Shown here: positions 1 to 64,000 of the stretch, one piece after another
How the letters are laid out: the number at the start of each line of letters is the position of its first letter
Position numbering within the stretch: position 1 is the stretch's first letter
DNA from: a virus
Virus record (IMG/VR): IMGVR_UViG_3300033402_000312
Strand: one strand, 5' to 3'
Length of the DNA stretch: 64,000 nucleotides
The notes under the pieces: model-generated
What the model was told of the DNA's origin: nothing
The model's database searches: none
The model's input: the letters and a program-made list of their open reading frames with translations, nothing else
Position numbers and translations under genes: made by a program

Positions 1-13
1 ATTAACGCCAGCA

Positions 14-421
14 TTGGCAGATAGTAGAAACTTATCAATGCTTGGGGTGGGGGCTGATAAATACTTGCGTACGCTTCCAAGCCTCAAAACCTACTATATT
101 ACGTGGGACATTGCGGCACAAATGACCAAATTGGTTGGTGTCGTTGATGGGGTAGTGGTTTTTCAAGCCGAGGGCATACCCTATGAATTCAGATCAAAGT
201 CTGGGGGAGAAGTATTGAACGAGGTGCTTTTTGTTCGGAAGATCATGTACGAGATTTTTAGGGACGTGGACACCACGAAAGAGACCTGTATTATGGTTCC
301 CCGCATGAACTCCGTTTTGATCGTAGGTGATGTAGGTGGAGAAAGTTTGAAAAGTAGCTTTGAGAGGTTAAAAGTACAGTATCCCATGCTGAGCCTGACA
401 GAAGGTCCCAGAACTGTTTGA
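14..421 (+). CDS. hypothetical protein
   Basis: 135-aa ORF in a lower-GC stretch next to an HNH endonuclease gene; no recognisable motif. Confidence 0.35.
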   Translation: MADSRNLSMLGVGADKYLRTLPSLKTYYITWDIAAQMTKLVGVVDGVVVFQAEGIPYEFRSKSGGEVLNEVLFVRKIMYEIFRDVDTTKETCIMVPRMNSVLIVGDVGGESLKSSFERLKVQYPMLSLTEGPRTV

Positions 422-481
422 AATTAGATGTATGTGCAAAACCAATAAAAAACTTGACTACGAAACCCATAAATAGATGAG

Positions 482-1306
482 GTGTTTATGGGTAAAGCGT
501 TAGAGTTATCGGGAAAGGTCTTTGGTAAGCTCCTTGTAATTGAGAGGGCTAAAACCCGTCTTGGGTCAAATTGGCAGTGGGTGTGCCGTTGCGAGTGCGG
601 AAAGGAAAAAACGATCTCGGGGTCAAACTTGGTTTCTAGCAACTCTACCAGTTGTGGCTGTTCTCACATTCAGCACGGCCATAGCAAACGGGGTGATGGA
701 GGCAAGAGTCCTGAGTATACTGTATGGCATGGGTTGATTGGAATATGTTACTGCCCCACTGATGAACAGTTCCATAACTATGGAGCTAAGGGAATAAAAG
801 TTTGCACTCGTTGGCGCAACTCGTTCCCTAATTTCCTACAGGATATGGGCGCAAAACCTCTGCACCACACGCTTAGTAGGAAAGACCCCGCAAAAGGGTT
901 TAATCCCGACAACTGCTTTTGGAAGGAAGGATGGTTCAGACCGTTTGAGTCGATGTACCATCGTGCCAAACGAGAGACAGAAGAACGGAAATCCCGTGGA
1001 CACAAATTTGAACTGACCTACAAGGAGTTTTTGGAGTTTACTTGTATAAGCGCCTGCCATTATTGTGGGTTTGATGTTGGTTGGAAAGACTGTGCTAAAG
1101 CCCCTTACAACTTGGATAGGAAAGACAATGAAGGAAATTATACCAAGGACAACTGCGTGGTCTGCTGCTTTGAATGCAACGCCACTAAAGGGTCGCGGTT
1201 CACTTACGAAGAAATGCTCATCATAGGGGCAGCGGTACGAGAAGTAAAACTGGCTAGGAAGGCGAAGTACCCCATGCTACAATTGGTCGAGGGAGTGCGT
1301 GCGTAG
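482..1306 (+). CDS. HNH homing endonuclease
   Basis: C-terminal HNH core CHYCGF...NLDRKDNEGNYTKDNCVVCCFECNATKG; N-terminal CxxC pairs; phage HNH-associated motif YGAKGIKVCTRWRNSF; AT-richer than flanks. Confidence 0.8.
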   Translation: MFMGKALELSGKVFGKLLVIERAKTRLGSNWQWVCRCECGKEKTISGSNLVSSNSTSCGCSHIQHGHSKRGDGGKSPEYTVWHGLIGICYCPTDEQFHNYGAKGIKVCTRWRNSFPNFLQDMGAKPLHHTLSRKDPAKGFNPDNCFWKEGWFRPFESMYHRAKRETEERKSRGHKFELTYKEFLEFTCISACHYCGFDVGWKDCAKAPYNLDRKDNEGNYTKDNCVVCCFECNATKGSRFTYEEMLIIGAAVREVKLARKAKYPMLQLVEGVRA

Positions 1307-1322
1307 GATATGCTGCTGGGGT

Positions 1323-1475
1323 ATGCGTCTCGGTTATATTGACAGGGAAACTGTGCCGTGCGACAAGCCTGCACGATGCCACATCGAATGGTCTGATGGT
1401 ACGGTCTCGTGGTGTTGCGCCGAACACTATGACCTTGTAATGGCGGAACTGGCGCGTTCTAGGGCGAACCGATGA
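1323..1475 (+). CDS. small Cys-rich protein (50 aa), paralog of next ORF
   Basis: ATG 1323, stop TGA 1473-1475 overlapping next ATG (ATGA); shares motif VPC[DG]KPA..I.W......CC/YC..HYD with ORF 1472..1669. Confidence 0.35.
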   Translation: MRLGYIDRETVPCDKPARCHIEWSDGTVSWCCAEHYDLVMAELARSRANR

Positions 1476-1669
1476 GGCACACTTGCCAGTGGCGGGTGGC
1501 GGACGAACAAACCGGACGGGAGGTGCCGTGCGGCAAGCCAGCCGTGGCGCACATCACGTGGCTTGGATCGAAGCCGTACACCTACTATTATTGTGCGCTC
1601 CATTACGACAAGCGCCTCAAGGAAATAGGCGGGCGCAAGGACGTGCTGGAAGCGAGCGGAGTGCGATGA
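1472..1669 (+). CDS. small Cys-rich protein (65 aa)
   Basis: ORF track; paralogous to 1323..1475; stop overlaps start of the flap nuclease (ATGA at 1666). Confidence 0.4.
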   Translation: MRHTCQWRVADEQTGREVPCGKPAVAHITWLGSKPYTYYYCALHYDKRLKEIGGRKDVLEASGVR

Positions 1670-2649
1670 AAAGAGTCTTCCTGCTTGACGTGATGTCGCA
1701 GGTGTACCGCGCCTACCACGCGGCTGCGCATCAGCCCATCCAGATGTCCACCAAGGCCGGTTTCCCCACGGGCGCGACCTACATCTTCGCCAGGATGCTC
1801 AAGCGGCTGTTCGAGGAGCACAAGCCCGAGTACATCATCGCCTGCATGGAGGGCGGCGGAACGACCAACCGCGAGAAGCTGTACCCCGAGTACAAGGCGA
1901 ACCGCAAGGGCGGAACACCGAGCGAGCTTCAGCGCCAGTTCCCGTACATCAACGGTTTGATCGACGCTTACGGCCTGAAGCGCATCGGCGTGGAAGGCTA
2001 CGAGGCGGACGACATCATCGGCACGTTGGCCCGGCAATTCTACGAGAGCGACCTAGAGAACCAGATTTTCATCGTGACAGGCGACAAGGACATGTTCCAG
2101 CTTGTCAACGACCGCACCTTTGTCGTGAACCCGATGAAGGGCATCTTCGCTGATTCCGCCAAGGTAGAGGCGATAGTGGGCGTGCCCCCGGAACGGGTCA
2201 CCGACGTGATGGCGCTGCGTGGCGACTCCGTGGACAATGTTCCAGGCGCTCCGGGCATCGGGGACAAAGGCTCCGTACAGATCATCAGGGAGTTCGGGTC
2301 GCTCATCGCCGCTCTTGACAGGGCCGGCGAAGTGAAGCGCAAGAGCTACCGCGAGTCGCTCCAGAACAATCGTGCGCAGATCGAGCTTAGCTACAAGCTG
2401 GTCACCATCGACCGTGACGCACTTTTTGGCGTAGGCGAGTTGGGCTTCTATGCATTCAGTAGCCCCGACGAGGAGGCGCTGAGGAAAATTTACGTCGAGC
2501 TTGAGTTTGCCTCCCTGCTGGGCAAGGAGTCGCTGGCAGCGGTTGAGGATTTTGCCGAGATCGTGCAGCCTGAGGCACCATCTGTGGTCGATACCCGGAC
2601 TACGATGACCGAGGAGCAGGCGGACAAGCTGATCGACAGCTTGTTCTAG
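1666..2649 (+). CDS. 5'-3' exonuclease / flap endonuclease (Pol I N-terminal-like)
   Basis: Internal ATG at 1666 of ORF 1483..2649 (MKRVFLLD...); motifs EADDIIG, VTGDKD, GDSVDNVPGAPGIGDKG typical of FEN/T5-D15 family. Confidence 0.85.
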   Translation: MKRVFLLDVMSQVYRAYHAAAHQPIQMSTKAGFPTGATYIFARMLKRLFEEHKPEYIIACMEGGGTTNREKLYPEYKANRKGGTPSELQRQFPYINGLIDAYGLKRIGVEGYEADDIIGTLARQFYESDLENQIFIVTGDKDMFQLVNDRTFVVNPMKGIFADSAKVEAIVGVPPERVTDVMALRGDSVDNVPGAPGIGDKGSVQIIREFGSLIAALDRAGEVKRKSYRESLQNNRAQIELSYKLVTIDRDALFGVGELGFYAFSSPDEEALRKIYVELEFASLLGKESLAAVEDFAEIVQPEAPSVVDTRTTMTEEQADKLIDSLF

Positions 2650-2658
2650 GAGGATTTC

Positions 2659-2970
2659 ATGGATTGCAACCGAAGCACTGGACGTACGACAAGGATGTTG
2701 CGAGAGGCTGTTCGTTTGGCCGAGGTCGAGAACAGAGCGGTGTACGTTATAGCGGGCAACAACGAGCAGGCGAGGAGTTTTGCAAATAGGGTCCCTAAAG
2801 GGTTAGGTATTCAGTTCGAGACCGTGCAAACGCTGCCCGAGTTCGATTGGGAAACCCTGAGCCTTCCCGGCGCACATCTGAATTGCGTAGTTTTGGTGGA
2901 CCACTACGCCATAGAATCTAAGTTCGGTCATATTCTTAAGGAACTTCATCGCTACGATGAAACCCGTTGA
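2659..2970 (+). CDS. hypothetical protein
   Basis: 103-aa ORF, RBS-like GGAGGA upstream. Confidence 0.45.
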   Translation: MDCNRSTGRTTRMLREAVRLAEVENRAVYVIAGNNEQARSFANRVPKGLGIQFETVQTLPEFDWETLSLPGAHLNCVVLVDHYAIESKFGHILKELHRYDETR

Positions 2971-3385
2971 CCCAAGCCCGACGCCGTGGGATTTCGGAAC
3001 GTGGGGATTCTACTGCGATGCCTGCGAGAGATTCTTCGATTTGGTCGAGGACGGAAAAGTGCTGACCCACGAGGGCAACACTTGCACCCGTTACCACAGT
3101 TGCGGGGCAGAAGCCCGATACATCGGGTATGACCATTCAAGGACTCTTCGACCCGACGAACCGTGCAGCCACCCCGGCTGCCTGTCGCATGTGAGCCATC
3201 CATGCGAGGGCTGCGGTCGCATCGCCGGGCGGTATAAATACGAACCCTGCACCGGCTGCGCCGACCCGCACACATGGAGTCCACCCGACGAGGAGGGCAT
3301 CAACAAGGGCTACCATCATCGGCTGAGGAGTTTTCACGCTCCGGTTTCTCGCTGGATAAAATGTCTGCATTTTGACGAAAAATAG
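2957..3385 (+). CDS. Cys/His-rich hypothetical protein
   Basis: 142-aa ORF with many CxxC/HxC pairs; overlaps previous stop. Confidence 0.45.
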   Translation: MKPVDPSPTPWDFGTWGFYCDACERFFDLVEDGKVLTHEGNTCTRYHSCGAEARYIGYDHSRTLRPDEPCSHPGCLSHVSHPCEGCGRIAGRYKYEPCTGCADPHTWSPPDEEGINKGYHHRLRSFHAPVSRWIKCLHFDEK

Positions 3386-3388
3386 TTC

Positions 3389-3417
3389 TTGACAGTTTTC
3401 TGGCTACGCAGTATCAT
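3389..3417 (+). promoter_or_regulatory. sigma70-type promoter P1 (TTGACA-17-TATCAT) upstream of tRNA array 1
   Basis: TTGACA 3389-3394, 17-nt spacer, TATCAT 3412-3417; extended -35 region CTTGACAGTTTTCTG shared with promoter at 11099. Confidence 0.7.
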
Positions 3418-3432
3418 CTTAGAGAGTCAACC

Positions 3433-3507
3433 ATGAATCGCCTTGCCCTATCCCTGACCTTGTATAGCCTGCTTAGCGGGCTGCACGGCGGTGCGTTCAT
3501 CGGGTAA
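3433..3507 (+). CDS. putative leader peptide (24 aa, MNRLALSLTLYSLLSGLHGGAFIG) of tRNA array 1
   Basis: ATG ~16 nt downstream of the -10 element; 7 Leu codons using CUU, CUA, CUG, UUG; one UAU (Tyr); UCC/AGC (Ser). Codons match anticodons of downstream tRNAs. Confidence 0.45.
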   Translation: MNRLALSLTLYSLLSGLHGGAFIG

Positions 3508-3535
3508 GACGAGATTCAAGCCCGGATTCGAACAA

Positions 3536-3566
3536 GCCGCCGAGGTCAGGCGGCTTTCGTGTTTTA
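3536..3566 (+). terminator. terminator-like hairpin (candidate attenuator) between leader ORF and tRNA-Tyr
   Basis: GCCGCC-GAGGTCA-GGCGGC followed by TTTCGTGTTTTAT; leader codons 18-21 (ACGGCGGTG) can alternatively pair with the 5' arm. Confidence 0.5.
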
Positions 3567-3578
3567 TGGGCAAAAATC

Positions 3579-3666
3579 GGGGTAGATGGCACAATGGCGT
3601 GCCAGCAGACTGTAAATCTGCCGTCCCTTGCGGACACGGTAGGTCCGATCCCTACCTACCCCACCA
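3579..3666 (+). tRNA. tRNA-Tyr(GTA), class II
   Basis: Acceptor GGGGTAG/CTACCCC+A+CCA; anticodon arm GCAGA-CTGTAAA-TCTGC; long variable arm; T arm GTAGG-TCCGATC-CCTAC. Confidence 0.75.
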
Positions 3667-3684
3667 AGCTTTGGAGCATCAAAC

Positions 3685-3912
3685 ATGCAAGTGGTTCAGA
3701 CGCACCTGGTGAGGAAGACGGAGCACGGAGAAGTCCACACGATATGCTGGCTCGACGTAAAGCCGAACGTGAAGGTTGGCTCCGTGGTGTCCTTGGAAGA
3801 CTCGCCCGGCGAGTGGTGGACTGTGCTGTCCCAAGGCTTCGTGCAGGATTCCTCGCTGATCAACCGGAAATGGGGCCTAGACCTGCCGAAGTCGCAGCGC
3901 CTCGAAAGGTAA
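3685..3912 (+). CDS. hypothetical protein
   Basis: 75-aa ORF with balanced composition directly after tRNA-Tyr; preferred over ORF 3594..4169, which overlaps the tRNA. Confidence 0.4.
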   Translation: MQVVQTHLVRKTEHGEVHTICWLDVKPNVKVGSVVSLEDSPGEWWTVLSQGFVQDSSLINRKWGLDLPKSQRLER

Positions 3913-4170
3913 TCGAATCCGGCAGGGTCACGGAGTGCAGGCACTGCGGCACGAGGCACCCCACGTGGGCGAACGGCACGATTTGTTTCATGGCTTTCTT
4001 CTACATTTGGGAGCGCGACCTGCTCCACATGGCGAAGCAGGACGCAGGATGGAGGTCGGTGGCGCACAAGTTGGGGTTCATGGACGCTAAGATCGATGCG
4101 CCGTGGGCTTTCCCAGATGAAGGACGCTATATAGCGTACAGGCGGATAAAAGACGGTGAGTTTTTGTAAC

Positions 4171-4259
4171 GCGAGCGTGGCGGAATCGGCAGACGCGCAA
4201 CGTTGAGAACGTTGTGGGGTTTTTATCCCGTAGGAGTTCGAGTCTCCTCGTTCGCACCA
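4171..4259 (+). tRNA. tRNA-Leu(GAG), class II
   Basis: Acceptor GCGAGCG/CGTTCGC+A+CCA; D arm TGGCGGAATCGGCAGACGC; anticodon loop TTGAGAA; long variable arm; T loop GGAGTTCGAGTCTCC. Confidence 0.8.
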
Positions 4260-4335
4260 GATTTAAGTTGGGGCGGTGTTTGGCACGGATGCTTTATACA
4301 AGAGTAAACCCCGTGCCGTTGATGTCCCCCACTTT

Positions 4336-4422
4336 GCGCGGGTGGTGGAATTGGCAGACACGCGGGCCTCAGAAGCCCGTGGGGTAAAACCCGTGGAGGT
4401 TCAAATCCTCTTCCGCGCACCA
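4336..4422 (+). tRNA. tRNA-Leu(CAG), class II
   Basis: GCGCGGG...CCGCGC+A+CCA; anticodon arm CGGGC-CTCAGAA-GCCCG; variable arm hairpin; T loop GAGGTTCAAATCCTC. Confidence 0.8.
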
Positions 4423-4457
4423 AGATTCGGGCGGCTTCTGGGTCGCTCCCAGAAGTA

Positions 4458-4548
4458 GGAGATGTGGCGGAATTGGCAGACGCAGCGCCCTTGAACGGCT
4501 CTGAGTCTATTAAGACGGCTCGTGCGGGTTCGACTCCCGCCGTCTCCG
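4458..4548 (+). tRNA. tRNA-Ser(TGA), class II, Leu-type D arm, G73, no encoded CCA
   Basis: Acceptor GGAGATG/CGTCTCC+G; D arm identical to Leu genes (TGGCGGAATTGGCAGACGC); anticodon loop CTTGAAC with one C-T mismatch in the stem; long variable arm; T arm GCGGG-TTCGACT-CCCGC. Confidence 0.6.
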
Positions 4549-4571
4549 TCGCCCGGACGTATTAAGGTGAC

Positions 4572-4940
4572 ATGGCCAAGTTCGAAGATCATTGCCGCGA
4601 CTGCGAGCGCATCCTTGGGGGCAGGCGCGAGGATGTGAACCGCTGGATGGACGAGCTTTTTCGCCAGCATGGCCCAAGGCACCGCAAGTTTCGGCATTGC
4701 TGGCACGGCGTGTGCGAGGCAAGGAAGATTTTCGGAGCGGAGGGCGCGAAAGCGGCAATCATCCACATCGTTCGGGATTGCGGCGCTGTGCCCGACCAGC
4801 GCGTCTACGACGAAACGCAGCTTGGCATCGTGCTCGCGCCGGAGCATGCGACAGGCAGCGCGGACAACGCGGCGTTCGAAAAGTTTAGGATTGCCGTGGA
4901 AGAGGACTTTAAGAAAGCGGTTACGAAGGGGTGTTTGTAA
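4572..4940 (+). CDS. hypothetical protein
   Basis: 122-aa ORF between tRNA genes; protein-like composition; RBS-like AAGGTG upstream. Confidence 0.55.
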   Translation: MAKFEDHCRDCERILGGRREDVNRWMDELFRQHGPRHRKFRHCWHGVCEARKIFGAEGAKAAIIHIVRDCGAVPDQRVYDETQLGIVLAPEHATGSADNAAFEKFRIAVEEDFKKAVTKGCL

Positions 4941-5060
4941 GTGATCTGGAGAAAGATCAACGAATTTTGTTTTCGTCGTTATGGGACGCACCAGCAAGAC
5001 TGCTGGCCCATATACGCCCGGATAGTTTATGCGGTACTGACCTATCTGGTGTAGCAAAAT

Positions 5061-5147
5061 GCGGCTATGGCGGAACTGGCAGACGCACTAGCTTGAGGTG
5101 CTAGCGGTAGCGATACCGTGGAGGTTCGAGTCCTCTTAGCCGCACCA
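5061..5147 (+). tRNA. tRNA-Leu(GAG) second copy, class II
   Basis: GCGGCTA...TAGCCGC+A+CCA; anticodon arm CTAGC-TTGAGGT-GCTAG; T loop GAGGTTCGAGTCCTC. Confidence 0.75.
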
Positions 5148-5155
5148 AATTTGGG

Positions 5156-5228
5156 GGAATAGCATTGTGGAATGCGCCCCGGTTCCAAACCGGGGAGAAG
5201 GCGGTCCGACTCCGCTTCTATTTCGGCA
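5156..5228 (+). tRNA. tRNA-Trp(CCA)-like candidate, possibly degenerate
   Basis: Clean anticodon stem-loop CCCGG-TTCCAAA-CCGGG resembling E. coli tRNA-Trp; T arm GGCGG-TCCGACT-CCGCT; acceptor pairing imperfect. Confidence 0.3.
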
Positions 5229-5430
5229 GTTGCGTTGTTCCCGAGCTTGGCGTCCAAAAGCTGTCATGGAAAGACAGCCTGCCCGGCTTCGCGGTGAGCA
5301 GAGGGCGATACTTCCCCCACAAGTGAGGAAGCTCCGGCATGTTGCTGGTTCGACTCCAGCGCTGTAGCGAAGGGCAAGCCGTGTAGACGGCGCGATTCGC
5401 GGTCGAGACATGCCGACTTCCGCTAGATTT

Positions 5431-5515
5431 GCGACCGTGGCGGAACTGGCAGACGCGCATGGCTTAGAACCATGTGGAGCAGTCCGTGGGGGTTCGACTC
5501 CCTCCGGTCGCACCA
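5431..5515 (+). tRNA. tRNA-Leu(TAG), class II
   Basis: GCGACCG...CGGTCGC+A+CCA; anticodon arm CATGG-CTTAGAA-CCATG; T loop GGGGGTTCGACTCCCTC. Confidence 0.8.
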
Positions 5516-5520
5516 AGATT

Positions 5521-5606
5521 GCCGGGCTGGCGGAATTGGCAGACGCACTCGCCTCAAAAGCGAGCGGTTAACAGCCATGAGGGTTCGACTCCCTCGCCCG
5601 GTACCA
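5521..5606 (+). tRNA. tRNA-Leu(CAA), class II
   Basis: GCCGGGC...GCCCGGT+A+CCA; anticodon arm CTCGC-CTCAAAA-GCGAG; T loop GAGGGTTCGACTCCCTC. Confidence 0.8.
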
Positions 5607-5659
5607 AAATTAAAAGTTGGCATCATCTTTTTGTGGTAGTATTCGGGTAGGAGACTGCC

Positions 5660-5983
5660 ATGAAACCCACGAAAGTTTTAGCTTCAATCCTTCTGATCCT
5701 CTTCCTTGCTGCGCTGGCGGCGGCAGCCCAGAACTATACGGCGTTCTCGGTTGTGGGCGTGCAGCAGACCGCGCCCAATGTCTACACGGCGACGGTCAAT
5801 ACTGTTGTCAAGAACCCGACGAACACGATCCCCCCGGACGGCACCGTGCTGACCATCGCCACAGCGAACTGCACCCACGTGCCCGGCAGGAGCGGCGAGA
5901 ACGCCATCGTGTCGAACGGGCCGCTGGGGCGTGCTCTGTTGTTCGCGAACGGGCCGTCCTGCGCGATCACGGGCATAAAGTAA
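5660..5983 (+). CDS. secreted protein (signal peptide)
   Basis: RBS AGGAG 9 nt upstream; N-terminal MKPTKVLASILLILFLAALAAAAQ signal peptide; Thr/Asn/Val-rich mature part. Confidence 0.65.
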   Translation: MKPTKVLASILLILFLAALAAAAQNYTAFSVVGVQQTAPNVYTATVNTVVKNPTNTIPPDGTVLTIATANCTHVPGRSGENAIVSNGPLGRALLFANGPSCAITGIK

Positions 5984-6267
5984 GCTTGTAAACCCCCCTG
6001 TTTCAAGGTCTTACGGCTGGACGAAACTGCATCCCTGCCTGTATACTGTTGGTATGAGGACACCACAAAGACGAACCGTTGCGGGTGGAATTCCTCCGTC
6101 ACGGTGAGGGTCGTTGTCGAAGTCGGCAGCATGCCCGGCGACTTTTATAAGCCGGGGAGCGTGCGGACAGTCAACGCCTGTAACCTGTACAAGCGCCGTG
6201 CCAGCCCCGAGCGGAAATTCGCTCGAAAATAGTCCATCGTCGGGCACGGAAAGGGCATCAAATAGGT

Positions 6268-6606
6268 ATGGAAAAGCATCTCTACGAAATCCTTGTCCCC
6301 ACCGTGCGGAACGACGGCAGACCGATACACACGAGATTCCACAGGATTTGGGACAGGAAGGTCGAGGCGATCAGCAACGGGTTGACCATCCTCACGCCCG
6401 GCAAGGGCACGTGGGTCCACGAAGGCACGTCCATTCGCGAGCGCATGATCCCCGTGCGGATCATGTGCACGCGGGAGCAGATCGACCAGATCATCGACCT
6501 GACGCTTGAGTATTATTACGACCAACTCGCAGTCATGGCTTACAGGGTGAGCGACGAGATAATCCTGAAGCACCGGGCGGCGGCGAAAGGCGGGAAGAAT
6601 GTCTAG
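6268..6606 (+). CDS. hypothetical protein
   Basis: 112-aa ORF, protein-like composition. Confidence 0.55.
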   Translation: MEKHLYEILVPTVRNDGRPIHTRFHRIWDRKVEAISNGLTILTPGKGTWVHEGTSIRERMIPVRIMCTREQIDQIIDLTLEYYYDQLAVMAYRVSDEIILKHRAAAKGGKNV

Positions 6607-6713
6607 GCGGGGGGAGGGTCTCGGCATCTTCGGGGCGCTTGCAGTCGTGCTCATCCTCTTGGGCTTGATCGCGCTGCTTGCGAACTGCCTCGGCATTTTG
6701 CCCAGCCACTGAT

Positions 6714-6920
6714 ATGTCCAAATCTCCGAAGGCTAAACAACCTGAGTACAATCATTGGGACGAATTTGTGAAGTTCGTCAAGGCGCAAGCCATCCTGTCC
6801 AAAGAATTCCGGGAACAACTCATCCTCAAAATGGGCGGGGGGATGCAAGACGCCCATGAGCGCGGTATCCTAGAGGGAAAGCGTCGGGCTAAATTGGAAC
6901 TCGAAAGAAAAACCAAATGA
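6714..6920 (+). CDS. hypothetical small protein
   Basis: Internal ATG 6714 of ORF 6678..6920; stop overlaps next start (ATGA). Confidence 0.35.
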   Translation: MSKSPKAKQPEYNHWDEFVKFVKAQAILSKEFREQLILKMGGGMQDAHERGILEGKRRAKLELERKTK

Positions 6921-7264
6921 GAATCTTGATCGCTGATGACGAAAACAGTTTGCGCGAATTGCTTGCAGATTTTTTGATCGCTAAGGGTCATGAGGTCGTC
7001 TCCGCGAAAGACGGAGCGGAGGCACTCCGCATTTTCCTCAACGACGAGGGCGAATTCGACTATGTCATAACCGACTATCAGATGCCGCGCAAGAACGGCG
7101 TCGTGCTCATCATGGACATCCGCAAAGCAGTTCCGGGCCAGAAGTGCATCCTCGTCACCGGCGATCCGCCGCAACTCTCTAAGGCCGTCCGCGAGGACGC
7201 GGGCGAATTTCCCGTCTTGCGTAAGCCTTACGACCGCACGGAACTCTTAGGACTGCTCAAATAA
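6917..7264 (+). CDS. stand-alone response-regulator receiver (CheY-like REC) domain protein
   Basis: REC hallmarks: ADDE acidic pair, phospho-acceptor Asp in VITDYQMP, Thr in ILVTG, Lys in LRKPY; no output domain. Confidence 0.8.
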   Translation: MRILIADDENSLRELLADFLIAKGHEVVSAKDGAEALRIFLNDEGEFDYVITDYQMPRKNGVVLIMDIRKAVPGQKCILVTGDPPQLSKAVREDAGEFPVLRKPYDRTELLGLLK

Positions 7265-7324
7265 CCCTCTTCAGTTCCCTAGCTAAACGGCCGTAATTCC
7301 AAAATCCACCCCCTCGGGGTATTA

Positions 7325-8347
7325 TTGGGATATATGGCGAAACCCTATGGGAACCCTGTCGCGTGTGACGAGGCAGAGACTCCGAAGAGACAAACTGTTT
7401 CGGTTGGTGACGATCAAGACCAAGCGTACTACCATTGGTCAAAGCGCAACGGCCTCTACCGCCCCGTGGGGCACACGCAGGACGCCATCCCGGCTGGCAT
7501 CTACGAGATCGACAACGACAACTCCGGCTGGTTCCTGTCCAAGGTGAAGTTCCCGTCCGACACCCTGCTCCGGCTGCCGGGCATGCCCATCGACTACATC
7601 CTCAGCCAGATCGACACCTTCTGGATGCGGGAGGAGCTTTTCAAGCAGACCGGGCTTCTGCACAAGCGCGGCATCCTGATGTACGGCCCGGCGGGATGCG
7701 GCAAAACTTCGATCATCAGGCTTCTGTGCGACGACGTCGTCAACAAGCGCGACGGCATCGTCATCATGGTGACAAACTGCCGCCTCGCCGAGACCGCCCT
7801 CGGCGGAGTCCGCCAGATCGAGTCCCGCCGCCCGATCCTGACCATCATCGAGGACATCGAGACGTTCATGGGGTCGAGCGACGAGTCGTCCTCAGCCCGT
7901 GCGCTCCTGGCTCTCCTCGACGGCGAGACCCAGATCGACCACGTCGTCCACCTCGCGACGACCAACAAGCCCGACGTGCTGGAAGACCGCATCTCCAAGC
8001 GCCCCGGACGGTTCGACCTTGTCATCGGCCTGAACCACCCGGTCGCAGACGCCCGCAAGGCGTACCTTGTCAACCTCCTGCAAGACCATGTGCCCGCAGA
8101 GGAGCTAGAAGTCATGGTCAGCGAGACGGAAGGTCTCGGGCTTGCCCACCTGCGCGAGCTAGTCGCGGCGTCGTACTGCCTCGGCCTCGACCGCAAGGAA
8201 ACCCTCGCCCGCTTGAAGACGAACTTCAAGAAGAAGCTCAAATCCATCGAAGGCAGGGGCAACGTCATGGGCTTCACGGTCAACTTTCCAGAAGAGGCGG
8301 AAGACGGAAGGTTGAAGCTCGATGACAGCGGTGATTCCCATGCCTGA
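7325..8347 (+). CDS. classical AAA ATPase (N-domain + AAA module)
   Basis: Walker A GILMYGPAGCGKTS; Walker B ILTIIEDIE; second region of homology ATTNKPDVLEDRISKRPGRFD (R-x-G-R-F-D). Confidence 0.85.
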   Translation: MGYMAKPYGNPVACDEAETPKRQTVSVGDDQDQAYYHWSKRNGLYRPVGHTQDAIPAGIYEIDNDNSGWFLSKVKFPSDTLLRLPGMPIDYILSQIDTFWMREELFKQTGLLHKRGILMYGPAGCGKTSIIRLLCDDVVNKRDGIVIMVTNCRLAETALGGVRQIESRRPILTIIEDIETFMGSSDESSSARALLALLDGETQIDHVVHLATTNKPDVLEDRISKRPGRFDLVIGLNHPVADARKAYLVNLLQDHVPAEELEVMVSETEGLGLAHLRELVAASYCLGLDRKETLARLKTNFKKKLKSIEGRGNVMGFTVNFPEEAEDGRLKLDDSGDSHA

Positions 8348-9395
8348 TACAAGTGAGTTCACACTGCTCTATGAGCGCTTGGATTCGGCAGACTCAGACC
8401 AAGGCCTATCGTATCCGAAAAATCCGCCTCGCGCACAGTCTGACGAAAAGGTCGCATCCGTGGATGGCACCCAGCTTCTTTCGTCCATGACGAAAAACCA
8501 GTGGGCGGTGCTGCCCGACGACACGTTCACTGCCATCGGCGCTACGGTCTCGCACCTGCCCCCGGCGATCTACACGCTTTCCTCGGACGGCGGCGGCGTG
8601 GTCTACTACAATAAGACGAAAGTCCTCACGGACAAGCTCATCGAACTGGACGACAGCGCTGCCATACGGGTCATCGCGGGGATCGAGACGTTCTGGGAGT
8701 CCAAGGCAAAGTTCGACCGCTTTGGCATCCTGTTCAAGCGCGGCATCCTCTTGTGGGGCCCTGCGGGATCGGGCAAGACAGCCACGGTCAACATGCTGAT
8801 GAACGACCTCGTGGGGCGCGGCGGCATGGTCGTCATCGTGCAAAAACCTTCAGTCGCCATCAAGGGACTCCATGATCTTCGCCGCATCGAGCCAGACCGC
8901 CCCATCATCATCGTTTTGGAAGACATCGAGGAGATGATCGACAACCACGGCGAGCACGGATTGTTGGGCCTGCTTGACGGGGAGCACCAAGTCTCCAACG
9001 TGGTCGTGCTGGCGACGACCAACTTCCCGGAACGCCTCGGCGAGCGCATCATCAACCGCCCCAGCCGCTTTGACGAGATCATCCTCGTGGACATGCCGTC
9101 CGCCAAAGCCCGCTACCGCTACCTGAAGCACGTGCTGAAGGACACCGTGCCGGAGGAGGAGCTTCAGCAGTGGGTCGAGGCGACGGACAAGCTGTCCATC
9201 GCGCACTTGCGCGAATTGATCGTCGCCACGCAATGCCTCGGCCGCCCGTATGCCGAGGTCGTGGACAGGCTGAAGCGGATGAGGATCAAGCCAAACAGCG
9301 ACAAGCTCCGCAAGGCGGAGCCGGGCTTTGACAGCCCGAACGCAGCGGAAGCGGGGAACGCGATTCGCGCAGCGCAGCAAGCAGCGGGGGGATAG
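8322..9395 (+). CDS. classical AAA ATPase, paralog of previous
   Basis: Walker A GILLWGPAGSGKTA; Walker B IIIVLEDIEE; SRH ATTNFPERLGERIINRPSRFD; 26-nt overlap with upstream AAA gene. Confidence 0.85.
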   Translation: MTAVIPMPDTSEFTLLYERLDSADSDQGLSYPKNPPRAQSDEKVASVDGTQLLSSMTKNQWAVLPDDTFTAIGATVSHLPPAIYTLSSDGGGVVYYNKTKVLTDKLIELDDSAAIRVIAGIETFWESKAKFDRFGILFKRGILLWGPAGSGKTATVNMLMNDLVGRGGMVVIVQKPSVAIKGLHDLRRIEPDRPIIIVLEDIEEMIDNHGEHGLLGLLDGEHQVSNVVVLATTNFPERLGERIINRPSRFDEIILVDMPSAKARYRYLKHVLKDTVPEEELQQWVEATDKLSIAHLRELIVATQCLGRPYAEVVDRLKRMRIKPNSDKLRKAEPGFDSPNAAEAGNAIRAAQQAAGG

Positions 9396-9401
9396 AGTCA
9401 A

Positions 9402-9746
9402 ATGGGACTCGATTTTGTCGGCTCAGACGCAAACTGGTCTTACACTGGCTTCAATCGGTTTCGGACGATGCTTGCAAAGGAAGTCGGCATCGACTTGGAC
9501 AGCATGGAAGGGTTCGGCGGTAGCGTTAAGTGGTCTACGCTGCCGAAAGACCCGATCCATTTCCTTCTCAACCACTCGGATTGCGACGGCCACATAACGG
9601 CGAAGCGGTGCGCAAAGATAGCGCCGCGACTGTTGGAGCTTGTGGCAAAGTGGCCCGACGATATTTATGACAAGACCCAAGCGCTACTTCTAGCCGAAGG
9701 GATGAAGGCATGCGCCCAAAAGGGGAAACCCTTGGAGTTTTGCTAG
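9402..9746 (+). CDS. hypothetical protein
   Basis: 114-aa ORF. Confidence 0.45.
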   Translation: MGLDFVGSDANWSYTGFNRFRTMLAKEVGIDLDSMEGFGGSVKWSTLPKDPIHFLLNHSDCDGHITAKRCAKIAPRLLELVAKWPDDIYDKTQALLLAEGMKACAQKGKPLEFC

Positions 9747-9747
9747 C

Positions 9748-10278
9748 ATGGAACGGATCGACCATTTCGCTTACGAGCATGACTTTTTGTCGAACTTCTA
9801 TCCTGTGGCGATTGTCATGGAGGGCGCTGAGTATGGTTCTGTCGAGCACGCATACCAAGCCGCCAAGGTCCTCAATCCTGAGAAGCGCCGCATCCTCACG
9901 CTGGACTTCAACCCGAACCTGACAGCCGGGCAAGCCAAGAAGGTGGGGCGAAACCTTGACTTGCGCGACGATTGGGACGAAGTCAAGGCTCTGATCATGC
10001 GCGAACTCCTGTTCCAAAAGTTTGGGAATCCCGCCTTAAGAGCTAGGCTGCTAGCCACAGGCACCGCCGAACTGGTTGAAGGAAATTATTGGGAAGACCG
10101 CCATTGGGGCGTGTGCTACGGCGGATTGCCGACTGGATTTGATGGACGCAAGTGTAAAAAATGGCCGCACGATCCAGCGGGCGACAACAAGCTGGGACAA
10201 TTGCTGATGGAAATCCGCTTTGAACTTCTTTCTCAGAAGGAATCATGGGGAAGCTCAAACTGGACAAAAACACCTTAG
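9748..10278 (+). CDS. NADAR domain protein (YbiA-like ADP-ribose N-glycosidase family)
   Basis: Motifs FLSNFYP, SVEHAYQAAK, DW..VK..M..LL.KF, LLATG.AELVEG...D..WG, N.LGQLLMEIR align to YbiA/DUF1768. Confidence 0.8.
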   Translation: MERIDHFAYEHDFLSNFYPVAIVMEGAEYGSVEHAYQAAKVLNPEKRRILTLDFNPNLTAGQAKKVGRNLDLRDDWDEVKALIMRELLFQKFGNPALRARLLATGTAELVEGNYWEDRHWGVCYGGLPTGFDGRKCKKWPHDPAGDNKLGQLLMEIRFELLSQKESWGSSNWTKTP

Positions 10279-10517
10279 TTGCTGCGTGCAAAGCCGTTTG
10301 CGTTTTTTGTAAAGAGGGCGTTCCGTACAACGCCGAAAAAGAGCAACATGCAAACCTTTACCATTGTAAGGCTTGGACGATTCGATCTCTGTTTTTGAAA
10401 GCCGAGTCCAGACGCGAGTTCAAGCGCCGCGAAATTGGGGATGAAGCCGTTGACTACCAAGCCGAGCAAGCGGTCGAAAAAACTGGCGATAGCGTTGAGC
10501 GAGCTTTGCACGTATGA
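10245..10517 (+). CDS. hypothetical Cys-containing small protein
   Basis: 90-aa ORF overlapping NADAR 3' end. Confidence 0.35.
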   Translation: MGKLKLDKNTLVAACKAVCVFCKEGVPYNAEKEQHANLYHCKAWTIRSLFLKAESRREFKRREIGDEAVDYQAEQAVEKTGDSVERALHV

Positions 10518-10665
10518 TGAGATGGCCGCTTACGTTCTCGCTTTGCTTGCGGCAGAGCGGGAGCGGGCTTTCAAAGACATCTACGAGTTCGCACTGAGCC
10601 GCCACGGCAAGGGCGGCTATGTCCATTACAGTGAGCTAGAAGCCCTCAAGGAGCCAAGATCATGA
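10435..10665 (+). CDS. hypothetical protein (start uncertain)
   Basis: 76-aa ORF; real start may be internal ATG ~10528 (MAAYVLALL...). Confidence 0.3.
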   Translation: MGMKPLTTKPSKRSKKLAIALSELCTYDEMAAYVLALLAAERERAFKDIYEFALSRHGKGGYVHYSELEALKEPRS

Positions 10666-11102
10666 AAGATATTTGGGTCTGTAAAATCGGCGAAACGGAA
10701 AGAGACAATCTTCCAGATGGGGCTGATTTTCCCATGAGGTTGGTTGTTGCCGAGGCTTATCGACAAATTACGGGACACGATCCAGATTTTTTCTGGTTGG
10801 GGCGGGGAATTGACCGAAGCCGAGCGAATTGTAGCAAACGAGAAGCGGGGAAAGCCATGAGCGACGTCGGCATGACGGAGTTCGAGAGGTTCGCCATGGA
10901 TCACAACGAGCATGCGCACTGCGCTGGGTGCGGGGGCTGCATGCTCGACCCGCGCATCAAGGAATTGCAGGCAGCCCCCGTTTGGTGTATGGGCTGCGTC
11001 AAGGCCATCCATGCCAAGATGCCTGTCGGTGCCCCGCGCCCGTGGGCAGGCGGGGTGATGTTCTGCAACCCCGGAAATTTCTTCTTGAAAATAACCTCTT
11101 GA
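10662..11102 (+). CDS. hypothetical protein
   Basis: 146-aa ORF, ATGA overlap with upstream ORF; Cys/His cluster HCAGCGGCM. Confidence 0.5.
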   Translation: MKDIWVCKIGETERDNLPDGADFPMRLVVAEAYRQITGHDPDFFWLGRGIDRSRANCSKREAGKAMSDVGMTEFERFAMDHNEHAHCAGCGGCMLDPRIKELQAAPVWCMGCVKAIHAKMPVGAPRPWAGGVMFCNPGNFFLKITS

Positions 11103-11127
11103 CAGTTTTCTGTTTTCCTGGTACTAT
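11099..11127 (+). promoter_or_regulatory. sigma70-type promoter P2 (TTGACA-17-TACTAT) upstream of tRNA array 2
   Basis: TTGACA 11099-11104, 17-nt spacer, TACTAT 11122-11127; same extended motif CTTGACAGTTTTCTG as P1. Confidence 0.7.
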
Positions 11128-11174
11128 ATGTGAGTACATGCGGCGGTCTTTGCCGCTATAGGTGCTGCCTTCAA

Positions 11175-11246
11175 ATGAACACGATGCGACCATTTCCGGG
11201 TTTTCGACCGTGCATGCCCAGCATGCGCGGGGTCGCAGGTCTCTGA
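11175..11246 (+). CDS. putative leader peptide (23 aa, MNTMRPFPGFRPCMPSMRGVAGL) of tRNA array 2
   Basis: 4 Pro codons (CCA, CCG, CCG, CCC) and 4 AUG matching downstream Pro(UGG), Pro(CGG) x2, Pro(GGG) and CAU tRNAs; 2 UUU; weak RBS. Confidence 0.4.
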   Translation: MNTMRPFPGFRPCMPSMRGVAGL

Positions 11247-11292
11247 CTGACGGAGACAGCCCCGCGCTGCACGGCGTCGGGGCTTTGTGGGC
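11226..11292 (+). terminator. alternative-hairpin region: CGCGGGG / AGCCCCGCG / CGGGGCT + TTTGTGGG (candidate attenuator)
   Basis: AGCCCCGCG (11258-11266) can pair either with upstream CGCGGGG (11226-11232, inside leader ORF) or with downstream CGGGGCT (11278-11284), which is followed by a T-rich tract. Confidence 0.4.
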
Positions 11293-11359
11293 TGTGAAAT
11301 TCCCAACAAAGAAGATGTTTTAGCCGCCCCCGACAGGTTGTGATGTGTTTGTGATGTGT

Positions 11360-11447
11360 CGGAGCGTAGGCGGGTAAATGGAAGCCCTCCTGCTTTGGAA
11401 GCAGGTGCCTGCGGGCCTTGGGAGTTCGAGTCTCCTCGCTCCGACCA
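11360..11447 (+). tRNA. class II-type tRNA with UGG anticodon and tRNA-Pro acceptor identity (C1:G72, A73)
   Basis: CGGAGCG...CGCTCCG+A+CCA; anticodon arm CCTGC-TTTGGAA-GCAGG; variable-arm hairpin GCC-TGCG-GGC; T arm GGAG-TTCGAGT-CTCC; 88 nt. Confidence 0.55.
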
Positions 11448-11472
11448 AGTTTCATTCGCGAATAGCGAATGT

Positions 11473-11551
11473 CAGGGCGTAGCTCAGTCTGGTTTAGAGT
11501 ACTCGCGTCGGAAGCGAGGGGTCGTGAGTTCGAATCTCACCGCCCTGACCA
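11473..11551 (+). tRNA. tRNA-Pro(CGG)-like (A37)
   Basis: CAGGGCG...CGCCCTG+A+CCA (C1:G72, A73); D arm GCTC-AGTCTGGTTTA-GAGT; anticodon arm CTCGC-GTCGGAA-GCGAG; T arm GTGAG-TTCGAAT-CTCAC. Confidence 0.65.
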
Positions 11552-11563
11552 GTATTATGATAA

Positions 11564-11902
11564 ATGATTGAATCAGAACGAGTTTTTCGTCGTGCCCGGC
11601 AACGAAAGTGGTATCGTGAACGTGGACGTGCCAAACAGATTAAGAAGGCAACCGCCCGAAAGAAGCGGATCATTGCTTGGTATCGAGCGTACAAAAGTAC
11701 GTTGAAATGCTCTCGGTGCTCGGAGAGGCGTTCAGCCGCCTTGGATCACCATCACCGGGACCCAAAAATGAAGGAGTTTAACATTGCCTTTGCTGTAGGG
11801 AATGGTTACTCCATTAAACGGTTGCTAAAAGAAATCGCGAAATGCGATGTCTTGTGCGCTAATTGCCACAGAGTTGAAGAGGCTGAAAGGCGCAAAGTTT
11901 AG
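11564..11902 (+). CDS. HNH homing endonuclease (inside tRNA array)
   Basis: HNH core LDHHHRDPKMKEFN...CDVLCANCHR; basic N-terminus; inserted between two tRNA-Pro genes. Confidence 0.75.
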   Translation: MIESERVFRRARQRKWYRERGRAKQIKKATARKKRIIAWYRAYKSTLKCSRCSERRSAALDHHHRDPKMKEFNIAFAVGNGYSIKRLLKEIAKCDVLCANCHRVEEAERRKV

Positions 11903-11907
11903 GTTTT

Positions 11908-11984
11908 CGGGTTGTAGCGCAGCCTGGTAGCGCGTACGCTTGGGGTGCGTAAGGTCGCGGGTCCGAATCCCGCCAACCCGACCA
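11908..11984 (+). tRNA. tRNA-Pro(GGG)
   Basis: CGGGTTG TAGCGCAGCCTGGTAGCGC...CAACCCG+A+CCA; anticodon arm TACGC-TTGGGGT-GCGTA; matches E. coli proL architecture. Confidence 0.8.
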
Positions 11985-12112
11985 AGTTCAGGCTGAAGTA
12001 GGTACATCGGTAACTACAGGCAGCCGAGAGACAGTCCGAGTCCCGCTGAGCGTCCCGCCGAGCCTACGCGCACCAATCGGTCAAGCGTACAGGGACGAGC
12101 AGCAGCGAGTTT

Positions 12113-12184
12113 TGCGGGGAAGTGAATAGGATCACGAGAGCCTCATAAGCTCTAAATCCGGTTCGAGTCCGGCGTCCGCAACCA
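12113..12184 (+). tRNA. tRNA-Met(CAT)-like, short D loop, imperfect T stem
   Basis: TGCGGGG...GTCCGCA+A+CCA; D arm GTGA-ATAGGA-TCAC; anticodon arm AGAGC-CTCATAA-GCTCT; T region CCGG-TTCGAGT-CCGG; 72 nt. Confidence 0.45.
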
Positions 12185-12333
12185 ATTTGAGGGCTAAATA
12201 TCGGTTGCCCGAGTGCGGAACATGGTTTCGAAAGTGTAAAAAGCAGATGCGCTTAGCCATGGCGGCTCCTAGTGCGTAAAGGGCGGACACGCCCGAGGCA
12301 AAACTGCCTCGCATACCGAAGAGCCACAATTTT

Positions 12334-12936
12334 ATGGAACAGTACCCAGAGATACCCGGCGCGAAGAAGGCTCCCCTCGGGGAGAGGTGCATCGCGTTCT
12401 ACAAGTACGACGGCTCCAACCTCCGGTGGGAATGGAGCAAGAAGCGCGGCTGGCACAAGTTCGGCACGCGGACGGAGCTTTTCGCCCCGGAGCACCCGCT
12501 GTGGGGGCAGGCACTCCCCCTTTGGCGCGGGATCGCGCACGACGTCAAGGATCGCATTTACGCGAGCGACTGGCGGTTCCGCAACATACAGCGGATCACG
12601 GCGTTCACCGAGTTCTTCGGGCCTTCGAGCTTCGCCGGGACGCATGACGAGAAGGAGCCGAAGGAGCTTAGGCTCATCGACGTCTGGCTGTACAAGCACG
12701 GCAGGATGCCGCCCCGGTGGTTCGTGGACACGTTCAGCGACGCGTCGTACGCGGCGCAGGTGGTCTACGAGGGCAACCTGAGCACGGAGTTCATCCGCGA
12801 CGTGCGGGCGGGGAAGTACCCGGTGTGGGAAGGCGTCGTGGCGAAGGGCGACGACTGGATGGCGAAGATCAAGACCGAGGCGTACATGCTGAAGCTCAAG
12901 GAGGTCTTCGGCCTGGACTGGGAAGGGTTCGCGTAA
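12334..12936 (+). CDS. minimal ATP-dependent RNA/DNA ligase-like nucleotidyltransferase (Rnl2-type NTase domain only)
   Basis: Motif I KYDGSN (K24), motif III FTEFFG, motif IV WEGVVAKGD, motif V AKIKTEAY; ~200 aa, no C-terminal domain. Confidence 0.65.
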   Translation: MEQYPEIPGAKKAPLGERCIAFYKYDGSNLRWEWSKKRGWHKFGTRTELFAPEHPLWGQALPLWRGIAHDVKDRIYASDWRFRNIQRITAFTEFFGPSSFAGTHDEKEPKELRLIDVWLYKHGRMPPRWFVDTFSDASYAAQVVYEGNLSTEFIRDVRAGKYPVWEGVVAKGDDWMAKIKTEAYMLKLKEVFGLDWEGFA

Positions 12937-12940
12937 TAAA

Positions 12941-13017
12941 CGGGGCGTAGCGCAGCCTGGTAGCGCGTCTGCTTCGGGAGCAGAAGGCCGTTGGTTCGAA
13001 TCCAATCGCCCCGACCA
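12941..13017 (+). tRNA. tRNA-Pro(CGG)
   Basis: CGGGGCG TAGCGCAGCCTGGTAGCGC...CGCCCCG+A+CCA; anticodon arm TCTGC-TTCGGGA-GCAGA, identical loop to E. coli proK. Confidence 0.85.
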
Positions 13018-13041
13018 ATATTATGCATAGCGAGGTGCATT

Positions 13042-13702
13042 ATGATTCTGGAAATAAGAGCGGCGGAAGGCGGCGAGGACGCGAGGCTCCTCGTCGAGGA
13101 CCAGACGACGATCTACGCCCGCGTGGCGTCGCGGAGGGGTCTTTGAGTTCGAGGTCGTGGAGCAGCGCCAGGGCTTCGCGGTCCTGAGGATCACGGGGCC
13201 GGGCGCGAAGGAGGCGTTCGCGAATGAGTCGGGAGGTCATCGCTGGCAGAGGGTCCCGCCGACTGAGAAGCGCGGCAGGGTGCAGACCTCGACGGTCACC
13301 GTCGCGGTGTTCGACGAACCCGAGGCTTCGGAGTTCAAGGTCAGAGACGCCGACCTCGCATGGGAGACCATGCGGAGCGGGGGCAAGGGCGGGCAGAACG
13401 TGAACAAGGTCGAGACTGCCGTCCGGCTGACCCACAGGCCGACCGGGCTGACAGTGCGGTGCGAGTCCGAGCGGTCGCAGTCGCGCAACAGGCAGACAGC
13501 GCTCGCCACCCTGACCGCCCGGCTGGCTGCGGCGCGGCGGGAGCAGCAGCAGGACGCGCAGGCGACCGACCGGAGGCGGCAGATCGGCACGGGGCAGCGC
13601 GGGGACAAGCGCCGGACGATCCGCGAAAGGGACGGGGTCGTGACAGACCACGTCCTGAACCGGAAATGGCGATACGCGGACTATGTGCGCGGGCTGTGGT
13701 AA
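13042..13702 (+). CDS. N-terminally truncated class I peptide-chain release factor homolog (domains 2-4) with programmed +1 frameshift at 13141-13146
   Basis: Frame 1: ATG 13042 (RBS GAGGTG), [34 protein letters not shown] then CTT TGA; frame 2 continues [13 protein letters not shown]...[28 protein letters not shown]...[38 protein letters not shown] (PxT-like PPT and GGQ motifs, RF1-like); GGAGG 3 nt upstream of CUU UGA as in prfB. Confidence 0.7.
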
Positions 13703-13712
13703 GATAGCTTAT

Positions 13713-13788
13713 GGCGGTGTAGCTCAGTTGGAGAGCGCGGGTCTCATAAACCCGAGGTCGCTGGTTCGTTCCCCAGCCACCGCTACCA
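13713..13788 (+). tRNA. tRNA with CAT anticodon (Met elongator or Ile2/lysidine type)
   Basis: GGCGGTG TAGCTCAGTTGGAGAGC...CACCGCT+A+CCA; anticodon arm CGGGT-CTCATAA-ACCCG; T arm GGTCGCTGGTTCGTTCCCCAGC resembles ileX. Confidence 0.75.
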
Positions 13789-13804
13789 AATTTGGGGAAG
13801 AAAT

Positions 13805-13966
13805 ATGTCTCATCCTGTAGTTTTTGATTGTCCACACTGTGGTCGGAGTTTAGAAGCATCATCAGAAACAGTAGTTCGCTGTCCACATTGTAGGGTAGCC
13901 ATCGATATTCTGACAGACGGAGTGAAGATAGACCCATTTGCAGAAAAATTTCATATTGGCGAGTGA
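13805..13966 (+). CDS. small zinc-ribbon protein (53 aa)
   Basis: ATG 13805; two CPHC pairs (FDCPHCGRS...VRCPHCRVA); start of an AT-rich island containing the next HNH gene. Confidence 0.4.
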   Translation: MSHPVVFDCPHCGRSLEASSETVVRCPHCRVAIDILTDGVKIDPFAEKFHIGE

Positions 13967-13999
13967 GGTCTAGTACTACAGTCAGTGTGACTAAGTTAC

Positions 14000-14548
14000 T
14001 TGACTTTCAAGAAGCATAAGTGGAGAATACCACTTATGCGACAAACAGTTTCAGTCACATGCAATTTTTGTGGCAATCAACTAGATAAACTTGCGAAGTC
14101 CGTAAAATGGGCGAGAGCTAACGGGCAAAAAAATTTTTACTGTAACATGGTCTGTATGCAGTCTGGCCGAACCTTAGGTCGGGTAAAACCGGGTACGGCT
14201 TTGCGTAGTCTTTTATGTCGGTATAAACAGACTGCAAGACGGAGAAAAGTTTCGTTTACGTTAACGGACACTGAATTTGGGAGCTTGGTTACCCAGTCAT
14301 GCTACTATTGCGGCGATGCTCCAGCACAAGTAGCAAGAGCCAAATCTGGCGAGACCTTAAAGTATAACGGGATAGACCGGGTTAATAACTTGTTCGGGTA
14401 TTCTACTGACAACAGCGTGAGTTGTTGCGGTACATGCAATCGTTGGAAATCATCCATGTCATCGGAGGATTTCTTGGCTCAAATCAGGAAAATTTTTGAG
14501 AGGACAACTATGGTCACCAACCTTAGCAAGACCGCCCATACGGCGTAA
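14000..14548 (+). CDS. HNH homing endonuclease
   Basis: CYYCGDAP...YNGIDRVNNLFGYSTDNSVSCCGTCNRWKS HNH core; N-terminal CxxC; low-GC island. Confidence 0.8.
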   Translation: MTFKKHKWRIPLMRQTVSVTCNFCGNQLDKLAKSVKWARANGQKNFYCNMVCMQSGRTLGRVKPGTALRSLLCRYKQTARRRKVSFTLTDTEFGSLVTQSCYYCGDAPAQVARAKSGETLKYNGIDRVNNLFGYSTDNSVSCCGTCNRWKSSMSSEDFLAQIRKIFERTTMVTNLSKTAHTA

Positions 14549-14577
14549 CGTGTGGGCCGGTCACAAGGAGAACCAAA

Positions 14578-15240
14578 ATGTTGTCAAGGACTAAAAAGGC
14601 GGCTGCGCTGTACTTCGAGCCGCTCAAGAAACTGCTGGCTGCTGTGCGGTCGGTGGTGCAGTTCCGTGTGAAGCGCTGGCATGTCGCCATGCGCGGGTGG
14701 AATGAGAAAGACGTTCGCGTCCTGATCTGCCTTGAAGACTCGATCTGGTACTGGGTCGTGTTGGAGTGGCTGTTCTGGGACGTCCAGACGCATGTCTGCC
14801 ACTGCATGGACTGCGTCAAGCTCCCGAAGTTCGTCCGCAACTGGAAGCGGCACTGGGACAAGGACGATCCCGAGTACTTCGCCACGTGGGAGGACTGGTA
14901 CGGCGACAGCTTTCACTCGATCTGGCACTGCCATGTGTGCGATCCCTTGCTTCAGTGGGTGTGGAGGCACAAGGATTTCCACAAGGCGTGGCCGCAGTGG
15001 GAACTGACGTTCGACGAAGCCCGCAAGACCTTCGCGCACGACCCGAAAATCTACGAGTGGGCTGAGAAGGAACTTGCGGAGCACAAGCAGTACGACGCCG
15101 AGAAGCTCGACGAGATTCGCAAGTCCTACAAGGCTGGCGGCCTGACCCGCGAGCAGGCGCTTGAAAAGCTGGGGTGGCACTTCGGGGGCGAGAATCTTGA
15201 AATTCTGCTTGACGAAAAAGAAGGACTAACAGTATCTTAA
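14578..15240 (+). CDS. hypothetical Trp/His/Cys-rich protein
   Basis: RBS AAGGAG 8 nt upstream; 220-aa ORF. Confidence 0.6.
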   Translation: MLSRTKKAAALYFEPLKKLLAAVRSVVQFRVKRWHVAMRGWNEKDVRVLICLEDSIWYWVVLEWLFWDVQTHVCHCMDCVKLPKFVRNWKRHWDKDDPEYFATWEDWYGDSFHSIWHCHVCDPLLQWVWRHKDFHKAWPQWELTFDEARKTFAHDPKIYEWAEKELAEHKQYDAEKLDEIRKSYKAGGLTREQALEKLGWHFGGENLEILLDEKEGLTVS

Positions 15241-15485
15241 TAGATGCACGTGGGACCCCGACCGACCTGACGAGGCAGCTTGTACGAGAGGTGGCGGGCA
15301 GTGCGCATCAACCTGGCACCGAGGCTCATAACGACTGAACAGCCGGAGCCGATGACAACGGGGTCCCACAACTTTTTCAGTCCCAGCCCTGCCTGACTGG
15401 GTGGTTGCGGGGGAGATGTTCCAGCCCATACGATGACTGGATGGCGGGGACGCAATGTTTGGCGGAGACGACTAAATTTTTCTGA

Positions 15486-15562
15486 TGCGGGGTGGAGCAG
15501 TCTGGTAGCTCGCAACGCTCATAACGTTGAGGTCGCCGGTTCAAATCCGGCCCCCGCTTCCA
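15486..15562 (+). tRNA. initiator-like tRNA-Met(CAT)
   Basis: Body nearly identical to E. coli tRNA-fMet (TGGAGCAGTCTGGTAGCTC, GGTCGCCGGTTCAAATCCGGCCCCCGC); unpaired 1:72 (T/T); CCA encoded; anticodon stem CAACG/CGTTG lacks the three G:C pairs. Confidence 0.75.
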
Positions 15563-15578
15563 GTTTATAGCCCGAGGG

Positions 15579-15818
15579 GTGGAACCTGAGACGGCAATTC
15601 CGCCCCTCCATTCTTTGAAAGGGCGCATGGGACAGACTTCGTCAAGCTCCAAAACGACAGCCACCGAACTGGCGAAGATGCTGATGGAGCACCCCGACTG
15701 GGAAGTCGAGGTCGAGGGTTACGCTTGGTTCGGGATGAACGAGCCTACGAAGTATACGTCGTCGCCCGAAGTGGACGAACTGCCCGAGCAGAAAAAGTTT
15801 CTCATCTACACAGTCTGA
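15579..15818 (+). CDS. hypothetical small protein (start may be 15627)
   Basis: 79-aa ORF directly after tRNA; acidic C-terminal half. Confidence 0.35.
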   Translation: MEPETAIPPLHSLKGRMGQTSSSSKTTATELAKMLMEHPDWEVEVEGYAWFGMNEPTKYTSSPEVDELPEQKKFLIYTV

Positions 15819-16090
15819 GTTCAACGCCCGTAGGCTTTGAGCCGAGATGCAGAAGGGCTGGCAGAGCCATACGACCTGATGCAGGACGGGAAAGCTCTGC
15901 AAGTAATTTGTGAAGAGATTCTGCAAATGAGGCGGCATCTCATTTGCAGGGGAGCCGGAGCAAATGCGCGAGGACATGCCTCACCAGCGCGTTCAGACGG
16001 ACACCGGACCGGGTGAAAGCCGTGGCAAGACTGTTTGAGTCTCCGGCGCAAGCTTCGCAGCGGTGTAATGTACGGATACTTCACATAAAC

Positions 16091-16119
16091 CAGTAGGTTG
16101 TGGGTTCGAATCCCACCTT
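16091..16119 (+). tRNA. tRNA 3' fragment (variable loop + T arm + acceptor 3' strand)
   Basis: GGTTGTGGGTTCGAATCCCACCTTCCGAG has perfect T arm GTGGG-TTCGAAT-CCCAC but no matching 5' half upstream. Confidence 0.4.
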
Positions 16120-16669
16120 CCGAGAAATCGGATGTAGCTCAACTGGAAGAGCAACAGGTCAGAAAAATTCCGTGCAGCTTTTTGTTCCCTGCGATTTCAA
16201 GACTGATTTTTTCGTGCCGAGCCGCCCGTGCGTGGCCACGCTAAGGCGCGGGAGAATCCATAAGGTGGCTGTTGTACAGGCCCGCTCGTACGAAGGGCGA
16301 TCTTTCTAGCTAGAGGTTCGTACGAGCGAATACATTTCGGTGCTTCAAGCCGTTCTCGGACGTAAACCGAGTGGAGCGGAACCTCGCACGTTTCCCGGTT
16401 CGTCAAAAACCGGGTGGATTTCTATGACGAAAGCGACCGCGTGCAGCCTCGTTGCTTATGCCTCGGCGTTCGCTGCTGGCGCGACTTTCTGGTACGGAAC
16501 CTTGGCGTCGAAGCCCAAGTTCTATTATCTCGCGGTAGCGTTCTTCTTGTTTGCCGCGAAGTTCCGTTTTCTGGCTTCCGCGCATCTAAAAGGAAAGATT
16601 CAATGAAGCTGACGTCCCAACTCGACTCGTTTAGCGGCCCCTCCGGGGGCCTGCGGTAACGTGTGTCAA

Positions 16670-16745
16670 GGGGACGTAGCTGATGCGGTCTTAGCGCCTG
16701 CCTGAAGAGCAGGAGATGTTGGTTCGACTCCGACCGTCCCCGCCA
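16670..16745 (+). tRNA. tRNA-Phe(GAA)
   Basis: GGGGACG...CGTCCCC+G+CCA; anticodon arm CCTGC-CTGAAGA-GCAGG; T arm GTTGG-TTCGACT-CCGAC. Confidence 0.8.
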
Positions 16746-16786
16746 AACTTCCTCCTTCCTTCTTGTCCTCCAAGTATTAGTCATGG

Positions 16787-19700
16787 ATGGACGAACTTAC
16801 CCCGCAGCAAGAGCAGCCAGCCAAGAAGACGCGAAAGCCCAGAGCGCCTAAGGCCGAGAAGCCGAAGAAGGAAAAGCCTGCCCGCGACATCCGAAGTGTG
16901 TTCCGCGAAAAGCTGGCAAGCATCACCGTCGAGGGCATCAAGAAGCCTTGGATGTCCGAGAAGGTGTTCCGCCTCATCACGACGGCAGAGGAGCTTGAAG
17001 CTTGGGTAGACAGCATCCTGGCCGACGCGTCCCGGCACCACGCATGGGCGGGCATCACCTGTCCCGTCATTGCGGTTGACACCGAGACGACCAGCCTCGA
17101 CACGCGCATCTTCACCGACATCAAGCAGGACGGGAACGGCAATTGGTATCTGGTCTACGAGGTCAAGACCGAGATCGCCGGGGTCTGCCTCTCCGCTGAC
17201 GGCATCGAAGGACTTTACATCCCGATCAACCACGAGAGGGGCGTGAACGTTCCCCGCGCCGACGCGGCGCGGATTCTCCAGAGGCTCTTCGACCGATCTC
17301 ACCTGGTCTTCTACAACGGCAAATTCGACCGCGAGGTCATGAAGATCACGCTGGGCATAAGCTTCCGTGGCTACCCGCACTTCGAGGACGTGCAGGTCTT
17401 GAACTACATCAACGACCCGAAGGCCGATTTCGGCGACAAGGCGAGCTTCCAAGGCGGTGCCGAGGGGCTGAAGAAGCTTTCCGAGAGGGTGCTGGGCATC
17501 GAGCAGATCGAGATCGACGAGATCGCGAAAGTCCGCTGCCAAGTCTGGAACCCCGTCACGCAGAAGAACACGCTGAAGCAGAAAGTCGTCCCGTTCACCT
17601 GGGTTCCCCCTGACATCGCGCTGTGGTACGCGGCGGCGGACGCGATCTGCACGTGGCTCCTGTGGGACCGCATGAAGGGGCTTGCCCGCAGCCGGAAGCT
17701 CGTCCACCGCATCGACCACGAGCTTGTCGATTCGCTCGCGTACGTCGAGCGCCAGCGCTTCCTCGTGGACGTTGACCGCCAGCGCCGCACCGCCCGCTGG
17801 CACGGGCGCACGCTCGCGGCGCTGAAGGACAAGCTCTCGAAGCTCGCTGAGGCGGCGGGCTGGACGCAGGAATTCAACCCCGGCTCGACGAAGCAGCTTG
17901 GCGAGCTTCTGTTCAAGGTCATGGGCTTCAAGCCGTACCGCACGACCGATGGCGGCGCGGCGTCCACCGACAAGGAGACCCTGACGGAGCTTGCGAAAGA
18001 TCACCCGGACAACGAGTTCATCGTTGCCCTGAAGGATTTCCGCGAGCTTGCGGCGCTTCACCCGGACAACCTGCGCTACGATCCGAAAGACAACTCCGCG
18101 AGGATATACCTCAAGCAGAACGTCGTCGCCGGGGGACGCCTATCCGGGGGCGGCGGGGAGTTCGAGAAGGACGGCGGGTTGGAATGGAACCCGCAGGGCG
18201 TCAAGAAGCTGGAGAAGGAGGACTTCTGGCGCGTGTACGGCAACGTGCTGGAGCCGGACTCCGTGCCGGAGTATGAGGTTGAGGAGCACGACGAGAGCGA
18301 GCTTCACCCGTCCTGCTTTGTCGAGGAGAAGGGCGTCAAGACTAAGGCCCCCGGCATCATCAAGAACCATATCGGTCTCTACCAAGACTACGCGATCTGC
18401 CTTGTGCCGGGCTGCAAGACCTGCAAGGACAAGTTCGGAATCCTGATCGAGGACACGTCGCTCGACGCGAACCAAGTTATCAACCTGCGCGTGCTCATGA
18501 CCGCGCCTCCGGGATGGACGTTCTTCAGCATCGACTACTCGAACATCGAGATGCGTGCGATGGCCAACCTGTCCGGCGAGCCGAAGTATGTCCAGGAGTT
18601 CCTGACGGGAAGCGGCGACTTCCACGACCTGACCGCGAAGAACATCTTCCCGCAGTACAGCGACCCGACGTCGAAGGACTACAAGTCCAAGACCTTGCGC
18701 GGCATCGCCAAGATCATCAACTTCGCCATCAACTACGGCGGCACGGCGCACGCCATCTACAGGAACCTCATCAAGAAAGACCCGACCATGACCATGAAAA
18801 AGGCGGAGGAGCTTGTCGAGAAGTACTGGGCGGGCGTGCCGAAGTTCAAGGAGTGGTGCGACGTCAAGCAGGCGCGGGCACGCAACGATTTCGTCACCGA
18901 AACAGCGACTGGGCGCGTGCTCGACTTCAAGTCGGCGATGGAGCAGGAGCACATCCGCGTGCCAACTTCCCAGGAGAAGGCGCTCCTGAGAAAGTACTAC
19001 GACTACAAGCGCGAAGCCAAGGCTGCGCTGGAGCGGGGCGACGAGGACGTTGCCGCATCGTACAAGAACGCGGCGGACAGGCTGTGGAAGAACCCGGAAA
19101 CGGGCGTCCGCAACGCCATTGAGTACAACCAGTTCATCAGCAAGGCGCAGCGCGTCGCAGTCAACACCCCGGTGCAGGGGCTGTGCGGCGACTTCATGCG
19201 CATCTCGATCAACCGCATCAAGAAGTGGGTCGAGAAGGACCCGGACGTCCAAAAAGTGTTCCGCTTCCACTGCTCCGTCCACGACGAGATCGACGTGTCG
19301 ATCAAGAACGAGTATGTGCCGTTCGTCCTGCCGCGCCTCACGCGCTGGATGAAGCTGCGCAAGTACCACGAGAGCATGCAGTGGCCTGTTCCCATCGAAT
19401 GCGACGCAGAGTACGGTCGTAGCTGGGACGTGGACTGGAGCATCAACAAGGTGGGATACACGTACATCGACGGCCTTGAGACCTACGCGCCGGATGCGTT
19501 CAGCACGACCACGGTCAACAACCTGTACAAATTCATTGCCTCCGGCGACGAGGAGAAACGCGAGAAGGCGAAGGGCTACCTCCAGAACGTCCTCCACCCC
19601 CGCGCTTTCGAATCCGCGAAACTTCTGTTCAAGGCGCAGGACAGGAAGGAAATCCAGCAGCAGCTTGTCGCCGTGCTCCAGCTTCACGAGTACTGGACTA

Positions 19701-19987
19701 TCGACCATGTGCCGGACGGCGACGAGAACGACAAGACCCTTGAGACGCTCGCGCAGTACGAGCAGCGCGTGGGCATCAGCGCACGCGACCCGCTCTGCCC
19801 GGAGTTCGGTTACATGGGGCCGATCCCGCTCGACAACCCGAACGTGATCCGCCCGGAGCCTAACCTGCTCGAAGGCGGTGAGGTTACGCCCACGGAAACC
19901 TCGGAACCGGAAACAGAAGAAACTTTTGAGGTTGAAGACCCCCCGCAGACCTCTCAGGAATTCCTGACGCATAAAGTAGGAGCTTAG
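16787..19987 (+). CDS. polA: DNA polymerase, family A (3'-5' exonuclease + polymerase)
   Basis: Exo motifs DTETTSLD, YNGKFD, YAAADA; Pol motif A IDYSNIEMRAMANL, motif B RGIAKIINFAINYGG, motif C SVHDEIDV; 1066 aa with insertions. Confidence 0.95.
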   Translation: MDELTPQQEQPAKKTRKPRAPKAEKPKKEKPARDIRSVFREKLASITVEGIKKPWMSEKVFRLITTAEELEAWVDSILADASRHHAWAGITCPVIAVDTETTSLDTRIFTDIKQDGNGNWYLVYEVKTEIAGVCLSADGIEGLYIPINHERGVNVPRADAARILQRLFDRSHLVFYNGKFDREVMKITLGISFRGYPHFEDVQVLNYINDPKADFGDKASFQGGAEGLKKLSERVLGIEQIEIDEIAKVRCQVWNPVTQKNTLKQKVVPFTWVPPDIALWYAAADAICTWLLWDRMKGLARSRKLVHRIDHELVDSLAYVERQRFLVDVDRQRRTARWHGRTLAALKDKLSKLAEAAGWTQEFNPGSTKQLGELLFKVMGFKPYRTTDGGAASTDKETLTELAKDHPDNEFIVALKDFRELAALHPDNLRYDPKDNSARIYLKQNVVAGGRLSGGGGEFEKDGGLEWNPQGVKKLEKEDFWRVYGNVLEPDSVPEYEVEEHDESELHPSCFVEEKGVKTKAPGIIKNHIGLYQDYAICLVPGCKTCKDKFGILIEDTSLDANQVINLRVLMTAPPGWTFFSIDYSNIEMRAMANLSGEPKYVQEFLTGSGDFHDLTAKNIFPQYSDPTSKDYKSKTLRGIAKIINFAINYGGTAHAIYRNLIKKDPTMTMKKAEELVEKYWAGVPKFKEWCDVKQARARNDFVTETATGRVLDFKSAMEQEHIRVPTSQEKALLRKYYDYKREAKAALERGDEDVAASYKNAADRLWKNPETGVRNAIEYNQFISKAQRVAVNTPVQGLCGDFMRISINRIKKWVEKDPDVQKVFRFHCSVHDEIDVSIKNEYVPFVLPRLTRWMKLRKYHESMQWPVPIECDAEYGRSWDVDWSINKVGYTYIDGLETYAPDAFSTTTVNNLYKFIASGDEEKREKAKGYLQNVLHPRAFESAKLLFKAQDRKEIQQQLVAVLQLHEYWTIDHVPDGDENDKTLETLAQYEQRVGISARDPLCPEFGYMGPIPLDNPNVIRPEPNLLEGGEVTPTETSEPETEETFEVEDPPQTSQEFLTHKVGA

Positions 19988-19988
19988 G

Positions 19989-20789
19989 ATGCCGGACAAC
20001 AAGCACAAGCGCTGCCCACAGTGCGGCGGCGAAATCGACTACTTCGGATCATGCCGCAGGTGCGGACGCGAGTGGTCTGAGACCCTTGAGGACGACGAGC
20101 TTGCCGAGGGCAAGCCCGAAGGGCAACAGCACCCTGCCGAGGTCAAGCCGCCTGCCAAGACACCGCGCAAGAGGAACCGCTTCACCAAGTCCTCCAAGGC
20201 TGCCGCCCCGGATGACAAGTACTCCCCTTGGCGGATCGACGCCTTGAACGACGATGACACCGAGATTACCAAGAAGCGTTCGTTGATGCGGCTGGATTCC
20301 CGCAAGACCTACAATGCCATGGGTTTATCCCTGAGGGCACACGAGGCGGAGAAAGCCGCCCTGCTATGGCTTACAAGGTTGTGGGAGTTCCTGTCGGAAG
20401 AGGAGCAGGCAGCGCTCACCCCGGCCCTTGAGCACCTGAAGCGCAGCTTCGCGGGCGTCAGGCTCGTGGCGCAATCGAAGGTCAACGAGGCGGCGCGGAT
20501 GGAAATCGAGATGGACAAGGAGCACAAAGCGGCGCGGTCAGCCCGCTTGCGGCTCATGGGCGAGGAAGCCGAGAAGCGGAAAGAGGCGGCAACCAAGCAG
20601 ATCACTCCGGGCGAGGACACGGAAGGAATGAACGTTCCCGATCTCGCGGTCATCGACCCAAAGGCTTTGGAGGGTCTTTCCCAGGAAGAGCTTTTGGAGC
20701 TTGCGAAGGCGAAGCTCGCCAACCTTGACCAAGAGAAGGCTTTGCGGAAGCGCAGCGAAACGCCGACCGACGACACCCCGGACGAATAA
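19989..20789 (+). CDS. hypothetical protein with N-terminal zinc ribbon
   Basis: CPQCGG...CRRCG at N-terminus; charged/coiled-coil-like C-terminal half; 1-nt gap after polA. Confidence 0.55.
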   Translation: MPDNKHKRCPQCGGEIDYFGSCRRCGREWSETLEDDELAEGKPEGQQHPAEVKPPAKTPRKRNRFTKSSKAAAPDDKYSPWRIDALNDDDTEITKKRSLMRLDSRKTYNAMGLSLRAHEAEKAALLWLTRLWEFLSEEEQAALTPALEHLKRSFAGVRLVAQSKVNEAARMEIEMDKEHKAARSARLRLMGEEAEKRKEAATKQITPGEDTEGMNVPDLAVIDPKALEGLSQEELLELAKAKLANLDQEKALRKRSETPTDDTPDE

Positions 20790-20827
20790 AGCTGGCTATC
20801 CGACAGCATTTATAGGGATAAAGAAGC

Positions 20828-23461
20828 ATGGCAGACGAGAAGAAGCCCCCTAAGCGTGCCCGCAACGGCAGCGTTTCGGTCGGCAAGACCACTGAAATCC
20901 GCAAGGTAGCCACGGATGCTGGCGGCAGGGAATACGCCTCGGCGGGCCGCTATACCACGTTCGACGGGAAGAACATCCGCGACGACGTGGCTTACCGCAA
21001 CAAGCTCCGCTCCCTGCGCGGGCTTGCCGACAGCTTCCTCGGGGGCGACGAGACCTTCCAGTCCGGCAAGATGGCTGCCGGGATATTCGGCGACGGCGGT
21101 CTCGGGTTCGCGGACATCGCCGACTCCAACAACATCGGATACTACTCGTACGAATTCCCCGTCGATGCGCTTGAACTCCCCGCCTCGCGTGCCGAGGAAC
21201 TCCGGTTCTACCGGCTTGCTTACGACCGCGACCCAATCGTAGGTCGCGCCATCGACCTGCACACCGAGCTTCCCCTGTCCAAGATGGAGCTTAGCAAACC
21301 CAAGTCTTCCAGTGAGGAGTACGCCGACTTCGTCTTTGACGAGTATCAGCGCGTCGTGCAGAACACGAAGCTGTTCCAAGTCCTGATCGATGCCGTCCGC
21401 GAGTACTGGACAATCGGCGAGACTTTCATCTTTGTCGAGAAGCCCGCCGACATCGAGCCTTGCAAGGAAGCCCTGAAGCAGATAGAGAAAGGCAAGAAGG
21501 GGGATGCGTCTGAGCCGGGCAAGGAGTCTGAATTCAATACCCCGCTGGGCGGCACGTCCGACCGGGTCATCGAATACCTCGAACCGGCGAAGCGCTCCTC
21601 GTGGGCGAAGCGGCGCGGAACCGAGATCGACGCGATGAAGGAGGCTGGGCTGAATTTCGACTTCGACGAGGACGTTGGCAAGGTCGCGGCGGACATCAAG
21701 GAGAAGCGTGCCTCGCTGAACGCGAAAACGCGCAAGTACGCGAAGATTGCGGGCGTGCCTGCGAAGAAGCTGGCAAAGCTCATCATCGTTGCGGACTCGG
21801 GCACTTACGGCTGGGGCGATGCCATCAAGAATGCGGCGCTCGCGAAGGCGGCGCTCGCGAAGCTCATCGGCCGCATCGACGTTGACGATTCGCTCAACGC
21901 CCCGATACAGCAGACCGCAGGGTTCGAAAAGACCGCGCAGCCGCCCGGAGTCACTGACCCCGGCGCTGCCGCTCCCGCTGCCCCCGCTGGTGCTGCCGGT
22001 GCTGCCGGTGCCGGTGCTGGTGCTCCTCCAGGTGCTGAGGGTGTCGCGCCGGGCGAACCGGGCGCTGAAGGCGTTGCTGCTCCGGGCGAAGGCGCTCCCT
22101 TGGGCGATGCCGGGCTTGGCGACATCGAGGGCGGCGGCGGTGCTGGCATGCCTATGGGCGGAGGGGGAGGCGCGGGCATCCCGGCAGACATGGCAGGCGA
22201 TGCGCAAAACGCCATCGCGGCGGGCGCGTCCATCACTGCGCAGCGCGAACTGATGGAGCTAAAGCATTTGCTCAGCCTGCTCGAAAAGAAGAAGGAACTG
22301 CTCGAAGAGTTGAAGGAAATCCGCGAGAAAAAGCGGGAGGAGCTTGAGCTTTTCTCGCATGTGACCAACAAGGACTACGACGGCCCGACCAAGATTCAAA
22401 TCCTGCCCCCGGAGCAGATGGAAATCGCAAACGAAGGGCAGATGGAGGACGGCCCGACGATCTACTACAAGCCGCCCGAGGAGCAGAAGCAGGCTTACCT
22501 CGAAGACCCGGACGTGCCAGCCGAGGTCAAGGAAAAAATCCAGACAGAAGGCAAGATTCCGCTCAACCAAGACCCGATGAAGGGCAGCTACGTGATCCAC
22601 CTCGCCCGCAAGAAGAGCGGCTACGAGCTTCACGGGCGCTCGATACTCCAGCGCTGCATCCGCACGGTCATCTACCGCGAGAAGCTGCGGCAGGTGCAGT
22701 CCACGCTGGCATCGCGCAACATGACGCCGAAGACCATGGTTATCGCACCGGGCATCCCGACATCCGAGGTCATGGCGCTCCGGGCCCACATCGACGAGGC
22801 AAAGGCAGACCCGGACTACTCCGTCGTGCTCAACTATGAGGCACGGTGGGACGAGATCGGCTCCGAAGGACGCCTGCTTGTGCTCGACGGCGAGTACCAG
22901 CATACCAATTCCGACCTTGCAATCGGCCTCGGTCTGTCCCCTGAAATCCTGATCGGCGAGGGTCTTTACTCAGGAAACAAAATACAACTGCAAATCCTTG
23001 AGGTTTCGTATGTGCAGTTCAGGGATTTGCTCACGGGCGTCATAGAGGACAAATTCTTCAAGCCGATTGCAATGGAACGCGGCTTCTACGAGATCGACAA
23101 ATACGGCCGCCCGCGCTGGATTTTCCCGAAAGTCTCGTTTAGCCGCATGGCCCTGCGCGACAGCGGAGACCTTTACGATATGCTCTTTAATTTGTACAGT
23201 AAAGGGAGTCTCCCGGTTGACATCATCCTTGAGTTCCTTAACGTCGATCCTGAGGACGCCAAGCGCAAGCTGGAGGACAACCTCTTCACGGTGCAGGACA
23301 GCAAATTTAATGAAATGCTTTCAAATATCTACGGAAGCGTCGGCGAGTGGATGATGGCGAACACCGATCTCGGGAAGCGTCTTGTGAAGGGTCTCACTTT
23401 GAACGAAGTCGATCACGCTGAGGACTCTGAAGGTCCAGAGGGTTCAGGCGAGGGTGTATAA
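20828..23461 (+). CDS. putative portal/head structural protein with Ala/Gly/Pro low-complexity insertion
   Basis: 877-aa ORF; N-terminal third has portal-like segments (ELRFYRLAYDRDPIVGRAIDLHTELPLSK); residues ~365-460 low complexity. Confidence 0.45.
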   Translation: MADEKKPPKRARNGSVSVGKTTEIRKVATDAGGREYASAGRYTTFDGKNIRDDVAYRNKLRSLRGLADSFLGGDETFQSGKMAAGIFGDGGLGFADIADSNNIGYYSYEFPVDALELPASRAEELRFYRLAYDRDPIVGRAIDLHTELPLSKMELSKPKSSSEEYADFVFDEYQRVVQNTKLFQVLIDAVREYWTIGETFIFVEKPADIEPCKEALKQIEKGKKGDASEPGKESEFNTPLGGTSDRVIEYLEPAKRSSWAKRRGTEIDAMKEAGLNFDFDEDVGKVAADIKEKRASLNAKTRKYAKIAGVPAKKLAKLIIVADSGTYGWGDAIKNAALAKAALAKLIGRIDVDDSLNAPIQQTAGFEKTAQPPGVTDPGAAAPAAPAGAAGAAGAGAGAPPGAEGVAPGEPGAEGVAAPGEGAPLGDAGLGDIEGGGGAGMPMGGGGGAGIPADMAGDAQNAIAAGASITAQRELMELKHLLSLLEKKKELLEELKEIREKKREELELFSHVTNKDYDGPTKIQILPPEQMEIANEGQMEDGPTIYYKPPEEQKQAYLEDPDVPAEVKEKIQTEGKIPLNQDPMKGSYVIHLARKKSGYELHGRSILQRCIRTVIYREKLRQVQSTLASRNMTPKTMVIAPGIPTSEVMALRAHIDEAKADPDYSVVLNYEARWDEIGSEGRLLVLDGEYQHTNSDLAIGLGLSPEILIGEGLYSGNKIQLQILEVSYVQFRDLLTGVIEDKFFKPIAMERGFYEIDKYGRPRWIFPKVSFSRMALRDSGDLYDMLFNLYSKGSLPVDIILEFLNVDPEDAKRKLEDNLFTVQDSKFNEMLSNIYGSVGEWMMANTDLGKRLVKGLTLNEVDHAEDSEGPEGSGEGV

Positions 23462-23468
23462 TAGCTAG

Positions 23469-24038
23469 ATGAGAAATCACACTCTTAAAGGTCAACGTTT
23501 TGGCAAGCTACTTGTTCTACGACGTGCTAGTCGAAACAAATTCGGGAAAATTCTTTGGTTATGCCAATGTGACTGCGGTCGTCGCAAGCGCGTTCTAGGC
23601 GCAAATTTATGGATAAAGGGTGGCAAGCCACATCAAGGCAGTTGTGGCTGTGAGCAGGGACTACGACCAACTGGACGGGTGCCAGCTTACAAATATCTTA
23701 TGACGGACTACCGAGGTTCCGCCAAAGCTAACAATCGTTCTTTTGAACTTACCGATGAAGTTTTTTCCAAACTGGTGACTTCCCCTTGCGACTACTGTGG
23801 TCGATTGCCAGAACGAACATTGCCGCCAAGCAGAACACGCAAGTATGCAAACTATGCCACATTCCGCTGGAATGGCATCGACCGGATTGACAGCGCCAAG
23901 GGCTACGTCGAGGACAACGTGGTGCCGTGCTGCAAGCCCTGCAACGAACTTAAGTCCAACAAAAGCCGCGACAAGTTCCTGCGGCTAGTCGAGACGATCT
24001 ACCGCTGGCAGAACCGCCAGCGTGCGGCTTCGGCTTAG
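23469..24038 (+). CDS. HNH homing endonuclease
   Basis: CDYCGRLP...WNGIDRIDSAKGYVEDNVVPCCKPCNELKSNKS; N-terminal CxxC pairs; low-GC island. Confidence 0.8.
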   Translation: MRNHTLKGQRFGKLLVLRRASRNKFGKILWLCQCDCGRRKRVLGANLWIKGGKPHQGSCGCEQGLRPTGRVPAYKYLMTDYRGSAKANNRSFELTDEVFSKLVTSPCDYCGRLPERTLPPSRTRKYANYATFRWNGIDRIDSAKGYVEDNVVPCCKPCNELKSNKSRDKFLRLVETIYRWQNRQRAASA

Positions 24039-24355
24039 TAATCCTTTCCTGTTCCCACATTCCGAAGGAAAAAAGCATCGCTTTCGATCTCGTCCCGAAG
24101 CTCTTTCAGCAGCGCCTCGTCCGGCTGCCGCATGACGAACAAGCCGCCGACCTCTTTGCCTGGCGCACGCTGGATTGAGACCGCGTATCCGGTAACCTTG
24201 CCGTCCTTCTTTGTGGGTCCGATGTTGAGCGCCAGCATGCCCAGTAGGGATTCAGGCGGGTTGAACGACAGCATCCACGGTTCGTCAAGCACCTTGAACC
24301 CGGAGTCGCGGAAGCCTAGCTTTTCAAGTCCCGCGACGAATTCTTCGATTTGCAT
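24035..24355 (-). CDS. hypothetical protein
   Basis: 106-aa minus-strand ORF; the 25-nt repeat lies ~70 nt upstream. Confidence 0.5.
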   Translation of the reverse strand: MQIEEFVAGLEKLGFRDSGFKVLDEPWMLSFNPPESLLGMLALNIGPTKKDGKVTGYAVSIQRAPGKEVGGLFVMRQPDEALLKELRDEIESDAFFLRNVGTGKDY

Positions 24356-24425
24356 GACCTTTCCTCTCCTTTCCAGTCAAATCACCTCTCGTCCAGTCCA
24401 TTCCTATCCCCTCGACTCCAGCCGC

Positions 24426-24450
24426 CAACCCCTTGAAAAAGCTGATTTTG
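24426..24450. repeat. 25-nt direct repeat copy 1 (CAACCCCTTGAAAAAGCTGATTTTG)
   Basis: Identical 25-mer also at 25767-25791; lies upstream (minus sense) of gene 24035..24355. Confidence 0.8.
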
Positions 24451-24458
24451 AGTCAAGC

Positions 24459-25712
24459 TTAGAGAACGCCGGTCTTGAAGCGGACAAGCATAATTTTGCT
24501 CGTGCCAAGCTTTCCGAAGGCAGCCCGTAGCGGTCCGCAGAAGTGGTTCACAGCGATTCCTGCCAGCAGCAAGGACATCCAGTAGATGGGATAGCGGTAG
24601 CGCACGTCAAATTGCACCACGTAATACACCAATGGATACAGAGTCAACGCTGTGCCTAGCAGCAAGGCTGCCCTCCTGTTGTCCCTGTAGAGCAGCCACA
24701 AGCCAAAAACCGATAGGGCAGTGACCAGCCACGGGCAGTAGCGTAGGACGCCCTCCGGTCGGGTAAGCGGGTCGGGTGTCGGGAACCAGAACAGCCTTAT
24801 TCTTTTGAGTGTGAGAAGCGAAAATCGGGAGGGATTTGCTTCAATCCACGCGACGGCTAGCTTCTTTCTGCTCTGGAAATAGTTGTATTCCCCCGCCTGA
24901 GCCAAATCCCTTGCGATGCGGGCATTCAAATTCGGGTGGTATTTCATGTGGCTGCCGTTGGTCATGTTCTCGTTGAAGGAAGGGGCCGCGTCAGCGTTGT
25001 TGGAAACGTACAGTTCCAACCCGAATCCGTCGCGTATGAAAATAAATTCGCCGAATTGGCGGTAATTGCGCACCAACCACGGGGTTATCACCAGTGCGGC
25101 AAGCCCGCCGACGAGAACAATTCGGCGCACCATTTGAGGATGCCCATACAGCCAAATGAATGACCAAGGCAGAAGCAACAGCGAGAAGGCTGGCTGGGTG
25201 AAAATAAGCAGCCCCAATGAAAGCCCCAGAAACACCGCCCGCTTGGTTGTGGGCTTGTAAGTCAATTGTGCAAATACCGCAACGCTGAGAAGGGTCGCTA
25301 GAAACACTTCCCAGTTCGTGTCTACATGCAGGTGCAGGCCCACGACGCCAAGGAAGGCTGCGACGATTCCCGGATACAGCCCAAAGCCCATCTTGTGCGA
25401 TGTCAGGGGCAGCAGCCCAAGGGCTACAGCTATGAACAGGAAATTCACGAGCCACATTATCCACAAGGTTGAGGACGTATCCCCGCAAAGCCGGATGACA
25501 GACGCATACAAAGCCGGGTACACGGGGGATACAAACGCGGTTGGACGACCGGACGGAGCGGAAACGGTGCCGTTGTGCAGCAACGACATCACCCCATCCA
25601 TTACTTCGCCGCCGCGATAGGACAAATTGGGGAGCGGAGAGCCTGGGTTAACCACCAACAGAATGAAGCACGCCAGAATGACGGTGATCGTTACCTTGGT
25701 CGTTTGTCCCAT
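24459..25712 (-). CDS. polytopic membrane protein, GT-C-type glycosyltransferase-like
   Basis: 417 aa, ~10 predicted TM segments, acidic motif in first extracytoplasmic loop; size and topology like GT87/GT39-type lipid-linked sugar transferases. Confidence 0.55.
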   Translation of the reverse strand: MGQTTKVTITVILACFILLVVNPGSPLPNLSYRGGEVMDGVMSLLHNGTVSAPSGRPTAFVSPVYPALYASVIRLCGDTSSTLWIMWLVNFLFIAVALGLLPLTSHKMGFGLYPGIVAAFLGVVGLHLHVDTNWEVFLATLLSVAVFAQLTYKPTTKRAVFLGLSLGLLIFTQPAFSLLLLPWSFIWLYGHPQMVRRIVLVGGLAALVITPWLVRNYRQFGEFIFIRDGFGLELYVSNNADAAPSFNENMTNGSHMKYHPNLNARIARDLAQAGEYNYFQSRKKLAVAWIEANPSRFSLLTLKRIRLFWFPTPDPLTRPEGVLRYCPWLVTALSVFGLWLLYRDNRRAALLLGTALTLYPLVYYVVQFDVRYRYPIYWMSLLLAGIAVNHFCGPLRAAFGKLGTSKIMLVRFKTGVL

Positions 25713-25766
25713 AGTTCTCCCCTACAGCCAAAGTATACAGCCGCCGCCCCCGTTTTGGTTACCCGT

Positions 25767-25791
25767 CAACCCCTTGAAAAAGCTGATTTTG
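25767..25791. repeat. 25-nt direct repeat copy 2
   Basis: Identical to 24426-24450; 55-79 nt upstream (minus sense) of the membrane protein start. Confidence 0.8.
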
Positions 25792-25855
25792 GGGTATTTA
25801 GTAGCGGGCTTCCGATTTTCCGGCTTTTAAGCTCTAATTTGAGGGTACAAAACTC

Positions 25856-26587
25856 ATGGCAATAAACAACGGCACCAAGATCACGAGCATCATGGTATCC
25901 GCCGCCAACGGCGACACTTACGGCGACGCGGAGCGTCAGCTTTTCCGTGGCATCCAAACGCTTGTCATGCCCAACGTCATCAGCATGGCGCTGAGCACGC
26001 CCCCGCTCTCCCCGACTTTCGGTCAGGCTTACGTAGTGGCATCATCCCCGAGCGGCGCATGGGCTGGCCAAGCGAACAACATCACGGCATGGGCTATCGA
26101 TTCGCAGAGCGGTCCGCCGGTCACCACCGGCGCGTGGGAATTCTACGCCCCGCAGGCTGGCTGGGTGGTCTTTGACCAAACCACCAGCGCCTTCTGGGCA
26201 TGGAGCGGCTCGGCATGGGTTCTGTACAAGTCGGCACCCAAATCCCCTTCGGGAATCGTCACGGCAACCTCGACGACCACCCTCAGCCCCCTCTCGAACA
26301 GCAGCTTCCGCATCAACCTCAACAACGTCGCCACCGTCAGCCTTGTCATCAACAACGGCGGATACGACGGTCAGGAGATCACAGTCGAGTTTGTGCAGGG
26401 CGGTACGGTCGGATCGGCGGTGACGTTCGCCGCCAACATTCATGGCGCGGGCTTTCTCGTCACGGGAAGCAGCGCCTTTTCTGCGGCTCCCAGCACTGCC
26501 TTGAACTCCGTCTCCGTCCAACGCTACACATGGGACGCTGGCAACACGATTTGGTACGCGCTATCAACCGGCGTATCGGGTCAATAA
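25856..26587 (+). CDS. structural (tail fiber-like) protein
   Basis: 243 aa, Thr/Ser/Gly/Ala-rich with aromatic residues; precedes the giant protein gene. Confidence 0.5.
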   Translation: MAINNGTKITSIMVSAANGDTYGDAERQLFRGIQTLVMPNVISMALSTPPLSPTFGQAYVVASSPSGAWAGQANNITAWAIDSQSGPPVTTGAWEFYAPQAGWVVFDQTTSAFWAWSGSAWVLYKSAPKSPSGIVTATSTTTLSPLSNSSFRINLNNVATVSLVINNGGYDGQEITVEFVQGGTVGSAVTFAANIHGAGFLVTGSSAFSAAPSTALNSVSVQRYTWDAGNTIWYALSTGVSGQ

Positions 26588-26614
26588 TCCGAAACATATC
26601 TTCAACTTGCTGAA

Positions 26615-26653
26615 GAGGCGACACTTGCGCCGTGCCGCCTTTTCTTGTCTTTG
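26615..26653 (+). terminator. possible rho-independent terminator
   Basis: GC hairpin GGCG...CGCC/CCGCC followed by TTTTCTTGTCTTT after the 25856..26587 stop. Confidence 0.3.
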
Positions 26654-26680
26654 GCGAGCCTTTAGTAGGGGAATGACGCC

Positions 26681-29600
26681 TTGATCACCGCATTGGACAC
26701 TGTCTCGTGGTCATCCGAACTGGTTACAGGCAATGCCGAGTTCATTGAAGTCACATCGCCCGGCTCGCCGCCCGGCTCCGGCCCGAGCATCTTTGTCATT
26801 TCCAATGTCCGCAACGACAGCGCCGGGTTCGGCTTGGACTTCGGAGCCACCTTCGGCAGCCAGTTCAGCTTCGAGGTTTTGCAATCGGCCCCGTTTCCCC
26901 CGGCTCCCGGCCCCGGCTCCGGTTTCAACGTCACCGCATCGTACACTTTCCCGCAGCCGAACTACACTTTTGACCCGGTAGCCGCCTACGACGCGACGGG
27001 CGTCAACCCGGTGATCCACATCATCGGCACCCGCAACACGCCCACGGGGAAGATTTCGTCGAGCAGCCAATACAGCGACGTCATCAAGTTCACATACGAC
27101 ACGGTCGCGCAAACCCTGGCGGGGCCGATTGTCCTGAGTTCCGGCACGCGCATCCGCAGTCCCTACGACATCGCTGTTCTCCCGAACGGAAACCAGATCG
27201 TGGCCATGTCGCTCGCGGAGCCGATGATCCAGGGCGCTAACCCGGTTGTCTTCGTCTCGGTAGAAAGCAATGTCGCAACGCTCATCCTCAACGGGGACAT
27301 CACCCCGTTCGTCCCCGGTCAATGGGTGCTGCTGAACGGGTTCTCCAACGCCACGTTCCTGAACGGGCAAGTTGTGCGGGTCACCTCGGCGGCCGCAGGC
27401 GAGTTCAGTTTCGCCTTCCAGCTTCCGGTGCCCGGCTCGCCGCCCGGCAGCTACAACGAGCCGGAGCCTGTCGGCCCAGTCACGGCTTACGCCCAGCCAA
27501 TCGGCGACAGCGTGCTTGCCTTGGAACTTGACGTCGGCAGCGCCGTTGCGCAAGGGTATGGCTACAACTTCGGCGAGAGCTTCGGCAGCAACGAGGTGGT
27601 GCCAGCCTCCGCGACCATCATCGACAGTTCGCCTGCGCGTTCCGGGAACGCCTTCGACGGCATCTCGCTCGTGGGCAACGGGGGCATCGTCGAGCTTTAC
27701 TACCAAGCGCACCCGAAGGTTGTCACGTTCCAAGACCAGGTTTTCACGATCAACTTCACGAGCTTCGGGGCTACGAGTCCGACGCCCGCTTGGTCGCTGC
27801 CCGCAGTCCCGATCACGGCATTCACGGCGCGGTACTCCGACAGCAGGCTCACGGTGCTCGCCGATGCGGGCAACAACCGCTACCTTTCCCAGACTTACTG
27901 GAGCCAGTCCAACCACCCCTACGGCATTCTCGGCAATGCCCTCCTTGGATACAAGCCGTCCGGCGACCCTTGGGTTTTCTCCTCGGCCCTTGGGACATTC
28001 ATGGGCGGTTCCATTGTCCAAAGCACCCTCGCGGTCGCTCAAGGCGGCATGGTCAACCTCGTGTACCTGCTCCAGCCCTTCGACCAGGTCGCCAATCCTC
28101 CGTCCACGGTTGCGGCTGCGTACCCGCTGCGAGTCGCCACGGTGACCACAAGCCCCCCGACTCTCGACCTCACGAACGTGCCGGGCTTCTACAACAACGC
28201 GAACTTCACGTGGCTGCGCGGCACCAAGTCTGTGGTTGACAACGAGTCGATTTGGGCTGTCGTGGGTGAGCGCGAAGCCTTGACGACCGTAACGGGGGAA
28301 GCTCAAACAGTCCCGGCTCTTCCCGCGCCATCCATTGTCCGGGTTGACAACTACTCCGGGTACTTTGAGAATGTCATGGTAACGTACGCGCTGACCGGCG
28401 TCCCGCTGGTGGAGGTTGCGACCTCCCCCGCGCAAGGGCAATACGCCGTCGAGCCTTCGACCGGGGAGTATTCGTTCAACAGGGCGGACGCGGGGTCGCC
28501 GGTTGCGATCAGCTACAGCTACGTCTCTGGCATCCAGCCAGTCTACGCGAGCGCGTTCATCGTCCCCCCGGTCGCGGCTCTTGCGCCCTCGCCCGCGACA
28601 GTGTATCGCAGCGGCACATTCTATTCGACCGACACTGCAACCATCACCAAGATTAGCCTCAGCGAAAGCAGCCTCACGGTCACTTGCAACAACGACTTCC
28701 AAGCGGGGGAGCAGGTAGCCATGTACGGCATCGGCACCGTGGCGTTCCTGAACGGCATCACGCTGACTGTCGCGAGCGCGACGCCAGCCCAGTTCACCGC
28801 CTATTTCTCCCCGCAGCTTGCGGCAACAATCAAGCTGCTGAGCGGACTGAGCTTCGGCTTCGGCTTCAATTTCGGCAGCAACTTCAGCGTCTACAGCAAG
28901 CCGGACACGGGCGTCGCCGCCAACCTCAGAGCCGGGGCGCTCACGTTTTCCGCTGCGGGATCGACTGACGCCTCCGGCAATGCGTTGGAATTCTTCTGGT
29001 CGGAGAACGACCCAGACCTCGTGGATGTCACGCTCCAGACGAACAGCAGCCAAGCCACCCTCAACGTGGCAAGAAAAGCCGGGCCGACCTCGCGCAACTT
29101 CGATGTGGGCGTCGCGATTGTTGACCTGGAAGTAGACCTTGTCACCCAGATACACCCCGCCCTGCTGGTTTCGAACGCGACAGTCGTGGGGTTCGACACC
29201 ATCACGCTCGCTTTCGCGCCTCCGGGCGGCGCAGGCTTTGGCTCTGCGTTCGGCGCACACTTCGGCTTGCCGGTTCCGTCAGGCGCGGTTGTCCCCGTGG
29301 CGGGCGAGCAAGCTATGATGTACGGCATGGTGCTGACTGCGCCGCAAGCTCCGACGCTGGGTCAGGTGCCCGGAGGCTCGCTGCCAGCACAGAATAACCT
29401 GTCCGTGATCGTTACCTACGTGAATAACGCGGGCGAAACGGTCGGAAGCAGCAATTCCATCCTCAGCGTGGGCGCGAACAGCCTGCTGACCGTGAATTCT
29501 CCGGGCGGCAACGGCACGGCGACGGCGTACAACGTGTATGTCGGGACTCCGGGCAGCGAAACGCTGCAAACGCTGACGCCGCAGCCCCTCGGCTCGACGT

Positions 29601-32239
29601 TCATCGAACCGACCTCGGGGCTGATCGCGTCGTTTACGACGCCGCCCTTGACAAGCACGGCGTCGGAGGTGGTTCTCAACGATGAGGTGCTCACGCTCAC
29701 GAGCGTCACCCCGACCACAATGAACGCCCCTTTCACAACTGCCGGGACGTTCGGCATCGACTTCGGTCACAATTTCAACGGCAACTATTCGGCATCGCTC
29801 ACGGGCTTTGTTATCGCGCAATTCCAATTTGCCGTCGCCGACGTCACTGTGCCCCAGAACGTCGCGCCTGCCATCGTCTTCCCCGCCCCGCTGTGGAGCG
29901 CCGGAAATATGCTGGGCGTCGCAGCGGTCACTGCGACCTCGGTGCTGCCCGTCCCCGGCTCGCCTCCGACGTCGTCGAATGTGCTTACGGTTACGTGCGC
30001 GAACTCCTTCATCGCGGGCGAAACGGTGACCTTGAACGGCACGGTCGAAGCCTTCCTGAACGGGCAGCCCCTCACGGTCATCTCGGCATCCCCAACCCAG
30101 TTCACTGCGAATTTTGCCGCCGCTCCCTACACGAACGTAGCCGACACAGGCACGGCGACGCTGGAGCTTGCCCGCAACACGCAGATCACCATCACGCCGA
30201 CGCCGAACGCAGCCGACCCCACTACCCAATTCCCCGTCGTGTACACCGGAATCTACGACCCGGACGACACAGTCAGCTATCTGTGGACGCAGACGGGAGG
30301 CACTGCCGTCACGGTTGTCGGCGGCGACGGCAATCCGTCCTTCTCGTTCCTCACGAACGGCGTCAACGTCAATGGCGAAGCCTTGACATTCAGCCTGACC
30401 GCAAGCGACGGCGTCAATTCCCCGGTCACGTCGAGCTTCACCGTCAATGTCGCGGCGTACAATTTCGCAAGCACGAACGACACGAGGCAACTGTCGCGCT
30501 CCGTCTGGGGCCAAACGGCTACTGTCAGCAACGTGGTGGTTGCCTCGGGCGTCGCGACCATAACGGCAAACAACGGCTTCCTTGCGGGGGAGCCTGTCAG
30601 GTTTTCGAGCCTCGCGAATGCGACATTCCTAAACAATGTCGTCGGCTTCTTTGTCGCATCGGCCGACGCGTCCCAGTTCACGTTCTCAACCACGTTGCCG
30701 GACTACCCGTCCACAGCGGACAGCGGCACCGCCTACGCCACGATGCCGATCTCGCAGCGCAACCTGCCTCAGGTCTGGTTGCCGCTGGACATTTCCATCC
30801 TCTTCAGCGACCTGGCCAGCGTAAAGCGCGTGTCCGTCACTGACGGCAGCGACCGCTACATCGTGATCTCGCCCTACAGCGTGCTCGTGTACGGCGTGTT
30901 TCCGTCCGCCAACCCGGTGGCGGTGCTCCTGCGCAAGCTCCTGACGCCGAATCGCACGGTCATACTCGACGCCGTTCATACCGAGCAGGACTACACGCTG
31001 GTGCTGGACGCCAGCGGCAACATCTTCCGCTACTCGACCGCGCCGCTGATTGACACGGACAACCCGGACACCGCGCTGATCCTGTCGGACATCACGTCCA
31101 TCAGTTTCACAGACACCGACCTTGACGGCGACGTGAAGATCATGACGACGCAAAGCTTCGCCAACAACCGCATCGTGGTGCTCTCGGGCGAGCAGGGGGC
31201 GGTGCTGCTGCAACTCAACACCACGACGCTTGCGGTGCAGGGGGTGCTCGAATTCCTGACCGCCGACAGCCTTCTTTACGGAGCGGACGGAATTCAGTTT
31301 GTGCGCTGGGTCAACATGGACAACCTGCATACCGGGCGGGTGCTCCTTGGTTCCGTGGTGTACAACTCTGCGAATGTCACGCAAGTCGCCATCGCCAACA
31401 ACGCCTTGACGCTCACGGGTGCCAACGATTTCGTCGTCGGCGACGAGATTGTGCTGTCGGGCATGCAGAACGCGACGTTCCTCAACGGCGTCGCCGTCAA
31501 AGCGGTCAGCGCCACGGCTGCCCAGTTCACGGCGTCGTTTGAGTATCCGGGAAACTACGGCCCCGTTGCCGAAGCCACAGGCTTCGCCGAGGCGCAGACT
31601 TCCGGCACGACCTACGAGACGCTTGTGGACTTGTCTCAGGGGCAAATCATCGGCACATGGGACAAGAGCAAGCTCCGCAACCAGTTCGTGCAGACGGGCG
31701 AAATCCTGTTCACGCCGGACACGACATATTCCGGCGTCCCGACCCCGCCAGTGCTGTTGCAGCCGTCTTCCGTTGTCCAGAACGGGAAGACCTATGTCAC
31801 CCTTGCCTGGCAGCAGGAACGCCCAGACCTCATCACCTCGTATATCGTCGGCTTCGCCATCGGAACCCGAGTTTTCGGCGTGGTGCCGGTTTCTGCCCCG
31901 TACACGTTCCAAATCCCCGTCCTATTCACCTTCACGGCGGACGAGGGGGTCGTGGACACAACCACCAGCACGCCGCTTGTCTCCGTGTCGGGCACCCCGC
32001 AGGCGGGGCAGTACACAGTCGCCCCGACCGGGCTGTACACGTTCAACGCAGCGCAGGCGGGGCATGCCATAGCCGTTTCCATCCGCCAATCCTTCAACGC
32101 CTTGCAGAATGTGGGAAGCGGCGCTACGCAGTCGATCACCGTGCTTCTCGCCGCTGGGCAGACGTACTTCTTCGAGGTTCAGGCCTTCGGTCTCGACGGT
32201 CGAAGCGGACAGTCTAATATCCAATCCATCAGTATTTAG
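26681..32239 (+). CDS. giant structural protein (1852 aa) with five dispersed ~40-aa repeat modules
   Basis: TTG start; repeat F..G(E/Q).V.L.G..NATFLNG....V.SA...QFT..F occurs 5 times; C-terminal FN3-like region. Confidence 0.7.
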   Translation: MITALDTVSWSSELVTGNAEFIEVTSPGSPPGSGPSIFVISNVRNDSAGFGLDFGATFGSQFSFEVLQSAPFPPAPGPGSGFNVTASYTFPQPNYTFDPVAAYDATGVNPVIHIIGTRNTPTGKISSSSQYSDVIKFTYDTVAQTLAGPIVLSSGTRIRSPYDIAVLPNGNQIVAMSLAEPMIQGANPVVFVSVESNVATLILNGDITPFVPGQWVLLNGFSNATFLNGQVVRVTSAAAGEFSFAFQLPVPGSPPGSYNEPEPVGPVTAYAQPIGDSVLALELDVGSAVAQGYGYNFGESFGSNEVVPASATIIDSSPARSGNAFDGISLVGNGGIVELYYQAHPKVVTFQDQVFTINFTSFGATSPTPAWSLPAVPITAFTARYSDSRLTVLADAGNNRYLSQTYWSQSNHPYGILGNALLGYKPSGDPWVFSSALGTFMGGSIVQSTLAVAQGGMVNLVYLLQPFDQVANPPSTVAAAYPLRVATVTTSPPTLDLTNVPGFYNNANFTWLRGTKSVVDNESIWAVVGEREALTTVTGEAQTVPALPAPSIVRVDNYSGYFENVMVTYALTGVPLVEVATSPAQGQYAVEPSTGEYSFNRADAGSPVAISYSYVSGIQPVYASAFIVPPVAALAPSPATVYRSGTFYSTDTATITKISLSESSLTVTCNNDFQAGEQVAMYGIGTVAFLNGITLTVASATPAQFTAYFSPQLAATIKLLSGLSFGFGFNFGSNFSVYSKPDTGVAANLRAGALTFSAAGSTDASGNALEFFWSENDPDLVDVTLQTNSSQATLNVARKAGPTSRNFDVGVAIVDLEVDLVTQIHPALLVSNATVVGFDTITLAFAPPGGAGFGSAFGAHFGLPVPSGAVVPVAGEQAMMYGMVLTAPQAPTLGQVPGGSLPAQNNLSVIVTYVNNAGETVGSSNSILSVGANSLLTVNSPGGNGTATAYNVYVGTPGSETLQTLTPQPLGSTFIEPTSGLIASFTTPPLTSTASEVVLNDEVLTLTSVTPTTMNAPFTTAGTFGIDFGHNFNGNYSASLTGFVIAQFQFAVADVTVPQNVAPAIVFPAPLWSAGNMLGVAAVTATSVLPVPGSPPTSSNVLTVTCANSFIAGETVTLNGTVEAFLNGQPLTVISASPTQFTANFAAAPYTNVADTGTATLELARNTQITITPTPNAADPTTQFPVVYTGIYDPDDTVSYLWTQTGGTAVTVVGGDGNPSFSFLTNGVNVNGEALTFSLTASDGVNSPVTSSFTVNVAAYNFASTNDTRQLSRSVWGQTATVSNVVVASGVATITANNGFLAGEPVRFSSLANATFLNNVVGFFVASADASQFTFSTTLPDYPSTADSGTAYATMPISQRNLPQVWLPLDISILFSDLASVKRVSVTDGSDRYIVISPYSVLVYGVFPSANPVAVLLRKLLTPNRTVILDAVHTEQDYTLVLDASGNIFRYSTAPLIDTDNPDTALILSDITSISFTDTDLDGDVKIMTTQSFANNRIVVLSGEQGAVLLQLNTTTLAVQGVLEFLTADSLLYGADGIQFVRWVNMDNLHTGRVLLGSVVYNSANVTQVAIANNALTLTGANDFVVGDEIVLSGMQNATFLNGVAVKAVSATAAQFTASFEYPGNYGPVAEATGFAEAQTSGTTYETLVDLSQGQIIGTWDKSKLRNQFVQTGEILFTPDTTYSGVPTPPVLLQPSSVVQNGKTYVTLAWQQERPDLITSYIVGFAIGTRVFGVVPVSAPYTFQIPVLFTFTADEGVVDTTTSTPLVSVSGTPQAGQYTVAPTGLYTFNAAQAGHAIAVSIRQSFNALQNVGSGATQSITVLLAAGQTYFFEVQAFGLDGRSGQSNIQSISI

Positions 32240-32244
32240 TTAAG

Positions 32245-33264
32245 ATGCTCGTTAGCAAAAAGGACCTGCTTTCGCCGCTCAAATCCCTTGCTGCTTTCGA
32301 CCACAAGGGAGCGCCGTACGTCGGCGTCCAACTTGTGGAGAAGCACAAGCCCATGTTCCTGCGGTCGAACAATGACGGCATCATCCAGTCCAAGGAATAC
32401 GGGCTGTTCCCCACCACTTTCGTATCCCTCAGCCACCTGATCAACGTCCTCCGCAACTGCCCTGAGGACAGCATCGAGCTTAGCGTAAACGAGCGCGGGA
32501 TCATGCGCATGTACGGCACGAGCGAGGTCGGCTCGAACACCGAAACCAACGTCCACACCGTGAGCGAAAAGCAGGCGGGGATGAAGACGCACGACATCGG
32601 GATGCGCATGGTGACCTTGGACACACGGACGTTCGCCGGGTTCGACATCGACAAGCTTGCGCTGGTGTCCGAGCCTGTGCTCGCGCACGGCAAGCTCATG
32701 CTGGCGACCAACAGGGGTGCGGTCGTGATGTGGAGGAACGAGCTTTTCGCCAGCCAGCCCATGAACCTCAGCCCGAGGGAGCCTTTCCTCCGCATGATCT
32801 GCGGGCAGGACGGCGTGGACGAGCTTTCGCTCACCAAGAACGGCTACTGGGGCGCGGGGATCGGCGACCTCGTGACCTACACCAAAGGGCACATCCTCGG
32901 GCGGCAGCTTTTCGACAGCTACAACCAGCCCGGCGTCGAGGCTGCGCAGCTTCCCGCCGAGCGCCTGCTGACCTGCCTGCACGCAGCCGTGGGGCTGCTC
33001 GACGAGCAGGAGATCATCGAAATCGACCCCAAGCTGGGCGTCATCGCAAGGGGCACATTCGGCGAAAACCGCAACTCCCTCGGGGAAACCGGAAACTGGA
33101 GCCGCTTCAGTCTGCAAGCTAAGACCGCCAAGGTAGTCATAGATGCTCTCTCGCAAGCAGCCGGAGACTGTGCTACACTGGAGCTTACATCAACCGGATC
33201 GGGGCCAACCCCCACAATGAGGCTGGTTCGCGGCTCGTTAAGCGTAAACTTTCGGTCATTTTGA
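32245..33264 (+). CDS. putative DNA sliding clamp (DnaN/gp45-like)
   Basis: N-terminus MLVSKKDLLSPLKSLAAF resembles clamp N-termini; 339 aa; a clamp loader is present at 42961. Confidence 0.4.
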   Translation: MLVSKKDLLSPLKSLAAFDHKGAPYVGVQLVEKHKPMFLRSNNDGIIQSKEYGLFPTTFVSLSHLINVLRNCPEDSIELSVNERGIMRMYGTSEVGSNTETNVHTVSEKQAGMKTHDIGMRMVTLDTRTFAGFDIDKLALVSEPVLAHGKLMLATNRGAVVMWRNELFASQPMNLSPREPFLRMICGQDGVDELSLTKNGYWGAGIGDLVTYTKGHILGRQLFDSYNQPGVEAAQLPAERLLTCLHAAVGLLDEQEIIEIDPKLGVIARGTFGENRNSLGETGNWSRFSLQAKTAKVVIDALSQAAGDCATLELTSTGSGPTPTMRLVRGSLSVNFRSF

Positions 33265-33295
33265 AATTTCCATCCGCGTACGGAGAACAAGGACG

Positions 33296-33631
33296 ATGAC
33301 CAATGCGACTGAAATCTATCAAGCACATACACTCGTGCCGCCCATCCCGAGGGAATATCCTTGTACTGTGACTTGCAGATGCAAATGCGGTGCCGAAATT
33401 AAAGCCATTTCATTTGAGGCGTTGCAGTTCATTTTTGCGCTTCACCAAATTACCGAGACGCAAAAGGAAGTGTTGACGATGGTGGTGAAGCACACGCCCG
33501 AACTTTACCAAAAAACGGACCACGGTTATTGGATTGTGTGCGGGTGCGGGGCACATATCGAAGCCGGAAAAGACGGAAACGATTGGTCAAAGTGGCGCAA
33601 CCACATTCTCAGCTTGGGTGAGATGGCGTAA
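33296..33631 (+). CDS. hypothetical Cys-rich protein
   Basis: 111-aa ORF with several Cys/His. Confidence 0.45.
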   Translation: MTNATEIYQAHTLVPPIPREYPCTVTCRCKCGAEIKAISFEALQFIFALHQITETQKEVLTMVVKHTPELYQKTDHGYWIVCGCGAHIEAGKDGNDWSKWRNHILSLGEMA

Positions 33632-33669
33632 TTCGTCGCAGGTAGATTACAAGAGAAGGGATAAACCAA

Positions 33670-33996
33670 ATGCAGCAAGTCACAGACGATACGTTCCAGC
33701 AGGAAGTCCTCGCCTCGGAAATCCCGGTGCTTGTCGATTTCCATGCCGACTGGTGCAACCCGTGCCGCGCCGCCGCGCCCGCCATCGAAGCCCTTGCCGA
33801 GGAGTACGCGGGCAGGGTCAAGGTCGTCAAGGTTGACGTAGACAAAGACAGCAAGCACGCCATGGAGCACGGTGTGCGCGGCATACCTAACTTCATTGTT
33901 TTCAAGGGCGGACAGCGTGCGGCCCAGTTCGTGGGCTGGCATGACAAGGTCGTTGGCGACATTCGTGCAGCTTTGGACGCCGCGCTGGCATCTTAA
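33670..33996 (+). CDS. trx: thioredoxin
   Basis: Active site WCNPC; DTFQQEVL...VLVDFHADWC...KVDVD...GIPNFIVFKGG thioredoxin fold signature; 108 aa. Confidence 0.9.
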   Translation: MQQVTDDTFQQEVLASEIPVLVDFHADWCNPCRAAAPAIEALAEEYAGRVKVVKVDVDKDSKHAMEHGVRGIPNFIVFKGGQRAAQFVGWHDKVVGDIRAALDAALAS

Positions 33997-34068
33997 AGTA
34001 TAGGATGCTGTAAAGATTTTGCCCTCCGGGCGGTTATATACAGTGGAGCCAAGAGGAGGCTCCCGCTT

Positions 34069-34740
34069 ATGCTGGCATTCTTCGACGGGTTGCTCGCCGT
34101 GGGAACCATTTGGTTCTGGCTTTTCGCTTTCGCGGTCGTCGCTGTCATCACCGCGTTGGTGGAGAACGACGAAGGTGCCTGGGCTACGTTGGTCTTCGTC
34201 GGCACTGTTCTCTCCCTTCAATTCTTTTCCAAGATTCCCATCCTCAACTACATGAAGCGAAATCCTGGGCACACCTTGGTGTACGTGGGCATCTATTTTG
34301 CGATTGGCATCGCTTGGACGCTAGTCAAGTGGTATTTCTTCGTCCATAACCAAATCGTGAAGTACAACGAGTTCAAGCGTGCTTTCCTGAAGGGGAAGGG
34401 AGCCGACACATTGACTCCGGCTCTTGCTGCCGAACTGGCAGACGAAGCAACGCGCCTCAGCGGTTACGACCGCAATGTTGCCGCAGCACCAGACCCGGCT
34501 AACCACAAGAGCGATTTGACCCGGTGGGGTACTTACTGGCCTTTTTCGATGATCGGTACCGCGCTCAACGACATCATCCGCAAGGCTTGGGAATATGTCT
34601 ACGAAATACTGCAAACAACCTATCAGCGGATGTCCAAGGCGGTCTTCAAGACGGCGGAAGCCGACTTCAAGATGGCGCAGGAATATAAAGCCCAGCAGGC
34701 AGCCACAGGTCGTTCCATCCCTCGTCGCGACCGAGACTGA
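34069..34740 (+). CDS. membrane protein
   Basis: Four hydrophobic helices in N-terminal 120 aa; charged C-terminal tail. Confidence 0.55.
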   Translation: MLAFFDGLLAVGTIWFWLFAFAVVAVITALVENDEGAWATLVFVGTVLSLQFFSKIPILNYMKRNPGHTLVYVGIYFAIGIAWTLVKWYFFVHNQIVKYNEFKRAFLKGKGADTLTPALAAELADEATRLSGYDRNVAAAPDPANHKSDLTRWGTYWPFSMIGTALNDIIRKAWEYVYEILQTTYQRMSKAVFKTAEADFKMAQEYKAQQAATGRSIPRRDRD

Positions 34741-34767
34741 TCCTAGCGAATCAGTAGTTTAGGGGGT

Positions 34768-35073
34768 TTGGTGACAGACTGGCTCAAGCGGTTCCGAACG
34801 TTCATCGGTTGGGACATAAACCTTCAGATGCGCCCGAACGAGGCCAAGGTCACGCTTCAGTACCTCGACCGTCTCGAACACCTGTGCATGCCGAATCCCT
34901 CGGAGGGCGAGGCGACCAAGGCCCGCTCGCATTTCCTGCTCCGGCACTATTCCGGCAAGCGCGAAATCCTTTGGGCGAACACCGAGACGCGGGAGCTTGC
35001 CCCCCTGTCCTTTTTGGCTTCCTACAGGGGACATCCCGAACGCTATCCCGATCTCGAAATAGGCAGCCGATAG
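34768..35073 (+). CDS. hypothetical protein
   Basis: 101-aa ORF. Confidence 0.4.
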   Translation: MVTDWLKRFRTFIGWDINLQMRPNEAKVTLQYLDRLEHLCMPNPSEGEATKARSHFLLRHYSGKREILWANTETRELAPLSFLASYRGHPERYPDLEIGSR

Positions 35074-35102
35074 AGTATTAGGCTCATGGAGGTACCATCC
35101 CT

Positions 35103-35333
35103 ATGAGCATGGACGAAGCAGGCAGCGGAATCCCGCTGGAAACGCCCGAAGCCAAGAAGAAGAACACCCGCAGCCGATCTGCCAAAGTGCGCAAGCACCT
35201 CGTGACGAGCGCCTACAGACAAGACATCGCTGCCAAGCTGGACACGCTTTACGCGGCGGGGCACACTATCCTCGCTATCGTACCCTCCGGGGATGTCCGG
35301 GGCTTCGAAGTCATCAGCTACTCGGAGGAGTAA
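35103..35333 (+). CDS. hypothetical protein
   Basis: 76-aa ORF; RBS-like GGAGG upstream. Confidence 0.4.
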   Translation: MSMDEAGSGIPLETPEAKKKNTRSRSAKVRKHLVTSAYRQDIAAKLDTLYAAGHTILAIVPSGDVRGFEVISYSEE

Positions 35334-35335
35334 CC

Positions 35336-35995
35336 GTGGATCAGGCACTCGTTTCCCGGCTAGGGAGAGTGCATGCCACGGTCTCATCTATTGCCCAGCG
35401 GCTTGAGTACGAAACCGCGACCGTCGCACGCCTGTCAGCCCGCATCAAGCAGCTTGAGGAAGAAAAAACCGAGTTGGTGAAGTGCGTGGGCACCATCGAC
35501 CGCTGCGTCCAGATCGTGTCCGCGAACGGCATCGGGAAGATTGAAGGCGTCGTGTCGGACGGTCTGCACCGGGTCTTCGGGAATGATCAGCTTGACCTCT
35601 TCATCGAGAAGAAGGAGACCGCGAGGGGCAACACCTACCGCTTGCTCGGGCGCGACGGCGAGACCGTGGGCAGCCTCATGGACTCGTTCGGCGGCGGCGT
35701 GCAGAACGTGGTTGCTTTCCTGCTGCGCATCATCATGATCAAGCGTTTTCGGCTTGCGCCTTTCATCGCTCTCGACGAGCAATTCTCGAATGTGTCTTCC
35801 GAGTACCAGCCCAAGGTGTCGGAAATGCTGAAGGTGCTGTCCAAGATGGGCTTCACGATCTTCGCCATATCGCACCAACCCACCATCACTTCCGCTGCCG
35901 ACACGACATACGAAGTGGTGGTTGACGAGGGCTTTCCGCCCGTCCTGCGTAAGGTGAGCAGTGAACGATCCATTGATCAGCAAAGTCAAACTTAA
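35336..35995 (+). CDS. SMC/SbcC/RecN-type ABC ATPase C-terminal half (coiled coil + signature + Walker B + H-loop), no Walker A
   Basis: Coiled-coil N-terminus; signature-like SFGGGVQNVVAFLL, Walker B FIALDEQFSNVS, H-loop FAISHQP; no P-loop in this ORF or its neighbours. Confidence 0.55.
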   Translation: MDQALVSRLGRVHATVSSIAQRLEYETATVARLSARIKQLEEEKTELVKCVGTIDRCVQIVSANGIGKIEGVVSDGLHRVFGNDQLDLFIEKKETARGNTYRLLGRDGETVGSLMDSFGGGVQNVVAFLLRIIMIKRFRLAPFIALDEQFSNVSSEYQPKVSEMLKVLSKMGFTIFAISHQPTITSAADTTYEVVVDEGFPPVLRKVSSERSIDQQSQT

Positions 35996-36401
35996 GGCGC
36001 TGGAGGAGATCATTGCGGCGGCGCGTGAAACAATCCACCGGCACAGGCGTCGGTTTCTCCAGCGCAATCTGCGCCCTTGCCCGCAGAACTGCAAGGGTGC
36101 TACCATGCTGGGATACAAGGTTATCGGCTGCGTGAACTGCGGAAGCCCGAACGGGGAGAGGTGTATTAAAGAGGACAAGTTTGTTCCTTTGTTCACGAAG
36201 GAAGAGCTTGCGAAGCAGTTTGCCGACCAGCTTCGGGACCCGGAAATCCTTCTTCGCGAATACCGGGACGTGACTGTCTTCCTGTGGGTTTTGGGGGCTT
36301 TCAATAAACAGGAACAGCAGGTAAACAAAGAGATTATTGCTGGCATAGAGGGCCACAAGAGTGCCAAGCAAGAGAACAGCCGCAACACAAGCCAGAAGTA
36401 G
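35961..36401 (+). CDS. hypothetical protein with CxxC pairs
   Basis: 146-aa ORF overlapping upstream gene by 35 nt. Confidence 0.4.
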   Translation: MNDPLISKVKLKALEEIIAAARETIHRHRRRFLQRNLRPCPQNCKGATMLGYKVIGCVNCGSPNGERCIKEDKFVPLFTKEELAKQFADQLRDPEILLREYRDVTVFLWVLGAFNKQEQQVNKEIIAGIEGHKSAKQENSRNTSQK

Positions 36402-36435
36402 CCGCTTTTTCCAATAAAACCCAGTATCTAGTCGT

Positions 36436-36771
36436 GTGGGCGACGCCGAACTCATTCGGGAGCTTACTGAGGCCGTTCGCAGCGACCCGGTTGCGCCTGT
36501 CTTAGAGCAGAAATTCGACCCCACCGATCCTGTGGCAATCGAGATCATGCTGTACGAGGCGGACTTCGCCGTCGAAAGCTATATGGAAAAGTGGAAAAGC
36601 TTTCGCGACAGGTTTTCCGACCCGTCCGTGTACGACGCCTTCGTTCTCGACTACCAGATGAGGGTGCGCAAGGACTTGAAGGCGATAATCGCCACCGCGC
36701 AGCAGTTCATAGCCGATGCGGTTGAAGGCGAAGAAAAAGACGAAGATGACGAGGAGGCCTATGAAGAATAA
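36436..36771 (+). CDS. hypothetical acidic protein
   Basis: 111-aa ORF, Asp/Glu-rich tail. Confidence 0.45.
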   Translation: MGDAELIRELTEAVRSDPVAPVLEQKFDPTDPVAIEIMLYEADFAVESYMEKWKSFRDRFSDPSVYDAFVLDYQMRVRKDLKAIIATAQQFIADAVEGEEKDEDDEEAYEE

Positions 36772-36970
36772 AAAACAGGAGCTAGAACGCATCAAGCTGG
36801 CTTACCTCATCAAAAAGTACGGCGAACCGATTGGTGTTGATGGTGAGGTAGCGTATCGAATTAAGTTCCCGGCGTCCGAGGTGTTCAAACTGGCAACTAA
36901 AAAAATCACTGTGATGCCAGCAGACGAGCCGCCATCCATGAGTTATGTCATGTTGGAGGAAGACACGTGA
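36761..36970 (+). CDS. hypothetical small protein
   Basis: Internal ATG 36761 overlapping previous stop. Confidence 0.35.
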   Translation: MKNKKQELERIKLAYLIKKYGEPIGVDGEVAYRIKFPASEVFKLATKKITVMPADEPPSMSYVMLEEDT

Positions 36971-37305
36971 GAGACAGGACGAAGCGGACGCTTACGGTGG
37001 TCATCGAAAACGTGACTGAGGCGCAGGAGATCGCCCTGAACGATCTGTTCGCCACATGGCAGAGCCTCGGCGGGCTTGGGTCCTCCCGCTGGACGGCGTT
37101 CTACGCCGATGGCGACGGCGACTTCAGACCGAAGATCACGGTCAACGGCGAGAAGGCCAAGTTCACAGACCTGCTCCCGCGAAAATTGATGTGGGAGTCG
37201 GACTCCGTGGTCGCTGGCTCCTTCGAACGCAACGACAACGCATACAAGATCGACTTCGACTGGGTCGGGTGGAAGCTTCAGGAGAAGGAAGATGCCGAAA
37301 ACTGA
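36967..37305 (+). CDS. hypothetical protein
   Basis: 112-aa ORF; ATGA overlap. Confidence 0.45.
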   Translation: MRDRTKRTLTVVIENVTEAQEIALNDLFATWQSLGGLGSSRWTAFYADGDGDFRPKITVNGEKAKFTDLLPRKLMWESDSVVAGSFERNDNAYKIDFDWVGWKLQEKEDAEN

Positions 37306-37996
37306 TGGGATTGTTTACCGAATTACGAACATTCGCAACGGTAAAGTGTACGTCGGTAAGACGAACGGGACGATTGCCCGTCGCTGGACAAGACATGTTG
37401 CAGAGGCGAAGAGAGGAACGAACACGCGTCTCTATAACGCCATGCGCAAATACGGTGTGCAGGCGTTCGAAATCAGCCCTATCGAAACGGTCTTGTTTAG
37501 CGGATTGTCTGACGCGGAGCGTGAATGGATTCAAAAACTTAAGTCCCGTGATCCAAAGCTTGGTTACAACATTACGCCGGGCGGGGACGGTGCCGGAGTC
37601 GGACCTGACAACCCGAATTACGGCAAACCTGGACCCAACCGTGGGCGAAAATTTCCACCGGAATTTGGGCAGAAGATTAGCCAAGCAAAGAAGGGCACCA
37701 AGGTCTCTGAACAAGCGCGGCAGAACATCATCAGGGGATTGACAGGGCGAATACCAACGGAGGCAACACGTCAGAAATTAGCCCAAGGAAAACGGGGCGC
37801 TCTCAATCCAAGCTGGAAAAAGCCTCATTCTGCGGCGTGGAAGAGGCAAAACAGCGAAAGATTTAGGGACAGAGTTTGGATTAGCTTGGGCACATCGGAG
37901 ACCAAACGAGTGAAGTCTTCGGAGTTGCAAGAATACTTTGAAAAAGGTTGGATACAAGGGCGATGGAATCGAAGAGCACGCATGCAGTCGAGATAG
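37292..37996 (+). CDS. GIY-YIG homing endonuclease with NUMOD-like repeats
   Basis: GIVYRITNIRNGKVYVGKT (GIY...YVG), R and E catalytic positions; repeated GKPGPNRGRKFPPE / KKGTKVSEQARQN motifs; low-GC island. Confidence 0.8.
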   Translation: MPKTDGIVYRITNIRNGKVYVGKTNGTIARRWTRHVAEAKRGTNTRLYNAMRKYGVQAFEISPIETVLFSGLSDAEREWIQKLKSRDPKLGYNITPGGDGAGVGPDNPNYGKPGPNRGRKFPPEFGQKISQAKKGTKVSEQARQNIIRGLTGRIPTEATRQKLAQGKRGALNPSWKKPHSAAWKRQNSERFRDRVWISLGTSETKRVKSSELQEYFEKGWIQGRWNRRARMQSR

Positions 37997-39180
37997 TTCC
38001 CGTGGTGTTGGAGCGGCACCCCAACGCAGACAGCCTCAGCGTTGTTCGTGTCTGGAACTTCACTGTGGTGGTGCGGACAGAAGATTGGATCGGTGTAGAG
38101 AAAGCGGCCTATGTGCCTCCTGACAATATTTTGCCCGACAAGCCCGAGTACCGCTTCCTGAAGAACACGTCCGTCCTCCGCAAGGAGCGCGAGGAATTGG
38201 AGACCAAGCAAGTCTTGGCTGGAGACCCGAGGTGCGGCAACCCGCATTGGGAGCTTCTCAGAGACTATGCCCCGGAAGAGTACGCCCAAAAGCTGGCCGC
38301 CATCGAAGCCAAGATCGACGCGAATACCAAGCACCTTCGCATCACCGTGAAGAAGCTGCGCGGCATCGTCTCGATGGGCATGCTGCTGCCAGCGCCGGAA
38401 GGCTCACAGATTGGCGACGACGTGGCGGGGCAGCTTGGCGTTACGCACTACGAGCCGCCGTCCATGGAAGAGATCGGGGGCCGCAGGCAGCACGCCGGGG
38501 ACGACGTCGCCCCCGCCCCGCCGATGATCTACGCTCCCGCGTACGACGTGGAGTCCATCTACAAGTATGCGGACTGCTTCGAGGCGGGCGAGCCTGTGTA
38601 CGTGTCCGAGAAGATTCACGGCCAAAACGGGCGTTTCGTGGCGACCGACAACGGCAACGAGACGGTCGAGGAGCACCCCGAAACCGGATACTGGAAATGG
38701 TCTACTCCCGTGACTCTGCACGCTGGCTCCCGCACTGAGTGGAAAAAGAAGGAGGGAGGCTCCAACTGGTGGAAGGTGCAGGAGCAAAACCCGTGGATCG
38801 AGAAGTGGTGCTACGACAACCAGGACTGCGTCCTCTACGGCGAGGTCTTCGGCTGGGTGCAGGCGCTCAAGTACGGCGCGAAGCCGGGGCAACTTTTCTT
38901 CCGCGCCTTCGACGTCGTGGAGGGCACGGAGTTCTGGGACGCCGAGAGGTTCCTCGCCGAGATTCCTAAGGACTGGCGTGTGCCGTGCCTCGGGGTCATG
39001 CCATTCGACTTCGAGGGATTGCAGGCTTTGGCGGACGGGACGTCCTTGGTGCCGGGTGCCGCCAACCAGATGCGAGAGGGGATCGTGATCAAGCCGCTCA
39101 AGGAGCGCAAACACTGGAAGCTGGGGCGCGTTGTCTTAAAATTGGTCTCGAATGAGTACCTAGAAAAGTCAAATCGATGA
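37948..39180 (+). CDS. ATP-dependent RNA ligase (Rnl2/RnlB-like) with N-terminal extension
   Basis: Motif I KIHGQNGRF, motif III LYGEVFG, motif IV REGIVIKP, motif V WKLGRVVLKLV. Confidence 0.8.
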   Translation: MDTRAMESKSTHAVEIVPVVLERHPNADSLSVVRVWNFTVVVRTEDWIGVEKAAYVPPDNILPDKPEYRFLKNTSVLRKEREELETKQVLAGDPRCGNPHWELLRDYAPEEYAQKLAAIEAKIDANTKHLRITVKKLRGIVSMGMLLPAPEGSQIGDDVAGQLGVTHYEPPSMEEIGGRRQHAGDDVAPAPPMIYAPAYDVESIYKYADCFEAGEPVYVSEKIHGQNGRFVATDNGNETVEEHPETGYWKWSTPVTLHAGSRTEWKKKEGGSNWWKVQEQNPWIEKWCYDNQDCVLYGEVFGWVQALKYGAKPGQLFFRAFDVVEGTEFWDAERFLAEIPKDWRVPCLGVMPFDFEGLQALADGTSLVPGAANQMREGIVIKPLKERKHWKLGRVVLKLVSNEYLEKSNR

Positions 39181-39560
39181 GGACAGAGGGTATTAACATG
39201 AAGAGCCAAACAGCCATGGAGCAGGAATCGTTTTCGAGGCTTCGCGACGCGGTGAAGAGCCTGTACTACTCCGCATATTGGACACCTGACCGCCCGGTGG
39301 ATGCGGAAAAGCTTTGGACGGATGTCCGCGATGCGGCAGGATTCACTGAGGGGAATTCGCCGAAGGCCATCCCGTTCGACGGCATCCGAGCAACCTACTC
39401 CGTGGATCGCTTGCGGCAGATGGGGTGCCTCGCCAGCACCAAAAAGGGCAGGTTGTTCGGGACCGCCGAGACCCGCGCCCTCCTCCTGCTGTACGGGCAG
39501 GAGTTGCAGGACAGGCTCGACGCCGCCGTTCGCCAACTCCTTGAGGAGAAGCTGGGCTAA
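39177..39560 (+). CDS. hypothetical protein
   Basis: 127-aa ORF, ATGA overlap. Confidence 0.45.
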   Translation: MRTEGINMKSQTAMEQESFSRLRDAVKSLYYSAYWTPDRPVDAEKLWTDVRDAAGFTEGNSPKAIPFDGIRATYSVDRLRQMGCLASTKKGRLFGTAETRALLLLYGQELQDRLDAAVRQLLEEKLG

Positions 39561-39778
39561 TGCCGGGCGAAAATAAGCCGGAGCCGAGGATAATCCTGTT
39601 CATTCAGGATCACGCGGGGAATCACAACTTTGAAGAAGAATGCTTCATGCGGGATGTGGCTAAGGCTGAATTTGAAAGAATCCGCAAGGCTGGCGGCTAT
39701 TGGACAAAAGACGGCGATGACGACATCTTCGTGCCGTGGCATTGCGTGGACTACGCTCGCATCAAAGAGAAACGGTAA
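39560..39778 (+). CDS. hypothetical protein
   Basis: 72-aa ORF. Confidence 0.4.
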   Translation: MPGENKPEPRIILFIQDHAGNHNFEEECFMRDVAKAEFERIRKAGGYWTKDGDDDIFVPWHCVDYARIKEKR

Positions 39779-40060
39779 ATGCCTGACCTGCGCTCAATCG
39801 CGAACCAGTACCACCGCGCCGCCAACCGGATAGCCGCCCGCGCAGACCGCGTCGGTGAACTGACCGAGAACCAGCGCCGCGCCATCGAGTCGTTCCGCGA
39901 CTGCGCGGCCAAGGTCGAGGCGCTCATTCGCCCCGAGGATTCACTCCCGAAGGATGCCATAATTACGACAAACATTATTGAAAACCTTACTCCCCAGAAA
40001 AAAGTCAAGACCCGCGACAAAGCGGCAACCCCACAGGAGCTTTTGGAGAAAGCACAATGA
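39779..40060 (+). CDS. hypothetical protein
   Basis: 93-aa ORF. Confidence 0.4.
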   Translation: MPDLRSIANQYHRAANRIAARADRVGELTENQRRAIESFRDCAAKVEALIRPEDSLPKDAIITTNIIENLTPQKKVKTRDKAATPQELLEKAQ

Positions 40061-40419
40061 TCAACAAGGAAGACGACCCCACAAACGAACTGGACGCTGT
40101 GACCACCGAGCACTTGGAGGTCACCGGCGAGGACGACGGAGAGTTAACCGAGGAGCTTGCCGACACGGCGGTCATCGAGCAGCTTTTGGACACGTTCGTC
40201 GGGGAAGTGGGCGACATACTCGATCTTGCAGTCGAGGTGTCGATGGAAGGGAACCCTGTGCGCACTCACCTAGACCTCGTTACTGCAAGGCAGGACATTG
40301 TCGAGTTGGCTCAGGAACTGAAGCAAGAACTCATTTCCAAGGTTGCTGTCCGTGCGGAAGAAATAGCCGAGCAGGGCCTTAACCTGCGCAAGCAGGTAAT
40401 CGAAGAACAGGAGAGCTAA
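40057..40419 (+). CDS. hypothetical acidic protein
   Basis: 120-aa Asp/Glu-rich ORF. Confidence 0.45.
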   Translation: MINKEDDPTNELDAVTTEHLEVTGEDDGELTEELADTAVIEQLLDTFVGEVGDILDLAVEVSMEGNPVRTHLDLVTARQDIVELAQELKQELISKVAVRAEEIAEQGLNLRKQVIEEQES

Positions 40420-41609
40420 TGTTCGCACGCGGCTCATGGGCTATCTTCGGCATCAAAGCAGACTCCGAGACGGCTTTCGCCAGTAGCCTCGACGACTCCT
40501 ACAAAGTGAGCCAGTCCTTGGCTGCCCAGAAAGCCAAGGACGACAGCGTCCCGACCTATGGCATCAACCCCTACGAGTACCCGCGTTTTGACGAAAGCCG
40601 CCTGGATTTAGGCGTCACCGCCGACGAATTCAGGCTGGGCGACCACGTATACGGGTTCTGGTTCTGCCTCAATGGCTTCGAGGACGTCACCGACCCCAAG
40701 TCCAAGCAGGAGGGACTCGCCTATGCCAACATGGGCAAGCCCTTCAAGTTCCTCAAGAAAGAGGAAAAGGCGCATGTGGATTCGCTTGTCGCAGCAAGCG
40801 CGGTGGCGTCGCGCAAGCAGTTTCCCGTCCTGATCGACTTCGCCGAGGAGCGCGTGTACGCGGAGACCACCAAAGCCGAGGAGATTGGCGACCTGCGCAG
40901 GCTCCTTGAGGTCATGGGCGCGACGCCCTACAACCTGACGTGGAACTTCGGGAGCGCCGACTGGCCCTTCCGGTTCCTCGCCAAGGTGAACGAGGGGAAC
41001 AGGTACCACAAGCAGATGAAAGACCGCGCCGACGAGCTTAGCCGCTTCCATGCGAACGAGGTCGAGAAGCTGGAGGACAAGATGGTCGAGTCCATCGTCT
41101 CCGGCTACTTCGCCATGTCCGAGCTTGAGACAGGGCAGTGGGCGGGGCTGTCCACCCCGGCGAAGATCAGGCTGTTCGGAACGTCAGACCCATCGGCGGA
41201 GTCCGCCGTGAGCACCGCGTTCACGCTGCTTGAGCTTGTGGGCACCGCGACCGTCGCGGCGTCTGCGGTCGTCTTCCAGAGCCTCGACTCGAAGTTCAGC
41301 AAGAAGGGCGAGGAGAAACAATACCGCACCGACCTGTTCGCCATCGACATCAACGACAAGGTCAACATCTCCGACGCCGGGGCTGCGGCGCTGCGCGGCT
41401 TCGACCTGCCGCAGTACAAGAAGGACATGAAGCGGCTTGCCAAAAGCGGCGAGGTGCCCATCAGGGTCTACTGGTTTGACTGGCTCGTCGCCATGAAAGA
41501 AGCAATCCGCCTCTTTGCCGACAACATCACTGAGACGCTGCATGTGGACAAGAAGCTGGGGCTGAAAGCCTATGAGGCGGAAATCGAGGAAAAAGCGGTG
41601 AAAGTCTGA
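40419..41609 (+). CDS. hypothetical protein
   Basis: 396-aa ORF, protein-like; no motif recognised. Confidence 0.55.
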   Translation: MFARGSWAIFGIKADSETAFASSLDDSYKVSQSLAAQKAKDDSVPTYGINPYEYPRFDESRLDLGVTADEFRLGDHVYGFWFCLNGFEDVTDPKSKQEGLAYANMGKPFKFLKKEEKAHVDSLVAASAVASRKQFPVLIDFAEERVYAETTKAEEIGDLRRLLEVMGATPYNLTWNFGSADWPFRFLAKVNEGNRYHKQMKDRADELSRFHANEVEKLEDKMVESIVSGYFAMSELETGQWAGLSTPAKIRLFGTSDPSAESAVSTAFTLLELVGTATVAASAVVFQSLDSKFSKKGEEKQYRTDLFAIDINDKVNISDAGAAALRGFDLPQYKKDMKRLAKSGEVPIRVYWFDWLVAMKEAIRLFADNITETLHVDKKLGLKAYEAEIEEKAVKV

Positions 41610-41626
41610 AAGGAAGGTAGTCAATT

Positions 41627-41827
41627 ATGGAGAGTCTGATGATCAAGGCGTTTAACACGTGGTACGACAACCTGCAAGAGCCTACCCGCTTTTTGACGGC
41701 GATGGCACTGATCATGGCGGGCATCGTGCCCCTCAGTCTCGGCTACGGTCCCTTGCAGTTCGCGGCGGCGGTCTACCTCGCCACGCTCCTCTTTGTCCGA
41801 ATAAGAGGAAAGTATGGGACTGTTTAA
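41627..41827 (+). CDS. small membrane protein
   Basis: 66 aa; RBS AGGAAGG upstream; one TM helix. Confidence 0.35.
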   Translation: MESLMIKAFNTWYDNLQEPTRFLTAMALIMAGIVPLSLGYGPLQFAAAVYLATLLFVRIRGKYGTV

Positions 41828-42026
41828 GTGGCTGGGAATCCACGAGCATGAATGGTCTCCGTGGAAAACGGTGGCTAAGGGAGACATTCACTTCGGGCTA
41901 CCTCCTCTCATCCAAATATTCACTAAAGACCCGCGTTGGTACGTTGGGGGAGAAATGAAGAAGCAAGAGCGGACGTGCAGAACATGCGGTCTGTCGGAAG
42001 TCAAGACCGAAAAGATGTACTACTGA
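41814..42026 (+). CDS. hypothetical protein
   Basis: 70-aa ORF. Confidence 0.35.
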   Translation: MGLFKWLGIHEHEWSPWKTVAKGDIHFGLPPLIQIFTKDPRWYVGGEMKKQERTCRTCGLSEVKTEKMYY

Positions 42027-42220
42027 TGAGCGAAACACTGAACCTGATCGCGGGCCACAAGTGGTATGTGCGATTCAACCACGACCATAGCCGGTTAGAA
42101 TTCATCCCGCTTCAAACAACAGACGGTTACATGTTCACGGAAAAAGAATTGCGCACGCTGGGCGAAATGGGCTATTCAATTCCCGTGCCGCCTAAAGAGG
42201 GGTTGAATGAGGAAGTTTAA
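42026..42220 (+). CDS. hypothetical protein
   Basis: ATG 42026 overlapping previous stop (TGATG); 64 aa. Confidence 0.35.
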   Translation: MSETLNLIAGHKWYVRFNHDHSRLEFIPLQTTDGYMFTEKELRTLGEMGYSIPVPPKEGLNEEV

Positions 42221-42385
42221 GAAAAACCAGGTAGTCAACGGTCCGGCGGGTCTCGGTATTGTTCAAAAGAGATTAAAGGGCCCTTCCGACGATGACACCC
42301 GTTATTTCGTGGGTCTTGGCATGTGCGGGATATGGGCGCACTGGAGCAAGATTCGACCTCTCACGAAGAAACAGATTGGATAACT

Positions 42386-42820
42386 ATGCCGCAGCTTGAG
42401 GTAGCGACAATCGTGATGAAGGATGCGGTCAACGTCCTGATCGGGAAGCAGAAGGACGGCCCGGACGCCGGGAAATGGGTGATTCCCAGCGGCCTCATCC
42501 GGGAGGGCGAGCGCATGATCGAAACGTGCGAGCGCGTGTCCATCGAGGAGACGGGAATCGTGGTGAAGCCCAAGCAAGTCCTTTTCCTGTCCGAGGTGCT
42601 CAAGCCGGAGCACCGCACGGCGGTGTTCTGCTTTGCCGACTACGTGAGCGGCGAGCCTTCGCCCGGCGCGTCCCTGACCGAGGTCAAGTTCGTAGACCCG
42701 AGAACCCTCGGCGACTACCAGAAGGAAGGCATGGCGGAGCTTACGGAGGATGCCTTCTTCAAGTTCAGCATGGTCCTCAGAGGGCAAGCGGCGGCGTCCC
42801 CAACATCCGGCATAGTTTAA
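42386..42820 (+). CDS. Nudix hydrolase
   Basis: Nudix box GKWVIPSGLIREGERMIETCERVSIEETGI (G-x5-E-x7-REUxEExGU). Confidence 0.75.
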   Translation: MPQLEVATIVMKDAVNVLIGKQKDGPDAGKWVIPSGLIREGERMIETCERVSIEETGIVVKPKQVLFLSEVLKPEHRTAVFCFADYVSGEPSPGASLTEVKFVDPRTLGDYQKEGMAELTEDAFFKFSMVLRGQAAASPTSGIV

Positions 42821-42960
42821 TTGGAAACTGAGTATTAGGTGTTATCGCGTTCCACCTTTCCTTGCTGCAAGATTTGTCAGAGAGCAAAGATGGCGATGCC
42901 TTATTCTGAGTTTGTATCCTATCTTCATCGGGTTAAGGACTTTGCGGGGATTCCTGCCTT

Positions 42961-44094
42961 ATGAATTTAATTGCACAACGACCTACATCTTGGGGTGGCA
43001 TTGTCGGCCAGCAACGAGCCATAACAGTACTTCAAGCGGCTTTGCGCAACCAAAGATTTTTGACTAGGGGCATTATTTTACACGGACCAGTTGGGGTCGG
43101 AAAAACTACTGCGGCGTATATTTATAGTAAAGCCCTCATGTGCACCGGGGAGAACTTTCTTGGCTGCGGGGAATGCCCCTCTTGCCTGCTTATCCAGAGC
43201 GACGGCATAGACAAGCACCCGGACTTCATCGAAATCGACGGCGCGGTCAAGCCCGGCGTGGAGGGCGCACGCGAGACCATCGAGTCCACGCTCACGCTTC
43301 CCGTCCTCGGCAAGCGTCGCGTGACCATCGTTGACGAAGCGCACTGGCTGAGCGCCGAGGCTTGGAGCGCCTACCTCAAGACGCTGGAGTCCGGCGAGAC
43401 CGATTCCATCTTCCTGTTCGTGTCGCAGGACTACGGCAAGATTCAGAACAGCATCCGCACCCGGTGCATCCGCATCGCCTTCGAGCGCGTGGGCCAAGAC
43501 GTGCTTGTCGGGCATCTTGCGAACGTCGCCGCCAGGAACGGGATCGCCTGCGACCTGGACGCCCTGAAGCTCATCGCCCGCGCTTCCAAAGGGATCGTGC
43601 GCGATGCGGTGCAGCACCTCAACACGTGCGGGGCGCTGGGCGTCAGGGTGGACGCCGGGGTCGTGCGGCAAGTGATCGATACGACGCTGGACGACCTGTG
43701 CGAGAAGCTCCTTCAGACGATAGCGGCACGGGAACAAGTAGAGGCGATGAGGCTGGCTGACGAGCTTGTCCGCAAGGACATGCCGGGCAGGGCTGCCGAG
43801 CGCATGCTGTCTTTGTACAGCCGGGCGATCTACACCGAAGACCCGCAGCTTCGCAAGATATACCTCGGGCTGCCGGACGTCAGCGCTGTCGCTGGGGTGC
43901 TGGTCAAATGGGCTGCCGTGCAGCACGCCCCGGCTGACATCGTGACCATAATCGTGTACGAGTTGCTCAAAACCCAAAATGCCGTTAGGGCGCTTCCCGT
44001 GGAATCCTCCCGTAATAAGCCCCAGCGGCCGGGCCAAGATGCGCCCACACGCCCGAGATCGCCTCTAGAAGCCATGCTGGACGAGGCGGTATAA
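42961..44094 (+). CDS. clamp-loader ATPase subunit (DnaX/RFC-like)
   Basis: Walker A ILHGPVGVGKTT, Zn module CGECPSC, Walker B TIVDEAH, SRC-like motif TRCIRIAF. Confidence 0.75.
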   Translation: MNLIAQRPTSWGGIVGQQRAITVLQAALRNQRFLTRGIILHGPVGVGKTTAAYIYSKALMCTGENFLGCGECPSCLLIQSDGIDKHPDFIEIDGAVKPGVEGARETIESTLTLPVLGKRRVTIVDEAHWLSAEAWSAYLKTLESGETDSIFLFVSQDYGKIQNSIRTRCIRIAFERVGQDVLVGHLANVAARNGIACDLDALKLIARASKGIVRDAVQHLNTCGALGVRVDAGVVRQVIDTTLDDLCEKLLQTIAAREQVEAMRLADELVRKDMPGRAAERMLSLYSRAIYTEDPQLRKIYLGLPDVSAVAGVLVKWAAVQHAPADIVTIIVYELLKTQNAVRALPVESSRNKPQRPGQDAPTRPRSPLEAMLDEAV

Positions 44095-44162
44095 GCAGTA
44101 TTAAGGGTAAGGACGACAGCGCTAGGAGCGGGTTGCAACCGAAGACGTAAAGCAAGGCGACG

Positions 44163-44678
44163 GTGCCCTCGGCGGGCTTCGGCTTGTATCTCAACCAAGG
44201 ATACAAGCCAATGGCATCCGAGAACTACCTGAAGTACCGCCAAAATTTTCCCCAAAACAACACGTTCACCGGCATTCGCGGGGCACCTGAAACCGAATTT
44301 TCCAATTTTTTCGTCCAAGGCATGGCTAACCGCATGGCGGTCAGCTATCATAAATACGGGCCCGTGTCTGAGGCTTACCCCGAGAAAGTGGATGCTATCG
44401 AGAGCCTCAAAACCCGGCTCAAGCTGTACTTGGAAGGCGGCGAGATCAAGGGGCAGAAGATCGCGCCAGGCAACACTGAGTACCTAATAGACGCGGCGAA
44501 CTTCGCTATGATCGAGTTTATGCACCCAAAGCACCCTAAGGCATTCTTCAAGGTTACCGACAGCGACGGCTCACCAGGTCGAGTCTGGAATGATGGAAAC
44601 ATCTCCGAGGCCGGACACGGGAAAAGGCAAGCCGAAGTGGCGGTGCAGAACTTTTATTCCAAGCGAGGGCAGGAATGA
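44163..44678 (+). CDS. hypothetical protein
   Basis: 171-aa ORF (start may be 44211). Confidence 0.45.
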   Translation: MPSAGFGLYLNQGYKPMASENYLKYRQNFPQNNTFTGIRGAPETEFSNFFVQGMANRMAVSYHKYGPVSEAYPEKVDAIESLKTRLKLYLEGGEIKGQKIAPGNTEYLIDAANFAMIEFMHPKHPKAFFKVTDSDGSPGRVWNDGNISEAGHGKRQAEVAVQNFYSKRGQE

Positions 44679-45238
44679 AAACGCCCATCGACCAGCAGGC
44701 AATCATCCTTTCAATGGCGGACTGCTTCACCCGCGACGAGAAAGCGGTCTATTGCAGCAGCGAGCTTACCACAGGCATCCGCCTGTACACTGCCTGCTTG
44801 GACAATGGTGTCACTGACCGCTACGCCCTGGCGGACAAGCTGGGCAAGAACTGGCTGCGGGACAATGTTTTCAAAGTGAATGAGGAAGCTGCCGACAGGT
44901 TCGCTGACGAAATTCAACGGAAGCGCCAGCACATCACCATCTCACCTGCCGCCCTGTTCGTTCCTGAATGGGGACAGCATAACTATCTATCGTTTTGGGA
45001 TAAGCTCATCAAAACGCGCATCACCGAGGTTCACTTCAACGAGAACTGGCAATACAGCAACGGCTGCGCGTTTGAATACGCAGCGGCGAGGCAAGCCGGT
45101 TTGGCAGCCTACGATCATGATGGGCAAGCGCTAGACACGGCGAAAGCTTCGCAAATGATCCGCCAAGCGATTGACTTCCTCGCGGCTAAAGGGATCAACA
45201 CCCGCAAGCTTGAGGAACACCGCAACCAAATCAAGTAA
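44675..45238 (+). CDS. hypothetical protein
   Basis: 187-aa ORF, ATGA overlap. Confidence 0.45.
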   Translation: MKTPIDQQAIILSMADCFTRDEKAVYCSSELTTGIRLYTACLDNGVTDRYALADKLGKNWLRDNVFKVNEEAADRFADEIQRKRQHITISPAALFVPEWGQHNYLSFWDKLIKTRITEVHFNENWQYSNGCAFEYAAARQAGLAAYDHDGQALDTAKASQMIRQAIDFLAAKGINTRKLEEHRNQIK

Positions 45239-45452
45239 GGCCGACTGGGTACCCTTAGGTTTCGGGGTACCTTTATTCCTGTTCAACACCACCATGCACT
45301 TCCAGCGTTTTTGGCTGGGGGATTTTCTGACAGGCGTATTTTCCCCACAAATAGAGCATTTTCCTACTCTGCTAGTTTCGTTCACATCGGAGATTTCGTG
45401 ATGTTCCATGCTTGTATTGTATCAGAAAGGGTACCCGCAGTATTAGGGTACC

Positions 45453-46769
45453 ATGGTTTTAGAGTACGGGTCTGTCGAAAAGCTCCAAGGCATGAATTGG
45501 CACATGTTGGAGCTGCGGTCGGAGAAAACCATAGAAAGCACCATGCGCCGGGTGGGAAAGCAGATTCCCGGCATCTTCCGGCACGACCCCATTGAGATTT
45601 TCATTCCTGTTGTTAAGCGTGACCTCGATGTGTTTGAGCTTAGCACCGGCCCTTATGTTTTTGTGCGCAGCAGCAACTTTTCAGCCTTGCTTAGGTTGAA
45701 GTCGATCACCGGATGCGTTTCGTTGGTCACAGAGGGGGACACCAACCGGCCCAACAAGGTGATTTCCGTGGAAGACTCCTATGTTCAAAGCCTGATCCAA
45801 CAAGCCGAGGAGGGGCACAGAAAAAGTGCTGTTGGCATAGAAGTCGGAAGTTTTGTCCGTATTCTGAATGGGGAAACCAGGGACTTTTGCGGGCATGTAG
45901 AAATACTGGGCGACGGCAAGGCGGTGGTCCGCATTACGCTTCGCACCAAATCAATCCTGCTCGAAACTCCCGTGCGGAACCTCCTGAACCTTTCCCACAC
46001 CCCCAAGGAGCAGCGCGTCTATTACTACAGTCCGCTTGTCAATGATCTGTTCCACGACAATCCCGAGACCGCGACGGCGATGGTGGAGGAAGATTTGCAC
46101 CTTGACGAGGCAATCCCGGTGCCGGAGCAGGCTGAGCCGCAACCGATTGAGGGACTGAAAAAGCATTCGCGCCAGCGCACCGTCACCGCGCTGGTCAAAA
46201 AGCTTATCTTGATCGAGAGGATGCATACCCCTCTGGAGATCGCGAAAGAAGTCGTCCATGCATTGCACGGCAAGGAGATTAAAGCCCCGAAGAACCTGTT
46301 CATCGTTTACTGCATTATCAAAGACCGCCTGCGGCAGGACTATTTCAACAGAATCGACCCGAGCCTTTCTAACTACCGTGAAATCATCAAGAAATACGGA
46401 AAGGAATACAAGTTCAGCGCCCAGCAGATCGCCAAGATCGACCCCAACCTTGACATCCCCGTGCAGACCATAGAGGTGTGCAAGGATGGTCGTAGCCGTG
46501 AGGCTCGTCAAAAGTCCCAGACAAAAATTCAGCCATCATCGGAGGTTAAGAAGCTGGCAGCGAAGGGCAAGCCAGAAAAGGGCAGAAAGAAAAAGACCCC
46601 CTGCGACCGATGTGGGGAATGCTTCCATGAACGCAAGCAGCACAGGCTGTCCCCGAAAGGCGCATGGATGCGCTGCACGGGGGTCTCAAACCGAGCGATT
46701 CATTCGTGGATCAAGGAAAAAACCGACGCCCCGTGTTGGTGCAAGCGTTTCAAAGAGAAGGAAAAATAG
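45453..46769 (+). CDS. NusG/Spt5-like protein (NGN + KOW) with Lys-rich Zn-binding C-terminal extension
   Basis: KOW-like GSFVRILNGETRDFCGHVEILGDGKAVVRI; N-terminal NGN-like pattern; C-terminal CDRCGEC...CTG; lower-GC region. Confidence 0.5.
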   Translation: MVLEYGSVEKLQGMNWHMLELRSEKTIESTMRRVGKQIPGIFRHDPIEIFIPVVKRDLDVFELSTGPYVFVRSSNFSALLRLKSITGCVSLVTEGDTNRPNKVISVEDSYVQSLIQQAEEGHRKSAVGIEVGSFVRILNGETRDFCGHVEILGDGKAVVRITLRTKSILLETPVRNLLNLSHTPKEQRVYYYSPLVNDLFHDNPETATAMVEEDLHLDEAIPVPEQAEPQPIEGLKKHSRQRTVTALVKKLILIERMHTPLEIAKEVVHALHGKEIKAPKNLFIVYCIIKDRLRQDYFNRIDPSLSNYREIIKKYGKEYKFSAQQIAKIDPNLDIPVQTIEVCKDGRSREARQKSQTKIQPSSEVKKLAAKGKPEKGRKKKTPCDRCGECFHERKQHRLSPKGAWMRCTGVSNRAIHSWIKEKTDAPCWCKRFKEKEK

Positions 46770-46841
46770 GGCTTTCTAGCCCTAGAGCAGTAATGTGCAT
46801 TGTGCCAGCAATCTTGGTATTAAATCAACGGAGGAAGGAAA

Positions 46842-47171
46842 ATGAAGGTAATTTTTTTGCTGGATAACTCGGAATACGTCGAGGTCGCGCCGGACAAGCT
46901 GCAAATCAGGCAGATTCAGCCGGGTCAGTCCGCCCTTGGCATGGAGGTCACGGTGCCCGTCCGCAAGGAGGACGGCACGCCTGACAAGAACGAGGACGGC
47001 AGCCCCAAGACGCAGACCGGATTCCGCCCGTTCATAAATTACGCGGTCAATCTGTCAGTCCCTGCGCCTGTTGCGGCAGCACCAGCACCGGCAGCGGCTC
47101 AAGCGCAGGAGCAGCCCACCGCTGAGAAGCCCAAAGGCAAGGCCAGGGCCGCAAAGCGCCGCGTAAACTGA
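46842..47171 (+). CDS. hypothetical protein
   Basis: RBS GGAGGAAGG; 109 aa with Ala/Pro tail. Confidence 0.45.
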   Translation: MKVIFLLDNSEYVEVAPDKLQIRQIQPGQSALGMEVTVPVRKEDGTPDKNEDGSPKTQTGFRPFINYAVNLSVPAPVAAAPAPAAAQAQEQPTAEKPKGKARAAKRRVN

Positions 47172-47182
47172 TCGGGGGCTAA

Positions 47183-47416
47183 GTGCTTAACGAGACGTGT
47201 TGGCACAAAACCTTCTCGAACGGCCGTGTGGTTCTCGTTGAGTGGCATGATACAGCATGCCGGTGCTCATACTGCACCGACTTGTGTGGCTCAGGGACGC
47301 GGCTGCGCAACGGCTTTAACGCCCCAGATTTGAGGGTTTGGAATTCGTGGCGTGTCGTGAAGCTGGGGCGCTTGTACGTCCGCTGGACTGGGAAAAGTCT
47401 GCAAAGCGCTGCATAA
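47183..47416 (+). CDS. hypothetical protein
   Basis: 77-aa ORF. Confidence 0.3.
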   Translation: MLNETCWHKTFSNGRVVLVEWHDTACRCSYCTDLCGSGTRLRNGFNAPDLRVWNSWRVVKLGRLYVRWTGKSLQSAA

Positions 47417-47512
47417 ATTGGTTGAAGGCTAAGTGCTTGTAGCCTATGCACTTGACCCTCAACTGGGGTGGATGTTGCGCTACGTGCTTCTATACCGAAA
47501 CGGGAAAACTGA

Positions 47513-48142
47513 TTGAGGTTGCCTATGAAATTGACCAAAAGTTCCGTCCATCGTTTGCAGCTTAACAAAGACTGCGGTTGCCGGGCGATCAAAGAGTTCG
47601 AAGACGCACGTTACACAAAAGCTTTAGGGGAAGGCACGGTTGTCCTTTGTGAAAAGCACAACGCCAAAGCCAAGGACACTAAAGAAATACTTAGCGAAAT
47701 GCTCTTAGAGACGCTGGATTTACAGGCCGAGGCGGCGGGCAAGACGGCTGTTGTCCAACGCGAATTCGCACCCACGTCCTTGTCCGGCGTCACGGGGGAG
47801 CAGATCACTTCCATGGGCGCTCCCGCCGTCCCCAAGACCCGCGAGAAGTGCGACCCCCTTGCGGTCCGCACAGTGGCTTTTGAACGACCGGACATGCACC
47901 GTCCCCGCAACACAAGCCCCACGGGAAACCTGAACCTTGCCCAGCACGAGGACATTTCCGATGAGGAATTGCAGGAGCAAGGCATTACCATCACCGGGGA
48001 CATTGACAGTGTTCCGCCAGACCCAAGGGTTGATGCGGCACTGGGCGATGGTCTCAAGGAACTTGAAAACGTTTTCGACGACGAGGACGCCAAAGCTGGC
48101 GGCGTGGATCGAAAATTGGTCAATATCCAAGCTGTAGATTAA
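47513..48142 (+). CDS. hypothetical protein
   Basis: 209-aa ORF. Confidence 0.45.
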   Translation: MRLPMKLTKSSVHRLQLNKDCGCRAIKEFEDARYTKALGEGTVVLCEKHNAKAKDTKEILSEMLLETLDLQAEAAGKTAVVQREFAPTSLSGVTGEQITSMGAPAVPKTREKCDPLAVRTVAFERPDMHRPRNTSPTGNLNLAQHEDISDEELQEQGITITGDIDSVPPDPRVDAALGDGLKELENVFDDEDAKAGGVDRKLVNIQAVD

Positions 48143-48447
48143 ACCGCTCTTCCCACCCGGAATTGACAAAGCTCTGCGCCTTTGCTAGCGTTGGGTCAGG
48201 GATTGTCATGAAGAATTATTACCGTGGAGTTGAAATCACCAACCAACGCGGTACAACGATCAACAGCATTACGGCGGTTGTGTCATGGATAACGGGGATC
48301 GCTTTGAAAGGGATCACATCAACCTCCACATGGATGTTTGGAATGTCTTCCCCAAGCATGGCGTAAGCGTGGGGGGTATCTGGCGTTGGTCCGACCGGGC
48401 TTGGGAAGGGGGAAAACAAACCAAGCCAAAAATAAGCGAGGCACACT

Positions 48448-48813
48448 GTGTCAGCCGACAGGAAGACGCCGAAAATTCTGAACGCGCACGCGAAGAAGAG
48501 AGCCGGGGAGAGGTACGGCCTTAACCTCAACAAGGAAGCCCGGCACGAGATCGTGCAGATGATACAGACGAACCAAGCGGAGTTCGTCGGGAAGCAGTCC
48601 AACAACCGCTCATTTTGGCGCGTCACCTACCAAGATCAGCCGCTCAACGTCGTCTACGACAAGGCGCGGAGCACTTTATGCACGGTGCTGCCGAAGGAAG
48701 CCGCCGAATTCCAGCCGGGGGTTGGCCGGAACGAGCCGGAGACCAAGGCGTTGTCGCAAACCCGCGCAAACATAACAGCCGAATTGTCGGAACTGTGGAA
48801 GGACATCGAATAG
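48448..48813 (+). CDS. hypothetical protein
   Basis: 121-aa ORF. Confidence 0.4.
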   Translation: MSADRKTPKILNAHAKKRAGERYGLNLNKEARHEIVQMIQTNQAEFVGKQSNNRSFWRVTYQDQPLNVVYDKARSTLCTVLPKEAAEFQPGVGRNEPETKALSQTRANITAELSELWKDIE

Positions 48814-48814
48814 G

Positions 48815-49309
48815 CTACCTTTCGACTTCGATGTTGTGGGCTGTGCCGTAGATGTGGGAGCTTATAGCAGCAGCCTGCGGCAACCACCAGATGTGTCTGA
48901 TCCAAGTGCGGGAGCGGTGCATTTTCTCCCCTAGCCAATAGGTTCCGAGAACCTCCGCTGCTCCCCACGGAGCCATGCTTACCAAAGTTGGGCGACGCCC
49001 GATGAAAGCCCGCATCACAGGATTGGCTTCGTATCCGCCTTCCTTGATGATTTTCTCCGTCATGATGCCGTCGCTGACTGCGGTTCCCGCATCGACCGCA
49101 GCTAGCGCCGACGCTTCCCTATCCTTGAAGGTGCCCATGTCTCTCGCCGTGCGGGCGATGGACACGAAAGGGTATCCGGCTGCGTGCAGGATTGCGTTGG
49201 GCTGCGGCTTGGGCGCATCAGGCAAATCCTGCTTGGATGGCGTATCCTGCGCCAATGCCGGAATTGCGAGCAGCAAAGTGAAAACGAGAAGAAATTTCGC
49301 GGTGGACAA
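48815..49309 (-). CDS. secreted protein (signal peptide)
   Basis: MSTAKFLLVFTLLLAIPALAQ signal peptide; 164 aa. Confidence 0.5.
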   Translation of the reverse strand: MSTAKFLLVFTLLLAIPALAQDTPSKQDLPDAPKPQPNAILHAAGYPFVSIARTARDMGTFKDREASALAAVDAGTAVSDGIMTEKIIKEGGYEANPVMRAFIGRRPTLVSMAPWGAAEVLGTYWLGEKMHRSRTWIRHIWWLPQAAAISSHIYGTAHNIEVER

Positions 49310-49347
49310 AGAACCTCCAGTGATTAGTACTCACTGGAGGGAAAAAT

Positions 49348-49563
49348 TCACTGGAGAGGGATTAGATTAGGTCGTTCCTGTTTCCTAGCCCACTCCTGAC
49401 AGTACGAACACCACTCGCCTTTCTTCACGACATTGTTCAGGCACCGCGCCGGGAAAAATCTCGGGCTAGCGCACCGCTGGCGGCGGGGTCTGCGTCGCCC
49501 GGCGTTGTAGGGCTTCTTAGGAGTCGTAATTTTCTTCCTCTTCCGGTTCGAAGGTTTCTTCAT
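49348..49563 (-). CDS. small basic protein
   Basis: 71 aa, Lys/Arg-rich. Confidence 0.3.
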   Translation of the reverse strand: MKKPSNRKRKKITTPKKPYNAGRRRPRRQRCASPRFFPARCLNNVVKKGEWCSYCQEWARKQERPNLIPLQ

Positions 49564-49855
49564 TGGCGACTTTGTTGTGCTCCAAGACAGAGCATACTTC
49601 TCGCTCCTCGAAGCGGTTGACGATGTCCAGCAAAATCGCTGTGCGCCGGGAATCCCCGACTATCCATCGGTAGATTAGCCCGGCAAGAACCAAAGCCAAA
49701 GCGAAGTCGGCGAGGGTTGCGTATTCCGTATGCCGTGCGTCGATGCCGACCAGCCGGGGGACGTAGCCCTCAGGCACGGCAAGAACGCATCCCACCAGCC
49801 AAACCGTGAGGAGCCTCGGGTAACGCTGGACGTTCATTATGAATCGTGTGAACAT
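49517..49855 (-). CDS. membrane protein
   Basis: ATG at 49855 shares one base with upstream TAA (TAATG); two hydrophobic helices. Confidence 0.4.
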   Translation of the reverse strand: MFTRFIMNVQRYPRLLTVWLVGCVLAVPEGYVPRLVGIDARHTEYATLADFALALVLAGLIYRWIVGDSRRTAILLDIVNRFEEREVCSVLEHNKVANEETFEPEEEENYDS

Positions 49856-50151
49856 TAGTTGCCTCCTATGTATTGCTGGAGCGCCCTGTCGATCTGGTTC
49901 CAGTTGATGTCGTTGGCAATCCTCTTCACTAAGAAGCCGCCCGGCGCGTCGAGTTCGCTCAAGTTCCAACCACTAATCCACTTTCCGCCCCGACCGTAGC
50001 GGTTGGCGTCAGCCCAAAAGTGGCGACCATCTAGCGTGAGGGTGCGTGCTTGCTTGCTGCCTCTCCACGGTTGCCAGTCGTAGATATGTTTCCTCGGACG
50101 GTTAACCACGTTGTTCCCTCTCGATCTCGATGCGGAACCTGTTGTAGGCAA
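49855..50151 (-). CDS. hypothetical protein
   Basis: 98-aa ORF. Confidence 0.45.
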   Translation of the reverse strand: MPTTGSASRSRGNNVVNRPRKHIYDWQPWRGSKQARTLTLDGRHFWADANRYGRGGKWISGWNLSELDAPGGFLVKRIANDINWNQIDRALQQYIGGN

Positions 50152-50983
50152 TGTTGAACGCAGCTTTCTCGTCCAGTTCGCCGTCTTGGTAGTAGTTCTC
50201 GGGGGCTTCGGCTTTGTACTCGGCGATGCGTGCGCGAATCATGGCGTCGAGTTCGCCGACATTCCGTGCCGCAACCGGAACAGTCGGGTTGATCTTGCTT
50301 TCCTGCTCGGAGAACCATTTCCAATCCTCGGCTGTGAAGCCAGCTTCCCCGGACAGGGCTAAAAATTTCGCGTCGCCAGCGTTGTCGTTCTGGTCGCGGA
50401 ATGCTTTCATTCGCATGAATTTGGTTTGCGCCGGGACGCCGTTGGCTTTCGGCTGGCGGGCGGAGCCATCGAAATTCAAGCCGCGCTGGGGTGCAACCGT
50501 GCCGGTGGCGGCTGCCAGGGGCACCGCAGCCATGCCGATTCTGCCGATGCACTCGGGGCCAAAGCCGGAGGCGATGGACTCGGGCACGGTCAGCTTGCGA
50601 CCGCAGCGACCGCACCTGCCTTCGTGCCAGACTTCGAAGCCGTTGATGCGGTTCGCGGCAAGCGAGTTCAGGACGTAGGTGAAGCCGAGAACGGAGGGGG
50701 CGTCCCTGCCGACGCGGGAGGACTTGGGAGTCCAGATGAACTGGTTGTTGCGCACGATGCCGATGTAGACGAAGCTGCGGGAGTTGTCGGGGCCGTTGAG
50801 CAGCTTCACGAACCACGTGGGCGCGGCGGCGGGGTCGCGCTTCTCGGCCCCGACGATCTTGTAGGTGTAGCGGTTGCCGCTCTTGAGGCTTCGAAAAGTG
50901 ACCGTCGCTTTCCCGGCGAGGATGAACGCCAAGGCTGCCTTGGGGTCTGCGATCTGTCCCTGCGTCATTGTCCGTTCCCCCAA
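50102..50983 (-). CDS. hypothetical protein
   Basis: 293-aa ORF (start possibly 50968); CGRCGRK zinc-ribbon-like pair. Confidence 0.55.
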   Translation of the reverse strand: MGERTMTQGQIADPKAALAFILAGKATVTFRSLKSGNRYTYKIVGAEKRDPAAAPTWFVKLLNGPDNSRSFVYIGIVRNNQFIWTPKSSRVGRDAPSVLGFTYVLNSLAANRINGFEVWHEGRCGRCGRKLTVPESIASGFGPECIGRIGMAAVPLAAATGTVAPQRGLNFDGSARQPKANGVPAQTKFMRMKAFRDQNDNAGDAKFLALSGEAGFTAEDWKWFSEQESKINPTVPVAARNVGELDAMIRARIAEYKAEAPENYYQDGELDEKAAFNIAYNRFRIEIEREQRG

Positions 50984-51339
50984 TTTTTAGGGGAGGGCAC
51001 GTGGCTCTCTGGCAAAATTCCTATCGGTCTCGTTGTGATGATGGCTGGCGTCAGCTTTTCGATCAGGCTCGCCGTGCTTGTGCCGTAGGCCAAGTCAGTG
51101 GACTTTCGCTCATGCTTCTTGCGGTTCACGGCTTTTTTGTGCATGACACCCATGCCGTAGCGGTAATCGCAAGTGGGGACGATCCTCCACCCCTTGTCGT
51201 TTATGAAGATCATGACCTCGCTAATGTGCTTGTGTATGAAAACGCGGGTGGGCGTGCTTTTGAAGCAATCGGACAGTATCTTGTTTTCTACCCAGCCACT
51301 ATCGGTAAGAACCTCTTCGACGGCGGGACGGTTGTACAT
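50965..51339 (-). CDS. hypothetical protein
   Basis: Internal ATG 51339 with RBS GGAGGG 5 nt upstream on the minus strand. Confidence 0.45.
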   Translation of the reverse strand: MYNRPAVEEVLTDSGWVENKILSDCFKSTPTRVFIHKHISEVMIFINDKGWRIVPTCDYRYGMGVMHKKAVNRKKHERKSTDLAYGTSTASLIEKLTPAIITTRPIGILPESHVPSPKNWGNGQ

Positions 51340-51451
51340 TGTTCCCTCCAACCGTAGTATACAGCGGGGCACCGGAAAACGTCCAGTTGCATGCCCATTG
51401 GTATCAACAAGTTAGGGCGATCCGAGTCGGTAAGGCGCATCTCGGCATCCT

Positions 51452-52180
51452 ATGAGTATGAGGTTTCTTGCAATCTTGCTGCTTTTGTGCGTGCCTTTCT
51501 CGGCGGCAGCCAGCGTGCGCGGGAAACAACACGGGAAGCGCAAGCACAAGCCCGTGGCGGACGACCGCGTGTTCATGGGCACGCCCGACAGCCTGATCCT
51601 CCAGAACGAGGCAATCGACGCGATGCGCCTGCCGCGCATCCGCGACGACAGGCAGCTTCGGTTGCTCGTCGCCGAGGGTGCGCTTGTTCCAGTCACGCGA
51701 AACCAGTATGTTGCGATTTCCTGCAAGCTGGAAGCCAAGCGCCGCTACGTCAAGCCGTTCGTCGATGAGTTCCTTCAGGAACTCGGGCGGGAATATTTTG
51801 CGCAGTTCGGCAAGCCGGTACAGGTCAACTCCGCTGTCCGAACGATGAGGACGCAGATGAAGCTGCTCCGCATAAACCGCAACGCTGCCCCGGATCACGG
51901 CGAGAAAGCGAGCGCACACCTCGCGGGCGTCGCGGTGGATTTGCAGCGCCGGGGCTTGACGCCGGAACAGATCAGATTCATCCAGCAGAGGCTCTTGCCC
52001 CTCGTACAGGCCAAAATGCTTATTGTTGAGGAGGAAATTAAGCAGCCCTGCTTTCATATCGTGGTGACCGGGAATTATTCGCTCTTGCTTCCGCCTGACT
52101 TGCCGTTGAACATGCAGCCGCTTGGTTCACAATTAACCCAACTGGAGACGTTGGATGGAAACAATCCAAGCTATCCCTGA
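51452..52180 (+). CDS. secreted M15-family-like peptidase (candidate cell-wall hydrolase)
   Basis: Signal peptide MSMRFLAILLLLCVPFSAAAS; SAHLAGVAVDL matches the S-x-H-x-x-G-x-A-x-D zinc-binding motif of VanY/M15 peptidases. Confidence 0.5.
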   Translation: MSMRFLAILLLLCVPFSAAASVRGKQHGKRKHKPVADDRVFMGTPDSLILQNEAIDAMRLPRIRDDRQLRLLVAEGALVPVTRNQYVAISCKLEAKRRYVKPFVDEFLQELGREYFAQFGKPVQVNSAVRTMRTQMKLLRINRNAAPDHGEKASAHLAGVAVDLQRRGLTPEQIRFIQQRLLPLVQAKMLIVEEEIKQPCFHIVVTGNYSLLLPPDLPLNMQPLGSQLTQLETLDGNNPSYP

Positions 52181-52607
52181 GGACCATGTCTGGTCGGGGG
52201 CGGAGATTCAGGAACTGCTCGACACCCGTGTCCGGTACCGAGACTGGAAATTTGTCGTGCAGGAGGAGTACGCGCAGCGCGACGGTGTCATGGACATCGA
52301 CCTCCACCTACGCGCCGAATGGACGGCACCGTGCAGCACAGCCGGGCAGCCGGAGAAGCAGCAATCCCGCTGGTGGCGGCTGTCGAAGCATATGCGCAAA
52401 AATGAGATCATCAACACCGCCTTTGCGTGCATCAAAATGGCAGAGGAGCACGAGATGCGGGAAGGCTTCAAGTACCTGCGCGAGGGCGTCTGGACGATGC
52501 CCTACAACAGCCACATCGACATGGACGAGCTTGCCGCCGCCTCGCTGCACTGCGACGTGCGCACCGACAGCCGCCCGGATGTGCCGAAAAACCAGAGGAG
52601 AGACTAG
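52155..52607 (+). CDS. hypothetical protein
   Basis: 150-aa ORF. Confidence 0.4.
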   Translation: METIQAIPEDHVWSGAEIQELLDTRVRYRDWKFVVQEEYAQRDGVMDIDLHLRAEWTAPCSTAGQPEKQQSRWWRLSKHMRKNEIINTAFACIKMAEEHEMREGFKYLREGVWTMPYNSHIDMDELAAASLHCDVRTDSRPDVPKNQRRD

Positions 52608-52723
52608 ACTGACATGCGGGCGGAATTCTTGCTATGGTGGGCGACACTTCAGGTGTGGGAGAGATGGGCAGTGGTAGTCATTATCGTCGGCATCGTTTTC
52701 ATTCTGACGAAGAGGAGAGACTG

Positions 52724-53182
52724 ATGCTGTTCACCCATAAGGAACAGGTAGCGTACGGCACGAAGCTTGTCGCCGTGGCCGGGAAATGGGCGGAAGCAAA
52801 GGGCTTCGAATTGAAAAAATCCGTATACGCCAAAACTTTCGCGGCGGCTGTTTCCGCCGTGCAGGACGGCGGGCCGGATATGCTCACCTTCGACGAGATG
52901 AGGGAGCTTATCAACAAGCTTGCGGAGGCGACACTTGCGCTGAGGATGGCCGAGCAGGTGTACGACATCCCCATCGCGGTGACTGTGCTGGACGGCAAGG
53001 TCTACGGCGCGTACACCGGCACTTGGCAACCTTATGAGCTTGCGACGTACGATCCGGCAGTCGCGGCGCTCGCGATAGAGATGGGGCTGTTCCAGCCGGA
53101 GCGCGACGGCGAGATCGGCGGCAAACCCGTGAAATGGTGGACGAACCGATACCGATATGCCGAGCTAGGAGGGGAAACATAA
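52724..53182 (+). CDS. hypothetical protein
   Basis: Internal ATG 52724 with RBS GAGGAG upstream. Confidence 0.4.
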   Translation: MLFTHKEQVAYGTKLVAVAGKWAEAKGFELKKSVYAKTFAAAVSAVQDGGPDMLTFDEMRELINKLAEATLALRMAEQVYDIPIAVTVLDGKVYGAYTGTWQPYELATYDPAVAALAIEMGLFQPERDGEIGGKPVKWWTNRYRYAELGGET

Positions 53183-53508
53183 TGAGCGGGTTTCGAGTCA
53201 GCTTTGAGTTCAGCGAATTTGTGACGTCTGCGCTGCTGATCACAGTCGCGGCATGCACGGTGGGCTACTTCTATACGCACCGAGCACCGACCGAGATCGT
53301 CAAGGAATCGACCGTGAAGGTGGAGACCCAGTATATCCCCACGCCAGAGGCAAAAGTCAGGGTCAACATCCACGTCGTGTACCCGAAGCCCGAGCCGAAG
53401 CCGAACGTCGAGCCGCTGCCCCAGCCGCAATCGCAGTTGCGACCCAAGCTCTGGGACAATGACACCCTGGCGGATTATTTCCAGCGGAATCCGTCTCACC
53501 TTTTCTAA
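53182..53508 (+). CDS. membrane-anchored protein (spanin/holin-like candidate)
   Basis: RBS AGGAGG; N-terminal TM helix then Pro/Lys/Glu-rich periplasmic region. Confidence 0.4.
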   Translation: MSGFRVSFEFSEFVTSALLITVAACTVGYFYTHRAPTEIVKESTVKVETQYIPTPEAKVRVNIHVVYPKPEPKPNVEPLPQPQSQLRPKLWDNDTLADYFQRNPSHLF

Positions 53509-53535
53509 CAGCCGAATCTTCCGCCTTCCCTTCCC

Positions 53536-53778
53536 TTGAGTAGGCAGGGGAGCGGCATGTCGTCCAGAACCATCCACCAGATCAACTCCGAGTGCGAGGT
53601 GCTCGTAGAGCGCATCAACAGAAACCGCGTACTCGTCCGCATTGTTGAAAAGGACCCCGAGTTGCCCAACCCGACTGACTTAGCCGTGGAAGGCGACCTT
53701 GCGCACATACTGAATGCCTTCTCTTCTTGCGCCCTAGTATTGTCCAATATCAATGAGTTTCTTGAGGAATCCAATTAG
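53536..53778 (+). CDS. hypothetical protein
   Basis: 80-aa ORF. Confidence 0.35.
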   Translation: MSRQGSGMSSRTIHQINSECEVLVERINRNRVLVRIVEKDPELPNPTDLAVEGDLAHILNAFSSCALVLSNINEFLEESN

Positions 53779-53802
53779 TGGGTAACACAACTCAAATCAT
53801 AC

Positions 53803-54084
53803 TTGAGAAGGCACCGTAAAAAACGAATGAGGCAGCCCAGCATCTACCGATGCTTCTACTGCGACCGAGCCTTAAGCCGCGCCAAAAAGACCCGCGATCA
53901 TTTACAGCCCAAAAGCAGGAACGGCAGCAGCCATTCCCACAACATCGTGGATTGCTGCCGCCAGTGCAACCTGCTCAAGGGCTGCTTGACTCTGGAGGAG
54001 TTCCGCGTGGTGATCGCGTACCGACGCGGGATCATAGACAACCCGAAATTCAAGTTTCCTGGCGAACTTAAACAGACTGGGTAG
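53803..54084 (+). CDS. HNH endonuclease (small)
   Basis: YRCFYCDRALS...DHLQPKSRNGSSHSHNIVDCCRQCNLLKG. Confidence 0.7.
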   Translation: MRRHRKKRMRQPSIYRCFYCDRALSRAKKTRDHLQPKSRNGSSHSHNIVDCCRQCNLLKGCLTLEEFRVVIAYRRGIIDNPKFKFPGELKQTG

Positions 54085-54115
54085 CTGGCGGCGAAGACTT
54101 GCTTACCGTGTTTCC

Positions 54116-56125
54116 TTATTCCGCCGTGCAGTACGACCCGGCGAAGATCGTCAGCGTGCCTGTGCCGACGCCCTTGGCGTTGACGGCCACCGTCCCCGCA
54201 GTCGAGCCGTTGGTGATCGACGCGATGTATTGCCCAGTGAAGATCGTGGTGGCTGTCGCATTGGCTACGCCTGTCGTTGGAATCTGCACCGCGTAGGCGG
54301 TGCCGTTCAAAGCCAGGCTGTTGGAGGCCGTCGCCGACGTCCACCAGTTGAACAACTGCGTGATGTTGGTCGGGGTGCCGGGGCCGGTCACTTCGAGGAT
54401 TATGCCGTCCGTGGTCGCGGACACGGAATACGCTATCTCGCAGCGGACGTGCAGCGTCTGCTGGATTCCTACCTGGAACTGCCACGGGTGGAGGGACGAC
54501 GCCGTTTCCGTGACGGGGGTGAAGCCCGTGGTGGCGTTCGTGTAGCTGCCTGACAAGGTCACTGTGGGGGGCGAGGGGTACACTATTCCCTGCCCAAAAT
54601 ACGCCGTCGGCATGCGCCCGAACAAGTGCGTGTAGAGTTGCTTGAACAGCAGCCAGCCCCCCAAGTCCGAGGGGTGCTGGTTGTCCGAACCCAGCAGCCC
54701 GTAGGCCTGGTTCATCATCTGGGTCGCCGCGACGTTCTGCGCGTTGAAGTTCGGGTACCCGCTGGTGATGCCCGCGCCGACGAAAAGGTCGCCCATGACC
54801 AGCACGTCCCAGCCCGCCGCCTGGGAATACACCAGTTCTTCCTGCTGGATGGCCGTGTACGGGGCCGGTGTCGCGGAGTTTTGGAACGGGGGCGGAATCC
54901 ACATCAGGACGCTGCCGCCGAGGCGCTGGATGTTCGTGGCGATGATTTGTAGGCTGGCCATGACTTGCGCGGGGGTCTGCGGGCCGTTGGCTGCTTGGCA
55001 GTCATTCTCCCCGACCTCAAGGATGCCCAGCGCGATCTGTCCGGGGAGGAGGTTGACCCAGCCCTGCCCGGTGGCCCCGGCGAAGAAGGGGTTGTCGATG
55101 GCCGCTTCGCCGAAGTTGTCCACCGCGATGCCCGAGGTGCCCAGGGTGGTGATGGCTTCGTAGCCGCCGAGGTAGGAACTGGCTCCGGTCGCCGTCAATG
55201 TCAAAGTGCTGTTGACCAAGCCCCCGGTCTGCGTCAGCGTGCCTGAGCCGGTGGCAATCGTGAACGACTGGGACATCTGGTACGTCCCAGCGCCGCCGAC
55301 CGTTCCAGTCAACTGCTGGAGGATCGTCGTGCCAGCGGGCACGCTCGTCCCGGAGAGGGTACCCCCTATGCCGAATGTGCCCGTGGCGACGGTGGTGACC
55401 GTCAGGGTCGTGCTGGACGTAGACCATGCGGAAGCCGTCGCGGTGGTCACTGTGGCGTCCGAGAAGTTCTGCACCGCCCCTTGGGTCACGCTGGCGGTCG
55501 TGCCGCAGGCTGTCCCGACGACCGTTCCGCCGATTGTGACCGTCCATCCGGTGTTCGACGTGGTTTGGACGCAGTAGACGTTGACCGATACGTACGGCTG
55601 ACCGACCGCGATGGTGAGCACGCCGCCGCTGGTGATCGTCAGGGTGGCGTCTCCGTTGTAAGCGAACCCGGTCTGCTGCGGGCCGAAAATGCTCGATTGT
55701 GAAACGGTGCCGGAGGTGAGCGTGTAGCCGCCCTCGCCGCCGTCCACCGTGGTGGACGAGACCAGCCGGAACGGGATGCGGAACCCCGTCGAGTACTGGG
55801 TGTACTGCTTGCCTAGCTCCTGCCGCAGGGCGATGAAGGGGGAGTTCTGCGGGTTGTAAGCGCCGTACGTGCAGGGGGTGATCTGGTAGCAGGCGAGGAT
55901 CGAGTCGCCGAAGCTGACGATGCGGATGATCTGGTTCTGCGACTGACGGAGGGCCGCGTAGAACGCGTCCAGCGAGTTGCCGTTGGTGTTCGTGAACGGG
56001 GATTTCCCTGACGTGGAGGGGTTGTACTGCGCCTGCACCCCGGACGGGAACACGACAAAGGCTAGCGTCAGCGCCAACGCCAGCAATAGTGTTGGCGCTC
56101 CTAGTGCAATTAGTCTCTTGAGCAT
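54116..56125 (-). CDS. tail-associated SGNH/GDSL hydrolase domain protein
   Basis: N-terminal hydrophobic segment; GDSL block IVSFGDSILA; later blocks EVGENDCQ and DNQHPSD (DxxH); Thr/Gly-rich beta-repeat middle. Confidence 0.65.
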   Translation of the reverse strand: MLKRLIALGAPTLLLALALTLAFVVFPSGVQAQYNPSTSGKSPFTNTNGNSLDAFYAALRQSQNQIIRIVSFGDSILACYQITPCTYGAYNPQNSPFIALRQELGKQYTQYSTGFRIPFRLVSSTTVDGGEGGYTLTSGTVSQSSIFGPQQTGFAYNGDATLTITSGGVLTIAVGQPYVSVNVYCVQTTSNTGWTVTIGGTVVGTACGTTASVTQGAVQNFSDATVTTATASAWSTSSTTLTVTTVATGTFGIGGTLSGTSVPAGTTILQQLTGTVGGAGTYQMSQSFTIATGSGTLTQTGGLVNSTLTLTATGASSYLGGYEAITTLGTSGIAVDNFGEAAIDNPFFAGATGQGWVNLLPGQIALGILEVGENDCQAANGPQTPAQVMASLQIIATNIQRLGGSVLMWIPPPFQNSATPAPYTAIQQEELVYSQAAGWDVLVMGDLFVGAGITSGYPNFNAQNVAATQMMNQAYGLLGSDNQHPSDLGGWLLFKQLYTHLFGRMPTAYFGQGIVYPSPPTVTLSGSYTNATTGFTPVTETASSLHPWQFQVGIQQTLHVRCEIAYSVSATTDGIILEVTGPGTPTNITQLFNWWTSATASNSLALNGTAYAVQIPTTGVANATATTIFTGQYIASITNGSTAGTVAVNAKGVGTGTLTIFAGSYCTAE

Positions 56126-56136
56126 TTTGCCCCCGG

Positions 56137-56799
56137 TTACAGGATCGCCGAGCTTAGCTCAGCCCACGTGAGGGACGCTGCGATGGACGCGTCGCCGACA
56201 GTGCCGCCCGTCAAGCCGTAGATACCGACGTAGGAACCCGGAGGGACAATGAGTGCTCCGCCAATGTCATCCTTCACCGAGCAGATAGTCACAACACCAG
56301 TAGTGTTTGTCAATGCCTGCGAGATGGAGCAGATGTAGCGGTACGGAACGGCAGTGTTTGAAAACGATGCGGAGACCGAGGTCTTCCCCGTAGGCGATGC
56401 CGCAGTCCCGACGAAGACGTTGGAATAGGCGGCAAGAGGCGTGGTGAACGTTTGGGTCGCGCCCATCACCGCTCCGGCGAGATAGAAAGACAACTGCTGC
56501 GTGGCGGCGGTCTGCGCTTCGATTGTCAGCACCAAGTCCAGAAGGACGAGGTTCTTGCCCGAGTTGTTGGGATTGGCGAGCGTGAGCGTTGCGCCACCAG
56601 CGGCGAGGGCGATAGCCGCTGTGGAAGCAGTCTGGCATGCGATGAATACGTTGCCGCGTACGGACTGCTCGTAGTATCGTCCATTCAATGCGCTGACAAC
56701 CACGTCGCCGTAGTTGGATTGCCGAACCGGGATGCCCGGAGCGCCTGTTGCGACGGGTCCGGTCTGACCAATTTGCCCTGTTACCTGTTGCTGTGCCAT
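56137..56799 (-). CDS. structural protein, paralog A (220 aa)
   Basis: ~85% identical to adjacent 56820..57482 product; Thr/Ala/Gly-rich. Confidence 0.55.
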   Translation of the reverse strand: MAQQQVTGQIGQTGPVATGAPGIPVRQSNYGDVVVSALNGRYYEQSVRGNVFIACQTASTAAIALAAGGATLTLANPNNSGKNLVLLDLVLTIEAQTAATQQLSFYLAGAVMGATQTFTTPLAAYSNVFVGTAASPTGKTSVSASFSNTAVPYRYICSISQALTNTTGVVTICSVKDDIGGALIVPPGSYVGIYGLTGGTVGDASIAASLTWAELSSAIL

Positions 56800-56819
56800 A
56801 AAATTCTCCTAGCCCTCGA

Positions 56820-57482
56820 TTACAGGATTGCCGAGCTTAGCTCAGCCCATGTCAGGGACGCCGCAATGGTTGCGTCAGCGATAGTAGTGCCTGTTAGACC
56901 ATAAATGCCCACGTACGAACCCGGAGGAACTATGACCGCCCCACCGATGTCGTCTTTCACCGAGCAGATGGTTACGACGCCCGTGGTTGCGGTCGCAGCC
57001 TGCGAGATGGAGCAGATGTAGCGGATCGGAACGGCGGTACCGCTGAAGGTGGTGGAGACTGCCGGGACTCCGGTCGGAGATGCTGCTGTTCCGACTATGA
57101 GGTTGGAGTACGGCGTAAGTTTGGTGGTGTATGTCTGAGTTGCGCCCATCACTGCCCCAGCAAGGTAGAAAGACACTTGCTGTGTGTTGGCGGTCTGCGC
57201 TTCGATGGTCAGTACCAAATCCAGAAGGACAAGGTTCTTGCCAGAGTTGTTGGGATTACTGAGTGTGAACGTGGCTCCGCCCGTGGTGAGGGCGATAGCT
57301 GTCGTACCTGCGGTTTGGCATGCAACGAATACGTTGCCGCGAACCGACTGCTCGTAGTAGCGACCGTTAAGCTCGCTGATGATTAGGTCGCCGTAGTTGG
57401 ACTGCCGAACCGGGATGCCCGGCGCTCCGCTTGCGACTGGACCCGTCTGCCCGATCTGACCCGTTACCTGCTGCTGTGCCAT
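56820..57482 (-). CDS. structural protein, paralog B (220 aa)
   Basis: Tandem duplicate of 56137..56799. Confidence 0.55.
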   Translation of the reverse strand: MAQQQVTGQIGQTGPVASGAPGIPVRQSNYGDLIISELNGRYYEQSVRGNVFVACQTAGTTAIALTTGGATFTLSNPNNSGKNLVLLDLVLTIEAQTANTQQVSFYLAGAVMGATQTYTTKLTPYSNLIVGTAASPTGVPAVSTTFSGTAVPIRYICSISQAATATTGVVTICSVKDDIGGAVIVPPGSYVGIYGLTGTTIADATIAASLTWAELSSAIL

Positions 57483-57550
57483 AGTGTCTCCCTGATGCTC
57501 CTATAATTGCCCTCAAAAGTTGGTCTTTTAAGGGGTGTTGCGAAAGCCGT

Positions 57551-59113
57551 TTAGTACCCCAGCCACGTCACCGTCTGCCCCGTCGCCACCGCTATCACGT
57601 AGACGACGTTCGAGTTGGCTACCTGAAGCGTCACCGCCGCCCCGGCTGGAAGCTCCAGCCCCGTCGCGGTGGTGACCCCCGGCCCTCCGACAAAGATGGT
57701 GGCGGTGTTGGTGCTTTTCGCTTCCACTGAGATGCCTCTTGTCAGGAAGTTCGAGGGCAGGGCAGCCGCCGTGGCGAGCACAGCTTGCTGCCCTGTGACC
57801 AGCGGGTTGCCGCTGGGCATTGCGCTGGTGTTGAGGGCGTTTCCCCCGCGTCCGGGGACAGCCGACGAACCCAGCGGGGCGTCTCCCGCCACAATCTGGA
57901 CGGCGTACGCTCCGTCGTACCATTGGTCGATGTCGGCTTCGATGTCGTCGCGAATCTGGTTGAGGAGGTCTTCAGCTTGGCGGTCGCTGACAAGCTGGCT
58001 GGAGTAAACGGTTGATCCGTCGAGGTTGGCGGGATAGGCTGCACCGCCATAAACGCCGCCGCCGACTTCGATTTGAGGCGGTACCGGGCTTCCGGGGAAC
58101 TGGCTGCTTTGCGTGTTGACGTTGAGCCAGTAGGTTGGCGCAAGGAACTCCGACCCGATGGGGTTGCCCGCGCCGTCAGCAACACGGACGTTTCCCCCTA
58201 CGACGACGGTGTTGAGGGCGTTCCCCGCCAGTCCGGGCACATACGTCGAACCCAACGGGGCGGTGCCCGCCTGTATCTGCACGGCGTACGCTCCGTCGTA
58301 CCACTGGTCTACGTCCTGCTCTTGGTTGGCTTGAATGTCGCTGAGGATGCCCTGCGTCTTCGGGTCGCTGACAAGCTGGTTGGCGAGATAGGACGACCCG
58401 TCCATGTTGATGGGATAAGCCATGCCAGCGTAGGTGCCGTAGTCGATGGCGGGAACGGTGCCGCTGACGTTGACGCTAACTGTGCCGCTCACCGCGATGG
58501 GAGAGGAGTTTTGTACGTGGACGTTCAGCCCCGTCGTCGCGGGGCTTCCCTCCGATGTGCTGCCGATCTCGTTCCCGATGCTGTCCGTGACGATGGCCGC
58601 GACGGTGGGGGAGGGTTCGATGTTCGCGGCGCTCAGGATGATGTTGACGTTCACCGTTCCGCTCACGTAGGTCGTGCACACTGCGCGGAACTGCGTCGTG
58701 CCGTAGACGCCGAAATCGTACTCCACTGTCTGGTTGGCTGTCAGGGTGACGATGCTGGTTTGGACAGGTGCGCCCCCGCTCGTCCCGTACGCAGTAGTCC
58801 AGACGGAGCCGTCCTGCGTGTACTGGAACGCCACGACGGTGCCCGCCCCGTAGGTTCCGCTCAGGACAACCGACGCCACGCCCATCCCGGTCGTGGAGAC
58901 GGTCACGGTGCTGCCCGCGCCCGACTGGGTCGTGAGCGTCCCCGTGGTAGCCGCTAATTCTGCGATAAAGGAATCGGCGTTGACCCCGATGACAACCTGC
59001 CCCGTGGCGGGCGTGCCCCACGCGCTGGGCGTGCCGAGGTTCACGCCGTCCCACTGCGCTATGTTGTTGTTGGCGACGACCGTGAATCCGCCGAATGGGT
59101 TCTGAACAGGCAC
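57551..59113 (-). CDS. tail fiber-like protein with internal duplication
   Basis: 520 aa; two copies of ...QLVSD...DQWYDGAYAVQI.AG.APLGS..VPG.GGNALNT... Confidence 0.6.
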   Translation of the reverse strand: MPVQNPFGGFTVVANNNIAQWDGVNLGTPSAWGTPATGQVVIGVNADSFIAELAATTGTLTTQSGAGSTVTVSTTGMGVASVVLSGTYGAGTVVAFQYTQDGSVWTTAYGTSGGAPVQTSIVTLTANQTVEYDFGVYGTTQFRAVCTTYVSGTVNVNIILSAANIEPSPTVAAIVTDSIGNEIGSTSEGSPATTGLNVHVQNSSPIAVSGTVSVNVSGTVPAIDYGTYAGMAYPINMDGSSYLANQLVSDPKTQGILSDIQANQEQDVDQWYDGAYAVQIQAGTAPLGSTYVPGLAGNALNTVVVGGNVRVADGAGNPIGSEFLAPTYWLNVNTQSSQFPGSPVPPQIEVGGGVYGGAAYPANLDGSTVYSSQLVSDRQAEDLLNQIRDDIEADIDQWYDGAYAVQIVAGDAPLGSSAVPGRGGNALNTSAMPSGNPLVTGQQAVLATAAALPSNFLTRGISVEAKSTNTATIFVGGPGVTTATGLELPAGAAVTLQVANSNVVYVIAVATGQTVTWLGY

Positions 59114-59144
59114 GTTAGTTTACCCCTTGTAGTACAATAAACGA

Positions 59145-59687
59145 ATGAAGGAAATTCCTCTCACCAAAGGTTATATTGCCCTTGTTGACGATGCTGATTT
59201 CGAGCGGGTTGTAGCCGCTGGGCCATGGACGGCAGCTAAACGCATAGGACACGGTGCTCGCACTGTCTATGCTCAAAGGCACACTCTTGGTACGAAAGGA
59301 AGAAAGACCATTTATCTTCATCGTTTCATTCTTGAACTTCCCATCGCACGATTTCCCAAAGTTGATCATTGGAACCATAACGGATTGGATTGCCGAAGGC
59401 GCAATTTGCGAATCACTAATGATTTCGGAAACCAGCACAATCGACAAAAGTGCCTGAGCATTGAAGGGCGACCTACCACATCCAAATTTAAGGGTGTGTC
59501 GTGGTGGAAAAGCAATCGAGCTTGGGTAGCTCGTATTGCAGACGGTAAAGGCGGACGAATTTTTCTCGGCAACTTTTCTTGTGAAGAAACTGCCGCTCAT
59601 GCTTACGATGCTAAAGCTGTCGAATTGTTTGGTGAGTTTGCCCACCTTAATTTTCCTCATCACTGGAACTCCTGCACCCCAAGGTAG
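59145..59687 (+). CDS. HNH homing endonuclease with AP2-like DNA-binding domain
   Basis: HRFILE...VDHWNHNGLDCRRRNLRITN...NQHN HNH core; C-terminal KGVSWWKSNRAWVARI...GNFSCEETAAHAYD AP2-like; low GC; 3' end overlaps the end of the convergent giant gene. Confidence 0.75.
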   Translation: MKEIPLTKGYIALVDDADFERVVAAGPWTAAKRIGHGARTVYAQRHTLGTKGRKTIYLHRFILELPIARFPKVDHWNHNGLDCRRRNLRITNDFGNQHNRQKCLSIEGRPTTSKFKGVSWWKSNRAWVARIADGKGGRIFLGNFSCEETAAHAYDAKAVELFGEFAHLNFPHHWNSCTPR

Positions 59688-62600
59688 CCGCCCTGCGCCG
59701 CGTTGGTGCTGATGGCGTTGATCGCGGCGGTCGTGAAGTCGAACGAATCCATCCAGAACGTCCCCCCCGGCCCCAGCGTCGCCCCGCTGTAGAGCACGGC
59801 GGCGTTCGCCCCGAACGCGAGGCTGATCGTCTCGAAGCTCATGTTCACGAGGTTGCAGCCCTTCCTCAGCGGGTTCGAGGCGAGCACCGGGGTGGAGCTT
59901 GTACTTATGGAGACGATAGCCGGGGCGTTCCCCGCCGCAGCATACGGCGCTGACGCTGCGGCGACCTTGAGGTTGCCCGAAACGTCCATTTGCAGCGGTC
60001 CCCAGTTCCCCGAGGACGGCGAGGCGTAGCCGGAGGAGAGGTACTGCGCGAACGCGGCGTCGCGGACGGTTGGCACCATCCACGCCGGGGTGATGGCATC
60101 CGTGATGCGGGTCTCGGAGGACGACGAGCCGAACGAAGCGCCGCAGACGAACATCGTGTTGGTGGCGGTGGACGAGGCGTTGTTCTGGCAGTCCACTTGG
60201 TAGTTCCAGTTCGTCGTGCTGGTGTACGGCTGCGTCAGGACGTTCGGGTTCCTGAACGTGTGCATCGTCACCCACGTCTCGTCGGGCGACATCACCTCAA
60301 GGACAACGTTGCCGGTCGCCAGCCATCCGCCCCTCATGCGGAACAGGTTCTGCTTGGTGAAATCAATCGCGATTGGCGTCCCGGCAGACGTGAAGGACGA
60401 GATGGAAGACCCGCCCGCGCACTGGTCGCCGTTGAAGCTGGTGATCGGGATGCCTGGACTTGTGTTGAGCGAGAAGCTGTCTTGCCCGGTTCCTGCGCGG
60501 AAGTGCGTGATGCCGAACAAGCTGTTCCCCTCGAAGCCGACGAAGAAGCCGTCGAGGGGATTGCCGCCGCTGTTGTTGTAGAACCCGATCCGCATGTACG
60601 AATTGCTTGCGCCGACCTGCGACCCCACAGCGCCGGTGACGGACGGGAATGCAACCGTGAAAATCTGGAACCACTCGAACCCGACCTGGTAATCGAGCGT
60701 CCCGACAGAAAGCAGGTTAGCGCCGGAGGAAACCGCGCCCGCCGTGCTGAGTTGGCAAGCGCCGGGGATTGCGGTGTAAGAGATCGTTCCGCTGTTAGTC
60801 AAGGTGGGCGTGATGTTCGTCGCGTCCGCCCCGAGCGAGTGGTTGACCTGCCATTGGGCGTCGCGGATTTGCACGACGGGCGTGCCGAACAAGTCGGTCT
60901 GGGACTGGATTATGCGGAGGTTGCCTTGGAGGTCGGTGGTCAGCGCGACCTGGTTGCCCTGCGCCTCGACGACAGGCTGGTTGTACGCCAGCGCGGGCAG
61001 CACGCCGACGTTCGTGGAACCCGGAGGTGCGCTGTTGCTGGTCTTGTTCCCGACGATTGGAAGCGGGTTGGACGAACCCACGCCGACGAGGTTGCCGCTG
61101 GCGATGATGCCTATCTCCGTGGCCGAGGTCGGTGCCGTGCTTCCCGTGCTTCCCACGGAGGGGTTCGTGGCGGAGATGCTGCCCGTGATCGGGAGGGGGT
61201 TGGTGGACGACACGCCGACCAAGCTACCGCCCGAGTTGAAGCCGATGTAGTCCGCGTCGGCGGGGACTGCTGAGCCGGTCGGACCGGCAGCCGCGTTGCC
61301 GGAGCTTGGGTTCACGACGTAGACGTTCAGCGCCTCTTCTGCGGGCGACCCGTAATTGGTGAACGTCATCTCCGACAGCGCGGGGTTGCTGACAACGGTT
61401 GTGCCCGAGATCGCGACAGTCCCGCTGACAACGGTTGTGCCTGAGATCGTGACTGTTCCGCTGACGGGCACCGTCGCCGTGTTCGGTGACATCGTGACGA
61501 CGAGCGAGGGGTCGCTCGCCGCAGCCGCCGTGCTCGGGTTCTTGACAACAGTGTCGTTGAAAGTCCCGCTGCCGTAGGAACTGTGCCCGAAAGCGACGTT
61601 GCGGACTACCTGGGCGTGGGTGTTCGGGTCAACAACGTCGATTAGGTCCATCAGGCGACCGACGCTGGTGTTGACTTTCAGGATCGACTGCATGCGGAAG
61701 TACGTTTGGGCAATCGGGCCATTGTCGTAGACGACGCGGTAATACTTGCGCTTGATGGGGAACGAGTAGCCCTGCCCCGTGCCCACGTCGGCCGACCCGA
61801 ACTGCCCCCAGTCTTGGTCGCCCCAGTTGGTGCCGTCCTCGCTCCACTGCACCAGGATGCCCGACGTGCCGACCAAGCCCGTGGACTGCTGGTCGCTGTC
61901 GATGCTGAGCATGAGTTGGGAATAGCCCGTCGTCGAGGTGGCAGCGCCGGTAAAGACGCTGTTGGCACCGAGGGGCGTCGTGGTGGAGTTGTTGGGGTCT
62001 GTGTAGTCGTTGCCCGACACCGGCTGCGTCGCGGGGAAGTTGGAAACCGCCACAGTCCCGCCCTCGCTGTAGACGTTCAGGGCGCTGACTGCGGGGCTTC
62101 CGACGTTCGTGTAGCTTTGTCCGGTGACGCCGACAGTCCCGCTGACCGGCTGGATTGCCTGCCAGAAGGTGCCTGTGACGGCGACGGAACCCGTGATCGT
62201 CGTGGACGCTAGGGTCACGACTTGGGAAGCCGGGAAGTTCGAGACTGCAACCGGGTTCAACAGGTAAACGTCAAGTCCTGCGACGGCCGGGCTGCCGTAG
62301 TTCGTGAAGGCAAGCTCGGACAGCGCGGCGTTGGTGACTGCCACGGCTCCGGTCACGACCGTGGTGCTGCCGGGCACGGTCTCGACGTACAGCGGGTTCC
62401 CGCTGCTCACGGCGGCACCGCCGATCTCCGTCAAGTTGACGGAGGCGTTGCTTTGGATGTTGAACGTGCCCGTGCCCGCATTGGCAGTCACGGTTCCCGA
62501 CACGACCCACGGGCTTGTGGACTGCGTGACGCCGATCTGCGTCTCGGTGAACGTCGCGGTGACCGGGTTGACGACATAGACGTTCAAGTTTTCCGTGGCA

Positions 62601-64000
62601 GGGGAGCCGTATGGAGTGAACGACATCCCCGACAAAGCCGGGTTGCTGACGACCCACGGCGACGTCGATTGCGTGACCGCGACTGTTCCCGTGACCCCCA
62701 CAGTCCACGATCCGCCTTGGTCGGCGGTGACGGTGCCGGATACAGCCCAAGGGTTCGTGACCTGCGTGACTCCTATTTGCGACTCGGTGAATGTGGCGGT
62801 GATGGGGACGCTCGCCACGACATCAACAGCCAACGCCGGGGTCGCTGGCGAGCCTGCGGACGTTACGGCGGAGGCAATGGAGGCGAGCGAAGCCTCGGCG
62901 GCGGAGTCCTTCACGACCCACGGCGACGTGGACTGCGTGACCGCGACGGGCTGCGAGACGCTTACGGTCCCGCTTACCGCTATCGGCGAAGTGTTTTGGA
63001 CGTGGATATTCAGCCCGGTCGTTGCGGGGCTGCCTTCGCTTGTCGAATTGATTTTGTTCCCGTAGCCGTCGTCGGTATAAGACGTAGCCAGCAGGTTCGC
63101 GGCGTTGCTTTGCTGCACTGTGACGGGGTTCGCAACGCTGGTCAGCGTCCCGATGTTCCATGCGCCGCCTTGGTCTGCGGTCACCGTCCCGCTGACAACC
63201 CATGGGCTTGTGCACTGGGTTACGCACGAAGAGGTCTGCGCCTCGTTCACCACGTTGACGTTGAGCGCGGGGACAGCGGGGCTGCCAGCGGTCGTTTCCA
63301 CGGCGGAAAGGATCGACTGGATTCCTGAAAGGGAAAATTCCGCCGCTGAGTCCTTTACAATCCAGGGGCTTGTCCCCTGGTCGGCAGTGACAGTCCCGCT
63401 CACAGGCAGCGTGACGCTGCATCCGACGATGGTGACGTCCGGCGAGCCTCCCCCTGAGACGACGTTGACGTTGATTACAGGCTCGGCCGGGGAGCCTGCG
63501 CTCCTGACCGTGGAGGCGATGGTTTCTAGGTAGCTTCCCGCCGCGACATCCTCGACGACCCAAGGAGAGGTGCTCTGGGTGACAGCCACGGTGCCCGTGA
63601 CGCCGAAGCTCGTGTTGCCAATTGAGCCTATCGTGTTGCTGCCCGTGGGCAGCGCGGTCTTGAGATCGACCTCGACGTAGCCGCTGCCGTCGAGCGGGCT
63701 TACTATGCTGACGTTGGCTGCCGACCCCGCTTGGTTGAGCACCACGACAGGGATAGCGGCCTGAGGCGGGCTGCCGTATTCCACGAGGGGGCTGATGACT
63801 GTGACGTCGGAGCCAGCGGAGTTGGTGACGTTGACGTTCAGGCTGCCGCCTGTGCTCGTGAGGTTGCCCCCCGCGCTGTCCTGTATCGGGTACTTGACCG
63901 GGAACGGCGGGAAATTGCTGACCGCAACGGTGCCGGAAACAGGCAGCGCGACGTCGCATGCAATGATAGTCACGTCAGAGGAGCCGCTGGTCTGGTTCAC
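59660..64000 (-). CDS. giant tail fiber-like protein, N-terminus beyond window (>1446 aa)
   Basis: ORF open to window edge; many beta-rich repeats (TATFTESQIGVTQSTSPWVVSGTVTADQGG.W). Confidence 0.7.
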   Translation of the reverse strand: MNQTSGSSDVTIIACDVALPVSGTVAVSNFPPFPVKYPIQDSAGGNLTSTGGSLNVNVTNSAGSDVTVISPLVEYGSPPQAAIPVVVLNQAGSAANVSIVSPLDGSGYVEVDLKTALPTGSNTIGSIGNTSFGVTGTVAVTQSTSPWVVEDVAAGSYLETIASTVRSAGSPAEPVINVNVVSGGGSPDVTIVGCSVTLPVSGTVTADQGTSPWIVKDSAAEFSLSGIQSILSAVETTAGSPAVPALNVNVVNEAQTSSCVTQCTSPWVVSGTVTADQGGAWNIGTLTSVANPVTVQQSNAANLLATSYTDDGYGNKINSTSEGSPATTGLNIHVQNTSPIAVSGTVSVSQPVAVTQSTSPWVVKDSAAEASLASIASAVTSAGSPATPALAVDVVASVPITATFTESQIGVTQVTNPWAVSGTVTADQGGSWTVGVTGTVAVTQSTSPWVVSNPALSGMSFTPYGSPATENLNVYVVNPVTATFTETQIGVTQSTSPWVVSGTVTANAGTGTFNIQSNASVNLTEIGGAAVSSGNPLYVETVPGSTTVVTGAVAVTNAALSELAFTNYGSPAVAGLDVYLLNPVAVSNFPASQVVTLASTTITGSVAVTGTFWQAIQPVSGTVGVTGQSYTNVGSPAVSALNVYSEGGTVAVSNFPATQPVSGNDYTDPNNSTTTPLGANSVFTGAATSTTGYSQLMLSIDSDQQSTGLVGTSGILVQWSEDGTNWGDQDWGQFGSADVGTGQGYSFPIKRKYYRVVYDNGPIAQTYFRMQSILKVNTSVGRLMDLIDVVDPNTHAQVVRNVAFGHSSYGSGTFNDTVVKNPSTAAAASDPSLVVTMSPNTATVPVSGTVTISGTTVVSGTVAISGTTVVSNPALSEMTFTNYGSPAEEALNVYVVNPSSGNAAAGPTGSAVPADADYIGFNSGGSLVGVSSTNPLPITGSISATNPSVGSTGSTAPTSATEIGIIASGNLVGVGSSNPLPIVGNKTSNSAPPGSTNVGVLPALAYNQPVVEAQGNQVALTTDLQGNLRIIQSQTDLFGTPVVQIRDAQWQVNHSLGADATNITPTLTNSGTISYTAIPGACQLSTAGAVSSGANLLSVGTLDYQVGFEWFQIFTVAFPSVTGAVGSQVGASNSYMRIGFYNNSGGNPLDGFFVGFEGNSLFGITHFRAGTGQDSFSLNTSPGIPITSFNGDQCAGGSSISSFTSAGTPIAIDFTKQNLFRMRGGWLATGNVVLEVMSPDETWVTMHTFRNPNVLTQPYTSTTNWNYQVDCQNNASSTATNTMFVCGASFGSSSSETRITDAITPAWMVPTVRDAAFAQYLSSGYASPSSGNWGPLQMDVSGNLKVAAASAPYAAAGNAPAIVSISTSSTPVLASNPLRKGCNLVNMSFETISLAFGANAAVLYSGATLGPGGTFWMDSFDFTTAAINAISTNAAQGGYLGVQEFQ

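Follow-up and report, generated by a model that had tools for sequence, protein, structure and literature searches.

We report that the Pro/Met/Phe tRNA gene array of a jumbo soil phage is probably controlled by a ribosome-mediated leader-peptide attenuator, which would set array expression according to how readily the codons of a short leader open reading frame (ORF) are decoded. The leader lies in a 64,000-nucleotide stretch of viral DNA (IMG/VR record IMGVR_UViG_3300033402_000312; hereafter the window, with all features on the + strand unless stated) and combines a promoter-like site, a conserved ORF, three covarying and mutually exclusive helices and a constant linkage to the array. Because the leader is written in codons that its own tRNAs read, the phage probably uses translation of the leader as a gauge of its tRNA supply. 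From this arrangement we infer translation of the ORF, the sites of ribosome stalling on it, the sign of the regulation and transcription termination as its output.

The promoter-like site (11086–11127), identified by promoter scan, has an A/T-rich GAAAATAA element at its 5′ side, a −35 hexamer TTGACA (11099–11104), a 17-nt spacer and a TGn-extended −10 hexamer TACTAT (11122–11127), with 10 of 12 consensus matches over 11099–11127; the −35 hexamer also contains the TGA (11100–11102) that ends the upstream gene. Only two strong σ70-like promoters were found in the first 20 kb of the window, and this is one of them. A preliminary description of the window had noted the TTGACA-17-TACTAT arrangement and an extended motif in common with an upstream promoter, P1; both are present, and the 16-mer TCTTGACAGTTTTCTG occurs in exact copies at 11097–11112 and at 3387–3402, where it is the promoter of a Tyr/Leu tRNA array (chance expectation for a match approximately 0.47, with three mismatches permitted). 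The combination GAAAATAA-N-TTGACA has a single occurrence in the window at up to two mismatches. A third promoter-like copy (39995–40010, − strand) has a poor −10 and no downstream tRNA, and was placed outside the system. Relatives have a promoter at the equivalent position; the exact 16-nt motif is absent from every polymerase-linked relative, and its use as a probe of IMG/VR yielded 115 matches, essentially all of them due to chance.

Transcription would start at about position 11134. The 5′ untranslated region (11140–11164) holds a 5′-proximal hairpin (GCGGC-GGTCTTT-GCCGC, 11140–11156) and a Shine–Dalgarno (SD)-like AGGTG (11160–11164) 10 nt 5′ of the leader ATG. In relatives, the hairpin is kept with a different sequence and GGAG, AGGT or GAGG precedes the ATG by 9–13 nt, a long spacing that makes for a weak start signal. 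Four to five relatives have a −10 box 6–9 nt before the ATG instead of the SD-like motif (6 nt in L164, L166, L168 and L171), and in four relatives the ATG is itself the predicted +1. The position of these −10 boxes suggests that the mRNAs concerned are leaderless; a simple promoter scanner returned no full promoter in this clade.

The leader ORF (11175–11246; ATG at 11175, TGA at 11244–11246) comprises 23 codons and a stop, as preliminarily described, and encodes MNTMRPFPGFRPCMPSMRGVAGL. The preliminary description had also envisaged that related phages might keep the promoter without the ORF; in the 21 distinct homologues, which come from contigs of related jumbo phages, the ATG and the reading frame are preserved throughout, the length stays at 22–25 codons and every indel is in frame. 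The family shares the peptide pattern M-x-x-M-R-P-x-x-x-F-R-P-C/Y, and the codons ATG-CGA-CCA (11184–11192) and TTT-CGA-CCG-TGC (11202–11213) are invariant; most homologues were retrieved by a pattern that fixes codons 4–6 and 10–12, and these codons were seen free of that bias in only six independent sequences, reached via the polymerase gene. The invariant CGA-CCA and CGA-CCG pairs consist of codons that are rare or in the minority in the window (CGA, CCA and TTT make up 7%, 12% and 15% of their respective codon families in its long ORFs). Across the leader family, Pro, Met and Phe account for 36% of residues, and the two invariant Arg-CGA codons, the Cys/Tyr codon 13 and the frequent Thr codons have no cognate tRNA in the array. 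At the five codons outside the search pattern, entropies by codon position were 0.96, 0.93 and 1.10. The variable codons have no clear coding signature, so the case for coding comes from start, frame, length and indels, not from substitutions, and it is these features that support a real ORF.

The C-terminal leader residues vary as the stems described below covary, indicating that RNA pairing shapes the 3′ third of the ORF. The 5′ 40 nt are the most conserved part of the ORF, yet no conserved pairing partner for them was found. UGCGACC/GGUCGCA pairings, and pairings of CCGUGCA with the loop of hairpin 2:3, were seen by eye in some clades only and do not represent conserved structure. Pairing of the ORF start with a G/U-rich spacer (11335–11359, between the leader structures and the first tRNA) is part of the minimum free energy (MFE) structure in the window, but in relatives is mostly no better than with shuffled tails, and was discarded. 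Relatives also have a G/U-rich spacer, but not directly after the stem. The homologues came from IMG/VR and metagenomes; GenBank phages gave tRNA-length matches only, and all 10 pattern matches in bacterial genomes were coding-region coincidences, none of them homologous, so that at the search stringency used there was no sign of a host origin of the leader. As anchors for finding relatives, a 142-amino-acid protein encoded upstream of the first promoter led to loci without tRNAs, and an AAA ATPase gave no yield.

The putatively controlled unit (11360–16745) consists of tRNA genes interspersed with small ORFs, in the order Pro(UGG) at 11360, Pro(CGG) at 11473, Pro(GGG) at 11908, CAU at 12113, Pro(CGG) at 12941, CAU at 13713 and 15486, and Phe(GAA) at 16670. 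All of these positions agree with the preliminary description; its assignment of the CAU genes to Met is less secure, in that they may encode elongator Met, initiator or Ile2 tRNAs, and one of them has a 1:72 mismatch. The array ends just 5′ of a family A DNA polymerase gene (16787), with which the same array is syntenic in relatives, and every homologous leader with enough sequence is followed by a Pro/Met/Phe array with tRNA-Pro(UGG)/(CGG) foremost.

The codon content of the leader mirrors this array. Its downstream tRNAs read 9 of the 22 post-start codons, compared with 10.7% of codons in the long ORFs of the window (binomial P = 2.5 × 10−4), and the leader ranks first of 221 small ATG ORFs in the window in the comparison of short-ORF composition with downstream tRNA content that the preliminary description had proposed. 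That description had also argued that mirroring at two loci could hardly be due to chance, which is borne out by the two leaders of the window, P2 (studied here) and P1, when each is set against its own and the other array (Fisher P = 0.0011), as well as by three arrays in the phage Tunturi_5. Of the 120 permutations of a 5 × 5 leader-by-array matrix, the diagonal ranks first. Codon–tRNA mirroring is present, then, at several independent leaders; it leaves the invariant Arg-CGA and Cys codons unexplained.

These sister leaders follow a similar logic. The Tyr/Leu leader of the window phage (3433–3556) is conserved, mirrors its own array in composition and folds as a four-strand attenuator with a canonical terminator. 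Tunturi_5, a cultured Tunturiibacter phage that is a distant relative, has three arrays, each with a mirroring leader: array A (Leu, Cys, Tyr and Ser tRNAs; leader MKTLCLSSYCLSSSLSLS..., binomial P = 7 × 10−5), array B (Gln, Gly, Thr, Pro, His, Ala and Phe tRNAs; leader MQHVSTFRFAVPATAGNPAGQQGT..., P = 3 × 10−3) and array D (Trp, Asp, Met, Lys, Val, Arg and Glu tRNAs; leader gp308, P = 2 × 10−5). At all three, the 3′ part of the ORF can pair with the 5′ arm of the terminator, and the sister leaders of both the window and Tunturi_5 end in canonical intrinsic terminators. The polymerase neighbourhood of Tunturi_5 has no tRNA array, the arrays being located at 231–256 kb. In the Xanthomonas phage Xoo-sp13, a leader before a Lys/Tyr tRNA group likewise mirrors those tRNAs in composition. 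The architecture is not universal, since in the Stenotrophomonas phage Moby the tRNAs directly follow a gene, with no leader between them.

Downstream of the invariant codons, the leader RNA can adopt alternative folds. The preliminary description had proposed that one segment pairs either upstream with CGCGGGG inside the ORF or downstream with CGGGGCU, and both pairings were recovered: CCCCGCGC (region 2, 11260–11267) can pair with GCGCGGGG (region 1, 11225–11232) or with GCGuCGGGG (11274–11282). Region 1, the 5′ strand of helix 1:2, occupies codons 17–20 of the ORF, and its start is invariably 8 nt past the last Pro codon and 14–20 nt past codon 12. The apical part of the 1:2 stem-loop is an inner hairpin (GTCTC-TGACTGACG-GAGAC, 11239–11257) with the stop codon in its loop; all 20 leaders that were folded individually have the stop codon inside the apical loop or at its edge despite differences in stem sequence, and region 2 begins 16 nt beyond this codon in the window (12–19 nt across the family). 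Region 3 (GCG-T-CGGGG, 11274–11282, with CTTTGTGGG directly 3′ of it) is both the 3′ strand of hairpin 2:3, in which T11277 is bulged, and the 5′ strand of helix 3:4. The helix 3:4 element (11276–11334) runs from GTCGGGGC through GTGAAATTCCCAAC, the conserved loop of an inner hairpin, to its 3′ strand CCCCCGAC (region 4, 11327–11334); region 4 and the apparent tRNA-derived nature of this helix (see below) had gone unnoticed in the preliminary description. A translating ribosome could reach region 1, which lies within the ORF, and the pairings 1:2, 2:3 and 3:4 compete through their shared strands.

Covariance analysis across the homologues, suggested in the preliminary description as a check, revealed covariation in all three helices. 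Helix 1:2 is paired in 100% of alignment cells, with compensatory changes at 4 of 8 pairs (35–64% paired in slid controls; 0 of 500 shuffles reached the observed score), and was found independently by RNAalifold. Helix 2:3 is 90.5% paired despite misaligned rows, with seven UA compensations. Helix 3:4 is paired in 96.7% of cells across 15 distinct long-form leaders (37–52% in slid controls), has compensatory changes at 4 of 8 pairs and is in the MFE structure of every leader. Regions 1, 2 and 3 also change in concert, from G/C/G to A/U/A in L147 and from GGGG/CCCC/GGGG to GGGA/UCCC/GGGA in L127, L168 and L171. Across the family, hairpin 1:2 is predicted at −20 to −31 kcal/mol (approximately −28 kcal/mol in the window) and hairpin 2:3 at −12 to −19 kcal/mol, such that 2:3 would be expected to form only with region 1 masked. 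Rfam returned no RNA family for the leader at gathering thresholds, nor at E ≤ 10 over 11050–11600, and a T-box or other riboswitch was set aside on that basis.

Helix 3:4 appears to be a decayed tRNA-Pro that has kept its acceptor stem and A73/C74. In three relatives (L124, L125 and L127), region 3 belongs to a real first tRNA-Pro, of which it forms the 5′ acceptor strand; in the long forms, a covarying 8-bp acceptor-like stem is followed by A-C (a full ACCA in L158), and UGUAAGU after region 3 resembles tRNA positions 6–12 (UGUAAAU). Neither ARAGORN nor the Rfam tRNA model called a tRNA in the 11276–11334 element. Such a tRNA-derived strand pair illustrates how the leading gene of an array could give rise to a switch of this kind.

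The preliminary description had read the alternative pairing as an antiterminator/terminator choice; the alternative helices are present, as above, but the tail CUUUGUGGG after hairpin 2:3 is below the scanner threshold and is not kept in relatives. The terminator scanner flagged nothing in 11128–11359. The tail of hairpin 2:3 (CUUUGUGG), with 4 U in 8 nt, is not conserved, and across leaders none of the tails after 2:3 or 3:4 reached 5 U in 8 nt. By a rough terminator score, the 2:3 hairpin and tail of the window (−24) are comparable to its Tyr/Leu terminator (−23), but 2:3 tails outside the clade of the window phage are poor (−30 to −55), and 3:4 tails are worse than those of 2:3 except in four relatives. 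In L124, L125 and L127, the hairpin is directly followed by the tRNA body. No canonical terminator is conserved at the Pro/Met/Phe leader, and the terminator role proposed for hairpin 2:3 is putative.

The attenuator that we favour, with moderate confidence, would operate as follows. The promoter at 11099–11127 would produce a leader RNA of approximately 226 nt, with the 5′ hairpin, the weakly spaced SD and the 23-codon ORF. At rest, while the 3′ part of the ORF is free of ribosomes, pairing would join region 1 to region 2 and region 3 to region 4. A ribosome running freely through the ORF would melt region 1 and, parked at the stop codon, leave region 2 free to capture region 3 once transcribed; the resulting 2:3 hairpin (followed in the window phage by CUUUGUG) would switch the array off, either by halting or aborting transcription or by preventing the first (pseudo)tRNA from folding. 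Conversely, a ribosome delayed at AUG-CGA-CCA or UUU-CGA-CCG would stay at least 14 nt upstream of region 1, such that helices 1:2 and 3:4 would form and RNA polymerase would read into the array. The codons CCA, CCG, CCY, AUG and UUY would be read by the downstream UGG, CGG, GGG, CAU and GAA tRNAs; with the leader codons read by the tRNAs of the array itself, the array would be made when its products are limiting and shut off when they suffice. Conservation of helix 3:4 counts against this model, whose three strands do not require it.

That helix is central to two alternatives, both of which we consider unlikely. One is a trp-type four-strand arrangement, in which 3:4 would be the terminator, 2:3 the antiterminator and 1:2 the anti-antiterminator: a stall at the last Pro/Met codons (14–17) would mask region 1, allow 2:3 to form and give read-through, whereas no translation or an early stall would leave 1:2 and 3:4 paired and terminate transcription. 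In its favour are the conservation and covariation of four strands and three helices and the four-strand attenuator fold of the Tyr/Leu leader of the window; moreover, AUUUUGU directly follows helix 3:4 in L117, L162, L164 and L166, and the last Pro codon is exactly 8 nt before region 1 in 20 of 20 leaders, so that a ribosome there would cover region 1. As a terminator, however, helix 3:4 closes an insert of 45–60 nt and scores −30 to −78, far below 2:3, the U-rich stretch begins 3–8 nt past the stem in most clades, and in L124, L125 and L127 the helix is a real tRNA acceptor stem with no terminator. There would also be no OFF state under translation, because region 2 remains free once a ribosome has reached the stop codon, so that completed translation would also give read-through, and the invariant codons 4–13 are outside the zone in which a ribosome could mask region 1. 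The other alternative, to which we likewise assign a low probability, is control of processing or folding, in which a ribosome-dependent choice between 2:3 and 3:4 would decide whether the acceptor stem of the first tRNA-Pro, or of its remnant, can form, and hence whether RNase P cuts the leader and how the array transcript matures or persists. This would account for the absence of a conserved canonical terminator, and the tRNA likeness of the element points the same way (region 3 as an acceptor strand in three contigs, the acceptor-like stem with A-C or, in L158, ACCA, and the UGUAAGU resemblance). Yet the stabler 1:2 and 3:4 helices should re-form after the ribosome leaves, making any OFF state transient, each downstream tRNA could be excised independently of the leader, and sister leaders in the same phages have ordinary terminators.

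The remaining explanations give the codons a different role or none. In nascent-peptide arrest, the M-R-P ... F-R-P-C peptide would act from within the exit tunnel to stall the ribosome when it meets a different signal (for example, general translation stress, a small molecule or host defence), and the likeness of codons to array would be secondary. Arrest peptides, among them SecM (RAGP) and the RAPP peptides, typically carry Arg-x-Pro-type motifs with Pro at the A site; arrest would also explain why the conserved core includes Arg and Cys, for which the array has no tRNA. We regard it as very unlikely, in that a peptide signal should tolerate synonymous change, whereas the codons CGA, CCA and CCG are invariant (in leaders mostly retrieved by pattern), only 12–13 conserved residues from codon 1 is short for tunnel sensing, and arrest does not predict that unrelated leaders mirror their own arrays. 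More improbable still is an untranslated structured 5′ leader with the ORF incidental to RNA structure, or a gene for a trans-acting micropeptide. RNA pairing clearly shapes the 3′ third of the ORF, the five non-fixed codons have no marked third-position excess and the SD is weak; against this, the most conserved part of the ORF is the 5′ 40 nt without a conserved pairing partner, 21 of 21 leaders retain the ATG, the frame and the position of the stop and have only in-frame indels, the ATG is at the predicted +1 in four relatives, and array-matched composition recurs at several unrelated leaders. A micropeptide acting in trans would, in addition, have no need of a stop codon in a hairpin loop, of region 1 within the ORF or of pairing between regions 2 and 3.

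A broader reading, the chances of which we judge to be about even, is that jumbo phages sort their tRNA genes by amino acid into arrays, each measuring itself behind a leader of its own codons, with the Pro/Met/Phe switch built from its first tRNA-Pro and CGA-CCR serving as sensitized stall sites. Phage tRNA genes are usually viewed as constitutive patches for codon usage or as replacements for destroyed host tRNAs, and, to our knowledge, how their expression is controlled is essentially unknown. Ribosome-mediated attenuation has been known as a mechanism for sixty years, and the literature that we searched contained no report of it acting on tRNA genes. If correct, our reading would represent the first case of tRNA genes under leader-peptide attenuation, a direct feedback of the products on their own supply with the ribosome as the sensor, and a general, previously unrecognized phage control of host translation (for example, against host tRNA depletion or cleavage). 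It would explain both the sorting of tRNA genes by amino acid into arrays and the small ‘hypothetical’ ORFs that precede them (for example, gp308 of Tunturi_5). The elements are compact (150–250 nt) and could be used in synthetic biology to sense how well chosen codons are decoded. The reading is directly testable, given that both Tunturi_5 and the host Tunturiibacter psychrotolerans have been cultured (PMC11924767).

Among known systems, the closest are the attenuators of amino-acid operons in Proteobacteria and Actinobacteria (trpL, hisL, leuL, thrL, pheL and ilv), which have in common with the phage leader a short ORF enriched in control codons, exclusive helices with one strand inside the ORF, a stop codon between strands 1 and 2 and, as proposed for the phage leader, selection of the fold by ribosome position. 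Unlike these, the phage element is viral and would regulate tRNA genes, such that the products of the operon itself are sensed; a single leader would sense several amino acids, through CGA-CCA and CGA-CCG pairs plus AUG and UUU rather than a codon run; and its strands 3 and 4 form the acceptor stem of a tRNA-Pro or what appears to be a remnant of one, with no conserved canonical U-tract. The pheM leader of Escherichia coli pheST, which attenuates the phenylalanyl-tRNA synthetase operon, similarly acts on a gene of the translation apparatus that serves the same amino acid as its control codons, but that gene encodes a synthetase protein, and the system is bacterial, limited to a single amino acid and equipped with a canonical terminator. 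T-box riboswitches have the same functional aim, as cis-acting leaders that measure a specific tRNA and choose between antiterminator and terminator for genes serving it; they bind uncharged tRNA directly and need no translation, whereas the phage leader has a conserved ORF. In the mgtL and mgtP leaders of Salmonella mgtA and mgtCBR (PMC3641672 for mgtCBR), as proposed here, a very short ORF has few Pro codons and no classical codon run, charged tRNA-Pro gates the ribosome and stem-loops decide elongation, but the targets are Mg2+ transport and virulence genes, the output is partly Rho-dependent and neither tRNA genes nor tRNA-derived structures are involved. Finally, the Cys-responsive attenuators of mycobacteria, leaderless polycysteine ORFs (bioRxiv 10.1101/834739), sense codon decoding with a short ORF at the transcript 5′ end, the geometry suggested for L164, L166, L168 and L171; they are bacterial and control translation and stability of Cys-metabolism genes, and what sets the phage leader apart from them is its tRNA targets and its tRNA-derived helix.

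The window looks like a piece of a jumbo phage: the family A DNA polymerase that it encodes (16787-19987) shares 42% identity with the enzyme of Tunturi_5, a cultured acidobacterial jumbo phage, and 55-88% with polymerases from IMG/VR contigs that reach 456 kb. Two plus-strand tRNA arrays were called with ARAGORN, one of Tyr, Leu, Leu, Ser, Leu, Trp, Leu and Leu (3579-5606) and one of Pro(UGG), Pro(CGG), Pro(GGG), CAU, Pro(CGG), CAU, CAU and Phe(GAA) (11360-16745). Only two sites in the first 20 kb approach the full sigma70 consensus, one directly 5' of each array: TTGACA-17-TATCAT (3389-3417, +; 11 of 12 consensus matches) before the Tyr/Leu array, and TTGACA-17-TACTAT with a TGn extension (11099-11127, +; 10 of 12 matches) before the Pro/Met/Phe array, with an exact 16-mer, TCTTGACAGTTTTCTG, common to both. 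An A/T-rich GAAAA(A)TAA element directly 5' of both -35 boxes (3376-3388 and 11086-11098) and of their counterparts in relatives could represent an UP element or else a promoter signature specific to the phage; in one clade of relatives the promoters are instead GATTTTCCTA...TGGTAKTAT, without a recognisable -35. A third copy of the promoter motif (TCTTGACTTTTTTCTG, minus strand, 39995-40010) has two mismatches and a poor -10, and no tRNA lies 3' of it; it is probably unrelated.

Several members of the second array are unusual. At 88 nt, the first tRNA-Pro(UGG) (11360-11447) has an expanded D region together with a variable arm of 13-15 nt, and it scores 24.5 bits against the Rfam tRNA model, under the gathering score; the second, also leader-proximal gene, Pro(CGG) (11473-11551, +), is likewise atypical. 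Both are equally long (87-92 nt) in related contigs (L116-L171), where later Pro tRNAs are of normal length. Two of the three CAU tRNAs (12113-12184 and 15486-15562) stand out, one having an odd D arm and a length of 72 nt (37 bits) and the other initiator-like, with a U1:U72 mismatch and a UUCCA end. Small ORFs also break up the array: one between Pro(CGG) and Pro(GGG) (11564-11902, +) has CxxC ... HHH ... CxxCH motifs by eye, which suggests an HNH-type homing endonuclease, and has no Pfam match at E<0.01; another (13157-13702, +), in which Pfam recognises an RF-1 (GGQ) domain (E=4.5e-32) and the final part of a PCRF domain (E=4.6e-11), encodes a short phage protein resembling a release factor or ribosome-rescue factor; and there are several more.

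The preliminary description had proposed an attenuator in which leader codons mirror the downstream tRNAs at two loci. Its promoter, its leader ORF (11175-11246, +) and its pairing strands, namely region 1 (GCGCGGGG, 11225-11232, +), region 2 (CCCCGCGC, 11260-11267, +) and region 3 (GCGuCGGGG, 11274-11282, +), are all present as written. Nine of the 22 post-start codons of this Pro/Met leader are decoded by tRNAs of the downstream array, compared with a background of 10.7% in the long ORFs of the window (binomial p=2.5e-4), and the comparison of short-ORF codons with downstream tRNAs suggested in that description placed this fraction highest among the window's 221 ATG-initiated ORFs between 15 and 40 codons long. 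The Leu/Tyr/Ser-rich leader ORF (3433-3507, +) before the Tyr/Leu/Ser/Trp array has 8 of 23 array-cognate codons (background 15.6%, p=0.019). Either leader fits the array that it precedes but not the other one (9/1 vs 1/8, Fisher p=0.0011), so that mirroring at the two loci indeed exceeds chance. The invariant Arg and Cys codons of the Pro/Met leader, and its frequent Thr, have no matching tRNA in the array; CGA (Arg), CCA (Pro) and UUU (Phe) are minority codons in this phage (7%, 12% and 15% of their families).

GenBank phages showed no DNA-level similarity to the locus except in the tRNAs. A polymerase-anchored search recovered six independent contigs with the same Pro/Met/Phe array 5' of the polymerase and a recognisably homologous leader, and a scan of IMG/VR, JGI/ENA metagenomes and one genome per bacterial species with the leader core pattern (ATGCGACCA-N9-TTYCGACCGT) yielded 21 distinct true homologues, none of them in the bacterial genomes. 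All 21 encode an ATG ORF of 22-25 codons (M-x-x-M-R-P-x-x-x-F-R-P-[C/Y]-...-R/H-G-...-stop), absent from chance matches. ORF lengths vary by whole codons only, and in all homologues with enough sequence tRNA-Pro(UGG) and Pro(CGG) start 104-203 nt past the ATG, with Pro/Met/Phe genes behind them (L170 has an extra ORF inserted between leader and first tRNA). The core pattern itself fixes codons 4-6 and 10-12 for most homologues, and an unbiased test of invariance is confined to the six polymerase-linked sequences. At the five codons that the pattern leaves unfixed, entropy is 0.96, 0.93 and 1.10 for the first, second and third positions, with no marked excess at the third; we therefore infer translation from the architecture of the ORF and not from its substitution pattern. 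Most relatives have a promoter ~45 nt 5' of the ATG, then a 5'-proximal hairpin conserved in structure, not sequence, and a purine-rich GGAG/AGGT/GAGG 9-13 nt upstream of the ATG. A TGn-extended -10 box lies just 6 nt before the ATG in L164 (where a simple scanner found no complete promoter), L166, L168 and L171, and 9 nt before it in L147, a spacing from which the AUG may be the 5' end of a leaderless mRNA.

Four RNA strands were read from the alignment of leaders and from per-sequence folds, with helix 2:3 excluding both 1:2 and 3:4. Helix 1:2, found unaided by RNAalifold, is paired in 100% of 168 cells; together with the inner stop hairpin, its score was never reached by shuffled controls, and slid controls were 35-64% paired. 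A second stem inside it is clade-dependent in sequence, with the stop codon in the apical loop in every leader. Helix 2:3 is 90.5% paired despite five misaligned rows, with seven G-C to U-A exchanges, and the same columns shift together in regions 1, 2 and 3 (G/C/G to A/U/A across the three strands in L147; GGGG/CCCC/GGGG to GGGA/UCCC/GGGA in L127, L168 and L171). The covariance analysis across homologues that had been advised therefore bears out the proposed alternative hairpins, with compensatory changes in 1:2 (4 of 8 pairs) and 2:3; helix 3:4 had been missed. In the latter, region 3 pairs with CCCCGAC ~50 nt downstream (11327-11334); in 15 distinct leaders, 96.7% of cells are paired vs 37-52% in slid registers, and the nucleotide bulged in 2:3 covaries with its 3:4 partner (U-A, C-G, A-U). 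From folding energies of -20 to -31 (1:2), -12 to -19 (2:3) and -11 to -22 kcal/mol (3:4), the resting fold would be 1:2 plus 3:4, and hairpin 2:3 should form only with region 1 unavailable. Region 1 starts 8 nt past the last Pro codon and 14-20 nt past codon 12, and region 2 starts 12-19 nt past the stop codon.

The switch appears to have arisen from the array's first gene. In L124, L125 and L127 the leader is ~70 nt shorter and region 3 serves as the acceptor stem's 5' strand in the first tRNA-Pro(UGG), which makes strand 4 the 3' acceptor strand of the same tRNA. In the long-form leaders, including that of the window, helix 3:4 is acceptor-like and followed by A-C (ACCA in L158), and the bases past region 3 (UGUAAGU) resemble tRNA positions 6-12 (UGUAAAU); tRNA detectors made no call on this module, which may represent a decayed tRNA-Pro.

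Ribosome-mediated attenuation is the best-supported reading of the element, and we hold it with moderate confidence. In the favoured polarity, 1:2 with 3:4 would be permissive and 2:3 restrictive: completed translation would necessarily give 2:3, because a ribosome at the stop codon covers region 1 and not region 2, and a ribosome stalled at the invariant codons 4-13, far upstream, would leave region 1 free. This polarity is also preferred because the sister leaders described below have a strand able to pair with the terminator 5' arm at the same place near the ORF end. Poor decoding of AUG-CGA-CCA or UUU-CGA-CCG would then turn the array on, and good decoding would turn it off. Decoding of CGA relies on an inosine-adenosine wobble, and in yeast CGA-CCG ranks with the most strongly inhibitory codon pairs; speculatively, CGA might sensitise the next Pro codon. 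An untranslated leader is less likely, given the conserved start, frame and stop position and the in-frame indels, as is a nascent-peptide arrest sensor, since the leader is invariant at the codon level and unrelated leaders have mirrored composition.

The effector step, terminator output, is putative. Of the antiterminator/terminator switch originally envisaged, the alternative folds covary, but the terminator is unproven: nothing in 11128-11359 passed a terminator scan. By a rough d'Aubenton-Carafa-type score, the 2:3 hairpin with its tail (CUUUGUGG) reached -24 vs -23 for the window's own Tyr/Leu terminator, the weakest of the bona fide ones, and tails in other clades were much poorer (-30 to -55). 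This weak step leaves some room for two rivals, to each of which we assign a low likelihood. One is the classical trp polarity, in which 3:4 is the terminator; AUUUUGU follows 3:4 in four relatives, outside which 3:4 scores worse than 2:3, and a sensor must be able to switch off during ongoing translation, which only the 1:2-permissive polarity allows. The other is control over how the first (pseudo)tRNA folds and is processed by RNase P.

Codon-to-tRNA mirroring extends past the two loci first described. Homologues of the Tyr/Leu leader in four lineages (MNRLALSLTLYSLLSG..., MNRVSLSLSLLYSLLSG..., MTHVTLSPSLRLYSLYLSY... and MTRLTLSSLRLYSYLSG...) conserve CUA-UCA, CUG-UAU-AGC and CUU-AGC codons. 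This leader has a canonical terminator (AAGCCGCC-loop-GGCGGCUUUU..., 3534-3556 plus U-tract, +), the 5' arm of which is able to base-pair with GGCGGUGUGUUC close to the ORF end (ORF strand GGCGGUGYGUUC), and L156, L157 and L161 keep ORF, conserved codons and terminator. Tunturi_5 has 43 tRNA genes (PMC11924767). We located its arrays at 231-256 kb, with leaders at 22156-22314, 30171-30475 and 42573-42836 of L198 (PP885688.1 209001-259000), where only the third ORF is annotated (gp308, hypothetical protein). Array-matched residues number 16/31 for array A (Leu, Cys, Leu, Leu, Tyr, Leu, Ser, Ser, Ser; leader MKTLCLSSYCLSSSLSLSDGW...; binomial p 7e-5), including 15 consecutive codons all from the array's four amino acids; 23/36 for array B (Gln, Gln, Gly, Thr x3, Pro, His, Ala x3, Phe; leader ...MQHVSTFRFAVPATAGNPAGQQGTNACDTGGG...; p 3e-3); and 29/48 for array D (Trp, Asp, Met x2, Lys x2, Val x2, Arg x4, Glu x2; gp308 MKQILKQLGHDFDIRGKRGVVVDTWDITIRGERKWSDVRDMRVLRERPV; p 2e-5). 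Every one of these leaders precedes a canonical terminator that has a 5' arm able to pair with the ORF's 3' portion, and in a 5x5 leader-by-array matrix the true pairing scored top of 120 permutations. Xanthomonas phage Xoo-sp13 (L199, MN047793.1, about 2330-2441) carries a TTGACA-17-TAAATA site and an ORF, MNKLYYKRYYKKLP, with 4 Lys and 4 Tyr in 13 codons, adjoining downstream tRNA-Lys(CUU), Lys(UUU) and Tyr(GUA), which points to mirroring in a phage lineage unrelated to the window. The design is not universal, since Stenotrophomonas phage Moby (L200) has no such leader and its tRNAs lie directly 3' of a gene.

Together, these results support the original interpretation, except for the unproven terminator, and the Pro/Met leader probably exemplifies a broader, as yet undescribed principle of large phages, directly testable in a cultured phage-host pair through the Tunturi_5 arrays. 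Full-text searches turned up no description of tRNA genes under leader-peptide attenuation, whether phage-borne or cellular (subscription journals lay mostly outside their scope, and an older description is possible), and the Tunturi paper (PMC11924767) makes no mention of it. A T-box riboswitch was rejected, the leader having no Rfam match. The Pro/Met leader shares the first three defining features of classical leader-peptide attenuators; the fourth, a canonical terminator, is present at the sister leaders, whereas none passes the scan at the Pro/Met locus. The closest functional relatives are the pheM-pheST leader, in which a translation-apparatus gene is under leader control, the Pro-codon leaders mgtL and mgtP (PMC3641672) and the mycobacterial leaderless poly-Cys attenuator ORFs (bioRxiv 10.1101/834739). 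Beside these, the element would be a known kind of regulator acting, with self-referential logic, on a new target class, the tRNA genes.

Follow-up and report, generated by a model that had tools for sequence, protein, structure and literature searches.

The stretch of DNA analysed here, referred to as the window, covers 64 kb of a parent contig of 894,233 bp, from a very large phage. A tRNA island, with all tRNA genes on the + strand, occupies positions 3579..16745; ARAGORN identifies 16 tRNA genes, of which 13 are confirmed by Rfam. Interspersed among them are genes for HNH endonucleases, a NADAR-domain protein, two AAA ATPases, a release-factor (RF) homolog and the protein considered here, encoded by a stand-alone ligase nucleotidyltransferase (NTase) gene at 12334..12936 (+) with an ATG start and a product of 200 aa. 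An earlier note on this DNA had placed four ligase motifs in this open reading frame (ORF), and they are found at the places claimed. An ORF on the opposite strand (12253-13005, 250 aa) covers the gene and is longer than it; this ORF was rejected as a high-GC artefact, since the + strand gene is favoured by its conservation, by its fold and by public gene calls.

The gene has close tRNA neighbours on both sides. About 150 nt upstream is a tRNA-Met(CAT)-like gene (12113..12184, +; ARAGORN, Rfam tRNA score 37.2 bits), and a tRNA-Pro(CGG) gene (12941..13017, +; ARAGORN, Rfam score 67.5 bits) begins 4 nt past the ligase stop codon. ARAGORN and Rfam thus confirm the placement given before, between a tRNA-Met-like gene and tRNA-Pro and beside the RF homolog. 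The ligase-like gene and the tRNA array probably share a transcript: a promoter-like site is found at 11099-11127, and the + strand is free of terminators as far as 14200. The promoter-like site, the terminator-free stretch and the 4-nt gap to tRNA-Pro weakly suggest that tRNA processing releases the mRNA.

The AF2 model of the 200-aa protein (pLDDT 92.2) has the NTase fold, two antiparallel sheets around a nucleotide pocket. Twenty residues remain after motif V, and a single helix (182-199) closes the protein. An Rnl2-type C-terminal domain is absent after motif V, bearing out the earlier statement that the protein has none, and the accessory domain at the other end is likewise missing: the stretch ahead of motif I is only 23 residues long and contains no N-terminal OB domain (PF21189).

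Conservation was counted over 156 sequences, sampling the family down to about 35% identity. Motif I, KYDGSN (K24-N29; 12403..12420, +), holds K24, the predicted AMP-accepting lysine, which is kept in 155/156 representatives, along with D26 and G27 (156/156 each) and N29 (148/156). The earlier note had named a lack of conservation at this lysine as the observation that would count against a ligase; the lysine is near-invariant, so that objection falls away. An arginine like that of motif Ia, R46 in GTR (12469..12471, +), is R in 150 sequences and K in 5. The remaining motifs follow in the expected sequence, and their acidic and basic residues are conserved: motif III, FTEFFG (F91-G96; 12604..12621, +), with E93 in 156/156 and G96 in 154/156; motif IIIa, LRLID (I/F115, D116; 12667..12681, +), with D116 in 155/156 and position 115 occupied by F in 87 and I in 58 of the 156 sequences; motif IV, WEGVVAKGD (W165-D173; 12826..12852, +), with E166 and G167 in 155/156 each and K171 in 151/156; and motif V, AKIKTEAY (A177-Y184; 12862..12885, +), with K178 in 155/156 and K180 in 154/156.

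Aligning all motifs to T4 Rnl2 took a broader HMM, built from the 156 sequences; its E-values refer to a five-sequence database, so the alignment alone was used. Motif I aligns with EKIHGTN (K35) of T4 Rnl2, R46 pairs with R55, motif III is matched to VFGEFAGP (E99) by both hhalign and hmmsearch, motif IIIa has its counterpart in FYVFD (F119, D120), motif IV pairs with AEGYVLK (E204, K209) and motif V with IKCK (K225, K227). When the family profile was compared by hhalign with single sequences (T4 Rnl2 and the second ligase of the window, described below), a weak local match at motif III was all that appeared. Judged by sequence, the homology and motif conservation are far beyond chance, and the protein is predicted to be a ligase NTase core of the Rnl2/PF09414 lineage with complete catalytic residues. 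The earlier assignment to an Rnl2-lineage NTase domain is supported: motifs I, Ia, III, IIIa, IV and V are all preserved. The protein is very probably active as a covalent nucleotidyltransferase or ligase.

The window protein itself has no Pfam, PHROGs, NCBIfam or relevant PDB sequence match (phmmer for PDB), and none to PF09414 even at E<=1; a 31-sequence profile likewise found nothing relevant in PDB. Since profile matches of its own are absent, its assignment rests on fold, relatives and motifs. Among 31 close homologs one reaches the PF09414 gathering score, and relatives P0111, P0142, P0145, P0192, P0232, P0262 and P0281 score 27.9-40.5 bits (gathering cutoff 27). The 'RNA ligase' family phrog_548 is matched by the member at phage locus L050 (50% identical, E 7e-11) and by ORF354 of the cultured Xanthomonas jumbo phage XacN1 (E 2e-22). 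The latter match covers positions 6-246 of 341, leaving the C-terminal part of phrog_548 uncovered. In BFVD the best match, with TM 0.84, is to a protein of 204 aa named 'RNA ligase domain-containing protein', an automatic annotation that some family members already bear.

The family is large. In a collection of 5.8 billion proteins, 765 homologs were found at E<=1e-3; among the matches listed nearly all are 198-206 aa long and labelled 'hypothetical', and many come from contigs of 200-900 kb. When 1.84 billion cluster representatives were searched exhaustively with an HMM, 828 clusters at 50% identity were recovered (E<=1e-3), with lengths of 195-250 aa in almost all. The family is carried by 71 IMG/VR viral contigs at 38-82% identity, by four huge phages of 485-642 kb in GenBank (LR756511, LR756502, LR745206 and LR745208), by Lak-B megaphages and by XacN1, whose ORF354, labelled 'hypothetical', has an NAD+ synthetase gene close by. 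Three Rnl2 paralogs have been reported in XacN1, and ORF354 may be among them (PMC7824862). Chromosomal or metagenome-assembled copies occur in Planctomycetota (Planctopirus hydrillae, Gimesia, Gemmata, Pirellulaceae and, on a complete chromosome, Ca. Uabimicrobium); these have a C-terminal tail of roughly 40 aa. No fused domain was recognised in the longer members (244-302 aa). Matches of 42 residues in L074-L078 were considered as fusions or split genes and rejected; they are remnants of a deleted gene. One phage lineage has thus lost the ligase-like gene, leaving 42 codons behind, and the gene is therefore dispensable.

Both structural and profile matches bear on what the enzyme would act upon. 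RNA ligases are consistently better matches than DNA ligases, and identity as a capping enzyme was rejected for low structural scores. Genes for a 5'-3' exonuclease and PolA do flank members of the family, and point to a role in the phage replication module, where the protein might seal DNA nicks or RNA-DNA junctions such as those of Okazaki fragments. This replication-gene synteny is, however, limited to close relatives, whereas tRNA linkage is found in more lineages; the 200-aa protein is without the OB domain and motif VI that DNA ligases need; and separate gp30-like DNA ligases lie 3-8 kb from members in three dereplicated loci (L026, with its duplicate L027, L028 and L037). With the RNA ligases also the better matches, we consider a DNA-sealing role unlikely.

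A second alternative is a covalent nucleotidyltransferase that does not ligate, and that instead adenylylates or caps RNA 5' ends, modifies some other molecule or serves as a decoy for broken ends. It would explain why there is no accessory domain to place the 3'-OH strand, and the family has invariant features of its own outside the classical motifs (Y4, I7 and F100-x-G102-x-H104). Isolated NTase domains of relatives perform only some of the ligation steps (PMC1807946). We rate this reading as quite unlikely.

Phage loci of the family were dereplicated at 90%, leaving 55. The ligase-like gene is within 1 kb of a tRNA gene in 19 of these and within 3 kb in 25, and has tRNA genes on both flanks in 15. 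The flanking tRNAs vary by lineage (Met/Pro, Thr/Gln, Val/Arg, Cys/Leu, Arg/Lys, Asp, Ala, His), and the tRNA genes almost always share the orientation of the ligase-like gene (377 same, 4 opposite). Arrays of tRNA genes make up a few percent of such genomes, by estimate, and on that estimate the enrichment of the family near tRNA genes is strong. Every tRNA-linked locus belongs to the subclade of 36 loci at least 51% identical to the query (25/36 within 3 kb). The more distant phage subclade (<51% identity) shows no tRNA linkage, and neighbour clustering of the planctomycete loci found no tRNA neighbours and no conserved operon or partner gene. The link to tRNA islands proposed before is accordingly recurrent in the near subclade but does not extend to the distant phages or the planctomycetes. 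Being confined to one subclade, tRNA proximity is partly inherited synteny.

The gene fits tightly into arrays of co-oriented tRNA genes; in L001, L008 and L010 the next tRNA is only 2-5 nt away. This placement would also suit an enzyme of phage tRNA maturation that joins transcript pieces, for instance after removal of an intron or spacer, rather than repairing damage; some of the ARAGORN tRNAs have odd lengths or fall below the Rfam threshold. Yet the tRNAs of the window are contiguous and intron-less by ARAGORN and Rfam, with no group I intron in the window and no split tRNAs detected, and many family members have no tRNA genes close by. A maturation role is thus extremely unlikely.

The RF gene beside the ligase-like gene (13044..13702, +; Pfam and NCBIfam matches) is RF1-like, lacks domain 1 and includes a +1 frameshift. 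It begins at the ATG at 13044, and the listed ORF at 13157-13702 (181 aa) is only part of it. Its initial frame meets TGA inside CGG AGG GGT CTT TGA G, and the +1 frame then runs to 13702. The frameshift site, CGGAGGGGUCUUUGAG, is of the prfB type, with CTT TGA at 13141-13146 and a Shine-Dalgarno-like AGGGG upstream; the same 18-nt site is present in L005, L010, L011 and L029. An RF1-type factor under UGA frameshift control is unusual. The reconstructed 219-aa product aligns without a break to residues 89-300 of T. maritima RF1 (E 3e-48), compared with 6e-25 for RF2 and 2e-17 for PrfH in PDB. The product reaches 93.6 bits with the PrfH model TIGR03072, whose cutoff is 166.65, and 188-189 bits with prfA models. 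On these scores PrfH identity was rejected for RF1; the architecture without domain 1 alone is shared with PrfH.

This neighbour raises the possibility of a rescue-and-repair pair, in which the RF1 lacking domain 1 frees a stalled ribosome and the mini-ligase re-seals the cut rRNA or tRNA. PrfH and RtcB2 are an established pair for rescue plus ligation (PMC9304027). In 8/55 dereplicated loci the ligase-like gene has an RF gene no more than 3.5 kb away, and in 11 no more than 7 kb away; the RF gene is upstream in some and downstream in others, so the adjacency has outlived rearrangement; genes for the peptidyl-tRNA hydrolase PTH2 are near members in 4 other loci. Most members, however, have no RF gene nearby, both genes may simply reside in tRNA islands, and the RF neighbour is far more like RF1 than PrfH in its scores and keeps the PxT-type tripeptide. 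Cuts of the colicin E3 type moreover leave a 2',3'-cyclic phosphate and a 5'-OH, for which an ATP-dependent ligase needs healing enzymes, and none was seen among the roughly 44 ORFs scanned in the window. Such a pair is very improbable.

Clustering of the neighbouring genes showed none that is conserved in all the phage loci. Recurrent neighbours include AAA ATPases (8 loci), the PTH2 hydrolases already mentioned, NAMPT and NMNAT-Nudix genes (3-4 loci) and homing endonucleases, and the NADAR-domain gene of the window (9748..10278, +; PF08719, E 6e-23) represents an upstream neighbour conserved in 6 dereplicated loci. Candidates for RNA end healing adjoin some relatives only. A phrog_547 metallophosphoesterase lies near members in 6 dereplicated loci, at 51-98 nt in two of them, and a small HAD protein resembling PNK-associated phosphatases is found in 4. 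The clearest RNA-repair neighbourhood of the family is L050. The member there has a metallophosphoesterase on either side, with phrog_547 represented among them, and genes for an Rnl1-like ligase and a P-loop polynucleotide kinase come next.

For the window itself, the earlier note had called for a search for a polynucleotide kinase/phosphatase. Pfam scans of roughly 44 ORFs in the 64-kb window, out of the 894-kb contig, recognised no polynucleotide kinase, phosphatase, RtcB or 2H enzyme. The suggestion that the locus may provide tRNA repair against anticodon nucleases is a reasonable inference.

The window does encode a second RNA ligase, at 37948..39180 (+), which had been noted as a complete Rnl2-like enzyme with KIHGQN. 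It is full-length and has the motif, but it is of the Rnl5 (DraRnl/NgrRnl) type rather than Rnl2-like: an N-terminal OB domain of the PHA02142 type (PF21189, residues 22-86, E 7.6e-11) precedes a C-terminal NTase domain (PF09414, 215-400). It matches phrog_968 over its full length and TIGR02306 (DraRnl) at E 5e-35, under the cutoff of that model, and its only PDB sequence matches are to Naegleria NgrRnl. The gene is 25 kb from the ligase-like gene, beside a GIY-YIG endonuclease and in the same part of the window as a clamp-loader gene, in a replication module.

From the ligase fold, the catalytic residues preserved under long-term selection, the missing accessory domain and the recurrent placement among tRNA, translation and RNA-repair genes, we lean towards the view that the 200-aa protein is the core of an ATP-dependent RNA-repair ligase that protects translation and probably needs a partner. 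We infer the use of ATP, the RNA substrate, the tRNA target and the need for a partner; the choice of RNA follows from the affinity with RNA ligases in structure and profile, and the most plausible target is tRNA or another structured RNA of translation. In the proposed reaction, which follows the mechanism established for the superfamily, K24 would attack ATP to form ligase-(lysyl-N)-AMP, the AMP would move onto an RNA end bearing a 5'-phosphate to give AppRNA, and attack by a 3'-OH would then seal the break. The enzyme would belong to a phage tool-kit that keeps the translation apparatus working, re-sealing tRNA or other structured RNA cut by ribonucleases of the host or of competitors. Either the fold of the RNA itself would hold both ends, or a separate protein would take on end recognition and end healing.

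Dependence on additional parts has precedents among relatives. The NTase domain of T4 Rnl2 by itself is defective in overall nick sealing, and the ligase module of Pnkp depends on Hen1. When DraRnl is reduced to its NTase domain by loss of the N-terminal module, both nick sealing and adenylylation suffer (PMC1807946). Because the window protein has no substrate-binding domain, and because the DraRnl NTase alone is impaired, reliance on the substrate fold or on a partner is to be expected. The most provocative candidate for a partner that completes the ligase in trans is the adjacent, frameshift-controlled RF1 lacking domain 1, which would make the two an ATP-dependent phage counterpart of PrfH-RtcB2 that would free ribosomes stalled through ribotoxin damage and re-seal the cut rRNA or ribosome-bound tRNA; we hold this to be very improbable. 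The preferred role in RNA repair fits the published picture of jumbo phages, whose tRNAs commonly come with Rnl1/Rnl2 ligases, kinases and phosphoesterases (PMC7824862, PMC9503650).

If active, the protein would be the shortest natural scaffold of a polynucleotide ligase, at about 200 aa with the NTase domain only, and would show how much of an RNA ligase is dispensable or can be supplied in trans. The literature was searched for RNA ligases described as minimal, smallest or single-domain; nothing was found, nor any biochemical study of such a stand-alone ligase. An active enzyme would also add a component to the islands of tRNA, release-factor, PTH2 and NADAR genes that apparently protect translation in huge phages. 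The family it represents, which is large and uncharacterised, is spread over huge phages and Planctomycetes and comprises about 830 clusters at 50% identity. The protein is a possible compact enzyme for RNA-ligation technology. That phages pair their tRNAs with RNA ligases is known already, and only a partner-dependent or ribosome-repair mechanism would raise the conceptual gain above a modest level.

Comparison with known systems places the protein as an uncharacterised small relative of the known phage RNA-repair ligases and not as a new system. T4 RNA ligase 2 and trypanosome REL1 (Rnl2, PF09414) have a C-terminal domain of about 90 aa that the window protein lacks. Rnl2 enzymes have KxHG in motif I and an NTase domain of about 245 aa, whereas the window protein has KxDG and 200 aa, with shorter loops, and it falls below every profile threshold. 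Unlike the Rnl5 ligases (Deinococcus DraRnl, Naegleria NgrRnl) it has no N-terminal OB module. The best label is thus an NTase-only subfamily at the edge of PF09414, neither Rnl2 proper nor Rnl5, whose action would nevertheless be that of an Rnl2/Rnl5-type ligase. Small ligases with the same NTase core are known among minimal ATP-dependent DNA ligases (the Lig E type, the Chlorella virus ligase) and RNA ligases of the c12orf29 type, and small-ligase structural matches include 4d05 (249 residues), 2q2t (293) and the Yasminevirus c12orf29 protein 9c6l (242). Bacterial Pnkp/Hen1 (Rnl4) offers a ligase completed in trans, but a Hen1 methyltransferase is missing here, the window protein carries no fused kinase or phosphatase, and its structural similarity to Rnl4 is much lower. 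The RtcB2-PrfH module resembles the window in that a gene for an RNA ligase adjoins one for a class-I release-factor homolog without domain 1 (PMC9304027); it differs in the ligase superfamily and chemistry, the RF of the window is RF1-like, and the pairing here is found in 8-11 of 55 loci. Repair of the anticodon loop by T4 Rnl1 and Pnkp likewise ties a phage ATP-dependent ligase to tRNA biology, and the likeness extends to the relative at L050, which is accompanied by an Rnl1-like ligase, a polynucleotide kinase and phosphoesterases.

Homologs of the mini-ligase, the 200-aa nucleotidyltransferase-only ligase-like protein (window 12334-12936, + strand), are encoded in chromosomes or MAGs of Planctomycetota at 35-45% identity (loci L087-L100, among them L093, a Ca. 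Uabimicrobium chromosome; also L086, Planctopirus hydrillae), and the family therefore extends beyond phages. These homologs have an added C-terminal tail of about 40 aa. Neither tRNA neighbours nor a conserved operon were found around the planctomycete copies at L086 and L087-L100. The gene is also dispensable, since it was deleted in one phage lineage (loci L074-L078), where only its first 42 codons are left, at 69% identity (L075, about 10001-10126), abutting a minus-strand gene for 557 aa.

Some family members lie among genes of RNA repair or of NAD and ADP-ribose metabolism. At phage locus L050 the mini-ligase homolog is enclosed in an RNA heal-and-seal cassette (L050 9279-15860), in the order metallophosphoesterase, mini-ligase, metallophosphoesterase, homing endonuclease (minus strand), Rnl1-like ligase and P-loop polynucleotide kinase. 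NAD/ADP-ribose genes are recurrent neighbours: NADAR at six loci, including the window (9748-10278), and NAMPT with NMNAT-Nudix at three to four; loci with such neighbours include L013, L016, L020 and L043. In XacN1 (L080) an NAD+ synthetase gene (ORF356) lies two genes downstream of the mini-ligase homolog. These neighbours could possibly be linked with NAD-dependent processing of RNA ends or with counteracting the depletion of NAD. Upstream of NADAR in the window are two AAA ATPase genes (7325-9395), tandem paralogs of 340 and 357 aa, and this pair is kept in close relatives (eight dereplicated loci).

The release-factor (RF) homolog just downstream of the mini-ligase gene (window 13044-13702, + strand) lacks domain 1, is RF1-like and is coded in two frames. 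The frames meet at AGGGG-TC-TTT-GA, which reads CUU UGA with a Shine-Dalgarno-like element upstream, a prfB-type programmed +1 site (window 13129-13149). An RF1-type (PxT) factor under UGA-dependent frameshift control is unexpected. The site is identical at four phage loci (L005, L010, L011 and L029). At L008 (about 10930-11000) the frame-0 piece terminates in ...RRGL followed by a stop; CTTTGA was looked for at this recoding site and not found, so the stop codon there would be other than the usual CUU UGA. The RF gene at L049 (about 470-600) has an in-frame stop, with the same frame continuing, in place of the frameshift, which could reflect readthrough or a stop codon reassigned in that phage.

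Recoding of TAG is suggested for the lineage of L007, a related phage: its tRNA island holds two CTA-anticodon tRNAs, amber suppressors labelled 'Pyl' by ARAGORN (L007 5066-5142 and 5780-5857). Three ARAGORN calls in the window, Tyr-GTA (3579-3666), Trp-CCA (5153-5224, 72 nt) and Pro-TGG (11360-11447, 88 nt, anticodon at position 37), score below the Rfam tRNA gathering threshold and may be atypical or degenerate tRNAs.

Both ligase neighbourhoods of the window contain homing-type endonuclease genes, which suggests traffic of mobile elements there. Two of HNH/EndoVII-like type are within the tRNA island (11564-11902 and 14000-14548), and the end of a GIY-YIG gene (37292-37996) overlaps the ORF start of the second RNA ligase, which is of Rnl5 type (37948-39180, + strand).

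The record for the exact mini-ligase protein of the window places it on a contig 894,233 bp long. The content looks phage-like: a tRNA island, PolA, a 5′-3′ exonuclease, a clamp loader and many ORFs without family match. Among annotated phage homologs of the Rnl5-type ligase, the best comes from Tunturiibacter phage Tunturi_3 (PP885686.1), whose host belongs to the Acidobacteriota; this is a weak hint to the environment or host range of the high-GC window phage. A phage genome of 894,233 bp would be larger than any known among published huge phages.

What the first reader, a model, noticed from the sequence alone, without database searches (positions are those of the whole stretch)
13042..13702. 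Phage-encoded truncated class I release factor with prfB-type programmed +1 frameshift, inside the tRNA island
Frame 1 starts at ATG 13042 with a good RBS. It encodes [29 protein letters not shown], homologous to the start of RF1/RF2 domain 2 ([29 protein letters not shown]), and ends at CUU UGA. The +1 frame continues with the RF1-like core [15 protein letters not shown]...[41 protein letters not shown] stands in place of the PxT codon-recognition tripeptide. GGQ is the peptidyl-tRNA hydrolysis motif. The shift site GGAGG-GGU-CUU-UGA-G reproduces the E. coli prfB autoregulatory site (SD-like element 3 nt before CUU UGA). The protein lacks RF domain 1. Paradoxically it has an RF1-like (UAA/UAG) motif while its own recoding site is UGA. 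It may be a phage ribosome-rescue or termination factor acting alongside the phage tRNA set.
Basis: partly seen in the sequence, partly recalled or inferred. Interest (0 to 1): 0.85.

Follow-up and report, generated by a model that had tools for sequence, protein, structure and literature searches.

The report
Frameshift-gated release factor in huge phages
A very large phage carries a shortened copy of the bacterial protein that ends protein synthesis (RF1 type), and the ribosome can only make it by slipping one base forward at a stop codon; bacteria use this trick for the sister factor RF2, and I found no report of it for an RF1-type gene or in a phage.

Summary
Window 13042-13146 (frame 0, 34 codons, ending CTT TGA) and 13145-13702 (+1 frame) together encode a 219-aa protein. 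It aligns without a gap across the junction to RF1 domains 2-4 (PDB E 3e-48; model TM 0.84 to ribosome-bound RF1). It has PPT and GGQ and lacks domain 1. The site GGAGG-GGT-CTT-TGA-G matches the prfB cassette.

Conservation is the main evidence. Of 89 related loci, mostly from huge-phage contigs, 66 (60 distinct) need a +1 shift at exactly this codon: CTT TGA 50, CTT TAG 8, TTT TAG 1, CTT TAA 1. GGAGG or GGGGG lies 3 nt upstream in 44 of 60. Uninterrupted relatives use other codons there. The same window gene was assembled identically in four independent records.

It differs from prfB in four ways: the gene is RF1-like, the site is in domain 2, UAG is used repeatedly, and the stop does not track the decoding motif.

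Function is inferred, not shown. The product is probably an RF1-type terminator whose synthesis depends on slow termination at the site stop. A PrfH-like rescue role is the main rival; an RNA-ligase-like gene lies next door. I found no published description.

The parts
13032..13037 (+). Shine-Dalgarno-like ribosome-binding site (GAGGTG) for the ATG at 13042
   Evidence: Read directly from the sequence.
13042..13146 (+). ORF0: 34 codons plus the TGA stop. Encodes strand 1 and helix alpha5 of RF domain 2, including the GG-E-D helix tip (13069-13080).
   Evidence: The model puts residues 2-9 in a strand and 12-31 in a helix.
13133..13137 (+). Internal SD-like frameshift stimulator GGAGG, followed by the 3-nt spacer GGT (13138-13140)
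   Evidence: GGAGG or GGGGG sits at this exact spacing in 44 of 60 distinct frameshifted relatives. Uninterrupted relatives with the same amino acids use other codons.
13141..13147 (+). Shift site CTT TGA G: P-site slippery Leu codon, 0-frame stop, and the base after the stop
   Evidence: Among relatives: CTT TGA 50, CTT TAG 8, TTT TAG 1, CTT TAA 1, all at the same codon.
13145..13702 (+). +1-frame part of the gene (185 codons plus TAA). Covers the rest of domain 2, the PPT tripeptide (13256-13264), GGQ (13388-13396), domain 3 and domain 4.
12941..13017 (+). tRNA-Pro(CGG), ending 24 nt before the start codon. Rules out an upstream domain 1.
13713..13788 (+). tRNA-Met(CAT), starting 10 nt after the stop codon. 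The gene sits between tRNAs of the island.
12334..12936 (+). Neighbouring 200-aa ORF with the fold of an ATP-dependent RNA ligase nucleotidyltransferase domain (K24-x-D26-G27). A possible functional partner; membership in the unit is uncertain.
   Evidence: AF2 pLDDT 88.5. Foldseek top hits are T4 Rnl1, TbREL1 and T4 Rnl2. It lies next to the RF gene in 9 of 88 related loci, upstream or downstream.

Best explanation
This is a real gene of a very large phage. It is expressed by programmed +1 ribosomal frameshifting of the prfB type.

Ribosomes start at 13042 and translate 34 codons. They then pause with peptidyl-tRNA-Leu on CUU in the P site and the stop UGA in the A site. The internal GGAGG, 3 nt upstream, pairs with the 16S rRNA anti-SD. 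While termination is slow, the tRNA re-pairs from CUU to UUU. Decoding continues in the +1 frame (GAG UUC ...) to the TAA at 13700.

The product is a 219-aa RF1-type class I release factor made of domains 2-4 only. Termination at the 0-frame stop gives a 34-aa dead-end peptide. The yield of the factor therefore rises when termination at that stop is slow. In this phage the stop is UGA, which is read by host RF2.

The factor most likely supplies RF1-type peptide release (UAA/UAG) for a phage that brings its own tRNA set and uses TAG unusually often.

Shown: the anatomy, the homology, the fold, and conservation of the recoding cassette. Inferred: the frameshift mechanism and its efficiency, the regulatory logic, and the biochemical specificity.
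For: - **Homology and fold.** The alignment to RF1 is seamless across the junction. The model matches ribosome-bound RF1 with TM 0.84 and 41% identity, and the top 21 hits are all RF1.
- **Family ranking.** All 28 family members tested score RF1 > RF2 > PrfH > ArfB.
- **Conservation of the shift.** 66 of 89 related loci (60 distinct) need +1 at the same codon, with CTT or TTT before a stop.
- **Stimulator and context.** An SD-like core lies 3 nt upstream in 44 to 54 of 60. The base after the stop is C in 41 of 60, as in prfB.
- **Codon control.** Uninterrupted relatives encode the same R-R-G-L with other codons. One (L275) is the cassette minus one T.
- **No second start.** There is no conserved start codon for the +1 ORF.
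- **No RNA structure.** No significant downstream structure was found, and none is needed in prfB.
- **Independent assemblies.** The gene is identical in four independent assemblies.
- **Genetic code.** The window uses the standard code.
- **Stop usage.** In 49 confident ORFs the stops are TAA 21, TAG 15, TGA 13.
- **tRNA supply.** The phage encodes two tRNA-Leu(GAG), the isoacceptor that reads CUU.
Against: - No expression data exist. Frameshift efficiency is unknown and the host is unknown.
- The product's tripeptide is RF1-type (PPT), so it should not read the UGA of its own shift site. The classical prfB autoregulatory loop therefore does not apply as such.
- Across the family the site stop switches between UGA and UAG at least six times, without any correlated change in the decoding motif. 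This leaves the regulatory logic open.
- The invariant Glu at the helix alpha5 tip of RF1/RF2 is Asp here. The residue equivalent to His193 is Gln in many members. About eight members have lost the PxT loop. Stop-codon specificity is therefore not assured.
- 4 of 60 frameshifted members lack any SD-like element.
Confidence: 0.7

Rival explanations
1. The protein is a ribosome-rescue factor rather than a terminator, in the manner of PrfH or ArfB. It would release peptides from ribosomes stalled by damage to tRNA or rRNA, for example from host anticodon nucleases or ribotoxins. It would act together with the adjacent RNA-ligase-like enzyme, as PrfH acts with RtcB2. The frameshift would then switch it on when translation termination or elongation is disturbed.
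For: - It lacks domain 1, like PrfH. PrfH models match it over their full length (TIGR03072 positions 1-198 of 200; 9mor_A TM 0.69).
- The neighbouring ORF has an RNA-ligase fold with an invariant KxDG. It stays next to the RF gene in a sub-clade despite changing sides.
- The gene sits in a tRNA island.
- About eight family members have lost the PxT loop.
- Burroughs and Aravind argue that PrfH-RtcB is an RNA-repair-coupled release system (PMC6514570).
Against: - The decoding elements are largely conserved: PPT/PPN, the Gln181-equivalent and the Thr194-equivalent.
- The protein is much closer to RF1 than to PrfH (219 vs 105 bits; structural ranks 1-21 vs 50).
- The ligase is adjacent in only 9 of 88 loci, though most flanks were only 1.5 kb.
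- The ligase is not an RtcB. It could simply serve tRNA repair, like T4 Rnl1.
Confidence: 0.2
2. The loop is true autoregulation. The phage factor has relaxed specificity and reads all three stops, so it terminates at its own shift-site stop whichever one that is. This would reproduce the prfB feedback loop exactly.
For: - The site stop varies freely among UGA, UAG and UAA, with repeated switches. This would be neutral for an omnipotent factor.
- There are family-specific changes in the decoding head: Glu to Asp at the alpha5 tip, His to Gln, a 6-residue deletion in domain 2, and PPN variants.
Against: - The tripeptide is a canonical RF1-type PxT in most members. In RF1 this motif excludes G at the second stop position (established knowledge, not tested here).
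- To my knowledge no natural omnipotent bacterial-type RF1 is known.
- UGA dominates 50 of 60, which is equally explained by UGA being the slowest stop.
Confidence: 0.12
3. The shift is an artefact or a dead gene: a sequencing or assembly indel, or a pseudogene. Alternatively, two separate products are made: a 34-aa peptide, and a 181-aa protein initiated at GTG 13157.
For: Gene callers split the gene into 34-aa and 181-aa ORFs. A GTG lies 4 codons into the +1 ORF.
Against: - The sequence is identical in four independent assemblies.
- 60 distinct relatives keep the shift at the same codon, with a conserved nucleotide cassette while the flanks diverge to 45% identity.
- Both ORFs stay homologous to contiguous parts of RF1.
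- The +1 start codon is not conserved: 13 of 60 have none within 50 codons.
- The T run is only 3 long, too short for transcriptional slippage or homopolymer error.
- ORF2 alone would lack strand 1 and helix alpha5 of domain 2.
Confidence: 0.03

Closest known systems
Bacterial prfB (RF2) programmed +1 frameshift (E. coli AGG GGG UAU CUU UGA C)
   Same: The cassette is the same: an SD-like element, a 3-nt spacer, CUU, an in-frame stop, mostly C after the stop, and the rest of a class I release factor in the +1 frame. Like prfB, the shift is repeatedly lost in some lineages (PMC12421855).
   Different: - The gene is RF1-like (PxT), not RF2 (SPF).
- The site is at codon 35 in domain 2 (about E. 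coli RF1 residue 145), not at codon 26 in domain 1.
- The stop is UAG in 9 of 60 and switches repeatedly. In 8,164 bacterial prfB motifs it is TGA in 98.6%, otherwise TAA, and never TAG (PMC12421855).
- The product probably cannot read the UGA of its own site.
- It occurs in phages.
Bacterial RF1 (prfA)
   Same: This is the best sequence and structure match (41% identity, TM 0.84). PxT and GGQ are present, and domains 2, 3 and 4 are complete.
   Different: - No domain 1, and a shorter C-terminus.
- A 6-residue deletion in domain 2.
- Asp in place of the alpha5-tip Glu.
- Scores below the NCBIfam cut-offs (219 vs 400).
- Prince et al. found no evidence of programmed frameshifting in prfA in more than 12,000 genomes.
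Phage-encoded RF1/RF2 of huge and stop-codon-recoded phages (Al-Shayeb 2020, PMC7162821; Borges 2021 preprint, 10.1101/2021.08.26.457843)
   Same: Release-factor genes are known in huge phages alongside tRNAs. RF1 is reported in TGA-recoded Jade phages. Several of the huge-phage genomes from Al-Shayeb et al. carry members of this very family.
   Different: Those papers do not mention frameshifting ('frameshift' occurs 0 times in each) or the missing domain 1. The window phage uses the standard code, so the 'code-change module' rationale does not apply.
PrfH (RFH) with RtcB2
   Same: A class I RF paralogue without domain 1, sitting next to an RNA ligase gene.
   Different: The match is much weaker (105 bits, cut-off 166.65). 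The family keeps the PxT loop. The neighbour is an ATP-dependent Rnl-type ligase fold, not RtcB. Adjacency holds only in a sub-clade. PrfH genes are not known to be frameshifted.
Giant amoeba virus release-factor gene expressed by readthrough and frameshifting (noted in Atkins et al. 2016, PMC5009743)
   Same: A virus-encoded translation termination factor whose own synthesis needs recoding at stop codons.
   Different: That gene is a eukaryotic/archaeal-type eRF1 in a eukaryotic virus, with different signals. It has no SD-CUU-stop cassette.

Membership tests
prfB-type programmed +1 ribosomal frameshift | Early in-frame stop, with the remainder of the homologous protein in the +1 frame | tested here: met
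   Stop at codon 35. The +1 frame carries RF domains 2-4, and the alignment to RF1 crosses the junction without a gap.
prfB-type programmed +1 ribosomal frameshift | Slippery CUU codon immediately before the stop (CUU U) | tested here: met
   CTT TGA at 13141-13146. CTT is present in 59 of 60 distinct relatives and TTT in one.
prfB-type programmed +1 ribosomal frameshift | SD-like element 3 nt upstream of the slippery codon | tested here: met
   GGAGG at 13133-13137 plus spacer GGT. Present at this spacing in 44 of 60 relatives, and a 4-mer core in 54 of 60. Absent in uninterrupted relatives.
prfB-type programmed +1 ribosomal frameshift | Conserved across related genes at the same position | tested here: met
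   66 of 89 loci (60 distinct), always 31 or 32 codons after the E-I-R motif.
prfB-type programmed +1 ribosomal frameshift | The gene is prfB (RF2, SPF motif), with the site in domain 1 near codon 26 | tested here: not met
   RF1-like with a PPT motif. The site is in domain 2, and domain 1 is absent.
prfB-type programmed +1 ribosomal frameshift | The site stop is the one read only by the gene's own product (autoregulation); TGA, never TAG | tested here: not met
   An RF1-type motif with UGA in the window. The family has UGA 50, UAG 9, UAA 1, with at least 6 switches and no link to the decoding motif. Whether the product reads UGA cannot be tested with these tools.
prfB-type programmed +1 ribosomal frameshift | Measured +1 frameshifting that responds to release-factor level | not testable with these tools
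   Needs a reporter assay, an in vitro translation assay, or proteomics.
Bacterial RF1 (prfA; TIGR00019 / NF001859) | GGQ peptidyl-tRNA hydrolysis motif and PxT decoding tripeptide | tested here: met
   G116-G117-Q118 and P72-P73-T74.
Bacterial RF1 (prfA; TIGR00019 / NF001859) | Full four-domain architecture including N-terminal domain 1 | tested here: not met
   The match starts at RF1 profile position 106-115. A tRNA gene ends 24 nt upstream of the ATG.
Bacterial RF1 (prfA; TIGR00019 / NF001859) | Score above the curated equivalog cut-off | tested here: not met
   219.2 bits against 400, and 216.2 against 423.25.
Bacterial RF1 (prfA; TIGR00019 / NF001859) | Peptide release at UAA and UAG | not testable with these tools
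   Needs a biochemical assay.
PrfH / RFH (TIGR03072) | Class I RF paralogue lacking domain 1 | tested here: met
   219 aa, matching PrfH profile positions 1-198 of 200.
PrfH / RFH (TIGR03072) | Score above the curated cut-off; closer to PrfH than to RF1/RF2 | tested here: not met
   104.9 bits against 166.65. RF1 scores 219 and RF2 140. PrfH is rank 50 in the fold search.
PrfH / RFH (TIGR03072) | Conserved operon partner RtcB | tested here: not met
   The neighbour is an Rnl-type ligase fold, not RtcB. None of 10 nearby ORFs has an RtcB domain. The whole window was not scanned.
ArfB / ICT1 | GGQ domain plus a basic C-terminal tail, without the codon-recognition domains 2/4 | tested here: not met
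   Only residues 97-130 match the ArfB model. Domains 2 and 4 are present.

The most novel reading that the evidence does not exclude
A fixed codon in the gene for a phage release-factor-like protein acts as a termination-failure sensor. It is always a stop. It is bypassed by +1 frameshifting (UGA, UAG or UAA) in most lineages and by in-frame readthrough or hopping in a few. The factor is therefore made only when the infected cell terminates poorly at that stop, for example when host defence or phage shut-off cripples release factors or tRNAs. In some lineages it works with the adjacent RNA ligase as a phage-borne rescue and repair module, analogous to PrfH-RtcB2.
Probability: 0.2. Interest if true: 0.9.

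Novelty: new variant of a known kind. Interest (0 to 1): 0.78.

Why it matters
The prfB frameshift is the textbook case of autoregulatory recoding. In the RECODE data described in the PRFect paper, every CUU-stop +1 site belongs to prfB (PMC10885494). A 2025 survey of more than 12,000 bacterial genomes found no programmed frameshift in prfA and never a TAG in the prfB motif (PMC12421855).

Here the same cassette appears to have arisen independently, at another position, in an RF1-type gene, in a large family of huge-phage genes, and with UAG as well as UGA. This has three consequences:

- **A natural experiment.** It lets one ask what the cassette actually senses: the gene's own product, the partner factor, or general termination capacity.
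- **An annotation fix.** These genes are currently split into two ORFs or called 'peptide chain release factor 1' fragments.
- **A lead on phage biology.** It suggests that huge phages tune or rescue translation termination in infected cells.

Tried and rejected
- **Sequencing error or pseudogene:** rejected by four identical independent assemblies and 60 conserved relatives.
- **Genome-wide stop recoding in the window:** rejected. Long GC3-biased genes end in TGA, TAG and TAA.
- **Independent initiation of the +1 ORF:** rejected. No conserved start codon.
- **Downstream RNA stimulator or a known RNA family:** nothing found (fold z -1.33; Rfam gives only tRNAs).
- **Link between the site stop (UGA vs UAG) and the decoding tripeptide or His/Gln position:** none seen.
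- **Sequence-based annotation of the 200-aa neighbour:** Pfam, NCBIfam, PHROGs, PDB phmmer and a PDB profile search all gave nothing. Only the fold search identified it.
- **The metagenome contigs and genome-contig scans:** both were swamped by ordinary bacterial RF1 through the GKGGQNVN pattern. They added only L037, L038 and L287.
- **My first loose DNA pattern scan of viral contigs:** mostly chance hits, and not used.
- **Recoding in the relatives with an in-frame stop (L207, L212):** 20-kb flanks show neither genome-wide recoding nor a suppressor tRNA. Their mechanism is unresolved.
- **Literature:** six usable full-text searches (a seventh was rejected with an error) and nine papers read found no description of a frameshifted phage RF1-like gene. 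The library lacks most subscription journals.

Full report
**1. What is in the sequence**

The ATG at 13042 follows GAGGTG (13032-13037). It lies only 24 nt after tRNA-Pro(CGG) at 12941-13017. Frame 0 encodes [34 protein letters not shown] and stops at TGA 13144-13146. The local sequence is CGG AGG GGT CTT TGA G.

Skipping one base after CTT opens a frame that runs to TAA 13700-13702, 10 nt before tRNA-Met. The fused product is 219 aa. It carries PPT (residues 72-74) and GGQ (116-118). The motif GGAGGNNNCTTTRR occurs once in the 64-kb window, against 0.10 expected.

**2. What the protein is**

- Pfam finds PCRF (profile positions 102-194 of 194, so only the last part) and a complete RF-1 domain.
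- NCBIfam ranks RF1 at 219 bits, RF2 at 140, PrfH at 105 and ArfB at 46. All are below their cut-offs. All 28 family members tested give the same order.
- Against PDB sequences the best hits are RF1 (E 3e-48). The alignment runs over the junction without a gap: rrgl|efevve against RKGWNLEVAE.
- An AlphaFold model built on uninterrupted relatives has pLDDT 82.7. The junction lies between helix 12-31 and strand 35-42, in a region with pLDDT above 90.
- Foldseek places ribosome-bound RF1 structures in ranks 1-21 (TM 0.84, 41% identity). RF2 ranks lower and PrfH is at rank 50.

So the product is an RF1-type factor made of domains 2-4. Domain 1 is absent, and so are roughly 25 C-terminal residues. 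Compared with bacterial RF1 the family also has three differences:

- a 6-residue deletion in domain 2;
- Asp in place of the conserved Glu at the helix alpha5 tip (GG-E-D here, GG-D/E-E in RF1);
- often Gln in place of the His before Thr-Ser.

The roles of these positions in stop-codon reading are taken from my knowledge of the RF1-ribosome structures. They were not tested here.

**3. Is the shift programmed?**

tblastn against GenBank phages found relatives in the huge-phage genomes of Al-Shayeb et al.. LR745208 (485 kb) is only about 46% identical in protein. It still has the same 15 nt, CGGAGGGGTCTTTGA, at the same codon.

IMG/VR scans gave 80 more loci, on contigs of up to 618 kb. Of 89 loci analysed, 66 (60 distinct sequences) require a +1 shift at the same place, 31 codons after the E-I-R motif (32 in one). 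The breakdown:

| Feature | Count (of 60 distinct) |
|---|---|
| CTT TGA | 50 |
| CTT TAG | 8 |
| TTT TAG | 1 |
| CTT TAA | 1 |
| Base after stop: C / G / A / T | 41 / 14 / 4 / 1 |
| GGAGG or GGGGG exactly 3 nt before the slippery codon | 44 |
| Any 4-mer SD-like core at that position | 54 |

Several controls support a programmed shift:

- **Codon control.** Uninterrupted relatives with the same amino acids R-R-G-L use CGG CGT GGA TTA, CGA AGA GGT CTC or CGC CGC GGG GTC. One (L275) reads CGG AGG GGC TTT AGT, which is the cassette minus one T.
- **No second start.** The +1 ORF has no conserved start codon.
- **No RNA structure.** There is no significant local RNA structure and no Rfam match other than tRNAs.
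- **Independent assemblies.** The window's gene is identical, shift included, in an ENA assembly, a JGI assembly and a Logan run; a second Logan run, whose contig ends inside the gene, matches over its first 370 nt, shift site included.

Error, pseudogene and two-protein readings are therefore excluded for practical purposes. The step-by-step mechanism is inferred by analogy with prfB: anti-SD pairing, slippage of tRNA-Leu from CUU to UUU, and competition with termination.

**4. How it differs from prfB**

- **Gene and position.** In bacteria the cassette sits at codon 26, in domain 1 of RF2. Here it is at codon 35 in domain 2 of an RF1-like gene that has no domain 1. An independent origin is the simplest reading.
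- **Stop identity.** Prince et al. (PMC12421855) found TGA in 98.6% of 8,164 prfB motifs, TAA in the rest, and never TAG. They also found no sign of programmed frameshifting in prfA.
- **Switching.** In the phage family UAG is used in 9 of 60. UAG members nest among UGA members, for example L189 at 80% identity to the window and L219 at 87% to L198. That implies at least six switches.
- **Gain and loss.** Uninterrupted genes also nest among frameshifted ones, for example P0152 with L193 at 76%.
- **No link to the decoding motif.** The decoding tripeptide is PPT in most members, PPN in about 14 and SPT in 3, and the loop is lost in about 8. None of this tracks the site stop.

The classical 'product terminates at its own stop' loop is therefore not supported. 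The window's UGA should be read by host RF2. What the site senses is open: the partner factor, general termination capacity, or an omnipotent product.

**5. Context and likely role**

The window is phage-like. It has DNA polymerase A, AAA ATPases and a NADAR domain protein, plus 16 tRNA genes. It uses the standard code.

Among 49 confident ORFs the stops are TAA 21, TAG 15 and TGA 13. By my own knowledge of bacterial stop usage, 31% TAG is high. That would give a phage a reason to bring RF1-type activity along with its tRNAs.

The RF gene lies in the tRNA island in many relatives.

The upstream 200-aa ORF (12334-12936) has no sequence-family hit. It does fold with confidence (pLDDT 88.5) into the nucleotidyltransferase domain of ATP-dependent RNA ligases. 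The top fold hits are T4 Rnl1, TbREL1, T4 Rnl2 and the Naegleria ligase. It has an invariant K-x-D-G. It stays next to the RF gene in 9 of 88 loci, on either side.

This recalls PrfH-RtcB2 (PMC6514570) and keeps a rescue and repair role alive as the main rival. The conserved decoding elements and the much closer similarity to RF1 argue for a terminator.

**6. Prior knowledge**

Release factors in huge phages, and RF1 in TGA-recoded phages, are published (PMC7162821; 10.1101/2021.08.26.457843). Neither paper mentions frameshifting. JGI annotates the 3' ORFs as 'peptide chain release factor 1', and gene callers split the gene.

Six usable full-text searches found no description of this recoding. 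The nearest viral precedent is the recoded eRF1-type gene of a giant amoeba virus (PMC5009743).

**7. Verdict**

This is a new variant of a known kind: the prfB-type +1 cassette in a domain-1-less RF1-type gene family of huge phages. The biochemical function and the regulatory logic are inferred, not shown.

Noticed in passing
window 12334-12936 (+): A 200-aa ORF with no Pfam, NCBIfam, PHROGs or PDB sequence hit. It folds as a stand-alone ATP-dependent RNA-ligase nucleotidyltransferase domain (KxDG at residues 24-27). 765 homologues exist in metagenomes, nearly all unannotated. An identical protein is on record on a contig of 894 kb.
   Followed up: yes
L200, L207/L276, L212/L277, L264 (IMG/VR contigs 3300037993_001242, 3300028920_002946, 3300037067_027616, 3300027754_000229): Four relatives have an in-frame stop at the same codon as the frameshift site (CTC TGA C, CTA TGA C, TAT TAG A, GGC TGA A), but the gene continues in frame 0 and there is no SD-like element. 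The 20-kb flanks show no genome-wide recoding and no suppressor tRNA. This could be readthrough or a Leu-to-Leu hop over the stop. Unresolved.
   Followed up: partly
L002-L005 (LR745206, LR756501, LR756504, LR756502) and about 9 low-GC IMG/VR loci: Domain-1-less RF1-like genes of low-GC (26-41%) huge phages are in one frame but contain 1-2 TGA codons. These align with conserved Trp (for example ASIWL), suggesting TGA=Trp coding. The Al-Shayeb paper discusses only TAG reassignment.
   Followed up: partly
window 4171-4259 and 5061-5147 (+): Two copies of tRNA-Leu(GAG), the isoacceptor that reads the slippery CUU codon, lie in the same tRNA island. The island also holds four tRNA-Pro around the RF gene plus a fifth just upstream of it, and three tRNA-Met.
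   Followed up: no
window 13018-13041 and 13703-13712: The RF gene is packed between two tRNA genes, with 24 nt and 10 nt spacers. Its mRNA ends may therefore be made by tRNA processing (tRNA-punctuated transcript).
   Followed up: no
L275 (Logan SRR11595448 contig): An uninterrupted relative reads CGG AGG GGC TTT AGT at the site. This is the frameshift cassette with one T deleted, a 'repaired' shift that gives RRGFS where frameshifted members give RRGL-S.
   Followed up: yes
L001 (LR745208), L200, L219/L229, L245, L260, L259: Several family members have lost the PxT decoding loop (for example HRVQRTSNGRIHSS) while keeping GGQ and, where present, the frameshift. About 14 members have PPN instead of PPT.
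   Followed up: partly
window, 49 confident ORFs: Stop-codon usage is TAA 21, TAG 15, TGA 13. TAG at 31% is unusually frequent for a 58% GC genome.
   Followed up: partly
window 13805-13966 and 14000-14548 (+): A patch of lower GC just after tRNA-Met holds a 53-aa CxxC...CxxC zinc-ribbon ORF and a 182-aa Cys-rich ORF (CNFCG, CYYCG, CCGTCNRWK) that looks like an HNH-type homing endonuclease. Pfam gave no hit for the 182-aa ORF; the 53-aa ORF was not scanned.
   Followed up: no
L287 (CAKZKQ010000706.1), L285/L350/L355 (Gottesmanbacteria MAG contigs): One 30-kb contig binned as a 'proteobacterium' MAG carries a frameshifted family member (CTT TGA C) and is probably a phage contig. Three Gottesmanbacteria MAG contigs carry RF1-like ORFs with only 9-18 codons before the E-I-R motif, so they too lack domain 1.
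   Followed up: no
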